Below are positions 1 to 42,520 of a stretch of 42,520 nt of DNA, in pieces. A program made the translations under genes and the position numbers. The first letter of the stretch is position 1. Each line of letters starts with the position of its first letter. Source of the DNA: Candidatus Eiseniibacteriota bacterium (GTDB lineage Bacteria > Eisenbacteria > RBG-16-71-46 > SZUA-252); the NCBI GenBank assembly GCA_041486815.1, contig JBGPMG010000002.1:1-42520 (forward strand), written 5' to 3'. The notes beneath the pieces were generated by a model. It was not told where the DNA came from. It searched no databases and worked only from the letters and a program-made list of their open reading frames with translations.

Positions 1-910
1 CGATGTAGTCCTTGAAGCGTTCGTGCACCGGCGTGAAGAGATCGTGCACCACGCCCAGGACGCGATAGCAGTCGGCGTTGTCGCGCGTCAGGACCCGCAC
101 GCCGAGCAGATCGAAGATCTCCTCGAACAGGCGCCCCTGGGCCTTCATCTTTCGGTAAATCGAGTCGAGGTGCTTCGGGCGGCCAACGACGTCCGCCTTC
201 ATTCCCAGCGAGAGGAGCCGCTCGCGAACCGGCTGCATGACCGCGGCGACCAGACCCTCCCGCTCCTCCCGCTTCAAGGCGACCTTCTGGCGGATCTCCT
301 GATAGGCCTGCGGATCCATGTACTTGAGGGAGAGGTCCTCCAGCTCCCATTTGATCCGCCCGATGCCGAGTCTGTGGGCGAGCGGGGCGTAGATCTCCCG
401 CGTCTCCCGCGCGATCCTGTCCGCGCGCGGAGCGTCGAGCGCTTGGAGCGTGCGCATGTTGTGGAGCCTGTCGGCGAGCTTGATGAGGATGACGCGCAGG
501 TCGCGTGCCATGGAGAAGAGCATCTTTCGGAAGTTTTCAGCCTGCTCCCGCTCCGGACGGTCGAAATGGAGCCCGCTGATTTTCGACACGCCGTCGACCA
601 GAGCAGCGACCTCGGGTCCGAACGCGCGCTCAACGTCCTTCAGGTTGCGTTCCGTATCTTCTACGACGTCGTGGAGAATTGCCGCCTGAATGAGCGTCTC
701 GTCGGCCCCCGATCCCAGGAGATCGGCCAGGATTGTCGCGACCGCGACAGAGTGCGTGACGTACGGCTCGCCACTGAGCCGGACCTGGGATCCGTGGGCC
801 TTGGCAGCGAATTCGTAGGCGGCGCGGACGGTGTCCGGACCTACTGCGCGGCCGGTCCGGCGCAACCCTTCGAGGAGCGGTCCCAGGGGATCGTCGGGGA
901 CCAAATTCAT
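1..910 (-). CDS. rel: RelA/SpoT-family bifunctional (p)ppGpp synthetase/hydrolase, N-terminal ~303 codons only (3' end lies beyond the window start)
   Basis: Absent from the ORF track because no stop lies in the window. My reverse-strand translation from ATG 910-908 gives MNLVPDDPLGPLLEGL..GEPYVTHSVAVATILADL..AAILHDVVEDT..KLADRLHNMRTL..ETREIYAPLAHRLGI..GRPKHLDSIYRKM. This shows the HD-domain His-Asp signature and the start of the synthetase domain. The frame stays open to position 1. The start lies 2 nt after the recJ stop. Confidence 0.9.
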   Translation of the reverse strand, partial: MNLVPDDPLGPLLEGLRRTGRAVGPDTVRAAYEFAAKAHGSQVRLSGEPYVTHSVAVATILADLLGSGADETLIQAAILHDVVEDTERNLKDVERAFGPEVAALVDGVSKISGLHFDRPEREQAENFRKMLFSMARDLRVILIKLADRLHNMRTLQALDAPRADRIARETREIYAPLAHRLGIGRIKWELEDLSLKYMDPQAYQEIRQKVALKREEREGLVAAVMQPVRERLLSLGMKADVVGRPKHLDSIYRKMKAQGRLFEEIFDLLGVRVLTRDNADCYRVLGVVHDLFTPVHERFKDYI

Positions 911-912
911 GA

Positions 913-2706
913 CTACCGGATCTGGATGTCGCGCAGCTTGAGCTGGAGCCGCGCCCGGTTTTGCCAGACGTTGATCGTCGGGACGAACGCGATCGACACG
1001 CGGCCCGCCTCCGACTGGATGGGTCCTGCCAGGTGCCCCATCCCGAACCCGATGCAGTCGATGTCGCGGCCGTTTTGGCGCAGGCTCATCTTGAGGTGGT
1101 TCCGGCTCACGACCATGGGCGGCGACGCGAGGCGAACATCATCCGCCACGAAGAGCGGCTCGGCGTTTCCGATCCCGAACGGCGAGAGCCGGTCGAGAAA
1201 CTCCACCAGCTCCTCGTTGCAATCGTCGAGCGAGAGCGGCCCGTCGATCGAGAGCTTCGGAACGAAATCGTCGGGGTGGAGCTTGGCGGCGACCACGGCG
1301 CAGAGCGCCTCTCGGAACTTCTCCATGTGCTCCGCGCGGATTGTGAGGCCGGCCGCGTAGCTGTGCCCGCCGAATCCAATCAGGTACTCGCGGCATGCTT
1401 GAAGCGCCTGGCAGACGTCGAAGCCCGGTATGCTCCGTCCGGAGCCCTTCCCCTCGTCCTCGTCGGCCGCGATCAGAATGGTGGGCCGGTGAAACCGCTC
1501 CACGAGGCGCGACGCGACGATTCCCAGGACTCCGGGGTGCCAACGATCGGACCAGAGGACGATCGCGGGCGGAAGCTCGGGGCCCGCGCGGCGGAGCTGC
1601 TCGAGCGCGTCCTCGAGTGTCTGCTCGTCTATCTTCTTCCGGTTCGTGTTGTCCTCTTCGAGGCTCTCCGCGATGATCGCCGCCTCCTGCGGCTCGGTCG
1701 AGAGCAGGAGCCGCACGCCGCTCTCCGCGTTTCCGAGCCGGCCGGCGGCGTTGATGCGCGGCGCCAGGATGTAGGCGACGTGGCCGCTCTCCACACGGCG
1801 CGCCTTGAGGCCCGCGACCTCCTTGAGCGCGACGATGCCCGGCTTCGTCGAGGTGCAGATCTGATCCAGGCCGATCTTCGCAAAAATCCGATTTTCTCCA
1901 CGGAGCGGAACGACGTCCGCGATCGTTCCCAGGGCGACCAGATCCAGGTGCTCCTTCACGAACGATTCCGGCAACGCCCCCGGCCGCGAGGCGACGAGCC
2001 CCTGGACAAGCTTGAGCACGACGCCCACCCCGGAGAGCTCCTTGAATGCGTACGGGCAGTCTTTCCGCTTCGGGTTGAGAACCGCGCAGGCCACGGGTAT
2101 CCCCCCCAGCGGCTCGTGGTGGTCGGTGACGATGACTTCAATTCCGTGCTGTCGCGCGAGCTCCACCTCCGCGGTCGCGGTGATGCCGCAATCCCCCGTG
2201 ATCACGAGCTTCGTCCGCCGCTTTCGAGCGACGTCCACGCCCCGGACCGAGAACCCGTAACCGTCCCGGATTCGGTCGGGGATGAAGTAGGAGACCTTGG
2301 CCCCGAGACGCATCAGAGCCGACGTCAGAAGCGAGGTCGCGGTGATCCCGTCCACGTCGTAATCGCCATAAACGAGGATCGGCTCCCGCTCATCGACCGC
2401 CTTCCATACTCGAGCCACGGCCAAGTCCATGTCCCGCATCGTAAATGGATCCAACAGCTTGGCCAGCGATGGTTGAAGGAACTCCTGAACCTCGAGCGTC
2501 GTGCCGAAGCCCCGGTTGGCGAGCAGGGAGGCGAAGGCGACCGAGAAACCAAGCTCCACCGCAAGCCTTTGGGCAAGCTCTGGGGCGGCAGGGTTCCGCA
2601 GCACCCACGTCTTGGGCGTGGAGGCGCGCACAGGGAAGCCTTTCGTTGGAGACGCGTGGAACGGCGAGATTCCCTTAAGGCTAACACCTTGAAAAATCAG
2701 CGTCAA
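913..2706 (-). CDS. recJ: Single-stranded-DNA-specific exonuclease RecJ
   Basis: 597-aa ORF with DHH-family motifs (ILVYGDYDVDGITA, VITGDCG, IVTDHHEP) and a DHHA1-type GGHSYAAG region. The longest ORF starts at TTG 2706; GTG at 2631 is an alternative start. Confidence 0.93.
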   Translation of the reverse strand: MTLIFQGVSLKGISPFHASPTKGFPVRASTPKTWVLRNPAAPELAQRLAVELGFSVAFASLLANRGFGTTLEVQEFLQPSLAKLLDPFTMRDMDLAVARVWKAVDEREPILVYGDYDVDGITATSLLTSALMRLGAKVSYFIPDRIRDGYGFSVRGVDVARKRRTKLVITGDCGITATAEVELARQHGIEVIVTDHHEPLGGIPVACAVLNPKRKDCPYAFKELSGVGVVLKLVQGLVASRPGALPESFVKEHLDLVALGTIADVVPLRGENRIFAKIGLDQICTSTKPGIVALKEVAGLKARRVESGHVAYILAPRINAAGRLGNAESGVRLLLSTEPQEAAIIAESLEEDNTNRKKIDEQTLEDALEQLRRAGPELPPAIVLWSDRWHPGVLGIVASRLVERFHRPTILIAADEDEGKGSGRSIPGFDVCQALQACREYLIGFGGHSYAAGLTIRAEHMEKFREALCAVVAAKLHPDDFVPKLSIDGPLSLDDCNEELVEFLDRLSPFGIGNAEPLFVADDVRLASPPMVVSRNHLKMSLRQNGRDIDCIGFGMGHLAGPIQSEAGRVSIAFVPTINVWQNRARLQLKLRDIQIR

Positions 2707-2800
2707 GGCAGGACGGGCCGCGGTAGTGGTTCAGACTCACTACCCGGGCCGCTGTGGGGCGAATCCGCCGCTTGGAGGAGCTCCGCAGGGCGAGCGGGGT

Positions 2801-3292
2801 CTACGGCCGCTTGTAACCGATCTTCCGAATGAACTCCCGGCGAGCCCGCGCCTGGCTCTCGTCCTCCACGCCCAACGGCCGTTCGCCGTCCATCACGCCG
2901 AGGACAGCGCCCTGTGCGCCGTCACGCGCGACCACGACCTGGACCGGGTTCGCGGTGGCGCAGTGGATCGATACGACCTCGACGCAGGCGCGAACGTCGC
3001 GGAGCACGTTGATCGGAAACGCCTCCCGGAGGAAGAGTAGGAACGTGTGGCCGCACGCGATCTTCGCGAGCTCCAGCTCCGCCGCTTGCTTCAGCCCGTC
3101 GTCGTTCCCCTCGCTTCGGATCAGGCGCGGCCCCGACGCCTCCGCGAACGCCACCCCGAAGCGCGCGCCCGGGACGGAGTTGACCACCGCCTCGTAGAGA
3201 TCCTCGGCGGTCTTGATGAAGTGGGCGTGGCCGAGAATCAGATTCGCGTTCGCCGGCGTCTCGATCCGAATGAGCTCGATGGAAGGCGTCAT
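2801..3292 (-). CDS. Adenosine-specific kinase family protein (PF04008-like)
   Basis: 163-aa ORF. LILGHAHFIKTAEDLYEAVV..FGVAFAEASGPRLIRSEGND..GHTFLLFLREAFPINVLRDV..CATANPVQVVV..REFIRKIGYK matches my memory of this small conserved family over its whole length. Confidence 0.7.
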   Translation of the reverse strand: MTPSIELIRIETPANANLILGHAHFIKTAEDLYEAVVNSVPGARFGVAFAEASGPRLIRSEGNDDGLKQAAELELAKIACGHTFLLFLREAFPINVLRDVRACVEVVSIHCATANPVQVVVARDGAQGAVLGVMDGERPLGVEDESQARARREFIRKIGYKRP

Positions 3293-3311
3293 CGTCGTCG
3301 ATGCCCTCGCG

Positions 3312-4046
3312 TCAGATCAGGTATCCACCCGACACCGTCAACGCCGTGCCGGTGATGTAACCCGACTCCTCGGCCAGAAGGAACAGCGCCGCCCGCGCGA
3401 TCTCATTCGGCGTTCCGAGCCGTCGAGCCGGAATTTTCCGAGCGAGCGCTGCCGCGTGCCGCGCTGCCATCCCGGTGCGCATGATTCCGGGGAGGATGAC
3501 GTTCACCGTGATGCCGTGCGGCGCTTCTTCGTGAGCCACGCTCCTCGCGAGCGTGAGGAGCGCCGTCTTGGCGGCGCGATAGGCGTGCGCGCGCGGCGCG
3601 GATCGGACCGCGTCCGCACCGGCGACGCCGAAGAGCAAGATGCGACCGTAGCGCCGTCGGCGCATCCCCGGGAGCGCCTCGAGCATCGCGACCAGCGGGA
3701 CCGTGACGTTGGAATGGACGAGGGCTTCCCAGCGCGTGGAGGTGAGCCTGGCCACCGGCCCTTCCCAGTAATCCCCCGCCGCGACGACGAGGAGATCGGG
3801 CGCGGTCGCGCCGCGCCGCCCTGCCGCCTGTCGGAGGAGCGTGCGCGCCTTCGTTTGGCGCCCCGCGTCGCCGCGGGCCGTGCGGAGTGGGAGCCCCCGG
3901 GCCCGCGCGATCGCGCCGAGCTCGGCGAGCGCGTTCGCTTCCCGTCCCACGGCCAAAACAGAGGCGCCCGCGCGGGAGAGGGCCAGCGCCACCGCGCGGC
4001 CGAGTCCTCGCGACCCGCCGATTACGAGCGCGGATCGGCCCGTCAC
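3312..4046 (-). CDS. Short-chain dehydrogenase/reductase (SDR, FabG-like)
   Basis: Rossmann motif ALVIGGSRGLGRAVA, catalytic YRAAK and the C-terminal ITGTALTVSGGY typical of classical SDRs. The track ORF extends to 4352, but that extension is R/S-rich and overlaps the plus-strand gene at 4141. I place the start at GTG 4046 (VTGRSALVIGGS); TTG 4085 is the alternative. Confidence 0.8.
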   Translation of the reverse strand: MTGRSALVIGGSRGLGRAVALALSRAGASVLAVGREANALAELGAIARARGLPLRTARGDAGRQTKARTLLRQAAGRRGATAPDLLVVAAGDYWEGPVARLTSTRWEALVHSNVTVPLVAMLEALPGMRRRRYGRILLFGVAGADAVRSAPRAHAYRAAKTALLTLARSVAHEEAPHGITVNVILPGIMRTGMAARHAAALARKIPARRLGTPNEIARAALFLLAEESGYITGTALTVSGGYLI

Positions 4047-4140
4047 ACCTCCGGGATCCGGGGCGAAGCTTGAGCGGTCGGCCAAGTGTGTTACTATAGG
4101 CTGCTTCGACCGCAAGTCAATCGGACCCAAGGAACTCGCG

Positions 4141-4479
4141 ATGAACGACCAGCGCTGGGAAGAGGTGCTCCGCCGCCTCGACAAGCAATTCGGCGACCTC
4201 GAGTTCGACGAAGTCGAGGATGAGGAAACCCACGCGGTCACCGAGACCGTCGTCTGGTCGGGCCCACAGGGAAAGATGAAGCTCGCTCGCACGACGCGCC
4301 CCCTCGTCGTGGACAAGAAGACCCACTTCTCGAGCCGCATCGGCGGCGGCACCCACGTCGAATATATCTACTCCAAGACCGAGACCACGAGCCGGGTCCG
4401 ACTCTTCCGCTGGAACGAAGCCATCGCGGACTGGGAAGAGATCGACGCGGCGGAGCTCGGCGTTCCTTCCGCGCGCTAG
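4141..4479 (+). CDS. Hypothetical small acidic protein (112 aa)
   Basis: ATG 4141 lies inside the longer track ORF 3841-4479 and is preceded by AAGGAA at 4129-4134 (6-nt spacer). The product MNDQRWEEVLRRLDKQFGDLEFDEVEDEETH.. has normal protein-like composition, unlike the R/P/A-rich upstream part of the ORF. It ends 6 nt before glpX. Confidence 0.55.
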   Translation: MNDQRWEEVLRRLDKQFGDLEFDEVEDEETHAVTETVVWSGPQGKMKLARTTRPLVVDKKTHFSSRIGGGTHVEYIYSKTETTSRVRLFRWNEAIADWEEIDAAELGVPSAR

Positions 4480-4485
4480 GCCTCG

Positions 4486-5481
4486 ATGGATCGCCACGTC
4501 GGCCTTGATCTCGTCCGTATCACCGAATCCGCGGGCCTTGCCTGCGCCCGCTGGATGGGGCGAGGCGACAAGAACGCCGCCGACCAGGCCGCCGTCACCG
4601 CGATGCGAAAGGCCTTCGACAACGTCGACATCCGCGGGACGGTCGTGATCGGCGAGGGCGAGCGCGACGAGGCGCCGATGCTCTACATCGGCGAGCAGGT
4701 TGGATCCGGCTGGGGCCCCGAGGTCGATATCGCGCTCGATCCGCTGGAGTGCACAAATTCGGTCGCCTACGGCAGGCCCAACGCGATGTCGGTGATCGCC
4801 CTCGCTGCCCGCGGCCACTTCCTCCACGCGCCGGACACCTACATGGAAAAGATCGCGGTCGGTCCCAAAGCCAAGGACGCGATCGACCTGTCGCGCCCCA
4901 TCGAGGCGAACCTCGAGGCGGTCGCAGCGGCGAAGGGCTACCACCTCGACGATCTGACGGTCGTCGTGCTCGACCGTCCGAGGCACGAGGATCTGATCCA
5001 CCGCATCCGCCGCACCGGAGCGCGGATCCACTTGATCCCCGACGGCGACGTGTCGGCCGCGATCGCCACGGCCCTCGATTCGACCGGGGTCGACGTGCTC
5101 GTCGGGGTCGGCGGGGCGCCCGAAGGAGTCCTCGCCGCGGCGGCGCTCCGCTGCCTGGGCGGAGCCATCCAAGGGCGGCTTCTCTTTCAAAACGACGAGG
5201 AGCGCGCGCGGGCGAAGACGATGGGCGTCTCGGACTTCAACCGAATCTATTGCGAGACCGACCTGGCGAGAGGCGACTCGATCATCTTCGCCGCGACCGG
5301 CGTCACCGACGGAGACATGCTCGACGGCGTCCGCTTCTTTGGCGACGGCGCCGAGACGCATTCCATGGTCATGCGCGTGAAAAGCGGCACCGTCCGGACG
5401 ATCCAGACCCGCTACCGCAATTCACACGACTCCGAGGCCGTCCTGCCCGACCTTTCCCGTGCCACGTCCACCCGCGGCTGA
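4486..5481 (+). CDS. glpX: Class II fructose-1,6-bisphosphatase (GlpX type)
   Basis: 331 aa. The N-terminus LVRITESAGLACARWMGRGDKNAADQAAV, then VVIGEGERDEAPML, DPLECTN, LIPDGDV and GGAPEGVLAAAAL are GlpX hallmarks. Confidence 0.93.
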   Translation: MDRHVGLDLVRITESAGLACARWMGRGDKNAADQAAVTAMRKAFDNVDIRGTVVIGEGERDEAPMLYIGEQVGSGWGPEVDIALDPLECTNSVAYGRPNAMSVIALAARGHFLHAPDTYMEKIAVGPKAKDAIDLSRPIEANLEAVAAAKGYHLDDLTVVVLDRPRHEDLIHRIRRTGARIHLIPDGDVSAAIATALDSTGVDVLVGVGGAPEGVLAAAALRCLGGAIQGRLLFQNDEERARAKTMGVSDFNRIYCETDLARGDSIIFAATGVTDGDMLDGVRFFGDGAETHSMVMRVKSGTVRTIQTRYRNSHDSEAVLPDLSRATSTRG

Positions 5482-6223
5482 CCGGCCCCTCGACCTCCTC
5501 GCGATCGGAGCTCACCCCGACGACGTCGACATCAGCTGCGGCGGCACGCTCGCGCTAGCCGCGGCCCAAGGCTACGCGGCCGGCATCCTCGACCTCACGC
5601 GCGGCGAGATGGGCACCAACGGAACGCCGGAGATCCGAGCCGCGGAAGCCGCCGAGGCCGCGCGCCTCCTTGGAGCCGCCGGCCGCTGGAACGCGGGGCT
5701 CCCCGACGGAGGCATACGGTCGGGCGATCCGGACCAGGAGCGCCGGGTGGTGGAGTGGCTCAGGCGGCTTCGACCCGCGATCCTTCTGACCCATTTCCCT
5801 CAGGACCGCCACCCCGACCACGTTCAAGCTTCGCTCATCGCCGAGCGCGCCTCGTACTTCGCCGGCCTCGCCCGCTACAAGGCCGAGGGCGAGCCGTTCC
5901 GCCCTTCGGCTCGGTTCCACTTCGCTTCGCGCGTCGGGTTCCACCCCACGCTCGTCGTTGACGTCACGGAGATGTGGGAGAAGAAGCGGCAGGCGATGCT
6001 CGCGCACAAGAGCCAGGTGACGCAGGAGATCATCGGGGTGTCACCCACCCAACTCAACCAGCCCGATTTTCTCGAAAGGGTGGACGCAAGGATGCGGCAC
6101 TACGGAGGAATGATCGGGGTCCGCTACGGCGAGCCGTACTTTTCCGATGCTCCCATGGGAGCGCGATCCCTCGCCCCCATCTTCGGCGCCCCCCGCCCCG
6201 TCCCGGGAGCGTTTACGGGCTGA
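5459..6223 (+). CDS. bshB1: PIG-L/LmbE-family N-acetylglucosaminyl deacetylase, BshB1-like (bacillithiol biosynthesis)
   Basis: LLAIGAHPDDVDISCGGTL and ILDLTRGEMGTNGTPEIRAAEAAEAARLLG..DRHPDH match the LmbE zinc-deacetylase fold and the BshB1 subfamily pattern. GTG start at 5459 overlaps the glpX end by 23 nt. Confidence 0.75.
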   Translation: MPRPPAADRPLDLLAIGAHPDDVDISCGGTLALAAAQGYAAGILDLTRGEMGTNGTPEIRAAEAAEAARLLGAAGRWNAGLPDGGIRSGDPDQERRVVEWLRRLRPAILLTHFPQDRHPDHVQASLIAERASYFAGLARYKAEGEPFRPSARFHFASRVGFHPTLVVDVTEMWEKKRQAMLAHKSQVTQEIIGVSPTQLNQPDFLERVDARMRHYGGMIGVRYGEPYFSDAPMGARSLAPIFGAPRPVPGAFTG

Positions 6224-6313
6224 TCGGGCGTGAGCGTCCCACTGCAGCGCGTGGTGGCAACGCAGAGTCTAAGCTGCCACACTGGTTTGTGAATTCCCGC
6301 CGGGAGCTGAATC

Positions 6314-6949
6314 ATGCGCACCCCATTTGTGATCGTTGTCTTTCTTGGACTCGCAGTCTCGGGGTACGCGAGAACAGTACCCGCAGCCAACATCCCTACG
6401 AGTCCGCCCCTATCGCCCAACCGAGTGCCGAAGAGCGAGAAGCTCGGCTGCGTCCTCACCGTTGAGCCCATCAGCCAGGTATACAGAATTCCGGAGATCA
6501 CGGTCGCGCTCACTAACCTGACCGGCGCCGACATCTATCTTGTGGGGAGTCTTGATGCCTCGGACTTGCGGTTTCGATACCCTCACTGCTATTTCGAGGT
6601 GATTGGCCCCGACGGCAAGCCGGCATCCGACGATCTCAGTCTCTGCCCCAATGTGAACCCGCTGGAGCAGAGGGACTTCGTTCGAGTGCCGCCTGGTGGC
6701 ACGTTCGACCCATACCACCATGGGGCCGGCTACTTGTCCTTCACCGCGCGTCAGATCTCACCGTACACATTTCGGGCCCCTGGCAAGTACCGCATACGAT
6801 TCTTTTACTCGACCGCCAGCGAAGACATTGCCGAATGGGCAGGAGATGGGCGCCAGAAGTTGACCGAACTGCTGCGTCTCGTGCCGAAGGTGGAAGTGGC
6901 GAGCAACGAGGTCGTAGTCGACGTGGTCGGACCCAGCGAGCGGCGGTAG
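6314..6949 (+). CDS. Hypothetical secreted protein (211 aa), orphan with atypical composition
   Basis: Signal peptide MRTPFVIVVFLGLAVSGYA, with GGGAG about 8 nt upstream of the ATG. I recognise no family. Visibly more A/T, especially at third codon positions (ttt gtg atc gtt gtc ttt ctt), than the flanking genes. Confidence 0.6.
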   Translation: MRTPFVIVVFLGLAVSGYARTVPAANIPTSPPLSPNRVPKSEKLGCVLTVEPISQVYRIPEITVALTNLTGADIYLVGSLDASDLRFRYPHCYFEVIGPDGKPASDDLSLCPNVNPLEQRDFVRVPPGGTFDPYHHGAGYLSFTARQISPYTFRAPGKYRIRFFYSTASEDIAEWAGDGRQKLTELLRLVPKVEVASNEVVVDVVGPSERR

Positions 6950-6951
6950 AG

Positions 6952-6967
6952 GCGGTCCCGGGACCGC
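6952..6967. terminator. Perfect 16-bp GC-rich palindrome between convergent genes (possible bidirectional terminator or stabiliser hairpin)
   Basis: gcggtcccgggaccgc lies between the TAG of the 6314-6949 gene and the TAG (6967-6969) of the transketolase C-subunit gene. There is no U-tract on either side. Confidence 0.4.
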
Positions 6968-7974
6968 TACTTCGTTGATCGCTTGCGGCTGAGCGCGCGA
7001 TCGGCGGCGCGCACAATGTCCGGAGCTTTGATCCCGAACGCCGTCATCAACTCGTCCTGCTTCCCCGAGCGCCCGAACCGGTCGTGGACCGCGACCAGCT
7101 CCATCGGGACCGGGTGGAGCCGCACCACGGTTTCCGCGACGGCGCCGCCCAGCCCTCCGTGGATCTGGTGCTCTTCCGCGGTGACGATCGCGCCGCACTC
7201 CCGAGCCGCCCGCTCGATGGCCTCCATGTCGAGCGGCTTGATCGTGTGCATGTTGATCACCCGCGCGCTCACGCCCCGGCCCGCCAACTCCTCGGCCGCC
7301 ACGAGCGCCTCGTAGACCATCACCCCGCATGCGATCAGCGCGATGTCCTTCCCCTCCCGCATGACGTTCGCCTTGCCGATCGTGAACGGCGTGTCGGGGC
7401 CGGTCACGACGGGAACCGGCTCCCGGCCGAAGCGGATGTAATTGGGATGAGGATCGTCCGCCATCGCCACCGTCGCCTTCCGAGTCTCCCAGTAGTCGCA
7501 CGGAACGATGAGGCGCATGTTCGGGATCGAGCGGACGATCGCGATCTCCTCCATCGCCTGATGGGTCGCGCCGTCTGGACCAACGCTGATGCCGCCGTGC
7601 GCGCCTCCGATCTTCACCGGCAGGTCGGTGTAGGCGACCGTCACGCGCATCTGGTCGGCGCTCCGGCAAGAGGCGAACGCACCATACGTCGCGAGGTAAG
7701 GAATCTTACCCACCGCGGCGAGGCCAGCCGCGACGCACATCATGTTCTGCTCGGCTACGCCCACTTGTAAGAAGCGATCCGGAAACTTCTCGGCGAAGAA
7801 CGAGACGTTGGTCGATCCCGATAGATCACCGACCAGCACGAATACCTCGGGCCGTTTCTCTCCAAGATCGACGAGGCCGTGGCCGAAGCCTTCCCGCGTC
7901 CGCTTCATCTCGGGCTTCGCCAAGTTCACGGTCGGGGCGGGCGCGGGCGGGAGAACCGGGGCGGGCGAGCTCAT
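6967..7974 (-). CDS. Transketolase, C-terminal (pyrimidine-binding plus C-terminal domain) subunit
   Basis: 335 aa. FLQVGVAEQNMMCVAAGLA, GGISVGPDGATHQAMEEIA and PNYIRFGRE are seen. The ATG overlaps the stop of the upstream subunit gene (ATGA at 7971-7974). Confidence 0.92.
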   Translation of the reverse strand: MSSPAPVLPPAPAPTVNLAKPEMKRTREGFGHGLVDLGEKRPEVFVLVGDLSGSTNVSFFAEKFPDRFLQVGVAEQNMMCVAAGLAAVGKIPYLATYGAFASCRSADQMRVTVAYTDLPVKIGGAHGGISVGPDGATHQAMEEIAIVRSIPNMRLIVPCDYWETRKATVAMADDPHPNYIRFGREPVPVVTGPDTPFTIGKANVMREGKDIALIACGVMVYEALVAAEELAGRGVSARVINMHTIKPLDMEAIERAARECGAIVTAEEHQIHGGLGGAVAETVVRLHPVPMELVAVHDRFGRSGKQDELMTAFGIKAPDIVRAADRALSRKRSTK

Positions 7975-8873
7975 GCACTCCCGTTCGCCGACGGGGCAAC
8001 GGCCCGGGCTTTGTGGGATTCAAGCCGACGAGTCCACGCTTCGAGCGACGTACCGAGCTCCTTGAGCGCCTGGTCGGCCTGTTCGGCATTCGGCGGCACG
8101 CCGTGCCACCGGTAGTCGTCCTCCATGTAGGAAACCCCTTTCCCCATCACGGTGCGGGCCAGGATCACCGAGGGCTTCCCTTTCGTTCGGCGCGCCTCTT
8201 CGAACGCCTCGAGGAGGTGCGGAATGCTGTGTCCATCGACGTCGATCACATGCCAGTTGAAGGCGCGCCACTTGTCCGCGAGCGGGGCGATCCCCATGAC
8301 GTCCTGGACGTCGCCGTCGATCTGCTTTCGGTTGTAGTCGATGATCCCGACGAGGTTATCCAGCTTGTAGTGGGCCGCGAACATCGCCGCCTCCCAGATC
8401 TGCCCTTCCTGCTGCTCGCCGTCTCCCATGACGCAATAGACCCGACGTGGACTCCCATCGAACCGCGAACCGTACGCCATGCCGCACGAGACCGAGAGCC
8501 CCTGGCCGAGGGAGCCGGATGAGACCTCGATGCCGGGGGTGTCGTGCTTGCTTGGGTGCCCCTGGAGGTGCCCGTGGAACTGGCGGAATCCGAGGAGGTC
8601 GGCGAGTGGAAAGTAGCCGCGCTCGGCCATCAGCGAATAGATGACCGGCGTCACGTGGCCGATCGAGAAGTGCCAGAGATCCCGGCCGGGGTCGTCGAGG
8701 CGTTCCGGGCTGATGCTCGCCTCGTGGAAGAAGAGGACCGTTCCGAAGTCCGTCGAGGAGAGCGGCCCTCCACTGTGCCCGCTCTGGGCGCGCGCCAGGA
8801 GCGCGATAATGTCCCGCCGAACGAAGAGCGCCCGCTCGCGGAGCTCATCCAAACTGAACTGAAGCCGTGGCAA
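7971..8873 (-). CDS. Transketolase, N-terminal (thiamine-diphosphate-binding) subunit
   Basis: 300 aa. SGHSGGPLS, GSLGQGLSVSCGMA, the ThDP motif CVMGDGEQQEGQIWEA and IIDYNRKQIDG are seen. TTG start at 8873. Confidence 0.92.
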   Translation of the reverse strand: MPRLQFSLDELRERALFVRRDIIALLARAQSGHSGGPLSSTDFGTVLFFHEASISPERLDDPGRDLWHFSIGHVTPVIYSLMAERGYFPLADLLGFRQFHGHLQGHPSKHDTPGIEVSSGSLGQGLSVSCGMAYGSRFDGSPRRVYCVMGDGEQQEGQIWEAAMFAAHYKLDNLVGIIDYNRKQIDGDVQDVMGIAPLADKWRAFNWHVIDVDGHSIPHLLEAFEEARRTKGKPSVILARTVMGKGVSYMEDDYRWHGVPPNAEQADQALKELGTSLEAWTRRLESHKARAVAPSANGSA

Positions 8874-8956
8874 CGGTTTCCTCCCCTGTCCCAGCCGAAC
8901 CGATCAGCCTTTTGACGCTACCGAATCGCCCTCGGAAGGCGCAAGCGAAATCCCGG

Positions 8957-9928
8957 TCACGCGTTCACGTATCGGGGGTGGCTGGGATCGGGGATGGCGC
9001 CGGATCGAAGCGCCCGCGCCACCTCTTCGATACCCTCTCCGACGCGTTTCGTGGCCCGGAAGCCCCAGAGCTGCTCGATCCGGTCGAACGAGACGCGGTA
9101 GGTCCGTGGGTCGGTGGCCTCGGGAACGATCGAAACGCGGACGCCGGGAATTCGCGTCTCCAATTCTTCCTTGAGGTCGCGAAGCTGGTAGTTCTCGAGG
9201 TTGTCCCCGACGTTGAGAATCGGCGCGCCCTCCGGCAGCGGTGCCGACATCGCCATGACGAGCGCTCGGACGATGTCCTGGACGTGCACGAACGGACGCC
9301 ACTGGGTTCCGCCGAAGATCGACACCTCCCCGGCGCTCACGGCGCGGAGGGTGAGCAGATTGACGACAAGGTCGAATCGCATCCGGGGCGAGAGCCCATA
9401 GACGGTACCGAAGCGGAGGATGATCGGCTCGAACTGCTCGAGCCCCACCGTCTCCAAGAGACCCTGCTCAGCGTTCCATCGGGTTTCGGCGTATAGGGAG
9501 AGCGGCCGCACGGGAGATTGCTCCGTCAATACCTCGTCGCGGCCCTCCCCGTAGACGCTGCACGTGGAAGCGAAGACAAAACGTCGCACCCCGCGCGCCG
9601 CGGCGCTCCGCGCGAGCGCCACCGTGGCCGTCCAGTTGGTCTGAACCGCGAGCTCCTCGTCCTGCGCGCACGCCTTGTCGCCCACGATCGCGGCGAGGTG
9701 GATCACCGTCGCGACATCCTGGAGCGCGTCGCCGTGCGCGCGCGGATCACGGAGATCGCGCTGGATCACCTCGAGGTTCCCCTCCTGGCCCAGCTCCGCG
9801 AGCCCGTGCGCGCCGTGGATCATCCGGTCGACGACCCGGACCCGTTCTCCCTGCGCGAGGAGCAATCGGACGAGGATCGATCCGATGTAGCCCGCCCCGC
9901 CTGTGACCAGAATCGGCGCCTGGCTCAA
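8957..9928 (-). CDS. NAD-dependent epimerase/dehydratase (extended SDR, UDP-sugar epimerase-like)
   Basis: ILVTGGAGYIGSILVRLL is the Rossmann motif; FVFASTCSVYG and YAETRW are the catalytic Ser and YxxxK-type region. The track ORF runs to 10006. I prefer TTG 9928, which overlaps the methyltransferase stop as TTGA and removes a P/R/G-rich extension. Confidence 0.8.
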   Translation of the reverse strand: MSQAPILVTGGAGYIGSILVRLLLAQGERVRVVDRMIHGAHGLAELGQEGNLEVIQRDLRDPRAHGDALQDVATVIHLAAIVGDKACAQDEELAVQTNWTATVALARSAAARGVRRFVFASTCSVYGEGRDEVLTEQSPVRPLSLYAETRWNAEQGLLETVGLEQFEPIILRFGTVYGLSPRMRFDLVVNLLTLRAVSAGEVSIFGGTQWRPFVHVQDIVRALVMAMSAPLPEGAPILNVGDNLENYQLRDLKEELETRIPGVRVSIVPEATDPRTYRVSFDRIEQLWGFRATKRVGEGIEEVARALRSGAIPDPSHPRYVNA

Positions 9929-10767
9929 CGCCGCACGAGGAGGTAGAGGTGGTGGTCGGCCGCCGCGCGCGGGAGCGGTCCGACCGGGCGAACCGCGCGG
10001 TCCCACGCCGCCGCCCGCTCGAAGAAGGGGCGAAGCTTGGGATCCCGGCGGGACGATTCCGGAAGCGCGCGTGCCGCGTGGCGCTGCAGGGAGTAGAACA
10101 GGTTCGAGCCGAGAATCTCCCGATCGAACGCGCCGGCGGCCTCTGCGAGGACGGCCTCTTCGGAGACCACCGCGCAGTAGTAGCCGCTCTCGCGTTGGAG
10201 CCCGTCCCGATACGGGTTGTCGCTCGAATCTTGAAGAAAACGGCTCTCCGGGTTGTTGAGGACCAGCGCGAGGAGCCCTCCCTCACGAAGCACGCGCGCC
10301 GATTCCTTGAGCGTCGCCTGCTGTGTGGCGCGTGGCAGGTGTTCGAGAAGGCCGAGGCAGATCACGAGGGAGAACGCTCCTCTTCGAAACGGGAGGCTGT
10401 CCGATCGAAGGCGGGCCGGATCCACGTTCCGGGCGCCTCGACGCGCGGCGTTCCGCCGCAGCCGATCGAGCATCCCGGGCGCCAGATCGCCGCACGCGAG
10501 ACGGCGCAGGCGGGGCGCCACGCGCACCGCCACACGCCCGACCCCGGCGCCGAGGTCGAGCCCGTACTCGCCGAGCCGCTCGCCGATCGCGTCGAGGAGG
10601 AGTCCGGTCTCCCACGCGTCGTACGCCTCGTTCACGGCCGGAGGCTCGCCGAGGCTCAAGACGGCGGCGAGCTCATCCCCGTCCGCGTGCCTCGGGCCGC
10701 TCCAGTACGACGCGGCGAGCGCGGGATCGTATCCCCCTTCCGTCGCGTCGATCACGGCCGCGCCCAC
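9925..10767 (-). CDS. Class I SAM-dependent methyltransferase
   Basis: Motif I LDLGAGVGRVA, followed by FSLVICLGLLEHL (post-II/III region) and the REGGLLALV motif. Substrate unknown. Confidence 0.75.
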   Translation of the reverse strand: MGAAVIDATEGGYDPALAASYWSGPRHADGDELAAVLSLGEPPAVNEAYDAWETGLLLDAIGERLGEYGLDLGAGVGRVAVRVAPRLRRLACGDLAPGMLDRLRRNAARRGARNVDPARLRSDSLPFRRGAFSLVICLGLLEHLPRATQQATLKESARVLREGGLLALVLNNPESRFLQDSSDNPYRDGLQRESGYYCAVVSEEAVLAEAAGAFDREILGSNLFYSLQRHAARALPESSRRDPKLRPFFERAAAWDRAVRPVGPLPRAAADHHLYLLVRR

Positions 10768-10874
10768 GCGCCCCTCTGGACGATCGAGGCGCGCGTCCCT
10801 ACAATGGGGCCCGTGATGACAGGCGCGATCCCACCGGATCCGCGCAATCCCAGATCGATTCCGGAGGGAATCCC

Positions 10875-11099
10875 ATGCCCGAACCCGCCGAGCTCGTCAG
10901 CAATCCCGCGGTCGAGTGCATTCGATGTGCGAAGCTGTTCGGCCCAACCCAAATCCTTCACCTCCGCGAGGATCCCCGCCGCTCCTACGTGCGGTGCCAG
11001 CACTGCGGCGCCAAGAACGAAGTCAAGGCAGAGGATCGGTTCACCATCCGCCTCGTGGGCATCATCCCGGAACCACCAGCCGCGAGAGCCGGCACCTAG
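10875..11099 (+). CDS. Small zinc-ribbon-like protein (74 aa)
   Basis: ATG 10875 lies inside the spurious-looking track ORF 10323-11099. GGAGGG at 10863-10868 sits 6 nt upstream. The product MPEPAELVSNPAVECIRCAKLF..SYVRCQHCGAKNEV carries two CxxC pairs 25 residues apart. It is divergent from the methyltransferase gene. Confidence 0.5.
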   Translation: MPEPAELVSNPAVECIRCAKLFGPTQILHLREDPRRSYVRCQHCGAKNEVKAEDRFTIRLVGIIPEPPAARAGT

Positions 11100-11125
11100 C
11101 GCCGCGGCCAGCAAACCGAGTCCAA

Positions 11126-11165
11126 GGAAATAAGAAGGGTCCCCTCCCTCTCGGGAAGGGGACCC
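11126..11165 (-). terminator. Rho-independent terminator after tRNA-Leu
   Basis: On the minus strand, directly 3' of the tRNA, the hairpin GGGTCCCCTTCCC-GAGA-GGGAGGGGACCC (12-13 bp, one bulge; plus-strand 11137-11165) is followed by CTTCTTATTTCC. Confidence 0.7.
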
Positions 11166-11168
11166 ACG

Positions 11169-11254
<86 letters not shown>

Positions 11255-11268
11255 AGGTCGAGTTCGAG

Positions 11269-11793
11269 CTACTTCGTGCCGGCCTTCTGGGGCGTCGCGC
11301 CGCCCTGAGGCGCGGAGGTCGCGCCGCCCTGAGGCGCGGGCGCCGAGGGCACCTGCGCCGGCGCGCTTCCCGGCGCCGGCATCGCAGCGCCAGGAGCCGT
11401 GGTCCCGGGCGCGGTGCTTCCGGGAGCCATCGCGCCAGGAGCCGTGGATCCAGGCGCCGTTCCGCCCGGCGAGCCCTGCTCCGCCGTCCCTCTCTGTTCC
11501 GCCCGGCGCTTCGCTTCCTCAATCATCAAGCTACGCCCGGCCGTCGCGTTCTGACGCGTCGACGCGAGGCCGAGCGTGAGTGAGGTCACGAAGAACACGA
11601 CCGCCAACGCCGTCGAGGCGCGCGTTAGGAAGGTCGCCGCTCCCCTTCCACCAAAAAGGGTCTGGCTCGATCCCGCGCCGAACGCGCCGGCAAGTCCGCC
11701 TCCCTTGCCCGACTGGAGCAGGATCGAAACAACCAACGCGACGCACGAGAAGATGTGGACTACCGAGATCATCGCGATCATGAAGCTGGACAT
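11269..11793 (-). CDS. secG: Preprotein translocase subunit SecG with a ~95-aa Pro/Ala/Gly-rich repetitive C-terminal tail
   Basis: The N-terminal ~78 aa (VVHIFSCVALVVSILLQSGKGGGLAGAFGAGSSQTLFGGRGAATFLTRASTALAVVFFVTSL) form the canonical two-TM SecG with its glycine-rich loop. Its position after tpiA is typical. The tail is TAPGSTAPGAMAPGSTAPGTTAPG..APQGGATSAPQGGAT. Confidence 0.88.
   Translation of the reverse strand: MSSFMIAMISVVHIFSCVALVVSILLQSGKGGGLAGAFGAGSSQTLFGGRGAATFLTRASTALAVVFFVTSLTLGLASTRQNATAGRSLMIEEAKRRAEQRGTAEQGSPGGTAPGSTAPGAMAPGSTAPGTTAPGAAMPAPGSAPAQVPSAPAPQGGATSAPQGGATPQKAGTK
11294..11447. repeat. Short in-frame tandem and dispersed repeats inside the secG tail
   Basis: gtcgcgccgccctgaggcgcgg occurs at 11294-11315 and again at 11318-11339 (24-nt period, encoding APQGGATS x2). 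gcgccaggagccgtgg occurs at 11387-11402 and 11432-11447 (45-nt period). Confidence 0.8.
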
Positions 11794-11862
11794 TCGCTTG
11801 CCTCCGACAAAATCCCTGAAGAAGGGCCAGTCAGCGAAGATACCACGGCGTCCCAGGAACGG

Positions 11863-12654
11863 TCAATCGGGGCTCCCCGATGCTCTCCCGGTGCTCCCGG
11901 CCGCCGCGGCCACCAAAGCGCCCGCGATCGAGAGAAACGCGGGTGCGTTCAGGGACGCCCCGCCCACGAGGAATCCGTCGACTTCCTGGAGTGCCGCGAG
12001 CGGCGCGGCGTTCTTCGGATCCACGCTGCCGCCGTAGAGGACCGGCGTGGAGGCTCCCGAGCCTGACCGTCCCAACGCTTGAAGCTCCGCCTGAACCCAG
12101 CCGTGTGACTCCGCTACCTGGTCGGGCGTCGCCACGACGCCCGTGCCGATCGCCCAGACCGGCTCGTAGGCCACGAGGAGCTGCGCCCGAGGAGGCGCCC
12201 CCTCCAGGGCCCGTGCCAGCTGCCGGGCGAGCACTTCCTGGGTTTCCCGGCGTTCGCGCTCCGCCAAGGTCTCGCCGACGCACAGAATCGGCGTAAGGCC
12301 CGCCCTCCAGGCGGCGCCGAGCTTGGCGCGCGCGATGAGATCGTTTTCGCAGAAGAGCCGCCGCCTTTCCGAATGACCCACCAGGACGTATTCGGCGCCC
12401 GCGTCGCGAGCCTGCTCCGCGGAAACCTCGCCGGTGAAGGCGCCGCGGGGCTCGGAGTGGCAGTTCTGGGAGCCGAGGGCCGGCTCCGCGCCGGCCCGGC
12501 CCTCGGCCAGCGCCGTCAGCGACGTGAAGGGTGGGAACACGATCATGGTCACGCCGGGATGAAGCTTTCGAGCGTCCGCGACGGCGGCGTAGAGTGTCCT
12601 CGCCTCGGCCACGGTGAGGTTCATCTTCCAGTTCGCCGCGAGAATCCGGCTCAC
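11863..12654 (-). CDS. tpiA: Triosephosphate isomerase
   Basis: ILAANWKMN, VGHSERR and AYEPVWAIGTG are seen. The GTG start overlaps the pgk stop (GTGA at 12651-12654). Confidence 0.95.
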   Translation of the reverse strand: MSRILAANWKMNLTVAEARTLYAAVADARKLHPGVTMIVFPPFTSLTALAEGRAGAEPALGSQNCHSEPRGAFTGEVSAEQARDAGAEYVLVGHSERRRLFCENDLIARAKLGAAWRAGLTPILCVGETLAERERRETQEVLARQLARALEGAPPRAQLLVAYEPVWAIGTGVVATPDQVAESHGWVQAELQALGRSGSGASTPVLYGGSVDPKNAAPLAALQEVDGFLVGGASLNAPAFLSIAGALVAAAAGSTGRASGSPD

Positions 12655-13862
12655 CGCGTCCTCGCCTTGGCCGAGGCCTCGAGCGCCGCGACGCCGGGGA
12701 GAATCTTCCCCTCGAGGAACTCGAGAGATGCCCCGCCGCCCGTCGAGCAGTGGCTGATCCTCGCTTCCACCCCTGCCGCCTTCACCGCGGCGAGCGAATC
12801 ACCTCCGCCGACGACCGTGAAGGCGCCGCGCTGGGTCGCTTTCGCGACCTCGCGCGCGACTCCGATTGTCCCCTCGGCGTACCGGGGAACCTCGAAAACC
12901 CCCATCGGCCCGTTCCAGAAGATCGTACGCGCATCCGAGATCGCCTCCGCGATCAGGGCAATCGACTCGGGCCCGATGTCCACACCGAGGTGGTCCGCGG
13001 GGATGGCGGTCGCCGCCACGACGCGGCCGGGGTCGCTCCCCGTGATGTCCTGCGCCACGAGGCAGTCCGACGGTAGGAGGATCTTGCGAGCCAGCGCGGG
13101 ATCCGCGAGCAGCTCCTTCGCCACGGAAACCCGATCCTCCTCGACGAGCGAGCGCCCCGTCTCCAACCCTCGCGCGCGGAGGAACGTGAACATCATCCCT
13201 CCCCCGATCACGAGACGATCCACCCGGGGCAATAGATTCCGGAGCACGTCGATCTTGCCTGAGATCTTGGCGCCGCCCAGGATCGCGACGTAGGGTCGGT
13301 CGGGCGCGGCGAGGAGCTTTCCGAGTGCCGTCAGCTCCCGCTCCAGAAGAAATCCCGCGGCCGTATCGGTGAGATAGCCCGTGATCCCTTCGATCGAGGC
13401 GTGAGCGCGGTGTGCCGCGCCGAACGCGTCGTCTACGTACGCCTCCGCGAGCGACGCCAGGCCGCGGCTGAATTCCGGATCGTTCTTCTCCTCCCGCGGA
13501 TCAAATCGGAGATTCTCGAGCAGGAGTACCCCTCCGTCCGGAACGGCGCGCGACGCCGCCTCCGCGGCGGGCCCGACGATCGATTCGGAGAACGCCACCG
13601 ACTGGCGCAAGAACCGCTCGAGCAGATCGCGCACCGGCCGGAGGCTCTGCTTCAGATCGGCCTTCCCCTTCGGCCGGCCGAGGTGGGACGCGATGACGAG
13701 CCGCGCCCCTTTGCCGATCAGGTAGCGGATGGTCGGGAGCGAGGCAACGATCCGGCTGTCGTCGGAGACCTTGCCGTCCGGCCCGAGCGGGACATTGAAG
13801 TCCACGCGGACGAATACGCGCCGACCGGAGACTTCGAGCTCGCTCAAACGGCGGAAGCTCAC
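12651..13862 (-). CDS. pgk: Phosphoglycerate kinase
   Basis: RVFVRVDFNVPL, ASHLGRPKG, ILGGAKISGKI, FWNGPMGVFE and STGGGASLEFLEG are seen. Confidence 0.96.
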   Translation of the reverse strand: MSFRRLSELEVSGRRVFVRVDFNVPLGPDGKVSDDSRIVASLPTIRYLIGKGARLVIASHLGRPKGKADLKQSLRPVRDLLERFLRQSVAFSESIVGPAAEAASRAVPDGGVLLLENLRFDPREEKNDPEFSRGLASLAEAYVDDAFGAAHRAHASIEGITGYLTDTAAGFLLERELTALGKLLAAPDRPYVAILGGAKISGKIDVLRNLLPRVDRLVIGGGMMFTFLRARGLETGRSLVEEDRVSVAKELLADPALARKILLPSDCLVAQDITGSDPGRVVAATAIPADHLGVDIGPESIALIAEAISDARTIFWNGPMGVFEVPRYAEGTIGVAREVAKATQRGAFTVVGGGDSLAAVKAAGVEARISHCSTGGGASLEFLEGKILPGVAALEASAKARTR

Positions 13863-13872
13863 CCGGCGTCTC

Positions 13873-14883
<1,011 letters not shown>

Positions 14884-15921
14884 CTAGCTGAAGAACACCC
14901 GGGCCATCTCGTAGAAGTCCGGCCCGACGGTCTTTAAGGTGCCGACCGCCTCCGCGATCGGCACGTCGACGATCTGAGTCCCCCGGATGGCGACCATGCG
15001 GCCAAAGCCCTTCCGCTCGACCAGGTCGACGGCCGCCACGCCGAATCGGGATCCGAGCACGCGGTCGAACGCGGTCGGCGAGCCGCCCCGCTGGATGTGC
15101 CCCAGGACGCTGTAGCGCGTCTCGTACCCCGTCTTCTCCTCGATCTGCTCCGCCAGGGAAGCTCCAATTCCACCGAGGCGCAGGTGGCCGAACGCATCGC
15201 GCCTCTCCGTCTGGACGTGGAGCGGCTTCCCCGCCTCGTCGGCGAGGAGCGCCCCTTCCGCGACCACGATGATGCTGAAATTCTTGCCCCGCTCGTGGCG
15301 ACGCCAGATGGCGGCACAGATCTCATGGAGCGGCACGGGGAACTCGGGGATCAGGATCATGTCCGCGCCGCCCGCGATCCCGGAGCAGAGCGCGATCCAA
15401 CCGGCGTGGCGGCCCATTACTTCGGCCACCATCACCCGATCGTGCGACTCCGCGGTGGTGTGGAGCCGGTCGATCGCCTCCGTCGCGATGGAGAGGGCGG
15501 TATCGAAGCCAAACGTGTAGTCGGTGCCGTTGACGTCGTTGTCGATCGTCTTCGGCACGCCGACCGCCGGAACGCCGGCGCGGTGAAGCTTCGCGGCCGT
15601 GCCGAGCGTGTCTTCTCCTCCGATCACGACCAGCGCGTCGATCTCGCGCCGCGCCAGGGTTGCCCGGATCCGGCTCTCGCCGTCCGCCTCTTTGTATGGA
15701 TTCGTGCGCGACGTGCCAAGGATCGTGCCGCCCCGCGGGAGAATCCCGGAGACCGACGCGAGGTCGAGCGGCTCGATCTCCTCGAGGAGGAGCCCCCGCC
15801 AGCCGTGGCGGATCCCCGCGACCGACCAGCCGTAGCTCTTGATCGCCCGCTGGACGACGGCCCGTATCACCGCGTTGAGACCCGGGCAATCTCCTCCGCC
15901 CGTCAGGACGCCAATCCGCAT
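14884..15921 (-). CDS. pfk: 6-phosphofructokinase, PfkA family (PPi-type/group III signature)
   Basis: MRIGVLTGGGDCPGLNAVIRAVV, VIGGEDTLG, VPKTIDNDVNGTDYTFGFDTA and EVMGRHAGWIAL are seen. The track ORF starts at TTG 15939. I prefer ATG 15921, which gives the canonical MRIGVLTGGG N-terminus. Confidence 0.9.
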   Translation of the reverse strand: MRIGVLTGGGDCPGLNAVIRAVVQRAIKSYGWSVAGIRHGWRGLLLEEIEPLDLASVSGILPRGGTILGTSRTNPYKEADGESRIRATLARREIDALVVIGGEDTLGTAAKLHRAGVPAVGVPKTIDNDVNGTDYTFGFDTALSIATEAIDRLHTTAESHDRVMVAEVMGRHAGWIALCSGIAGGADMILIPEFPVPLHEICAAIWRRHERGKNFSIIVVAEGALLADEAGKPLHVQTERRDAFGHLRLGGIGASLAEQIEEKTGYETRYSVLGHIQRGGSPTAFDRVLGSRFGVAAVDLVERKGFGRMVAIRGTQIVDVPIAEAVGTLKTVGPDFYEMARVFFS

Positions 15922-15978
15922 CGGCGCTTCAGCCCCCAAACAACTAACTTGTGGAATGACAGAAAGATAGAGCCGGAA

Positions 15979-16008
15979 AGTCTAGGGCGTGCCGGTGCTG
16001 AAAGTCAA
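15979..16008 (-). promoter_or_regulatory. Candidate sigma70-like promoter for the pfk-gap-pgk-tpiA-secG-tRNA unit
   Basis: The minus strand reads TTGACT (16008-16003), an 18-nt spacer, then TAGACT (15984-15979), in the only AT-richer gap upstream of pfk. Sequence pattern only. Confidence 0.35.
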
Positions 16009-16056
16009 GCGCGGCTTTAGGAATCCCGGCGTCAAAGGATGGGGCGCCGGCAGGCG

Positions 16057-17553
16057 TCAGTGGATTCCGGTGGTGGACGAGTACTTGAGCGTGTATTCGC
16101 CGAACCCCTGTGCATCAACGAAGACGAACTTGATTCCCGCGGCGATCTCGTTCATGCCGAATCGCGGAACAAGCTCGCGCCCCCGCATGTCGTAGGTCCA
16201 AATCTCGTAGGCGCGCGAGTCGGCGACACCGGACTTCGTGTCCGTGACTCCCTGCTTTGAGGAGCCCGGGATCTCTTCCCCGAGGGCGTAGCCCAGCGTC
16301 TTCCCCGCGACCGGCACTCGCTCGATCTTGATGTCGTCCGGTTCCCCGTAACGGATGTATACCCGGCCACGGTCGCTGAACATGCCCCTCTCGATGATCG
16401 AGTAGTGGGCGTTGGCGTAGTCGACGCGGCGCCGGAACTCCTCGCGGTTCTCATTGTCTCCGGTATCCGGCGTGGGATCCGCGCCTCTCCAAATCCGCTC
16501 GATCCATCGTTCCTTCTCGCCCATCGGGAGATCGCGGAAGAGCCGCGTCGAGTCCGAGGAGAGCAAGGTCGCGGCCGTCACGTCGTAGAGGTCGACCGCG
16601 TCCGCGTTCCACGAATCCAGAGACCAGAGAAGATCGAACCCGCCTTGGCTCCGGGCCAGGTCGCGGCCGGCCCCATCCTCGAGCGCCAGGACCATCTTGT
16701 AGTGCCCGGCCGGGTACTGCGTCATGTCGACTCCCATCGCGTGGGGCCACGCGGTGCCCTCGGAGATCCGCAACGAATCGAGGCTTGTGAACACCGTGTC
16801 CCCCGCCGCGTTCAAGATTCGAGCCGCGAGCATGTAGATCCGCCCTTCCGGCGGCGGAGGGGAGTCGTAGAGTTCGTAGTAGACCGAAACCGCGTCCTGG
16901 AAGTGGCCGAAATAGGCGCTCGGGTGGGGCATGACATCGTACGGCCCTTTGTGGAACGGGCTCCCCTCGACCCCTTCGCCGACCTCCCAGGCGAACTCGA
17001 GGCCGCTCAAGGCGGGATCGCGGAAGAGCCAATCCTGCATGTCGACCGTACCGTTGACTTCTCCCTGCTGCTTCTGATTCTTCATCTTGTAGACGAGCCC
17101 CTGGCGCGCCATGTTCATGTCTTCCACCAGAACCCGGTAGGTGTATTTCCCCGGCGGCGCCACCAGGCCCAGCGAGTAGACCTCGCCCAGCAGCGAGTCG
17201 GTCGTCGCGGCGAGATCGGTGCTTTGAAGCACGGCCTCCCGCTGGAGGAAACCCGCCCTCTTGCCCCCTGCGCTCCACATCTGAACGGTCAGACGGAGCC
17301 TTGCGGAGTAGCGATCTCCCTCGGGGATGAAATGAATCTCTTGGTAGGGAATCCGAATCGAGAACTCGGCGCGCCCCTCGCGGGCTCCCTGACGGAACGG
17401 AACCGCGTTGGCGTGAAATCGAAGGTCTCCCACCGAGGTGGCGGGATCTCCGATCGGTTGCTCGTGGGCTCCCAGGGTCCCGACCGCAAGCACCATGACC
17501 AGCCCCGCACGAGCCAGCGAGGCGATCAGGCGGCCGGGTCGAGTGCGCCTCAC
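16057..17553 (-). CDS. GWxTD-domain-containing secreted protein
   Basis: Signal peptide RLIASLARAGLVMVLAVGTLGA. The C-terminal region RIWRGADPTPDTGDNENREEFRRRVDYANAHYS..GMFSDRGRVYIRYGEPDDIKIE..YEIWTY fits the GWxTD-domain pattern (TIGR04514-like) as I remember it, with GWxTD degenerated to GMFSD. GTG start lies 17 nt after the porV stop. Confidence 0.7.
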   Translation of the reverse strand: MRRTRPGRLIASLARAGLVMVLAVGTLGAHEQPIGDPATSVGDLRFHANAVPFRQGAREGRAEFSIRIPYQEIHFIPEGDRYSARLRLTVQMWSAGGKRAGFLQREAVLQSTDLAATTDSLLGEVYSLGLVAPPGKYTYRVLVEDMNMARQGLVYKMKNQKQQGEVNGTVDMQDWLFRDPALSGLEFAWEVGEGVEGSPFHKGPYDVMPHPSAYFGHFQDAVSVYYELYDSPPPPEGRIYMLAARILNAAGDTVFTSLDSLRISEGTAWPHAMGVDMTQYPAGHYKMVLALEDGAGRDLARSQGGFDLLWSLDSWNADAVDLYDVTAATLLSSDSTRLFRDLPMGEKERWIERIWRGADPTPDTGDNENREEFRRRVDYANAHYSIIERGMFSDRGRVYIRYGEPDDIKIERVPVAGKTLGYALGEEIPGSSKQGVTDTKSGVADSRAYEIWTYDMRGRELVPRFGMNEIAAGIKFVFVDAQGFGEYTLKYSSTTGIH

Positions 17554-17570
17554 GGCGCCCGAATCCTGGA

Positions 17571-18563
17571 TTAGAAGCTCACGTTGAGCGAAACGTGATG
17601 CGCGTCCGAAAGAAACTTCAGATCCTGGTACGCGTAGTCGAGTCTCGCCACGGAGGACTTGATGACAGTCAGCGGGAACTTCACCCCAAATCCGGCGGTG
17701 AGCCCCTCGGTGTCGTAGTTCAATTTGTAGCCCCCGCGAAGGAACAGGTAATCGTGGAAGCCGTATTCCGCGCCCATGTTCAGCTTCTCCGAGTTGTCCG
17801 GCGGGTGCGTGAACTCGGCGGTCGTGATCAGCCGGCTCTCTCCCTGCTGGAACAACATCGCGGAGCCTCCCACCCGGAAGAAGACCGGCATCTTGACCTT
17901 CTCGTCGATGAACGTCATGTCGTTGCCGACGTTCTGGATCGCCATCCCGATCTTGGCGCCCAAGACCCCGATCTCGTAGAGCGTCCCGAAATCGAACGTC
18001 ACGGACTTCCCTTTGACGTCGTCGAGGCCCGTCTGTACGTAGTTGAGATTGAAGCCGGCGGAGAATTTATCTGTGAGGGCCCGGGCGTACGAGAGACCGT
18101 ACGTCCACTCGCCGGCGTCAAAGGTTTCGCCGGTCCCATCGGGCAGATATGTCGTCCGAACGATGTCTCGGCTCATCGTGAGCGCCCGGACGTTCACGCC
18201 GATCATCCCCGGGATCCACTTGATCGAGAAGACGTATCCCGCCTGGTCGAAGATGATGTCCGCGGGCCAAGCCGTGTGATTCAGCGTGATCGTCTGGCCC
18301 GAGAGTCGGGCGATCCCGGCCGGATTCCAGAAGACCGCGGTCGCATCGTCCGCGATGGCGACATAGGCGTCGCCCATGGCGTTTGCTCGCGCGCCGACCC
18401 CCATCTTGAGCGACTGCCCCCCCAACGTGCCGACCTTTTCAAATATCTGCGCCGCCTCGGCCGGGAGTGGGAGTGACAGGCAGACGGCGATCACGATCGC
18501 GATTCTCACGAAGTTCCTCCTTAGATTTCCCACGAGCCGGTGGACTGTTCCGGCCGGTCTCAT
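17571..18563 (-). CDS. porV: PorV/PorQ-family outer-membrane beta-barrel (type IX secretion shuttle-like)
   Basis: GARANAMGDAYVAIADDATAVFWNPAGIA is the signature N-terminal strand region of the PorV/PorQ family. Alternating beta-strand pattern throughout, ending in ..HVSLNVSF (aromatic terminus). The track ORF starts at 18668. I place the start at ATG 18563, which overlaps the upstream stop as ATGA and gives the signal peptide MRPAGT..IAIVIAVCLSLPLPAEA. Confidence 0.82.
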   Translation of the reverse strand: MRPAGTVHRLVGNLRRNFVRIAIVIAVCLSLPLPAEAAQIFEKVGTLGGQSLKMGVGARANAMGDAYVAIADDATAVFWNPAGIARLSGQTITLNHTAWPADIIFDQAGYVFSIKWIPGMIGVNVRALTMSRDIVRTTYLPDGTGETFDAGEWTYGLSYARALTDKFSAGFNLNYVQTGLDDVKGKSVTFDFGTLYEIGVLGAKIGMAIQNVGNDMTFIDEKVKMPVFFRVGGSAMLFQQGESRLITTAEFTHPPDNSEKLNMGAEYGFHDYLFLRGGYKLNYDTEGLTAGFGVKFPLTVIKSSVARLDYAYQDLKFLSDAHHVSLNVSF

Positions 18564-21346
18564 CGTACGATCACGAATCTGCCGACTTTCCGCCCCAGCT
18601 CGGTGTCGACGGAGTAGAGATAGATCCCGCTCACGATCTTCTGGCCGTTCCGCGAGATGAGATTCCACGGCATCGAGCCTTGCCCGGCCGTAACGGGATC
18701 CTTCCCGAACTGGAGATCCGCGGCGACCCTGCCGTCAAACGGGATGTCTTTCACCAAGTCCCCCGCCAAGGTGTAGATGTGAATGGTTCCCTTGGTCCGG
18801 GGAAGATTCATGAACGTCACCTTGGTGCCGGACGGATCCTCTTCCCGCGGGATCAGATCCCATTCAGCGTGCCCCTTGTAGGGATTCGGAACGACGAAGA
18901 CGTCCTTCTCGGTCGGCTTCGAAGCTCCCCTCGGGTAGACCACCTGCGAGTTCGTCGCGCTCGGATTTCCGCTCAAGACGATATCGGTCGCCGAGGTTTC
19001 GCCCGGTACGATCGACACCGGAACAATCGAGTAGAAATAGGCGAACCCGTTCAAGACCTTGTCGTCGACATAGCTGTACCGGCCGATCGCGAAGAGCGAG
19101 TCGGTCTCGATGTAAGTCGAATCGTTGAAGACCCGGCGGCCGACCGGGTCCCACCGGACCCTCACGTCGTGGTGCTCCACGAGCGGAGCGCTGGGATCGA
19201 TCAGCTCCCCGAGTGGCCGGGCAGGCGTCCCCTTGGGATTGATCCGCCATTCTCCCAAAAGCGTCCACAAATTTTGGGCCGGTGCGTTCGTGCCGAGCGG
19301 TCGATTCCATCCCGAGGCCTTGTAGATCCGATATCCCGCGAACTCCTTGAGATTTCCACGCTGCGCGTCCCGGATCTGCTCCGCGAAGTTGCTCCATTTC
19401 AGGGTGACTTTGTTGTCTCCCGGGAAAAACCATGCCGAAATGCGGGTCGAGTCGGCGTGGGTCTCGTAGATGGGTATGAAATCCCTGGGCTCGGAATTCC
19501 CGTTGTTTCCCTGGAAGAACGGCGATGGGAGCGGTGCTGCGGCGACCCAGTTCACGATCTGCTCGCGGCCCCCCTGGCCGGTGTTCACGTCGCAATCGAA
19601 ATCCACGTAGGTGCAATTCGTGTTGGAGACGACCACGTCCAACGTGTCGGCGGAGGCGCAGTGCGTCAAGGACGGAGAAACCTGATCGACGCAGACGAAC
19701 TTCCCAGCCTGCTGATTCTCGCACGGAGTGCCCGGATCCCACGCCGAGACGCCCTCATACCGCGGGTCGTTCGGGATCGAGCTGTGGAAGCGGACGCGGC
19801 AGATCGAGGACTCGGGAATCTGGTACGTGAACGCCCTCCCTCCGGAGATGTTCCGGAGGCAGGTTTCCTTGCCGCAGGTCCCGGTCCGCACGTTGTTGTC
19901 GAGGTCGGTATAAAGGCCGTCGAATACCTGCTGGGCGGAGATGGCGTCGCCGATCAGAGTTCCATTCACTTCATTGGGTCCGCCGCGTCCGATTCCCGCC
20001 ACCCAGGCCACAGAGACGGTGAGCGTGGAATCCGGGAGGATCTGCCGGAACGGGCCAGTCGCCATGATGAACCGGTAGTCGAGCGGCCGCCCCGACGTGT
20101 AGACGATGCTGTTCGTCGGATTGTTCGGGTTATACCGAGGGTCCGACATCAGCTGGTAGCGCTCGGCGTCGTTCCCCGGATCGCCACCCGCACCGAAGGA
20201 GGCCGAGCCGGAGAAGAACTTGAACGCGGTGATGCCGACCCGGGGGGGCGCCGTGGCGCCAGACGGGTCGGTCGTGTGGTTGAGGAACATGCAGCCGAAG
20301 TAGCCCGGAACGTCGCCGCCCTTGTTGTCCTGTGGACGGTTCGGGTTGTCGGGGTTGTCCCAGGCGTAGGCCATCTGGATCCGGCGACGGACCGCCTCCC
20401 CCGCGGGACCGATATACGAGACCGTCGAATCGAATAGGGCCGCCTCGTCGTCCGTGAAGTACCCGGTGACCGCGCGGTTGCCGACGTCCGGATCGGCGAA
20501 GATCGCGACGAACACGTTCCGAAGGGCGCGGCCGCTCTGGTTGGTGATTCGATAATCCATTCCGACGAAATCGCTCTGGCCCGGGGTCGACCACGCGTAG
20601 CTGGTCTGGCGAACCCGGATGCCGAGAGCGACGTGCTCCGGATTGATCTGCCGGATCGCCGGGAGGTCGTCCCGGTACTCGCAGGAGAACATCTGCTGGC
20701 CGATGGCCGAGTAGTCCTCGTCGCAGAGTCCGTCGCCGTCATCGTCGATCCCGTTCAGGAAGTCCTCGTCCACGAAACCGTCGTTGTCGTCGTCGGGGCT
20801 CAGGCTGGCCGAGATCACTCGGTTTCCGCCGGGGATGCCCTCGTAGGCCTCGCGCACGTCAGCGACCTGGTCGATCGGCACGGGCGCGCAGGGGTGGGCG
20901 GGATTCGTCTCAGGCGAAAACTCCACGTTGTAAGCGGCCGTGGTCACATGGGGGATTCCGCTCGCGTCGATCGCACCCACCCAAAGGCCTGCGGTGTACA
21001 GATAGTCGTTCCCAGAGCCGGGAGGATACTCGGCGGACGGGACCGTCGTTCGAGACGGGTTCGCGGCGTTCCCCGTTTGGCCGATGTTCGTGATCTGCAA
21101 ATGAAGCCGGCCGACGTTGTGCACGAACTTCCCGTCGAGCCGGAAGGTCTTGTTCATGTACTGCTTCATGATGCCGTCAGGGTCGCCATCCGGAGGCTGA
21201 TAGAAGGCCGAAACGCCACCCCAGAGAATCAGCGCCGACGCGAAGACGCCGGCGCGCCGCGCGGCGCGAATGACGCCTCGCGGCAGGCACGTCCGACCGT
21301 CTGAATCCTCTTTCTGCTCTTGGCGCAACGCGCGCGAGTAAGTCAT
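18560..21346 (-). CDS. Large secreted protein (928 aa) with an acidic DxDxDG-type calcium-binding segment and a T9SS-type (Por_Secre_tail/FlgD-Ig-like) C-terminal domain
   Basis: Signal-anchor-like N-terminus RAARRAGVFASALILWGGVSAF. PDDDNDGFVDEDFLNGIDDDGDGLCDED at nt 20714-20794. Cys-rich middle region. C-terminus VVPNPYKGHAEW..GTIHIYTLAGDLVKDI..WNLISRNGQKIVSGIYLYSVDTELGRKVGRFVIVR. The ATG lies 2 nt after the TBDR stop. I recognise no catalytic family. Confidence 0.7.
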   Translation of the reverse strand: MTYSRALRQEQKEDSDGRTCLPRGVIRAARRAGVFASALILWGGVSAFYQPPDGDPDGIMKQYMNKTFRLDGKFVHNVGRLHLQITNIGQTGNAANPSRTTVPSAEYPPGSGNDYLYTAGLWVGAIDASGIPHVTTAAYNVEFSPETNPAHPCAPVPIDQVADVREAYEGIPGGNRVISASLSPDDDNDGFVDEDFLNGIDDDGDGLCDEDYSAIGQQMFSCEYRDDLPAIRQINPEHVALGIRVRQTSYAWSTPGQSDFVGMDYRITNQSGRALRNVFVAIFADPDVGNRAVTGYFTDDEAALFDSTVSYIGPAGEAVRRRIQMAYAWDNPDNPNRPQDNKGGDVPGYFGCMFLNHTTDPSGATAPPRVGITAFKFFSGSASFGAGGDPGNDAERYQLMSDPRYNPNNPTNSIVYTSGRPLDYRFIMATGPFRQILPDSTLTVSVAWVAGIGRGGPNEVNGTLIGDAISAQQVFDGLYTDLDNNVRTGTCGKETCLRNISGGRAFTYQIPESSICRVRFHSSIPNDPRYEGVSAWDPGTPCENQQAGKFVCVDQVSPSLTHCASADTLDVVVSNTNCTYVDFDCDVNTGQGGREQIVNWVAAAPLPSPFFQGNNGNSEPRDFIPIYETHADSTRISAWFFPGDNKVTLKWSNFAEQIRDAQRGNLKEFAGYRIYKASGWNRPLGTNAPAQNLWTLLGEWRINPKGTPARPLGELIDPSAPLVEHHDVRVRWDPVGRRVFNDSTYIETDSLFAIGRYSYVDDKVLNGFAYFYSIVPVSIVPGETSATDIVLSGNPSATNSQVVYPRGASKPTEKDVFVVPNPYKGHAEWDLIPREEDPSGTKVTFMNLPRTKGTIHIYTLAGDLVKDIPFDGRVAADLQFGKDPVTAGQGSMPWNLISRNGQKIVSGIYLYSVDTELGRKVGRFVIVR

Positions 21347-21348
21347 CG

Positions 21349-24099
21349 TCAGAATTGAACCCCCACCCCAACCCGGATCACGCGCCCCTGTTGAAAGACG
21401 CGCGGATCATTGACCGTGAACCAGTCGTCTTGACCGTCCCCGTTCAGATCCTGGGTCAGGAAAGCTCCACCGGCTCGGCCAGTTTCCGTGTAGTACACGA
21501 TGTACGAATGCGAGTTGACTTGGTTGTCCGGCCAGAGGCTCGGCTGCAGGTCGGTGATGTTTTTCGCGTCGAGCAGATTGGAGCCCTGGACATAGAACGT
21601 CACGTTCTGGCCCCAGACGCGGAAGAACCGTTCTCCCTGGACCGAAAGGGTGGAGGTTGAGGGGAGCCTGCTCGCGTTTACCGTCGTGGGATCGGTCCGG
21701 CGCTGCGTACGCTGTTCCTTTGTGTACGGGAAGCCGGTGCCGAACTGGTAGACAAAGCTGGTAGCCCAGTCCTTCTCGTTCCCTAGCCGGAGAGTCGCCG
21801 AGATGCTGTGCCGCTGATCCCAATCGAGAGGCTGTTCGGACGTCGGCTTGAACTGATCTCGAAGATTGCCGGAGCTCGTGAGCGCGCGGTTCGGATCGGA
21901 CGCGGTCCCGGTCGCGTTGCCGAAGGTGTAGTTGAACTCGCCGGAGAAGCCGTGGCTGTGCCTCTTGATCACCGTGACCTCGATGCCGCGCGAGGAGGCG
22001 TAGTCCCCGTTGACGCGCGTGGGCACCGTGATCGCAAACCCGGGAACCTCCTGATCCACCGTCGTGAGAAGGCCGAAGATGTCTTTGAAATAGACGCCGA
22101 ACTGCCCGTAGATCTCCTTGCTGAACAGGTGCTGCACTCCGAGCTGGTAGGAGATCGTCGTCTGGGGCTCGAGGTTGGGGTTGCCGCGGGCCTCGGCGGA
22201 AATATTCCGCCCCTGGTAGAGATAGAGCCGATCCGGCACCTGGAAGAGACGGCCATAGTGGAAGCTCATGACGTCTCGATCCGAGATCGGATAGGCGATC
22301 CCGATGCGGGGGCTCACCTGAGTCTTCACCTTCTTGGCGACCAGGGCCGAGGAGATCTGGTTCCCGACCGAGAAGTTGTCGTAGCGGACACCCGCGTTGA
22401 GGACCATCCCCTCGTACTCCCAGCGATCCTGCGCGAAGAACGATCCCTCGGGGTTGAAGTTCCGGAACTCATCACGGGTCGCGCCGTAGTCGCCGTTCGC
22501 GTCCAGGATGTTCGGGAACTGCGTTAGGAGGAACGACAGGTTGTTGTAGTTGATGTCGCCGCCGAGCATGATGTTGTGCGGATGCCCACCTTCCTCGATG
22601 GACTTGCCGACTTTCCGCGAGTAGTCGCCGTTCAGGGTGTACGTGACCGTGTTGCGGCGTTCATAGAACGGATAGTCGCCGTTGGTCACGTAGTAGGCGC
22701 CGTCGATCCGGTTCTGCGGGTCGTAATACTGATTCGGGTTCTGCTCGTACTCCCAAAGCTGGCGGTTAAGCACGCTCTCGAGGGACTGCCACTGTTGCCG
22801 TGACGCCCGGACGTTGTAGATCTGGCCGTTCTGGGATCCCAGCACGTGCTTCCAGGTCAGGGCGACCTGCTGGTAGCTCGCGTCGATCACGGGAAGATGA
22901 TCCGCCGTGTTCATCGGAATGTAGCTGGAGTCGACCGGATAGTACGACCACCGACCGTACCGCCGCGTGATCGTGCCGTCACTCGGGGCCGTGCTGTCCT
23001 GAATCACCTGTACGAAGCCCTTCCGATTCCACCGGTTCTGGTACTTGCCGTCGACCGAATTGTTCTGGATGAACTCCAGATTCAGCTTCTCATTGGGCGT
23101 GACCTTGTACGTGAGCTTGCTGGATAGGTTCGATCCGTTCGCCTGCCGGAGCCCCGTCCGGATGAAATCCAGGAATCGGTGCTCGTTGTGTTGCGAGGTG
23201 TTCCGGAGATACGTGTCGGTGTAGGTTCCCTCGTAGGAGACGTAGTAGTTCGTCCTGGAGAACAGGAACGGGCCGCCGATGCCCACGCTCAATCGCTCGA
23301 AGTTGTTGAACTCCTTGTCGTGCTCACCGTACCGATCGGTGAAGTAGCGGGCCTCCCCCGCGAACTTATCGCCGCCCTCCCGCGTGGTCAGGTTGATCAC
23401 CCCGGAGAGGGCGTTTCCGTACTGGGCGTCGAGCCCTCCCAGGACCTGCTCGCTCGAGGAGACCGCCAGGAGACCCAGCTCCACGCCCTCGGCCCGGAGC
23501 GGGTTTCGGCTTGCGATCCCGTTGACGACCGTGAGGACCTCGTCCGCGCGCCCACCTCGGAAATGAAGCTCGCCATTCTGGCTGATGACGCCCGCCTTGA
23601 GCCCGATCGCGTCCCTGTAGCTGTCGACAGGAAGAGAATGGAGATCCTCGCTCGTGACGATCTGGCGGGTAGAGCTGTCCTTCTTTCGGATCGCGATCTT
23701 CAGGTTGCCTGTGACGTCAAACGTCTTCAGCTGGATCGCCTTCTCGGTCAGCTTGAAATCGAGTGAGGTCGTCTTGTTCGCGTCGATGCGAACTGCGGGC
23801 CGCTCTTGTTTCGCGAAGCCGACCATGCTCACGCGCACGGTGTAGACGCCGACAGGGACCTTGATGATGGTGAAAACGCCTTGAGCATTTGTCTGGCCGC
23901 CGCTCGAAGCGCCCAGCACCGTCACGTTCGCGTACTGCTGCGGGATGCCCGCGTCGTCCGTCACCTTTCCGGTAATCGTTCCGGTTTGGGCGAAAGCGGC
24001 GCCGGCGGAGAGAATCAATAGCAAGGAGAGGAAACCGAAGGCGAGTGACGGCGGAGTTACGTCGGGGGAGCCGCCGCGTCGCGACGCGTAATTCGGCAT
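21349..24099 (-). CDS. TonB-dependent receptor-like outer-membrane barrel with an N-terminal carboxypeptidase-regulatory-like domain (SusC/RagA-like architecture)
   Basis: GTITGKVTDDAGIPQQYANVTVLG..GVYTVRVSMVGFA is the CarboxypepD_reg fold. SEDLHSLPVDSYRDAIGLKAGV..LHFRGGRADEVLTVVNG..LDAQYGNALSGVINLTTREG is the plug domain. A ~700-aa barrel follows, ending in VGVGVQF. I place the start at ATG 24099 (AAGGAG at 24116-24111, then signal peptide ..LSLLLILSAGAAFAQ); the track ORF extends to 24174. Confidence 0.85.
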   Translation of the reverse strand: MPNYASRRGGSPDVTPPSLAFGFLSLLLILSAGAAFAQTGTITGKVTDDAGIPQQYANVTVLGASSGGQTNAQGVFTIIKVPVGVYTVRVSMVGFAKQERPAVRIDANKTTSLDFKLTEKAIQLKTFDVTGNLKIAIRKKDSSTRQIVTSEDLHSLPVDSYRDAIGLKAGVISQNGELHFRGGRADEVLTVVNGIASRNPLRAEGVELGLLAVSSSEQVLGGLDAQYGNALSGVINLTTREGGDKFAGEARYFTDRYGEHDKEFNNFERLSVGIGGPFLFSRTNYYVSYEGTYTDTYLRNTSQHNEHRFLDFIRTGLRQANGSNLSSKLTYKVTPNEKLNLEFIQNNSVDGKYQNRWNRKGFVQVIQDSTAPSDGTITRRYGRWSYYPVDSSYIPMNTADHLPVIDASYQQVALTWKHVLGSQNGQIYNVRASRQQWQSLESVLNRQLWEYEQNPNQYYDPQNRIDGAYYVTNGDYPFYERRNTVTYTLNGDYSRKVGKSIEEGGHPHNIMLGGDINYNNLSFLLTQFPNILDANGDYGATRDEFRNFNPEGSFFAQDRWEYEGMVLNAGVRYDNFSVGNQISSALVAKKVKTQVSPRIGIAYPISDRDVMSFHYGRLFQVPDRLYLYQGRNISAEARGNPNLEPQTTISYQLGVQHLFSKEIYGQFGVYFKDIFGLLTTVDQEVPGFAITVPTRVNGDYASSRGIEVTVIKRHSHGFSGEFNYTFGNATGTASDPNRALTSSGNLRDQFKPTSEQPLDWDQRHSISATLRLGNEKDWATSFVYQFGTGFPYTKEQRTQRRTDPTTVNASRLPSTSTLSVQGERFFRVWGQNVTFYVQGSNLLDAKNITDLQPSLWPDNQVNSHSYIVYYTETGRAGGAFLTQDLNGDGQDDWFTVNDPRVFQQGRVIRVGVGVQF

Positions 24100-24198
24100 G
24101 GCGTGGAGCGCTCCTTTCGTCGGTCGGGCCATCACGCTGGGGTGATCACTTTTATGCCGCTTTCGGCCGGTCAAGTCAATCCAATTCGTTGCGACACG

Positions 24199-24261
24199 CT
24201 TGCTTGGGTCCGCCGCGCTGCGACCCCGCAGCGTGGCAAAATGGCCTTACACCCAAGCAAG
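24199..24261 (-). promoter_or_regulatory. Nested inverted repeats in the leader upstream of the TBDR gene (structured RNA or operator of unknown function)
   Basis: A perfect 11-bp outer stem, cttgcttgggt (24199-24209) paired with acccaagcaag (24251-24261), encloses a ~10-bp GC hairpin, ccgcgctgcg-accc-cgcagcgtgg (24213-24236). On the minus strand a TACAAT hexamer (24267-24262) sits immediately upstream of the outer stem. Confidence 0.4.
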
Positions 24262-24388
24262 ATTGTAGCATCGGCGGGGGGTCTAGAACTGTGTTCTGGG
24301 GGGGGCTCGTGAAACCTGCGTGGATCAAGTACTTACTGCCTCTGTGGTAGAAGTATATCCAGTTCCTCCGATTCGGCAAGGCCTTTTT

Positions 24389-25735
24389 TCAGAATTCGGT
24401 AACGCTGGACATGTGAAAATTCCGGACCCGAATCCCTGGGCAGACCACCCCCCCGGCCAACTCGGGGGCCGACATCGCTTCGACCTCGTTCAGCATCTGC
24501 ACCACGCTCTGGTTAAATCGGAAGTTACGGGCCGCCCGCGTGATCTTGCCCTTCTCGATAGCGAACAGGCCGTCCCGCGTCATTCCCGTGAGCGTCGCGG
24601 TCTTCGGGTCGACGACGTTCGTGTACCAGACACGGGTGACCCAAAGCCCTCGGTCGATCCCGTCGAGAAGCGCCTCCGCTGGCCCGCTTCCGCCCTCCAG
24701 CACCAAGTGCCGGGCCAAGGGACCGATCGTGTTGGGGACCGGGAGCCCGTGCCCGGTCGATTCGCGCCCCTCCTTGGCCGCGGTCTGCCGGTCGTAGACC
24801 GGCGTCTTGGCCACTCCCCGCTCGATGATCGTTGTCGGCTGCGTTGGAATGCCCTCGGCGTCGAAGGGGCACCCACGGTGGAGCGGGTGATAAGGATCGT
24901 CCCGGAGGGTGATCGTCTCCCCGGCGACACGCTGGCCGATCCGCCCGGAGAGGAAGCTTCGCCCCTCCTGTACGGGCAGCGCGCCGAACGAAAGCCAGGA
25001 CGTGTCGGTCAGTAGATCCGCCACCGCGGCCGGCTCGAGCACGACGGTATACCGTCCGGGCTCCCACGAGACCGGATCACGGGAGCGAATGGCCTTCTCG
25101 ACCGCACGCGCCGCCAGCGCGTCTCCGTCGATCTCGGAGGCCCTGTAGCTCTCCTTCGCCGCCCACCCCGAGGCCGCGCCGTCAAAGGCGGAGATTCGAA
25201 ACGCCGCGTCGGTCCCCAGATGGTAGGCGAAGAGTCCACGGCTGTTCGCGATCGCGAGCGGCCCCAATTCCCCGTACTCGCCGATCGTCCCCCGCCCCGT
25301 CTCATAGATACCCGCGGCGGTCACGCCGGCCTTCATGCAGCGGTCGACGGCGCGGGCGACCTCGCGCGCGCGCTCATCGGGACCGAGTCGCGCCGTGGCC
25401 TGATCGTCCGCGTCGACCGTGCGGTACGACTGGGGACCCGGCAGCGGAAGGAGATCGGGAATTTCGGGTTGGAGCCGCGCCGCCTTCGCGGCCGCCTCGG
25501 CCAACCGCTCCGCTCCGGCCTGGCTCAGGTCGTTCCCGCTGGCCCGGCCGGTCCGCTTTCCCAGGACGACGCGAATGGAGAGCACGTACCGGCGCTCCGA
25601 GACGTTCTGGGTCACCTCGTTGTTCGCGAACCGCGTCAGGTGGCTCGTGCCTCCCCCTAGGACCGCCTCGCCCTCACCCTCCTTCACGGCGCGCAGCGCC
25701 CGTTCGAGGATCGCGCGCGCCTCGTCCCTAGTCAT
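24389..25735 (-). CDS. pmbA: PmbA/TldE-family metallopeptidase component
   Basis: 448 aa. Family-typical N-terminus (..SHLTRFANNEVTQNVSE..) and C-terminal ..GLWVTRVWYTNVVDPKTATLTGMTRDGLFAIEKGKI. No HExxxH motif, as expected for the non-catalytic partner. The ATG overlaps the tldD end by 8 nt. Confidence 0.85.
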   Translation of the reverse strand: MTRDEARAILERALRAVKEGEGEAVLGGGTSHLTRFANNEVTQNVSERRYVLSIRVVLGKRTGRASGNDLSQAGAERLAEAAAKAARLQPEIPDLLPLPGPQSYRTVDADDQATARLGPDERAREVARAVDRCMKAGVTAAGIYETGRGTIGEYGELGPLAIANSRGLFAYHLGTDAAFRISAFDGAASGWAAKESYRASEIDGDALAARAVEKAIRSRDPVSWEPGRYTVVLEPAAVADLLTDTSWLSFGALPVQEGRSFLSGRIGQRVAGETITLRDDPYHPLHRGCPFDAEGIPTQPTTIIERGVAKTPVYDRQTAAKEGRESTGHGLPVPNTIGPLARHLVLEGGSGPAEALLDGIDRGLWVTRVWYTNVVDPKTATLTGMTRDGLFAIEKGKITRAARNFRFNQSVVQMLNEVEAMSAPELAGGVVCPGIRVRNFHMSSVTEF

Positions 25736-27176
25736 CGTAGCCCACCCCGACCCGAACCCCTCGGAACCGGGCGGGGGCGGCCCCGTGCGTCATCTCCGCG
25801 ACCTGGCCCGGTTGCCCCTTACCGCAGTTCGTCACGCCCCACGGGGCCCACGCCTCGGGACCGCAGATGAAATCACAGGAATTCCAGAATCGGGTGGTGA
25901 TCCCTTGGTACGTCGGGTTGCGGAGCATCCGGACGCGCCGGCCCTTCTGGATCTCCCACGCGATCTCCGTCTTGAACTGGAAGTTGTATCGAAGCTGGTC
26001 GATGCTCCAGCTCCGATTCGTTTCCATGTAGATTCCGCGATCCGTATCCGCGAGCAAGTCATCGAGCGATCCTTCGCCCGGCATCAGGCTGAGGTTGACC
26101 ATGCGGATCATCGGGATGTGGTGCCATCCGTCGGATCGAACGCATCCGCGGCTTCGCGGGTCGCCCACACGATGCGCCAGCTCGCGGGAGGTCAAGTAGC
26201 CCGAGAAGATTCCATCCTTCACGATGTGCCACCGTTGCGCCTCGACACCCTCATCGTCGAACGCGAACGTCGAGAGCCCATGAGGGAGTGTGGCATCGGC
26301 GACGAGGTTCACCCGCGGGGATCCGAACTGGAGCGTTCCGAGACGATCGAGCGTGAGGAAGCTGGTCCCGGCGTAGTTGGCCTCCATGCCGAGCACCCGG
26401 TCGAGCTCCGAGGGATGCCCCACCGACTCGTGGATTTGGAGCGCCAGCTGGGAGCCTTCGAGGATGATGTCGAACTCCCCGGCCGGGCAGGGGTCGGCCG
26501 TCAGCAAAGCCACCGCCTCCTCCCCCACTCGAGCCGCGTTCTCCACCCAGGGGACGGATTCGATGAACTCATAGCCGAGGGTCTGATGGTGCCCCTCGCT
26601 CTGTGGAAAGCTTCGCCGCTGGACCTCGTGATCCGAGACGGCGGTGGCGCTGTAGCCGCCCCCCGACCGGGTGACCGTCTGATCGATCTCGGCGCCCTCG
26701 GAGCTGAGGAACAACTGGCGTCTGCGGACGAAGGCCAGGAAGCCCTCCGTGATCGAGACTCCCTTGACCCCGCGAAGCGTCTGGTCCACGCGGAAGAGGA
26801 GATCCAGCTTTCGTTCCAGCGGGACCGTGAAGGGATCCACGGCGCAGCTCGACTTCCAGACGACCCGCCGCGGCGGCTCCGGAGAGAGGACCACGGGCTC
26901 GCGACGAACCGTGGCGCTCGCCCGCGCCAGCGCGACAGCGGAGGCGGCGCAGGCATCCACACCTTCCCGCGTGAGCACGTCGGTGCCGGCATAGCCCCAG
27001 GCGCCCTGGCGGAGGACGCGAACGCCGATCCCGCGCGTTTCCGACCGGTCGACGCCGCCGACCTGCCCGTCCTTTACCTGTATGTCTTCACGGTCGGATT
27101 CCAGGAACCGGACATCCGCGAAATCGGCGCCTCGGGCGACCGCGGTGTCGAGGGCGAGCTGGGCTAAGTCCTTCAT
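25728..27176 (-). CDS. tldD: TldD-family zinc metallopeptidase
   Basis: 482 aa. ADFADVRF, GIGVRVLRQGAWGYAGT, the metal-binding HESVGHPSELDR and GIYMETNRSWSIDQLRYNFQF are seen. Confidence 0.88.
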   Translation of the reverse strand: MKDLAQLALDTAVARGADFADVRFLESDREDIQVKDGQVGGVDRSETRGIGVRVLRQGAWGYAGTDVLTREGVDACAASAVALARASATVRREPVVLSPEPPRRVVWKSSCAVDPFTVPLERKLDLLFRVDQTLRGVKGVSITEGFLAFVRRRQLFLSSEGAEIDQTVTRSGGGYSATAVSDHEVQRRSFPQSEGHHQTLGYEFIESVPWVENAARVGEEAVALLTADPCPAGEFDIILEGSQLALQIHESVGHPSELDRVLGMEANYAGTSFLTLDRLGTLQFGSPRVNLVADATLPHGLSTFAFDDEGVEAQRWHIVKDGIFSGYLTSRELAHRVGDPRSRGCVRSDGWHHIPMIRMVNLSLMPGEGSLDDLLADTDRGIYMETNRSWSIDQLRYNFQFKTEIAWEIQKGRRVRMLRNPTYQGITTRFWNSCDFICGPEAWAPWGVTNCGKGQPGQVAEMTHGAAPARFRGVRVGVGYDD

Positions 27177-27195
27177 CGCGGAAGGGCCCCGCGAT

Positions 27196-28815
27196 CTAAA
27201 AGAGTCGCTGGATGGTGAGGGTCATGCTGTCGCCGTATCCCAGCTCTTCGGAGGGATCGTTCGGCGAACGGCTGAAGTGATAATGCGCGAGCGATAGGTC
27301 GATCCGCGAGTCGAACGCGCTCCAGAAGTAGCCGGCGCCCGCCGTCACTCCGAACCCCTTGAGAGGACCATACAGATCGCCTCGGTTGGGGTCGTGGCGG
27401 ATGATCTCGACGCCGCCCCGGAGAGGGAGGCGCGGGCGCACCGGGTACTCCGCGCCGAAGTGATACGAGTAAGTGATGAGCGAGATATCGGGGACCTCGT
27501 GCGTGAAGTCCTGGCGGTACTCCCTCGCGACGCGCGCTTCGACCGCGACCAGGCCCTGGTCGGCGCCGCCGACCGAGAAGCCGCTTGCGAATCGATAGCC
27601 CGAGCGCTTCACGTCGAGTGGATCGACGGTCGGGAGCACGACGTCGTTCGGGTGGATCCATTCATATTGGCGGAAGTAGGCATAGCTCAAGCCCACGTGA
27701 ACGGGCTTTCCAGGCAACCCGATCAGCCATCGCGTGCTCCCCTCGTTGTGTCGCAGGCCGCTGAGAAATGCCGACCAATTGCGCTTGAAGACGTTCACCT
27801 GGTTGTTGATCGATGGGTTCGGATTCATGAAGAACTGGGGTGCCCAGTTGACCCGGGCGATCTCCTCGCCGTCGAAGGAGCGATGGCGTCCGTCGAAGAT
27901 CGCGCGGAGCCACTCTCCCCGCTTCACGAAGATCGCGCCGCCGTAGGCGACCTGCGGGCGATCCCAGTCATATTCGTCGTCGTTCAGGGACGACTGGCTT
28001 CTCCCCGTGACCTTGTGCCTCATCGCCGCTCCCCACCCGGAGACGCTTACCGAGCCGCCCCAGATCGGCAGCGGGCAGTACGCGCCCCCCGTGAATTCGG
28101 CGGCGTTGCTGCTCACGTTGAGGTCGTAGGGCTGCCGGATGCGGCGGTCCTCAGCTTCGTGCCGGAATCCCGCCCGGGCCCCGAACGTCACGTTTCCGAA
28201 GAAGGTCCGGGCGTAGGTCACCGCCCCAAGTGGAGTCTGCACGCCCGCGCCGAATGTCCTGTCGGTCGTTACCGGACTCATCTGTGGAGCGACCGGCAGA
28301 TCGAAATCGCGGATGAAGCGGCAGTCGTCGGGGGTGGGACAGAGGTCGTGCCGGCTCGCGGCGAGCGCGCCGTAATCGACGTCCGCGGCCATTCCCCACC
28401 GCTGGCTCGGCCGGAATTCGCCGTGGAATCCCGCCCCGCGCCCTACGGCGCTGTGGCTCAGCCCGTAGTAACGATCATTGAAGCCCTGGTAGCTCGTGGG
28501 AATCACGACGACGGAAGTGTCGCCCGACACCAGGAGCGCCGCGGGATTCCGGCCGTAGTGGTACGGATCGATCAGGCTCTGGTCGTCCTCGACCGCGACC
28601 TCGACCGACCCCATTCCCTGGAGGCGCGTCGAGTGCATGCCGGCGTAAGCCTCGACCGGCGTATACCGGAGCCAGGCGTCGGCGATTTGCGCGGCCGCGG
28701 GACGGGCGTCGAGTCCCGCGGTCGAGAGGATCAGCGCGAGAACCGACGGCGGACCGAGCCAGGCGGCGAGCGCGGCGCGCGCGCAGTGTTCAGCGGAACT
28801 CGATCGGTGGGTCAT
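27196..28815 (-). CDS. Hypothetical outer-membrane beta-barrel protein (539 aa)
   Basis: Signal peptide ..LALILSTAGLDARPAAAQ. Rich in alternating aromatic/Gly strands. OMP-type C-terminus ..MTLTIQRLF. I recognise no family. Confidence 0.6.
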   Translation of the reverse strand: MTHRSSSAEHCARAALAAWLGPPSVLALILSTAGLDARPAAAQIADAWLRYTPVEAYAGMHSTRLQGMGSVEVAVEDDQSLIDPYHYGRNPAALLVSGDTSVVVIPTSYQGFNDRYYGLSHSAVGRGAGFHGEFRPSQRWGMAADVDYGALAASRHDLCPTPDDCRFIRDFDLPVAPQMSPVTTDRTFGAGVQTPLGAVTYARTFFGNVTFGARAGFRHEAEDRRIRQPYDLNVSSNAAEFTGGAYCPLPIWGGSVSVSGWGAAMRHKVTGRSQSSLNDDEYDWDRPQVAYGGAIFVKRGEWLRAIFDGRHRSFDGEEIARVNWAPQFFMNPNPSINNQVNVFKRNWSAFLSGLRHNEGSTRWLIGLPGKPVHVGLSYAYFRQYEWIHPNDVVLPTVDPLDVKRSGYRFASGFSVGGADQGLVAVEARVAREYRQDFTHEVPDISLITYSYHFGAEYPVRPRLPLRGGVEIIRHDPNRGDLYGPLKGFGVTAGAGYFWSAFDSRIDLSLAHYHFSRSPNDPSEELGYGDSMTLTIQRLF

Positions 28816-28828
28816 TCGGAGATCGGGC

Positions 28829-30028
28829 TCACGGCCTCAAGTAGACGGGAATGAGGGAGGACCGGCTGGACGTCTTGGTGGCCCCGTCATAGATCGTGAT
28901 CCGCATCAGGTACCGGCGTCCGGGCACGAGCTGCACGTCGTCGGGCCATGGATCTCCTTGAACCTGGCTGGAGTCTGGTGGTTGTCGAGCGATGAGGTCC
29001 CGCCGAACCTCGAGGGCCCATTTGCCCGCGAGCCAAGCACCCTTCCCGATCACGTCTCGCTGGCTCCCGGTGGGCATGCTGGTCCTGAAGGAGGGAACGT
29101 AGTCGCCCGGATTCCAGCTCTTGTCCCGCACGCCCGCGTCATCCTCGCGCATCGGGTTATTGAGCTCGCAGGGACCCATCGGCTTTTCCACGTACGACCA
29201 GACCACATATTGTGACGGCTTGGCTCGGTTGAGCCTGCTGTCGCGGGTCCCCTTCGAGACGATGAACAGAGGGACGTTCGATCCGGGATTGTGATTGGTC
29301 AGGATATAGGTCCAATTCCCGACGTCGCGTACCGGGCCGCCTCCCATGTCGTAGAGGTCTTCAAAGTAGCCGGCCCCTGGATGGGTCGTGGCGCCCAGCG
29401 TGTCGCCGGTCGTATTCGCTCCGACGAACTCGGTTCCGTTGACTGGAGTGCACAGATCGGTCGTCTCCGCTCCCCAGCGCCACACATCGGCCGGGAAGGA
29501 TCCGAGAGAGTCCGAGAACATCTCGATCGTTACCTGGTCTTCCTGATCCGAGGAGCGGGACCAGGAGCTTTCCCGGATCAGCGTGTCATTGGTCTGGCAG
29601 TGAATCAGGGTATCGCCCCCCACATCCGAGAGAACGTCCGCGCTGGTTATCAGCGGCTCTTGGAGCCGGTTCTCCGTGCGGTCGGGCCACTCGAGGAGCA
29701 GGTAGAACCCGTCTGTCTCGTTAAATTGGTTGATGGTCCAGAGGCTTCGGACCAAGACGTAGTAGTTGCCGCCGCCGCCGGCGCCACCTTGAAGCAGGAT
29801 TACGGAGGGATTGCCGGTCAGGTCCCATTCGATGTTGGTCACCCTGCCGTCGATCAGGAGCTCTCGAGACTCCCGCTGCGACGAGTTCAGGAACCGCTCG
29901 AAGCCCCGGACCGCGACGACGTCGGATTTCGGATTGGGCTGGGTGAGTTTGGATTTGCCGCACGAAATCGTCCCCGCGGCGGCGATGGCAATAAGAATCC
30001 CTGCTCGAACGATGCCCGCGCGAAACAT
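28829..30028 (-). CDS. Lipoprotein with an ethylbenzene-dehydrogenase-gamma-like (EB_dh/DOMON/CBM9-like) domain
   Basis: I prefer ATG 30028, with GAGGAG at 30039-30034 and a 5-nt spacer; the track start is GTG 30046. Lipobox ..IAIAAAGTIS-C-GK. FYLLLEWPDRTEN and DQVTIEMFSD..ADVWRWGAETTD resemble the EB_dh family motifs (..W.D.t.d.., ..D.vai.f..diWhWka..) as I recall them. Confidence 0.5.
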   Translation of the reverse strand: MFRAGIVRAGILIAIAAAGTISCGKSKLTQPNPKSDVVAVRGFERFLNSSQRESRELLIDGRVTNIEWDLTGNPSVILLQGGAGGGGNYYVLVRSLWTINQFNETDGFYLLLEWPDRTENRLQEPLITSADVLSDVGGDTLIHCQTNDTLIRESSWSRSSDQEDQVTIEMFSDSLGSFPADVWRWGAETTDLCTPVNGTEFVGANTTGDTLGATTHPGAGYFEDLYDMGGGPVRDVGNWTYILTNHNPGSNVPLFIVSKGTRDSRLNRAKPSQYVVWSYVEKPMGPCELNNPMREDDAGVRDKSWNPGDYVPSFRTSMPTGSQRDVIGKGAWLAGKWALEVRRDLIARQPPDSSQVQGDPWPDDVQLVPGRRYLMRITIYDGATKTSSRSSLIPVYLRP

Positions 30029-30095
30029 CTGTGCTCCTCGGATCACTCGGACCTGGGGGGAACTGACGTAGAGTAAGAAGCGACGCGCTCGACTG

Positions 30096-32153
30096 TCAAG
30101 CGAAAAGCCCGGGGTCGAGATCGGGAAAAAGCGCGTACCGCTCTTCCATACCAGCGATTTCCGCCGGGTTGATCGGGCCCCGGTGGAGCGCGCTGGCGAG
30201 CTTTTCGAAGCGATCGAGATGCTCCTGGGTGCGCCGCCGAGCGTACGGAACCAGCGTTCCGGTTTTCATGATGAAGGCCCAGTCGCTCGCCTGAGCGAGG
30301 AGGAGCTCGCGACCAGCCTGTTTCAGCGCGCGCGCTCGGCCCGGCTCCCCCCGATCGCCCTCCTGGGCGAGGATCCGCATCCTCTCGGCCGCGCGCAGGA
30401 GCGGCCGGTAAATCCAATCGTTGACCGGGTCCAGCCAGACCCCGCAGTAACCGCCCTCTCCCCAGCTCGACAGGTGGAGGCTGCTCGTGGAGGCGCGGGG
30501 CAGCCGGCGGATGGCATCCAGCGGATCGGTCGCGCGGACGCCTTCCGAGGCGGCGACCCGGTCGAGCACTGCATCCAGCCACTCGGGGCCTTCGTACCAC
30601 CAATGCCCGAACAGCTCCGCGTCGTAAGGAGCGAGGAGGAGCGCGGGCTGCCCGATCGCCGCGGCGGCGGCTCGCGCCTGCTCCTCGCGCCCGCGCACGA
30701 AGTGCTCCGCATGCTCGAGAACGCGCGCCCGCGCCGCGTCGGGATCATAGAACTCTCGGTGTGGGAACCGGCGGTCGGTGATCCGGTGGTACTTGAGCCC
30801 GAGGTGGGTCCGCGTCCCCCCGGACGGGAGGAACTCCCGCACTTCTTCCATCGGCAGATCGAAGCCTTGATCGCGATAGTATTCGCGGTACTCGGGATCT
30901 CCTGGATAGCCCTCCGTCGAGGACCAGACCTGTCGCGAGGACTCCAGATCTCGCCCCAGGGCGAATACACCGCCCCCGAGGCGGAGCGGCGCGTAGGTCC
31001 CGGCCGCCGGGCGCGGGTGCGCGTGCTCGATCGCGTGAGCATCCACGGCGAAATAACGAACGCCAAATTCGGCAAGCACCGTCTCCACGCCGGGGGCGTA
31101 TCCGCACTCGGGAAGCCACATCCCCTCCGGCCGATGCCCGATCTGACGCTCGAACTCGCGCACGGCGGTCCCGATCTGCGCCCTCCACGACGGCTCGCGG
31201 AGGTCCATGAGCGGCAGGAACCCGTGCGTGGCGCCGCATGTGATGAGCCGCGCGACCCCGCGCTGCTCAACGGCCCGGAATGCGCCCGCGACGTCCCGCC
31301 GGTAGCGCTCCTCGTACTGGGCCCGCGCGGCGCGGAATCGGTCCCCGTAGTGGCGCGCGAGCGGGCCGAGGCGGGAATCGCCTTGATATCGAACCGCGTC
31401 CCGGTCAGCGAGGGTGGTCAGGTGATCGAGCCGTCGAGCGAAACGCCGGCGAAGCAGCGGATCCTCAAGCATCGCGAGGAGCGTCGGGGAGAGGGAGATC
31501 GTGATGCGCCCCGGCGCCCCACGGTCGGCGCGGCCCTCGAGCATGCGAAGGAGCGGCAGGTAGCATTCAATAAGCGCCTCGTCCAGCCAACGCTCCTCGA
31601 GGGAGTCCTCGTACTCGGGATGCCGGATGAACGGCAGGTGGGCGTGAAGCAGGATCATGAGCGTGCCCGCCGCCCCGCGGCCCGGGCTCGTCGTGGTCTC
31701 CACGGGCGCGATGTCGACCGCCAACGAGCACTTCTCGTGACTGTGTCCTTCTGGGGGCACGGCGGCCCAGCGCGAATGGAGGAGCGGATGAAACCCGCTC
31801 GGAAGATCGAGCCCGAGGATGGCCTGCACCTCCCCGCCGGAAACCGGTAGGTCGATGTACCGGCCGTCGTCGGCGAGCGCGTCGAAGAGATCCACCGTCG
31901 CCACCGTCCGGGCCGTATCCCCCCCGCTCTCGTTCCGTTCGAGGCGTATCTGATATCGGAGAGGCGCGCCCGCTTCCGCGGCACGCGCGGCGGCGAACGA
32001 GGCAAGCGCGGACGAGATCTCCCAGGTCGCGAAAACGCAACGCGGGTCGCGCACGAGAAGGTGAAGACGGTCCTCGTCGTAGCGGCGTCGGTGCTCCGCC
32101 GCGCCGGTCGCGTCGGCGATGGCCGCGGTCGCGAGTCGATCGGTGGAGCTCAC
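30096..32153 (-). CDS. GH57-family 1,4-alpha-glucan branching enzyme with an N-terminal DUF4912-like extension
   Basis: LHAHLPFIRHPEYEDSLEERWLDEALIECYLPLL; GMWLPECGYAPG (GH57 nucleophile region); PYDAELFGHWWYEGPEWL (acid/base region). The N-terminal ~130 aa (RLHLLVRDPRCVFATWEIS..) match the DUF4912 pattern. Confidence 0.82.
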   Translation of the reverse strand: MSSTDRLATAAIADATGAAEHRRRYDEDRLHLLVRDPRCVFATWEISSALASFAAARAAEAGAPLRYQIRLERNESGGDTARTVATVDLFDALADDGRYIDLPVSGGEVQAILGLDLPSGFHPLLHSRWAAVPPEGHSHEKCSLAVDIAPVETTTSPGRGAAGTLMILLHAHLPFIRHPEYEDSLEERWLDEALIECYLPLLRMLEGRADRGAPGRITISLSPTLLAMLEDPLLRRRFARRLDHLTTLADRDAVRYQGDSRLGPLARHYGDRFRAARAQYEERYRRDVAGAFRAVEQRGVARLITCGATHGFLPLMDLREPSWRAQIGTAVREFERQIGHRPEGMWLPECGYAPGVETVLAEFGVRYFAVDAHAIEHAHPRPAAGTYAPLRLGGGVFALGRDLESSRQVWSSTEGYPGDPEYREYYRDQGFDLPMEEVREFLPSGGTRTHLGLKYHRITDRRFPHREFYDPDAARARVLEHAEHFVRGREEQARAAAAAIGQPALLLAPYDAELFGHWWYEGPEWLDAVLDRVAASEGVRATDPLDAIRRLPRASTSSLHLSSWGEGGYCGVWLDPVNDWIYRPLLRAAERMRILAQEGDRGEPGRARALKQAGRELLLAQASDWAFIMKTGTLVPYARRRTQEHLDRFEKLASALHRGPINPAEIAGMEERYALFPDLDPGLFA

Positions 32154-32172
32154 GGCGGCGGCGATCCCTCGC

Positions 32173-34074
32173 TCAGTGGAAGAGGACGACTCGGCGGGTC
32201 AGGCGATGGGGCCCGATCTCCACCACGAGGAAATAGAGTCCGCCCGCTCCCGGAGCCCCGCCGGAGACGCGGCCGTCCCATTCCCAATCGGCGGTGCCGG
32301 ACGATGAGAGTAGAAGCGGCCAGGAGCGAATCTCACGACCCGCCACATCGTAGAGTCGGGCCCGTGCGGGCGAGCCGCCCCGGCCAACGAGGGAGAAGCG
32401 CACTCCTCCGTGGCTCGGCACCGGCCCTGCCTGAAGCCGCGGGTGGAGCGCCGCATCGTCTGACTCGGTGCCGCCGATCGGCCCCGCGCCGCCTGTGACC
32501 TTGATCACCGCGCTCGCCGGAACCGCCATGCTTCCCCCATAGGAGTTTCGCGCCTGGAGCTCGAGGAGATGATTTCCGACTCCGGGCGACGGGAGAAGGA
32601 TCGTGAAGCGCTCCATCCCCTGGTCGAAGATTCCGTCGTCCGGAGGCACGGGAATCCATGCTCCACCGTCGACTCGGTACCAGATCGAGTCGACGATCGC
32701 GATCGTGATCGAGTCGCCCGCTCCGAAGTGGTACGGATTTCGATTCGGTGGAGCCAGGTCGGCCGCCGCGCCGTGGATCGTGATCGGTATCCCCGCCCCG
32801 GACTCGTACTGGATCGAATCCGGTCGCACCGTCGGGTGGGTCTCGTAGAAATCCAATACTCCGGTCCCGTTCAGGTCGACCCAGCCGATCTGCCGCGCGG
32901 TGGCGGCGCACAGGCTATCGGGATAATTCCCCTTCATGAAACATTGCTGGCGGGGGCCGCAGTAGCCCGCAATCGGTATGTCCGAGTTCGTGTTCGGCTG
33001 GTCGAAATAGCCGGTCCGCCACGTGCACGCCCACCACGCGTTGTTGGCAGGATACTCGTCGAGCGCCCAGAACATGTGCGTCATCTCGTGCTCGATGTAG
33101 AAGTCGAGGGTCGCGCTTGCGAAGTTCGACTGCTTGACCGTTACGACGAAGTAGGGGCCTCCCAGCATCGCGTGCTCCCCGATCCCGTCGGGGAACTTGC
33201 CGTCCGGGTCGGTGTCGTTCTGCACCGCCAGGAGGAGCGCCGCCCAGTGGGTGCCGAGACGCGCGCGCGCGGCGTTGGCCAGATCGTAGGCCATCGCGAC
33301 CGCATCCCTCCGATATCCGACCAGAGGCTCGAGCGTATCTTCGATCCACAGATGCTCTTCGGACACGGGGCGGTCGATCGGCTCGTAGCGGGTCGGCGAG
33401 ATGGGCTCGACCTCGATCAAGAACGTCAGCGACACGCCTCGGGCGTTCGCGATCGAAGTCCACTTCAAGAATCCACGGACGGCCGATCGAATCACCGAGT
33501 CGCGGAGCGCGGGAGTCCAATCGTAGCGGTTCGCGTCGATGCCACCGTCGCTGTCCGGGAAGAGGATCGGCACCGCGACCCGGCCGATCATGAACTCGCT
33601 CGTGTCCTCCCACCGCGCGCCGTAGGGAAGCCCAACCGGAAGCCCGGCGGCCGCGGCTCGGTCGATGCCGCGCGCGCCGAGAGATCTCGAGTGCGAGGCC
33701 GCCGGCGGGAGAAGGTCGGAGCTTCCCCCAAAAAGCTCAAGGGGGCCCCCCTCGGGTGCTGCGGCGGTTTCCGGGGGCGTGGCATCCGCGAATCCCAGCG
33801 GCAGGGGCGACGCATGCACGCCCGCGCGGACGAAGAAAATGTCCGGAAGGACCGCAACATCGACGTGGTAGCCGGCTCGCTCCAGCGCATCCACGGTCTC
33901 GACCGGCGATCCGTGCCCGTTCGATGCCACCACGCGGACGCCGGGCGCTCTCGCGACCGAGCGCAGCGCGTCTCCACCCCACGATGGGGCCGCCCCCGCG
34001 GACGAGGTCCCTCCGGTCGCAAAGAAGGCGACGAGGGCCACGTATCTAGCGAAGCTGGACGACACGAAGCGCAC
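32173..34074 (-). CDS. Secreted HExxH zinc metalloprotease-like protein with a T9SS-type C-terminal domain
   Basis: FYIEHEMTHMFWALDEY is HExxH followed by DEY, reminiscent of the M6/InhA-type HEfGHxlGlpDlY. C-terminus ..ARLYDVAGREIRSW..WEWDGRVSGGAPGAGGLYFLVVEIGPHRLTRRVVLFH. I prefer GTG 34074, with AGGAGG at 34088-34083 and an 8-nt spacer, giving the signal peptide (M)RFVSSSFARYVALVAFFATGG. The track start is TTG 34101. Confidence 0.65.
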   Translation of the reverse strand: MRFVSSSFARYVALVAFFATGGTSSAGAAPSWGGDALRSVARAPGVRVVASNGHGSPVETVDALERAGYHVDVAVLPDIFFVRAGVHASPLPLGFADATPPETAAAPEGGPLELFGGSSDLLPPAASHSRSLGARGIDRAAAAGLPVGLPYGARWEDTSEFMIGRVAVPILFPDSDGGIDANRYDWTPALRDSVIRSAVRGFLKWTSIANARGVSLTFLIEVEPISPTRYEPIDRPVSEEHLWIEDTLEPLVGYRRDAVAMAYDLANAARARLGTHWAALLLAVQNDTDPDGKFPDGIGEHAMLGGPYFVVTVKQSNFASATLDFYIEHEMTHMFWALDEYPANNAWWACTWRTGYFDQPNTNSDIPIAGYCGPRQQCFMKGNYPDSLCAATARQIGWVDLNGTGVLDFYETHPTVRPDSIQYESGAGIPITIHGAAADLAPPNRNPYHFGAGDSITIAIVDSIWYRVDGGAWIPVPPDDGIFDQGMERFTILLPSPGVGNHLLELQARNSYGGSMAVPASAVIKVTGGAGPIGGTESDDAALHPRLQAGPVPSHGGVRFSLVGRGGSPARARLYDVAGREIRSWPLLLSSSGTADWEWDGRVSGGAPGAGGLYFLVVEIGPHRLTRRVVLFH

Positions 34075-36853
34075 GGCGCTCCCCTCCTGCTTCGGCGACA
34101 ATCCAGTAGACGCCGCTCGCCGCCTTGTGCGAGCGCCCGTCGGTGCCGTCCCATCGTATCAGGAGCCGCTCGGCCGCGGTGGGACCGTCGTAGACCGTAG
34201 CCACCGTTTCACCGCGGACGTTGATCACGCGAACCGTAACCCGCGCCAACCCCTCCGCCGGAACTTCTAAGGAGATTCCGCCCGACCCCGATAATGGATT
34301 CGGCCGGACGGGGCCGATGCGAAGGGCGCGCGGCGGCGTTGGAGGCGGCTCCGGGGCCGGGGGCGGCAGCGGAGGATCCGTGACATCGGTGGTGCCGAAC
34401 GTGAAGACGCGGCCCATGATGTCGGTGCCGCTCGAGAGCGATCGCCCGTCGGTCCAGATGACGACCAGCCGCCCGGCGGCATCCAACCCGGGACTCGGAT
34501 CCAGCTGGTCGGCGCCCAGCACATCCTGATCGACGCGCAGAACCCCGCTCTTCGGCGCCGCCCCCGACGCGAACACTTGGAGCCAGACGCTCCAGTCCCC
34601 GTCCCGGTCCGCCTCCCAGGTCGCCACGGAGGTCTCCCCCGCCACCGCGAGCCGCGGCGCGGCCTGCGCCTCCGACCCATCAGCCGGACCCAGCGCGTAG
34701 ACGCCGCTCAACGGAGCGCCGAATCGGTCGAATCCCTGGTGGTAGCACTGGCCGCGCCCCCCCACTCCCGCACCGAGCCAGGCAACCTCGACGCGGCCGT
34801 CCGGCCCAGCGCCGATCGATGGGTGCGAACGCTCCCCGCTCATGGAGGAGGCGACCTGAATCGGGGGCTGATCGGCGAGCAGATTCGCGTCCAGGTGCAC
34901 GATCCATAGCCGCTGGTTAATGCTCGCGCCCTCGGCGTAGCAAAGCCAGTAGCCGCCGGACGGATCGGCGTCGAGATCGAGCGCGAAGATCGGATCGACC
35001 GGCTCGACGGTCAGGACCGCGTGGTTTCCTCCGACGCGCGCGCCGTTCGCCGCGAGCTCCTGCGCGTAGACCCGAGGGACCCCCTCGCGGTAGTCGAGCC
35101 ACACCGCCGAGTAGCCGGATGCGGTCGCGGTGACGGCCGGGATTGCCTGAGAGCTCGGCAGACTGTCCGAGATCCAGAAGCTCGAGGAGGGCGCCGCCCC
35201 GATCGTCGAGTAGTAGAAGCCTCGAATCTCGCCCGCGTCGGAGTCTCGAGTCACGTGCGCGACCACCAGAGCCGATCCTCCCGGCGCGACCGCGGATACG
35301 GCGGACACGGCACGCGTGACCCCATCGTCTTTCCACACCCTGTGGTTCGGCCCGTCGCGGCCGCCGGCCGCGGTGATCCACTGGCCGAAGAGGTCGTTCG
35401 TGGCGGTGCGCCGGTCAATCCACGTCGCAAGGTAACGTCCGGGGCCTCGTCCCACCTCCGGCCTCAGCTGGTCGCCGGCTGCGGCATCGTCGTTGAGCTG
35501 CGTCTCCGATCCGCGCCGCGTGCCGCTCGGAAAGATGGAAATGGCGTAGATGTCCGGCGAACCGTTCCGCCCGTCTTCCCATGCGGCGAGCATGGCGTCG
35601 CGTCCGTCCCAGACCGCGCCGGGGGTGCCTTGCCTTGCGGGGATCGAGACGTTGACGCGGAAGTTGACGCCGGGTGGCGACGAATCGATCGCGACCCGCG
35701 ACGCCTCGACGTTCGAGTCGAGCCCGAGGTTTCCTCGGAGATCCTCCCAGATCAGGCAGACCCCGTCCGGAAGGCTCACCGCGCGGACCGCGCGCTGCTC
35801 GCGGCCGGGACCGTCGTCGTTCACGCGGACATTGCCTCCGATCGGAGCGCCCGACGCGCTGTAGCGTTGCGCGTACACGTCGCCCGGATCGCCCGGGAAG
35901 TTGCGCCGGTCGATCCACGCGACGACGAAACCGCCCGTGGAGTCGGTCGCGACCGCGACGGAGGTGTTCCGCTGTGGGCCCACGGTGTCGTTCACCTTGA
36001 AGTTTCCCCCGATCGGCTGCCCGTCCGCGTCGAGCCACTGCGCGTAGACGTCGAACGTCGTTCCGAAAACGGAGCCTCCTTCCCGCCCGTCGAGCCATGC
36101 GACGAGGGTCTTCCCGTCCGCCCTTGCCGCCAGGCCGGGTTCTCCCTGATAGCTTCCACCCGATATCGGGTCGACCGAGATCGCGTAGTTGGGTCCGATC
36201 GGGGCGCCGGAGCTGGTCAGCTTGGAGGCGAACACCTCGCCCTGCCCCTGTCGCTGGTCTCCCCAGACCACCAAGTATCGGTCCGTTCCTACGCTTGCCA
36301 CCTGGGGACCGGCCTGTTCCGAAAGGCCGGCGTCGTCATTCAGGCGCAGGTTGGGCGTGATCCGAAGTCCGATCGAGTCGAGGGTCGCCCCGTAGATGTC
36401 CCGATTCCCGGCCCGGCTGTCTTCCCATACGCAGAAGAAGGTGCCCGATGGGCTCGCGTCAATGGAGGGGAATCCCTGCACCGCTCCCGGGAGATCGTCG
36501 TTGAGGCGCCGATTGACCGTCGATCCGATCGCCTGCGGGTCGCGGATCGTCACCAGGTAGGTATCGAAGTCGACGACCGATCCGATCATGTTCCGTCCGT
36601 CCATCCAGGCGACGACCAGCGCGCCGGTCGAGCCTCGGGCGACGCGAGGGACCCACTGATTTCGGTCGACGCGATCGTCGTTGACGAGGAACTCGTCCTG
36701 CGCGAACGCGGGGCGGGGCGGAACCCACGCGGGACTCAGCGAAACCAGAGTGAGGAGAATGCGAAGGACGGCGCCCACGGACCGTCGATCGAGACGGTTC
36801 GCACGGGTCAGCCTTGCTCGTGGCAGGGATTCTTCGCCGGGTCCCGCTGGCAA
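34046..36853 (-). CDS. Secreted protein with ~14 degenerate ~55-aa repeats (propeller-like) and a T9SS-type C-terminal domain
   Basis: Signal peptide ..ILLTLVSLSPAWVPPRPAFAQ. Fourteen repeat units are marked by VVAWMDGRN, CVWEDSRAGNRDIYG, VVWGDQRQGQGEVFA, LVAWLDGREGG, VVAWIDRRN..DVYAQ, LIWEDLRGN, AAWEDGRNGSPDIYA, ATWIDRRTATNDLFG, VVAHVTRDSDAGEIRG, AVWLDYREGVPRVYAQ, WLCYAEGAS, VAWLGAGVGG, ATWEADRDGDWSVW and VIWTDGRSLSSGTDIMG. A Pro-rich linker PPLPPPAPEPPPTPP follows, then the tail ..VRVINVRGETVATVYDG..WDGTDGRSHKAASGVYWIVAEAGGERRALRVVQLR. Confidence 0.7.
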   Translation of the reverse strand: MPAGPGEESLPRARLTRANRLDRRSVGAVLRILLTLVSLSPAWVPPRPAFAQDEFLVNDDRVDRNQWVPRVARGSTGALVVAWMDGRNMIGSVVDFDTYLVTIRDPQAIGSTVNRRLNDDLPGAVQGFPSIDASPSGTFFCVWEDSRAGNRDIYGATLDSIGLRITPNLRLNDDAGLSEQAGPQVASVGTDRYLVVWGDQRQGQGEVFASKLTSSGAPIGPNYAISVDPISGGSYQGEPGLAARADGKTLVAWLDGREGGSVFGTTFDVYAQWLDADGQPIGGNFKVNDTVGPQRNTSVAVATDSTGGFVVAWIDRRNFPGDPGDVYAQRYSASGAPIGGNVRVNDDGPGREQRAVRAVSLPDGVCLIWEDLRGNLGLDSNVEASRVAIDSSPPGVNFRVNVSIPARQGTPGAVWDGRDAMLAAWEDGRNGSPDIYAISIFPSGTRRGSETQLNDDAAAGDQLRPEVGRGPGRYLATWIDRRTATNDLFGQWITAAGGRDGPNHRVWKDDGVTRAVSAVSAVAPGGSALVVAHVTRDSDAGEIRGFYYSTIGAAPSSSFWISDSLPSSQAIPAVTATASGYSAVWLDYREGVPRVYAQELAANGARVGGNHAVLTVEPVDPIFALDLDADPSGGYWLCYAEGASINQRLWIVHLDANLLADQPPIQVASSMSGERSHPSIGAGPDGRVEVAWLGAGVGGRGQCYHQGFDRFGAPLSGVYALGPADGSEAQAAPRLAVAGETSVATWEADRDGDWSVWLQVFASGAAPKSGVLRVDQDVLGADQLDPSPGLDAAGRLVVIWTDGRSLSSGTDIMGRVFTFGTTDVTDPPLPPPAPEPPPTPPRALRIGPVRPNPLSGSGGISLEVPAEGLARVTVRVINVRGETVATVYDGPTAAERLLIRWDGTDGRSHKAASGVYWIVAEAGGERRALRVVQLR

Positions 36854-36893
36854 GAAAGTCCACCCTTTCCGGCGTGGCGCGAGACGACGGCGC

Positions 36894-38273
36894 TCAGACT
36901 TGGAGCGCGGGGATCGTCACCTCGGGGTAACGAGCCAAAACCTCATACACGTCGCGAGAGATCGCCTGCAGGCGCTCCGGGCTCTTAGCTTCGAATCGGA
37001 CGACCAGCACCGGCTGCGTGTTGGACGCCCGAATCAGGCCCCATCCGTCGCCGAACTGGACCCTGGCCCCGTCCACGTCCAGCACCTCGTGCTGGGCGCG
37101 GTAGTGCTCGCGCACTCCATTGACAATATCAAATTTAGCGGCATCCGTACAGCCCAGCCGGATCTCCGGCGTCGCGAAGTACCGCGACTGTGGGAGCGCG
37201 TCGACCAGCGCCGAGAGCGGCCTCCTGCCCGATTCGGCCAAGATCCGAAGAAGACGGCCGGCCGCGTAGAGCGCATCGTCGTAGCCGTAAAACTCGTCCG
37301 CGAAGAACATGTGGCCCGACATCTCGCCGCCGAGCGGCGCCTGAAGCTCGCGCATCTTGGCTTTGATGAGCGAGTGGCCCGCCTTCCACATGACCGGAAT
37401 TCCGCCTTTTGCTTCCACCCATTCGACCAGGCCCTGTGAGCACTTCACCTCGAAGACAATCGGGCTGCCCGGCCTTTTCGAGAGCACGTCCGCCGCATAG
37501 AGGGCGAGGGTCTGGTCCCCGAAGAGGAGCCTCCCCTTCTCGTCCACCGCCCCGACACGGTCGGCGTCCCCGTCGAATCCGATGCCGACGTCGGCGCCGG
37601 TCGCCTGCACCCGCTCCGTGAGCGCCCGCGTCAGCTCCGGTACGGTGGGATCCGGAAGGTGATTCGGGAAGCGCCCATCAGGCTCCGCGAAGATGGCGTC
37701 GACCTGACATCCGATCGCGCGGAGGAAGCGTGGTCCCAGAATGCTTGCGGCTCCGTTGCCAGGATCGCAAACGACCTTGATCGAACCGACGGAGCCAATC
37801 TTAGCGACGAGATCCGAAAGGTAGGGCTCGTCCACGGGAACCTCTTCGACCGTGCCGCGCTCGGCCAAGGCGCCCGCCGATCGGGTCCGGTCCCGGATCT
37901 CCTGGATGTCGCTGCCGTGCAGGGATTGGACTCCGTCGGAGAGCTTGATCCCGTTGTACTCGATCGGATTGTGGCTGCCGGTCACCATCGCCCCGCCGTC
38001 CGCCTTCAGGTGAAGCACGGCGAAATAGAGCGCCGGCGTGGGGACCATGCCCACGTCGATGACGCTCGCGCCCTGGTCCTTGAGCCCGTCGATCAGCGCG
38101 GCCCGGATCCGAGGGGATGAGAGGCGGACGTCCCTCCCTACCGCGATCCGGGTCTTCCCCTGCTCGCGCATCCGCTGCGCGAACGCGCGCCCCACGGACC
38201 GGACGACGTCATCGGTAAGCTCGCGGTCGGCGATGCCGCGGATATCGTATTCGCGGAAGATCTCCGGGTTCAC
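36894..38273 (-). CDS. Phosphomannomutase/phosphoglucomutase (alpha-D-phosphohexomutase)
   Basis: [11 protein letters not shown], active-site Ser loop [12 protein letters not shown], metal loop GFDGDADR and GEMSGH are seen. The GTG start overlaps the prfB stop (GTGA at 38270-38273). Confidence 0.92.
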
Positions 38274-39374
38274 TTGGACTCCCTATGTCGAAGGTAGGCG
38301 TCGATGAATGGATCGAGGTCGCCGTCCATGACCGCCTGCACGTCGGTCACCACGACGTCCGTCCGATGATCCTTCACCTGAGTATATGGCTGGAAGACGT
38401 ACGAACGGATTTGATTTCCCCACGCGATGTCCTTCTTCCCTCCACCGAGCGCATTCAACTTCTCGCGATCCTCCTCGAGGCGCAGGGCATAGAGGCGCGC
38501 CGTAAGGACCTTGAGCGCGGCGTCCCGGTTCCGGTGCTGCGAGCGCTCGTTCTGGCATTGGACCACGAGTCCGGTCGGAAGGTGCGTGATGCGCACCGCG
38601 GACTCCGTCTTGTTCACGTGCTGTCCGCCCGCGCCGCCCGCGCGGAACGTGTCGATGCGGATGTCGCCTTCCTTGATGTCGATCTTCATGTCGTCTCCTG
38701 CCTGCGGGTAGACGAACACCGACGCGAAGGAGGTGTGCCGGCGGTGCTGCGCGTCGTACGGCGAGATCCGCACCAGTCGATGAACGCCGCGCTCCGCTTT
38801 CAGGTATCCGTAGACGAACTCTCCGTCCACCTGGATCGTGGCGTCCTTGATCCCCGCCTCGTCCCCGGGCTGCAGGTCGAGCACCTGAGCGCTCCACCCG
38901 CTTCGCTCGATATAGCGCGTGTACATCCGGAAGAGCATCTCGGCCCAGTCCTGGGACTCGGTCCCGCCGGCGCCCGGGTGGATCGTCACGATCGCGCCGT
39001 GGGCGTCGCTCTCCTCCGAAAGGAGGCTCCGCATCTCGAGGGCGCGGATTCGGGGGAGAAGAGTTTTCGACTGCTCGTCGAGCTCGGCGGCGAGCGACTC
39101 GTCGGGATCCTGGACCAGGAGGGCCGCCATTCCCTCCGCATCGTCGACCTGGCGCGAAAGATCCCGGTACGGCTCGTAGATGCGCCGGTGGGACTTCAGC
39201 TCGGCTACGACTTTCTGCGCCTTCTCCGGGTTTTCCCAGAAGCCGGGGTCCGCCATCTTGCCCTCAAGCTCCCGGGCGCGCGCTTCGCGCTGCTCGATGT
39301 CAAAGATAGCTCCGGAGCTCCGCCAGAATCTGGCGACCGTCTTCGAGCCGTTTGCGCGTCGTTAACAAATCCAT
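38270..39374 (-). CDS. prfB: Peptide chain release factor 2, expressed through a programmed +1 ribosomal frameshift
   Basis: Frame 0 runs from ATG 39374 ([24 protein letters not shown], 24 codons) to an in-frame TGA at 39302-39300. The +1 frame continues as [29 protein letters not shown].. into the 328-aa track ORF, which contains the SPF tripeptide motif (RISPYD is the local context, not an exact SPF) and [16 protein letters not shown] (GGQ motif). Confidence 0.93.
39299..39305 (-). other. prfB recoding site CTT TGA C
   Basis: The minus strand reads ..CCGGAGCTAT CTT TGA C ATC.., the canonical RF2 autoregulatory shift heptamer. An internal GGAG lies a few nt upstream. Confidence 0.9.
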
Positions 39375-39394
39375 CTCGTCCGCCCCCTTTCCGT

Positions 39395-40012
39395 TCAAGT
39401 CGAAGGACCGTCGGAGCCGGTTCGTTTCAGGCTCTCGATCTCTTCCCAAATGGCGTCCGCGCGGCGTACCAGCTCCGCGCGATCACCTTCGTTTTCGATG
39501 CGCCACTGCCGCCGCGCCCCGCGGATCGCCGGAAGCTTTTGTCCCCGGACGCGCTCACGCGCCTCCTGATCCGTGAAACCGCGCGCGGCCCGGATTCTCC
39601 GGATGCGGACGTCCTCGGGGGCCACCACCTCGATGACCCCGTCGAGCTCCGGCTCCAGACGCCACGTCGGGAGGAGGGCCGCGTCCAAGACGAGGACCCC
39701 CTCCCCCGGCGCGTCCAGAAGCTCGCGCACCCGCCGGAGAAGCACCGGTTGCACGATCGCGTTCAACCGCTCCATCGCGGGCGGATCCCGGAAGACCACC
39801 CGTCCCAGGCGCGCCCGGTCGACGTGCCCTTCGCGATCGATGACGTCCGGGCCGATCGAGGCCTCGAGCGCCTTCCGCACTTCGGGAAGGCGCAGGACCT
39901 CCCACCCCAGCGTGTCGCCGTCGACGAGCGCGGCACCCTTCTCTTCGTAACGGCGCGCCACGGTCGACTTTCCGGAGCCCATGCGCCCGGTCACGCCGAT
40001 CCGGATCATCAT
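39395..40012 (-). CDS. coaE: Dephospho-CoA kinase
   Basis: P-loop IGVTGRMGSGKST at the N-terminus. About 200 aa, with a typical CoaE layout (..VDGDTLG.., ..LLDAALL..). Confidence 0.85.
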   Translation of the reverse strand: MMIRIGVTGRMGSGKSTVARRYEEKGAALVDGDTLGWEVLRLPEVRKALEASIGPDVIDREGHVDRARLGRVVFRDPPAMERLNAIVQPVLLRRVRELLDAPGEGVLVLDAALLPTWRLEPELDGVIEVVAPEDVRIRRIRAARGFTDQEARERVRGQKLPAIRGARRQWRIENEGDRAELVRRADAIWEEIESLKRTGSDGPST

Positions 40013-40056
40013 CTCAACCTATCGGTCGCCACGGCGCACGGTCAAGCCGAATTCCC

Positions 40057-42520
40057 TCACGCGTGCGCCTCCGCCCACGTCTTTCCCCGTCCTTCGTGGA
40101 CGACGAGAGGGACGCGGAGCGGAATCGCGTGCTCCATCACTTCGCGGATGATCGGCGCCACGGTGTCGATCTCCTCCTCGTCGCTCTCGAAGAGAAGCTC
40201 GTCATGCACTTGGAGAATCAGGCGCGTCCTGAACCCTTGCTCCGCGAGAAGCGAATCGATTCTCACCATCGCGACCTTGACCAGGTCCGCGGCCGAGCCC
40301 TGGATCGGCGTATTGATCGCGGCACGCTCCGCCTCCGCCCGGCGGGCCCCCTCGCCCCGGAGGCCGGGCAGCGGCCTGCGTCGCTTCAAGATCGTCTCGA
40401 CGTATCCGGTTCGGCGCGCCGACTCCAACACTTGATCCAGATAGGCCGCCACTCCCGAGAGGGTGCGCTTGTACTCCTCGATGAATGCGGCCGCCAGCGC
40501 CCGCGAGAGGGAGAGCTCGCGCGCAAGGCGAGCCGCGCCCATGCCGTAGAGAATGCCGAAGTTCACCACCTTGGCCTGCGCCCGCTGCGCGGGCGTCACG
40601 GCTTCCGGCGCGACCCCGAAGAGGCGCGACGCGGTGGTGGCGTGGACGTCTTCGCCTGTCCGGAACGCCTCGGTCAAGACCGGATCGTGGGAAAGGTGAG
40701 CGAGCAGCCGGAGCTCGACCTGCGAGTAGTCGAATGACGCCAGGAGCCCCCGCTCCCCTTCCGCGACGAACGCTCGGCGAATCGCGCGCCCCTCCTCCGT
40801 GCGGATCGGTATGTTCTGGAGGCTGGGATCGCTCGCGCTCAGCCGCCCGGTCGAAGCGACCGTCTGATGAAAGGTGGCGTGGACTCTTCCTGTCTCGGGG
40901 TTCACCAGGAGCGGCAGCGAATCGACGTAGGTCGTCTTCAGCTTCTGGGACTGGCGATGGGCCAGAAGGAGCTTCGGGAGCGGGTGGAGCGACGCCAGCT
41001 GCTCCAATACCTCGACGTCGGTCGAGTAGCCCTCCCTCGTCCTCTTGCCCTTCGGGAGCTTGAGGCGCTCGAAGAGGACCTCCGCGACCTGGCGCGTCGA
41101 GTTCACGTTGAACGGCACGCCCGCCGCCTCCTGAATCTCAGCCTCGAGGCGCGCCAGCTCGCGCCCCAGATCGGCCGACATCGACTCCAGGGGCCGCGTG
41201 TCCAGCTTCACCCCGGCGCGCTCCATCCGTGTCAGGACGCCGACCAGCGGCATCTCCACGTCGTTGAAGAGCGCCAGGACGCCGGCGGCCTCCATCTCCT
41301 GACGAAGGATCGGGACGAGGCGCACGACGGCGTCCGCGTCCTCGGACGCGTATTCGGCCACGCGGTCGACAGGGAGCGCGGCCATGGTGACCTGGTCCCG
41401 CCCCGAGCCGATCAACGCCGCCGTCGGGATCTTCTCGAGCCCGAGCCGCGATGCGGCCAGCGCGTCCAGGTTCTTGGGCTGATCGGGATCGACCAGGTAC
41501 GAGGCGACCATGGTGTCGGACGAAACGTCCCGGATCGGGATCCCGAAGCGGTGGAGCACGTGCCAATCGTACTTCGCGTTCTGCGCGACGCGCTGAGCCT
41601 GGGGAGAGTCGAAGAAGGGACGGAGCGCCTCCCGCACGCGGTCCGGATCGAGATTCGGGCCCACCTTGTGGCCGACCGGCAGGTAGAACGCGCGCCCTGG
41701 AGCGGTCGCGATCGAGATCCCGACGAGGTCCGCGCGCATCGGATTGAGCCCCGTCGTCTCCGTGTCGAAGGCAACCGGGTCGCGCGCCTCCAGAAGCTCC
41801 TGCGAAAGCGCCGTTAGCTCCCGATCGCTACGCACAATCTGGTAGTCGCCGTAGGGCGGCCGCGTCGCGGCGGGGGTCTCCGGCGGAAAAAGCTCTCCGG
41901 GCAGCGGCTCCGCGATCACCGGCGCGCGCTCCGCGATCACGGGCGCGAATCGGCGTCGGAGCGCGTGAAAGTCCAGGTCGTCGAGGAGCCGGTTGAGCTC
42001 GGTCGCCCGGATCGGGCCGCGGTCGAGCTCCCACCAGTGGCGGTCGAGCGGAAGATCGGATCGGATCGTGACAAGCTTTCGGCTCAAGAGGGCGCGCTCT
42101 TGGTTAAGACGCAACTTCTCGCGCAGAGAGGCGCGCTCCACCTGATCGAGAGACTGATAGAGGGCGTCGACCGAGTGGAATCGCTGGATGAGCTGCGCCG
42201 CCGTTCTCTCGCCGACTCCGGGAACCCCCGGCACGTTGTCCGACGCGTCGCCCATGAGGGCCAAGAGATCGACGATCTCCTCCGGCGCCACGCCGAAGCG
42301 CTCACGCACCGCCGCGCGGTCGATCGGGACGAGCTCGCCGCCCCGGTTCTGCGGCGCCAGCACTTGGACCCGGTCGGAGACGAGCTGGAAAAAGTCCTTG
42401 TCGCCGGTCACGATCATCGCGGTCGCCCCGTCCCGCTCCGCCTCCCGGGCTAAGCTCCCGATCAGATCGTCGGCTTCGACGCCGGGCTGCTCCACGATCG
42501 GGATCCCGAGCAGACGGATC
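40057..42520 (-). CDS. polA: DNA polymerase I (5' end beyond the window; most of the 5'-nuclease domain is missing)
   Basis: The frame stays open to the window edge (..IRLLGIPIVEQPGVEADDLIGSLA). It shows the 3'-5' exonuclease region (VAFDTETTGL), polymerase motif A DYSQVELRLLAH, motif B RAQAKVVNFGILYGMG and motif C LQVHDELLFE. Confidence 0.95.
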   Translation of the reverse strand, partial: IRLLGIPIVEQPGVEADDLIGSLAREAERDGATAMIVTGDKDFFQLVSDRVQVLAPQNRGGELVPIDRAAVRERFGVAPEEIVDLLALMGDASDNVPGVPGVGERTAAQLIQRFHSVDALYQSLDQVERASLREKLRLNQERALLSRKLVTIRSDLPLDRHWWELDRGPIRATELNRLLDDLDFHALRRRFAPVIAERAPVIAEPLPGELFPPETPAATRPPYGDYQIVRSDRELTALSQELLEARDPVAFDTETTGLNPMRADLVGISIATAPGRAFYLPVGHKVGPNLDPDRVREALRPFFDSPQAQRVAQNAKYDWHVLHRFGIPIRDVSSDTMVASYLVDPDQPKNLDALAASRLGLEKIPTAALIGSGRDQVTMAALPVDRVAEYASEDADAVVRLVPILRQEMEAAGVLALFNDVEMPLVGVLTRMERAGVKLDTRPLESMSADLGRELARLEAEIQEAAGVPFNVNSTRQVAEVLFERLKLPKGKRTREGYSTDVEVLEQLASLHPLPKLLLAHRQSQKLKTTYVDSLPLLVNPETGRVHATFHQTVASTGRLSASDPSLQNIPIRTEEGRAIRRAFVAEGERGLLASFDYSQVELRLLAHLSHDPVLTEAFRTGEDVHATTASRLFGVAPEAVTPAQRAQAKVVNFGILYGMGAARLARELSLSRALAAAFIEEYKRTLSGVAAYLDQVLESARRTGYVETILKRRRPLPGLRGEGARRAEAERAAINTPIQGSAADLVKVAMVRIDSLLAEQGFRTRLILQVHDELLFESDEEEIDTVAPIIREVMEHAIPLRVPLVVHEGRGKTWAEAHA

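Follow-up and report, generated by a model that had tools for sequence, protein, structure and literature searches.

A conserved outer-membrane gene set in Candidatus Eisenbacteria and other bacteria, containing a large putative surface protein with a T9SS-type C-terminal domain

The stretch of DNA analysed here (the window, 42,520 nucleotides) comes from a contig of a Candidatus Eisenbacteria sediment bacterium, and not from a member of the Bacteroidota. The preliminary description drew attention to a 928-residue open reading frame, which we call X. The reading frame was confirmed as real and lies on the minus strand, between a gene for a TonB-dependent-receptor-like barrel (TBDR), whose stop codon is 2 nt ahead of the X start, and a gene for an outer-membrane barrel of the PorV/PorQ family; the latter is followed by a gene for a GWxTD-domain protein. 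The genes and the domains of X are listed in Table 1. A sigma-70-like promoter match is found upstream of the TBDR gene and a second at 15979–16008, past the GWxTD gene, this one also being a 9/12 consensus match only. The two matches flank what is probably a four-gene transcription unit, TBDR–X–barrel–GWxTD, within which the number of terminator-like sites is not above shuffle expectation.

Table 1. Positions in the window of the genes of the set, the features around them and the domains of X.
Feature	Coordinates	Strand	Remarks
Sigma-70-like promoter match upstream of TBDR gene	24352..24379	-	9/12 consensus match only
TonB-dependent-receptor-like barrel (TBDR)	21349..24174	-	Longest ORF 941 aa; likely start near 24099
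X	18560..21346	-	928 aa; member of an unnamed family with T9SS-type CTD
X residues 1-67, variable leader	21146..21346	-	Low conservation; hydrophobic helix ~30-47, signal-peptide-like
X residues 68-480, beta-supersandwich module	19907..21145	-	Family-defining domain
X residues 185-211, two DxDxDG-type acidic loops	20714..20794	-	Calcium-binding-type motif
X residues 481-600, Cys-rich insert	19547..19906	-	8 Cys; specific to long subfamily
X residues 636-800, FN3-like beta domain(s)	18947..19441	-	Strands at 639-792 in AF2 model
X residues 815-928, T9SS type-A-like CTD	18563..18904	-	Distinctive variant
AAGGAGGA: Shine-Dalgarno 18522-18515 and GTG 18509-18507	18507..18522	-	Conserved PorV-family gene start
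PorV/PorQ-family 14-strand (FadL-like) outer-membrane barrel	17571..18509	-	~312 aa from GTG start
GWxTD-domain protein, fourth gene of set	16057..17553	-	498 aa; TIGR04514 71 bits (cut-off 28); Pfam GWxTD_dom E 1e-5

The TBDR contains an N-terminal CarboxypepD_reg domain (E 2.2e-18), a TonB_dep_Rec_b-barrel domain (E 2.5e-24) and a weak Plug match according to Pfam, while a search against NCBIfam gave no match of this protein (P0003) to TIGR04056, the SusC/RagA model. It is 26% identical over 858 aa (E 1e-66) to a TBDR encoded on a plasmid of Rhodothermus marinus. The barrel downstream of X had been described as porV. This holds at the level of the subfamily, since the protein scores 189.8 bits against NF033709 (PorV_fam, cut-off 90), but not of the individual proteins: its scores against the equivalog models for PorV (NF033710, 70.1 bits, cut-off 250), PorQ (NF033711, 78.3 bits, cut-off 220) and PorV2 (NF052325, 59.5 bits, cut-off 325) are far below all three cut-offs, and we therefore reject its identification as PorV proper, PorQ proper or PorV2. 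The match to Flavobacterium johnsoniae PorV (6h3i_F) is weak (E 1.9e-4). The barrel encoded on the R. marinus plasmid shows the same pattern of matches to the PorV/PorQ models.

It had also been suggested that the stop codon of X overlaps the start of porV in an ATGA sequence, implying translational coupling and a fixed stoichiometry. The ATGA is present at 18563–18560, but it arises from the last arginine codon, CGA, followed by TGA, and it is not the start of the barrel gene. A GTG or ATG start 5–6 nt past a GAGGAGG Shine-Dalgarno sequence is retained in 10 of 10 related loci, whereas the overlapping ATG does not share the porV frame in two of them (L004 and L016), and a third has TTG in its place; at L001 and L004 the gene callers likewise chose the downstream start. 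The conserved start is therefore the GTG at 18509, which places the X and barrel genes approximately 50 nt apart. The two genes are probably co-transcribed, and comparison of the junction in the 10 related loci offered no support for coupled translation or a fixed stoichiometry.

A profile match to a known family that would explain X as cargo was looked for, and none was found for the whole protein in Pfam or NCBIfam (E<=0.1) or in a sequence search of the PDB; no Pfam or NCBIfam model covers its family. X has 273 close relatives, and a profile search at E<=1e-3 gave 4136 representative sequences; the family extends across the FCB group. The sequence of X itself was found only in DNA metagenome runs. 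The structure of X was predicted using AlphaFold (AF2), giving a confident model (pLDDT 83.3, pTM 0.85) which is all-beta with short helices only, and in which a beta-supersandwich carrying two calcium-type loops is followed by a Cys-rich insert, an FN3-like region and a T9SS-type CTD. The leader has low pLDDT, with a helix at residues 25–45, and in the alignment of close relatives a hydrophobic stretch precedes the motif FYQPP; cleavage of a signal peptide is predicted from the sequence.

The supersandwich is conserved at profile positions ~50–480 in the representative search, and its pLDDT is mostly 86–98. Foldseek matches it to the supersandwich domains of diamine oxidase, GH94, GH116, GH63, dextran dextrinase and YidC P1 (E 1e-6 to 1e-3). 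The fold is that of the N-terminal supersandwich (galactose-mutarotase-like) of the GH94 cellodextrin/cellobiose phosphorylases, GH116 and GH63, with which X shares ~270–490 aligned columns at an identity of only 7–13%. In contrast to these enzymes, X lacks an (alpha/alpha)6 catalytic domain and has two inserted DxDxDG loops, and the Pfam and NCBIfam searches gave no match to CAZy-related profiles. The fold hints at a glycan as ligand, but fold alone does not identify the ligand.

The two acidic loops, which the preliminary description had picked out, are the best-conserved stretch in the whole family, with 69–85% identity across every alignment set. Within them D186, D187, D189, E194, D201, D203, D205, D209, E210 and D211 are at least 90% conserved (102 family members), and the loops are predicted to bind calcium. 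The mid-protein region was said to hold at least eight cysteines: C491, C496, C516, C542, C552, C563, C578 and C585 are invariant in 31 close relatives and presumably form disulfide bonds. The insert that contains them is missing from many shorter relatives and is covered by only 35 of the 102 family members. The FN3-like region, which carries the conserved motif PGD.KVTL.W..F.GYRIY, is matched by Foldseek to FnIII domains of LAR (E 9e-5) and titin (E 5e-4).

The last ~114 residues had been recognized as resembling a Por_Secre_tail/FlgD-Ig domain. The Pfam scores of this tail on its own are insignificant (FlgD_ig E 0.09, Por_Secre_tail E 0.18, both below cut-off) and X itself gave no match to TIGR04183 in the NCBIfam search. 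These sub-threshold scores weigh against the reading that we favor below. The family profile, however, matches the CTDs of PorZ (5m11 residues 666–757, E 6.4e-8) and PorU (6za2 residues 1050–1154, E 3.1e-6), and its CTD matches in the PDB are limited to these two and FlgD-Ig. Comparison of the X model with PorZ 5m11 by Foldseek gave E 1.8e-5. In the model, strands at residues 817–927 form an Ig-like beta-sandwich of the T9SS/FlgD-Ig type, homologous to solved CTDs, with the variant sequence VVPNPY ... IYTLAGDLV ... WNLISRNGQ.IVSGIYLYSV ... GRFVIVR. TIGR04183 is matched at E<=1e-3 by the tails of 31 of 64 distant relatives, one relative (P0124) scores 24.6 bits at the CTD model against a cut-off of 23, and many shorter relatives end in a classical TIGR04183 tail. 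No domain of X is better conserved than the CTD (78% in close relatives and 61% in a mid-distance set, compared with 73.5% and 52% for the N-module), which fits a CTD that is retained and binds a partner.

We note that two other CTD-type proteins are encoded within the window, suggesting that the organism has a CTD pathway. We found no paper linking Eisenbacteria with T9SS.

Loss of the porV linkage in related genomes had been named as an observation that would speak against a special relationship between X and the barrel. Among the 66 copies of X for which both flanks are available, 32 have the TBDR upstream and the PorV-family gene downstream, 33 have neither, and one has the PorV-family gene only. 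Linkage to the two genes is thus essentially all or none: it is kept in about half of the copies and absent from the remainder, which are stand-alone paralogues or tandem pairs without TBDR or PorV. Across the family, the PorV-family gene lies directly 3' of X in 38 of 80 copies, and it is followed by the GWxTD gene in 31 of the 33 linked loci with enough flank. The linked trio is retained on deep branches, down to ~30% identity of X, and linked copies are found in MAGs labelled Eisenbacteria, Krumholzibacteriota and Latescibacterota. A divergent TBDR/X/PorV-family trio is carried by plasmid pRMAR01 of cultured Rhodothermus marinus, whose X-like protein reaches 235 bits with the X family HMM. 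The gene set adjoins the housekeeping genes pgk-tpiA-secG in 17 of 25 loci, and no linked CAZymes, regulator or other uptake-pathway genes were found beside it in the loci examined. In MAGs represented by two contigs, the linked arrangement occurs once per genome.

X is a large protein with a CTD resembling that of PorU, and its place upstream of a PorV-family gene recalls the porU-porV order of Bacteroidota. The preliminary description, which found no sortase signature in X, nevertheless considered that it might be a very divergent PorU analogue or a non-orthologous replacement, and thus the C-terminal signal peptidase/sortase of the lineage's T9SS. We regard this as highly improbable. Searches for Peptidase_C25 or NF033707 (T9SS_sortase) in X gave no match, either with the whole protein at E<=0.1 or with the N- and mid-regions at E<=10, and in relatives the NF033707 match is limited to profile positions ~993–1078 of 1095, which correspond to the CTD. 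Foldseek comparison with PorU 6za2 gives a TM-score of 0.08–0.09, about one domain, and the profile alignment covers only the C-terminal stretch given above out of 1156 residues, so that the likeness of X to PorU, as to PorZ, is confined to the CTD; the all-beta model contains no caspase-like alpha/beta fold. Among 102 family members no cysteine reaches 90% conservation, and the only histidine that does is H238. The 10 cysteines that are invariant in close relatives all sit in subfamily-specific regions. Since no cysteine is kept across the family, there is no His/Cys dyad. Furthermore, there are several paralogues per genome, about half of them unlinked to porV, and the trio also occurs on the R. 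marinus plasmid. The analogy with porU-porV is weakened further by the host, which belongs to the Eisenbacteria, and by the barrel, which is the equivalog of neither PorV nor PorQ. We therefore reject the identification of X as PorU or a C25 sortase: X belongs to an unnamed family of putative secreted surface proteins and is not a hidden PorU.

The PorZ-PorQ and PorU-PorV pairs of the Porphyromonas gingivalis T9SS attachment complex resemble X and its neighbor in combining a large CTD protein with a 14-strand FadL-type barrel of the PorV/PorQ family, whose subfamily model the window barrel matches, and their two CTDs are the best PDB matches of the X family CTD. The PorZ CTD is uncleaved, and PorU is anchored via PorV and PorZ via PorQ (PMC8545088); the CTD of X would be retained in the same way. 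X differs in lacking the two beta-propellers of PorZ and the C25 catalytic domain of PorU, its barrel does not reach the equivalog thresholds for PorV and PorQ, and the host is outside Bacteroidota. The two genes are moreover flanked by those for the TBDR and the GWxTD protein, neighbors not known from any attachment complex. In SprB-SprF and PG1035-PorP, a CTD surface protein and a FadL-family barrel encoded by the adjacent gene act together in secretion and surface anchorage (PMC9143113). X likewise lies beside the gene of a cognate FadL-family barrel, but its CTD is of type A or FlgD-Ig kind (TIGR04183 in relatives) whereas theirs are type B, and its barrel belongs to the PorV/PorQ family and not to PorP/SprF. 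A surface protein is also held by the FadL-type protein BamG, which itself docks on a larger barrel (PMC12578637).

The set also resembles SusC/SusD (RagA/RagB) and BtuB-BtuG, in that the gene for a CarboxypepD_reg-type TonB barrel is followed, in the window after the 2-nt gap, by that for a large extracellular protein, and the pairing is conserved across many genomes. It differs from both in that a PorV/PorQ-like barrel is always present as a third component and that there are no linked CAZymes or regulator. The TBDR, without a TIGR04056 match, is unlike SusC/RagA. X is unlike the helical lipoprotein SusD, being all-beta and CTD-bearing, with no SusD-like Pfam match and no surface export by way of a lipobox. 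A SusC/SusD-type pair, that is, a TIGR04056 barrel with a helical SusD lipoprotein, was rejected on these grounds.

We propose, as a reading with roughly even chances of being correct, that X is a T9SS-exported surface subunit which works with the TBDR and stays attached, through its retained CTD, to a PorV/PorQ-like barrel of its own. X would pass the inner membrane via Sec, and a type IX-like pathway recognizing the C-terminal beta-sandwich would take it over the outer membrane, where the retained CTD would dock on the extracellular face of the barrel encoded by the neighboring gene and so keep X on the surface. The calcium-loop supersandwich, the Cys-rich insert and the FN3-like stalk would project outward and probably capture a ligand for the TBDR encoded just upstream, X filling the role of the SusD/RagB or BtuG lipoproteins of Bacteroidota, and the GWxTD protein would be the fourth subunit. 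A dedicated PorV client was one of the options raised in the preliminary description, and it is the one favored by the persistence of the trio at low identity and by the conservation of the CTD.

Half of the X copies stand alone, and X is therefore evidently able to function without an adjacent barrel or transporter. These stand-alone and tandem copies, together with the classical TIGR04183 tails of many shorter relatives, also speak for X being ordinary T9SS cargo, a secreted or A-LPS-anchored binding protein or enzyme, in which case the adjacency of the barrel would reflect shared regulation or inherited synteny and no physical complex. The housekeeping synteny around the set is strongly conserved, so that the linkage could be partly passive. 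We nevertheless consider this explanation unlikely, because the linkage is all or none and persists to low identity of X and into Rhodothermota, because a signal destined for cleavage and disposal would not be expected to be more conserved than the N-module, as the CTD is, and because the CTD finds its best PDB matches in two retained CTDs.

The absence of CAZymes and the adjacency to pgk-tpiA-secG mean that a core envelope role fits at least as well as nutrient capture. The four genes might accordingly encode not an importer but a machine belonging to the core envelope or accessory to secretion, with X as a non-catalytic counterpart of PorZ or PorU, for example delivering or recognizing a surface glycan or lipid for the attachment of other CTD cargo, and the barrel as a general shuttle. 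PorZ offers a parallel, as a CTD protein which binds glycan without being an enzyme and is held on a FadL-type barrel (PMC8545088). The housekeeping neighborhood, the single linked copy per genome in the same-MAG contig pairs, the closeness of the CTD to those of PorZ and PorU, and the two other CTD-type proteins in the window are all in keeping with such a machine. It is still a rather doubtful reading: the barrel scores too low to be the equivalog of either PorV or PorQ, the location of the R. marinus copy on a plasmid points to an accessory function, and to our knowledge a plugged TonB-dependent barrel is part of no known attachment complex.

Whether X acts as the surface subunit that we propose or otherwise, the TBDR, X, the PorV/PorQ-like barrel and the GWxTD protein constitute a conserved, previously undescribed outer-membrane gene set, which is shared by several little-studied phyla and the cultured species Rhodothermus marinus.

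The whole sequence of X, the 928-aa protein encoded just upstream of the PorV/PorQ-family barrel gene, has no match in Pfam, NCBIfam or the PDB sequences. Its structure was predicted using AlphaFold. A run with 31 close homologues gave a pLDDT of 49 and was superseded by one with 102 diverse sequences, which gave a pLDDT of 83.3 and a pTM of 0.85; the parts of X in this model are listed in the table. The preliminary description is right about the acidic loops (residues 185-211) and the eight cysteines (residues 491-585), and both are conserved. In Foldseek comparisons the supersandwich resembles accessory domains of GH94, GH116, GH63 and dextran dextrinase, as well as diamine oxidase and the P1 domain of YidC; the stalk matches FnIII domains and the tail matches PorZ. 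Identity as a copper amine oxidase, the top match, was rejected: the TM of 0.2-0.24 reflects the common supersandwich only, and the family has a single His that is conserved throughout. Only the predicted fold suggests that the ligand may be a glycan; no CAZymes are linked to the set (by which we mean the TonB-dependent-receptor-like gene or TBDR, X, the barrel gene and a gene for a GWxTD protein).

X had been put forward as a possible divergent PorU, but this assignment fails every test that could be applied. X has no match to C25 or NF033707, its AlphaFold model contains no α/β caspase-like domain, and its likeness to PorU is confined to the type IX C-terminal domain (CTD), with a Foldseek TM of 0.08-0.09; on profiles, fold and the restriction of the likeness to the CTD, membership of PorU or Peptidase C25 was rejected. 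Nor does the family have an invariant His/Cys dyad, since no Cys is conserved across it and H238 is the sole near-invariant His. One MAG (GCA_036380835.1) also has two copies, of which just one adjoins the barrel genes. The parallel with the porU-porV pair of Bacteroidota is an analogy only, because the homologues of X are from Eisenbacteria: the best 120 are 61-86% identical to it, and the named ones are nearly all Candidatus Eisenbacteria MAGs. Public runs that contain the stretch are DNA metagenomes from sediment and soil only.

A profile search of 1.84 billion representative sequences found 4136 relatives of X, 340 of them at E<=1e-30. The N-terminal module (approximately residues 50-480) is common to these relatives, and the C-terminal third is also present in many. 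The CTD is the best-conserved domain, at 78% compared with 73.5% for the N-module among close relatives, and 61% compared with 52% at middle distance, and nearly every member of the family ends in the tail W(D/N)...SG(I/V)Y...(K/R)hhhh(K/R). When the family profile is compared with the PDB, it matches through the tail only, to PorZ 666-757 (E 6e-8), PorU 1050-1154 (E 3e-6) and then FlgD Ig. TIGR04183 is matched by 31 of 64 distant relatives, and all matches of relatives to the PorU, PorZ and M6/M36 models lie within the CTD portions of those models. The nearest solved relatives of the CTD are those of PorZ and PorU, two CTDs that are known to remain on their proteins and serve to dock them on PorQ and PorV (PMC8545088).

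Coordinates of the genes of the set, of the parts of X and of the plasmid locus
Feature	Position	Remarks
X open reading frame	18560-21346	minus strand, 928 aa
TBDR-like gene with CarboxypepD_reg N-domain, 941 aa	21349-24174	2 nt upstream of X
GWxTD-domain protein	16057-17553	after PorV/PorQ-family barrel, downstream of X
Leader with signal-type helix	X N-terminus	AlphaFold model
Beta-supersandwich with two DxDxDG loops	residues 68-480	AlphaFold model
Cys-rich insert	residues 481-600	AlphaFold model
FN3-like region	residues 636-800	AlphaFold model
Terminal beta-sandwich	residues 815-928	AlphaFold model
Divergent TBDR / X-like / PorV-PorQ-family trio (locus L086)	NC_013502.1 11170-21117	125-kb plasmid

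The barrel scores 190 bits against the PorV/PorQ subfamily model (cut-off 90) and reaches none of the equivalog models for PorV, PorQ and PorV2. It had been suggested that X and the barrel gene are translationally coupled through an ATGA overlap. The overlap is present at 18563-18560, and comparison of ten related loci shows that it arises incidentally from the CGA-TGA at the end of the X gene. In two of the ten, the ATG at this position is not in the barrel reading frame, and in a third it is replaced by TTG. All ten keep a GAGGAGG Shine-Dalgarno sequence followed by GTG or ATG; in the window this puts the conserved barrel start at GTG 18509, with AAGGAGGA at 18522-18515 and a spacer of 50 nt between X and the barrel gene; gene calls in homologous loci place the start at this same conserved GTG/ATG. 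Because the conserved Shine-Dalgarno sequence and start sit downstream, and the overlapping ATG is not always kept in frame, the start-codon comparison does not support coupling. The spacer contains a GC-rich stretch, GACCGGCCGG...CCACCGG (18536-18559, minus strand), which is similar in the ten loci and folds no better than shuffled sequence (z -0.87). Co-transcription of the four genes is likely, and is weakly indicated by the sequence, because promoter-like sites bracket the unit and internal terminator-like sites do not exceed the shuffle expectation.

Loci encoding members of the X family were located using a 20-sequence query alignment and one genome per species. More than 445 were found, the best 79 being mainly labelled Eisenbacteria, Krumholzibacteriota/-ia and Latescibacterota. 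Among the 66 copies with both flanks, 32 have the TBDR upstream together with the PorV-family gene downstream, 33 have neither and one has the PorV-family gene only; 31 of 33 linked loci have GWxTD next. On a FastTree family tree the linkage is strongly clustered (10 changes, compared with 25.9 with shuffled labels) and occurs on deep branches, and stand-alone and tandem paralogues arise repeatedly. The refutation proposed in the preliminary description, loss of the porV linkage in related genomes, is therefore not borne out in the linked lineage but does apply to the paralogues. The conserved gene context supports the proposal that X is a dedicated PorV client.

Tandem pairs that have no TBDR or PorV-family gene, or an extra copy upstream of the linked set, occur at L033, L037, L050, L060 and L061 (all Krumholzibacteriia-type MAGs) and at L023 and L032, and show recent local duplication. 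Mis-binning is suggested for four contigs (L009, L012, L076 and L079) labelled Binatia, Limnocylindria or Saccharimonadales, since their genes share 65-70% identity with the Eisenbacteria copies or form the same set.

Of the 25 linked loci that have 6.5 kb or more of downstream sequence, 17 carry the set immediately upstream of a (pfk)-(gap)-pgk-tpiA-secG cluster (region 11269-16057 in the window). This arrangement is listed for L001, L004, L007, L016, L018, L019, L028, L029, L036, L038, L045, L051, L069, L076, L078 and L082-L084, and the adjacency persists where identity of X is as low as about 30%. Eight linked loci do not have it, and the labelled ones are mostly Krumholzibacteria-type MAGs. 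Given its position beside this cluster, the set may instead have a core role in the envelope.

A tblastn search of plasmids with the barrel found the same gene order on pRMAR01 of Rhodothermus marinus DSM 4252, namely a TonB-dependent receptor (RMAR_RS14120), a 1132-aa hypothetical protein (RMAR_RS14115) and a PorV/PorQ-family protein (RMAR_RS14110). The hypothetical protein scores 235 bits against the X-family HMM and ends in the same tail variant, its C-terminal peptide being ...GKFAVIK, and the receptor is 26% identical to the TBDR of the window over 858 aa. A GWxTD gene was sought at this trio and is absent; the gene after the barrel was considered as a GWxTD homologue and rejected, as it is not homologous. 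Before the trio comes an FG-GAP repeat protein, and after it a "peptidoglycan recognition family" protein and then a serine hydrolase; a type I-U CRISPR-Cas locus is a few kb away.

The window encodes two further large minus-strand proteins, at 32173-34101 (642 aa) and 34046-36853 (935 aa), which overlap by 56 nt as longest ORFs. Both have weak FlgD_ig-type C-terminal matches (E 2e-4 and 7e-6 respectively), and the larger also matches a beta-propeller repeat model below threshold. At 27196-30046 (minus strand), upstream of tldD/pmbA, are an EB_dh/DOMON-like protein (weak, E 4e-4) and a 539-aa protein with no match in Pfam or NCBIfam; L001 and L004 show the same arrangement.

The most economical reading, we infer, is that X would be exported by a type IX-like route, that its CTD would keep it on its cognate PorV/PorQ-like barrel, and that it would partner the neighbouring TonB-dependent transporter as a capture subunit outside the cell. 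Type B cargo is anchored by FadL-family barrels encoded beside CTD clients (PMC9143113), and in the Bacteroidota BAM a surface protein is retained by a FadL-type barrel that docks on a larger one (PMC12578637). X would be a variant of these known themes of anchoring and transporter partnership. The family and its widespread outer-membrane gene set are undescribed. A literature search found no paper with both Eisenbacteria and T9SS and none mentioning GWxTD, and did not find this gene set in the three papers that mention PorV-like or PorQ-like together with TonB-dependent.

It is conceivable, if rather doubtful, that the TBDR, X, the PorV/PorQ-like barrel and GWxTD form one outer-membrane machine ancestral to a group of FCB phyla (Eisenbacteria, Krumholzibacteriota, Latescibacterota and Rhodothermota), in which a TonB-energised gated barrel would be coupled physically, via a FadL-type barrel, to a type IX-delivered, CTD-held surface subunit. 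Such a machine might be the ancestral use of PorQ/PorV-type anchoring, and if true would be a third route to a barrel-plus-surface-protein complex, besides lipoprotein export and A-LPS attachment.

Nearly all of T9SS biology comes from a few Bacteroidota. The X family is a large one of thousands of representative sequences; it is covered by no Pfam or NCBIfam model and has an unusually well-conserved CTD. In several phyla without a cultured model it is linked genetically to a PorV/PorQ-like barrel of its own and to a TonB-dependent transporter. It may inform how CTD proteins are held at the surface, and the role of PorV/PorQ-family barrels outside the attachment complex. Because a divergent copy is carried on a plasmid of the cultured R. 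marinus DSM 4252, the idea is open to laboratory experiment. Should the complex exist, it would join TonB-dependent transport to type IX surface display, and would provide a functional label for several "hypothetical" genes of many soil and sediment genomes.
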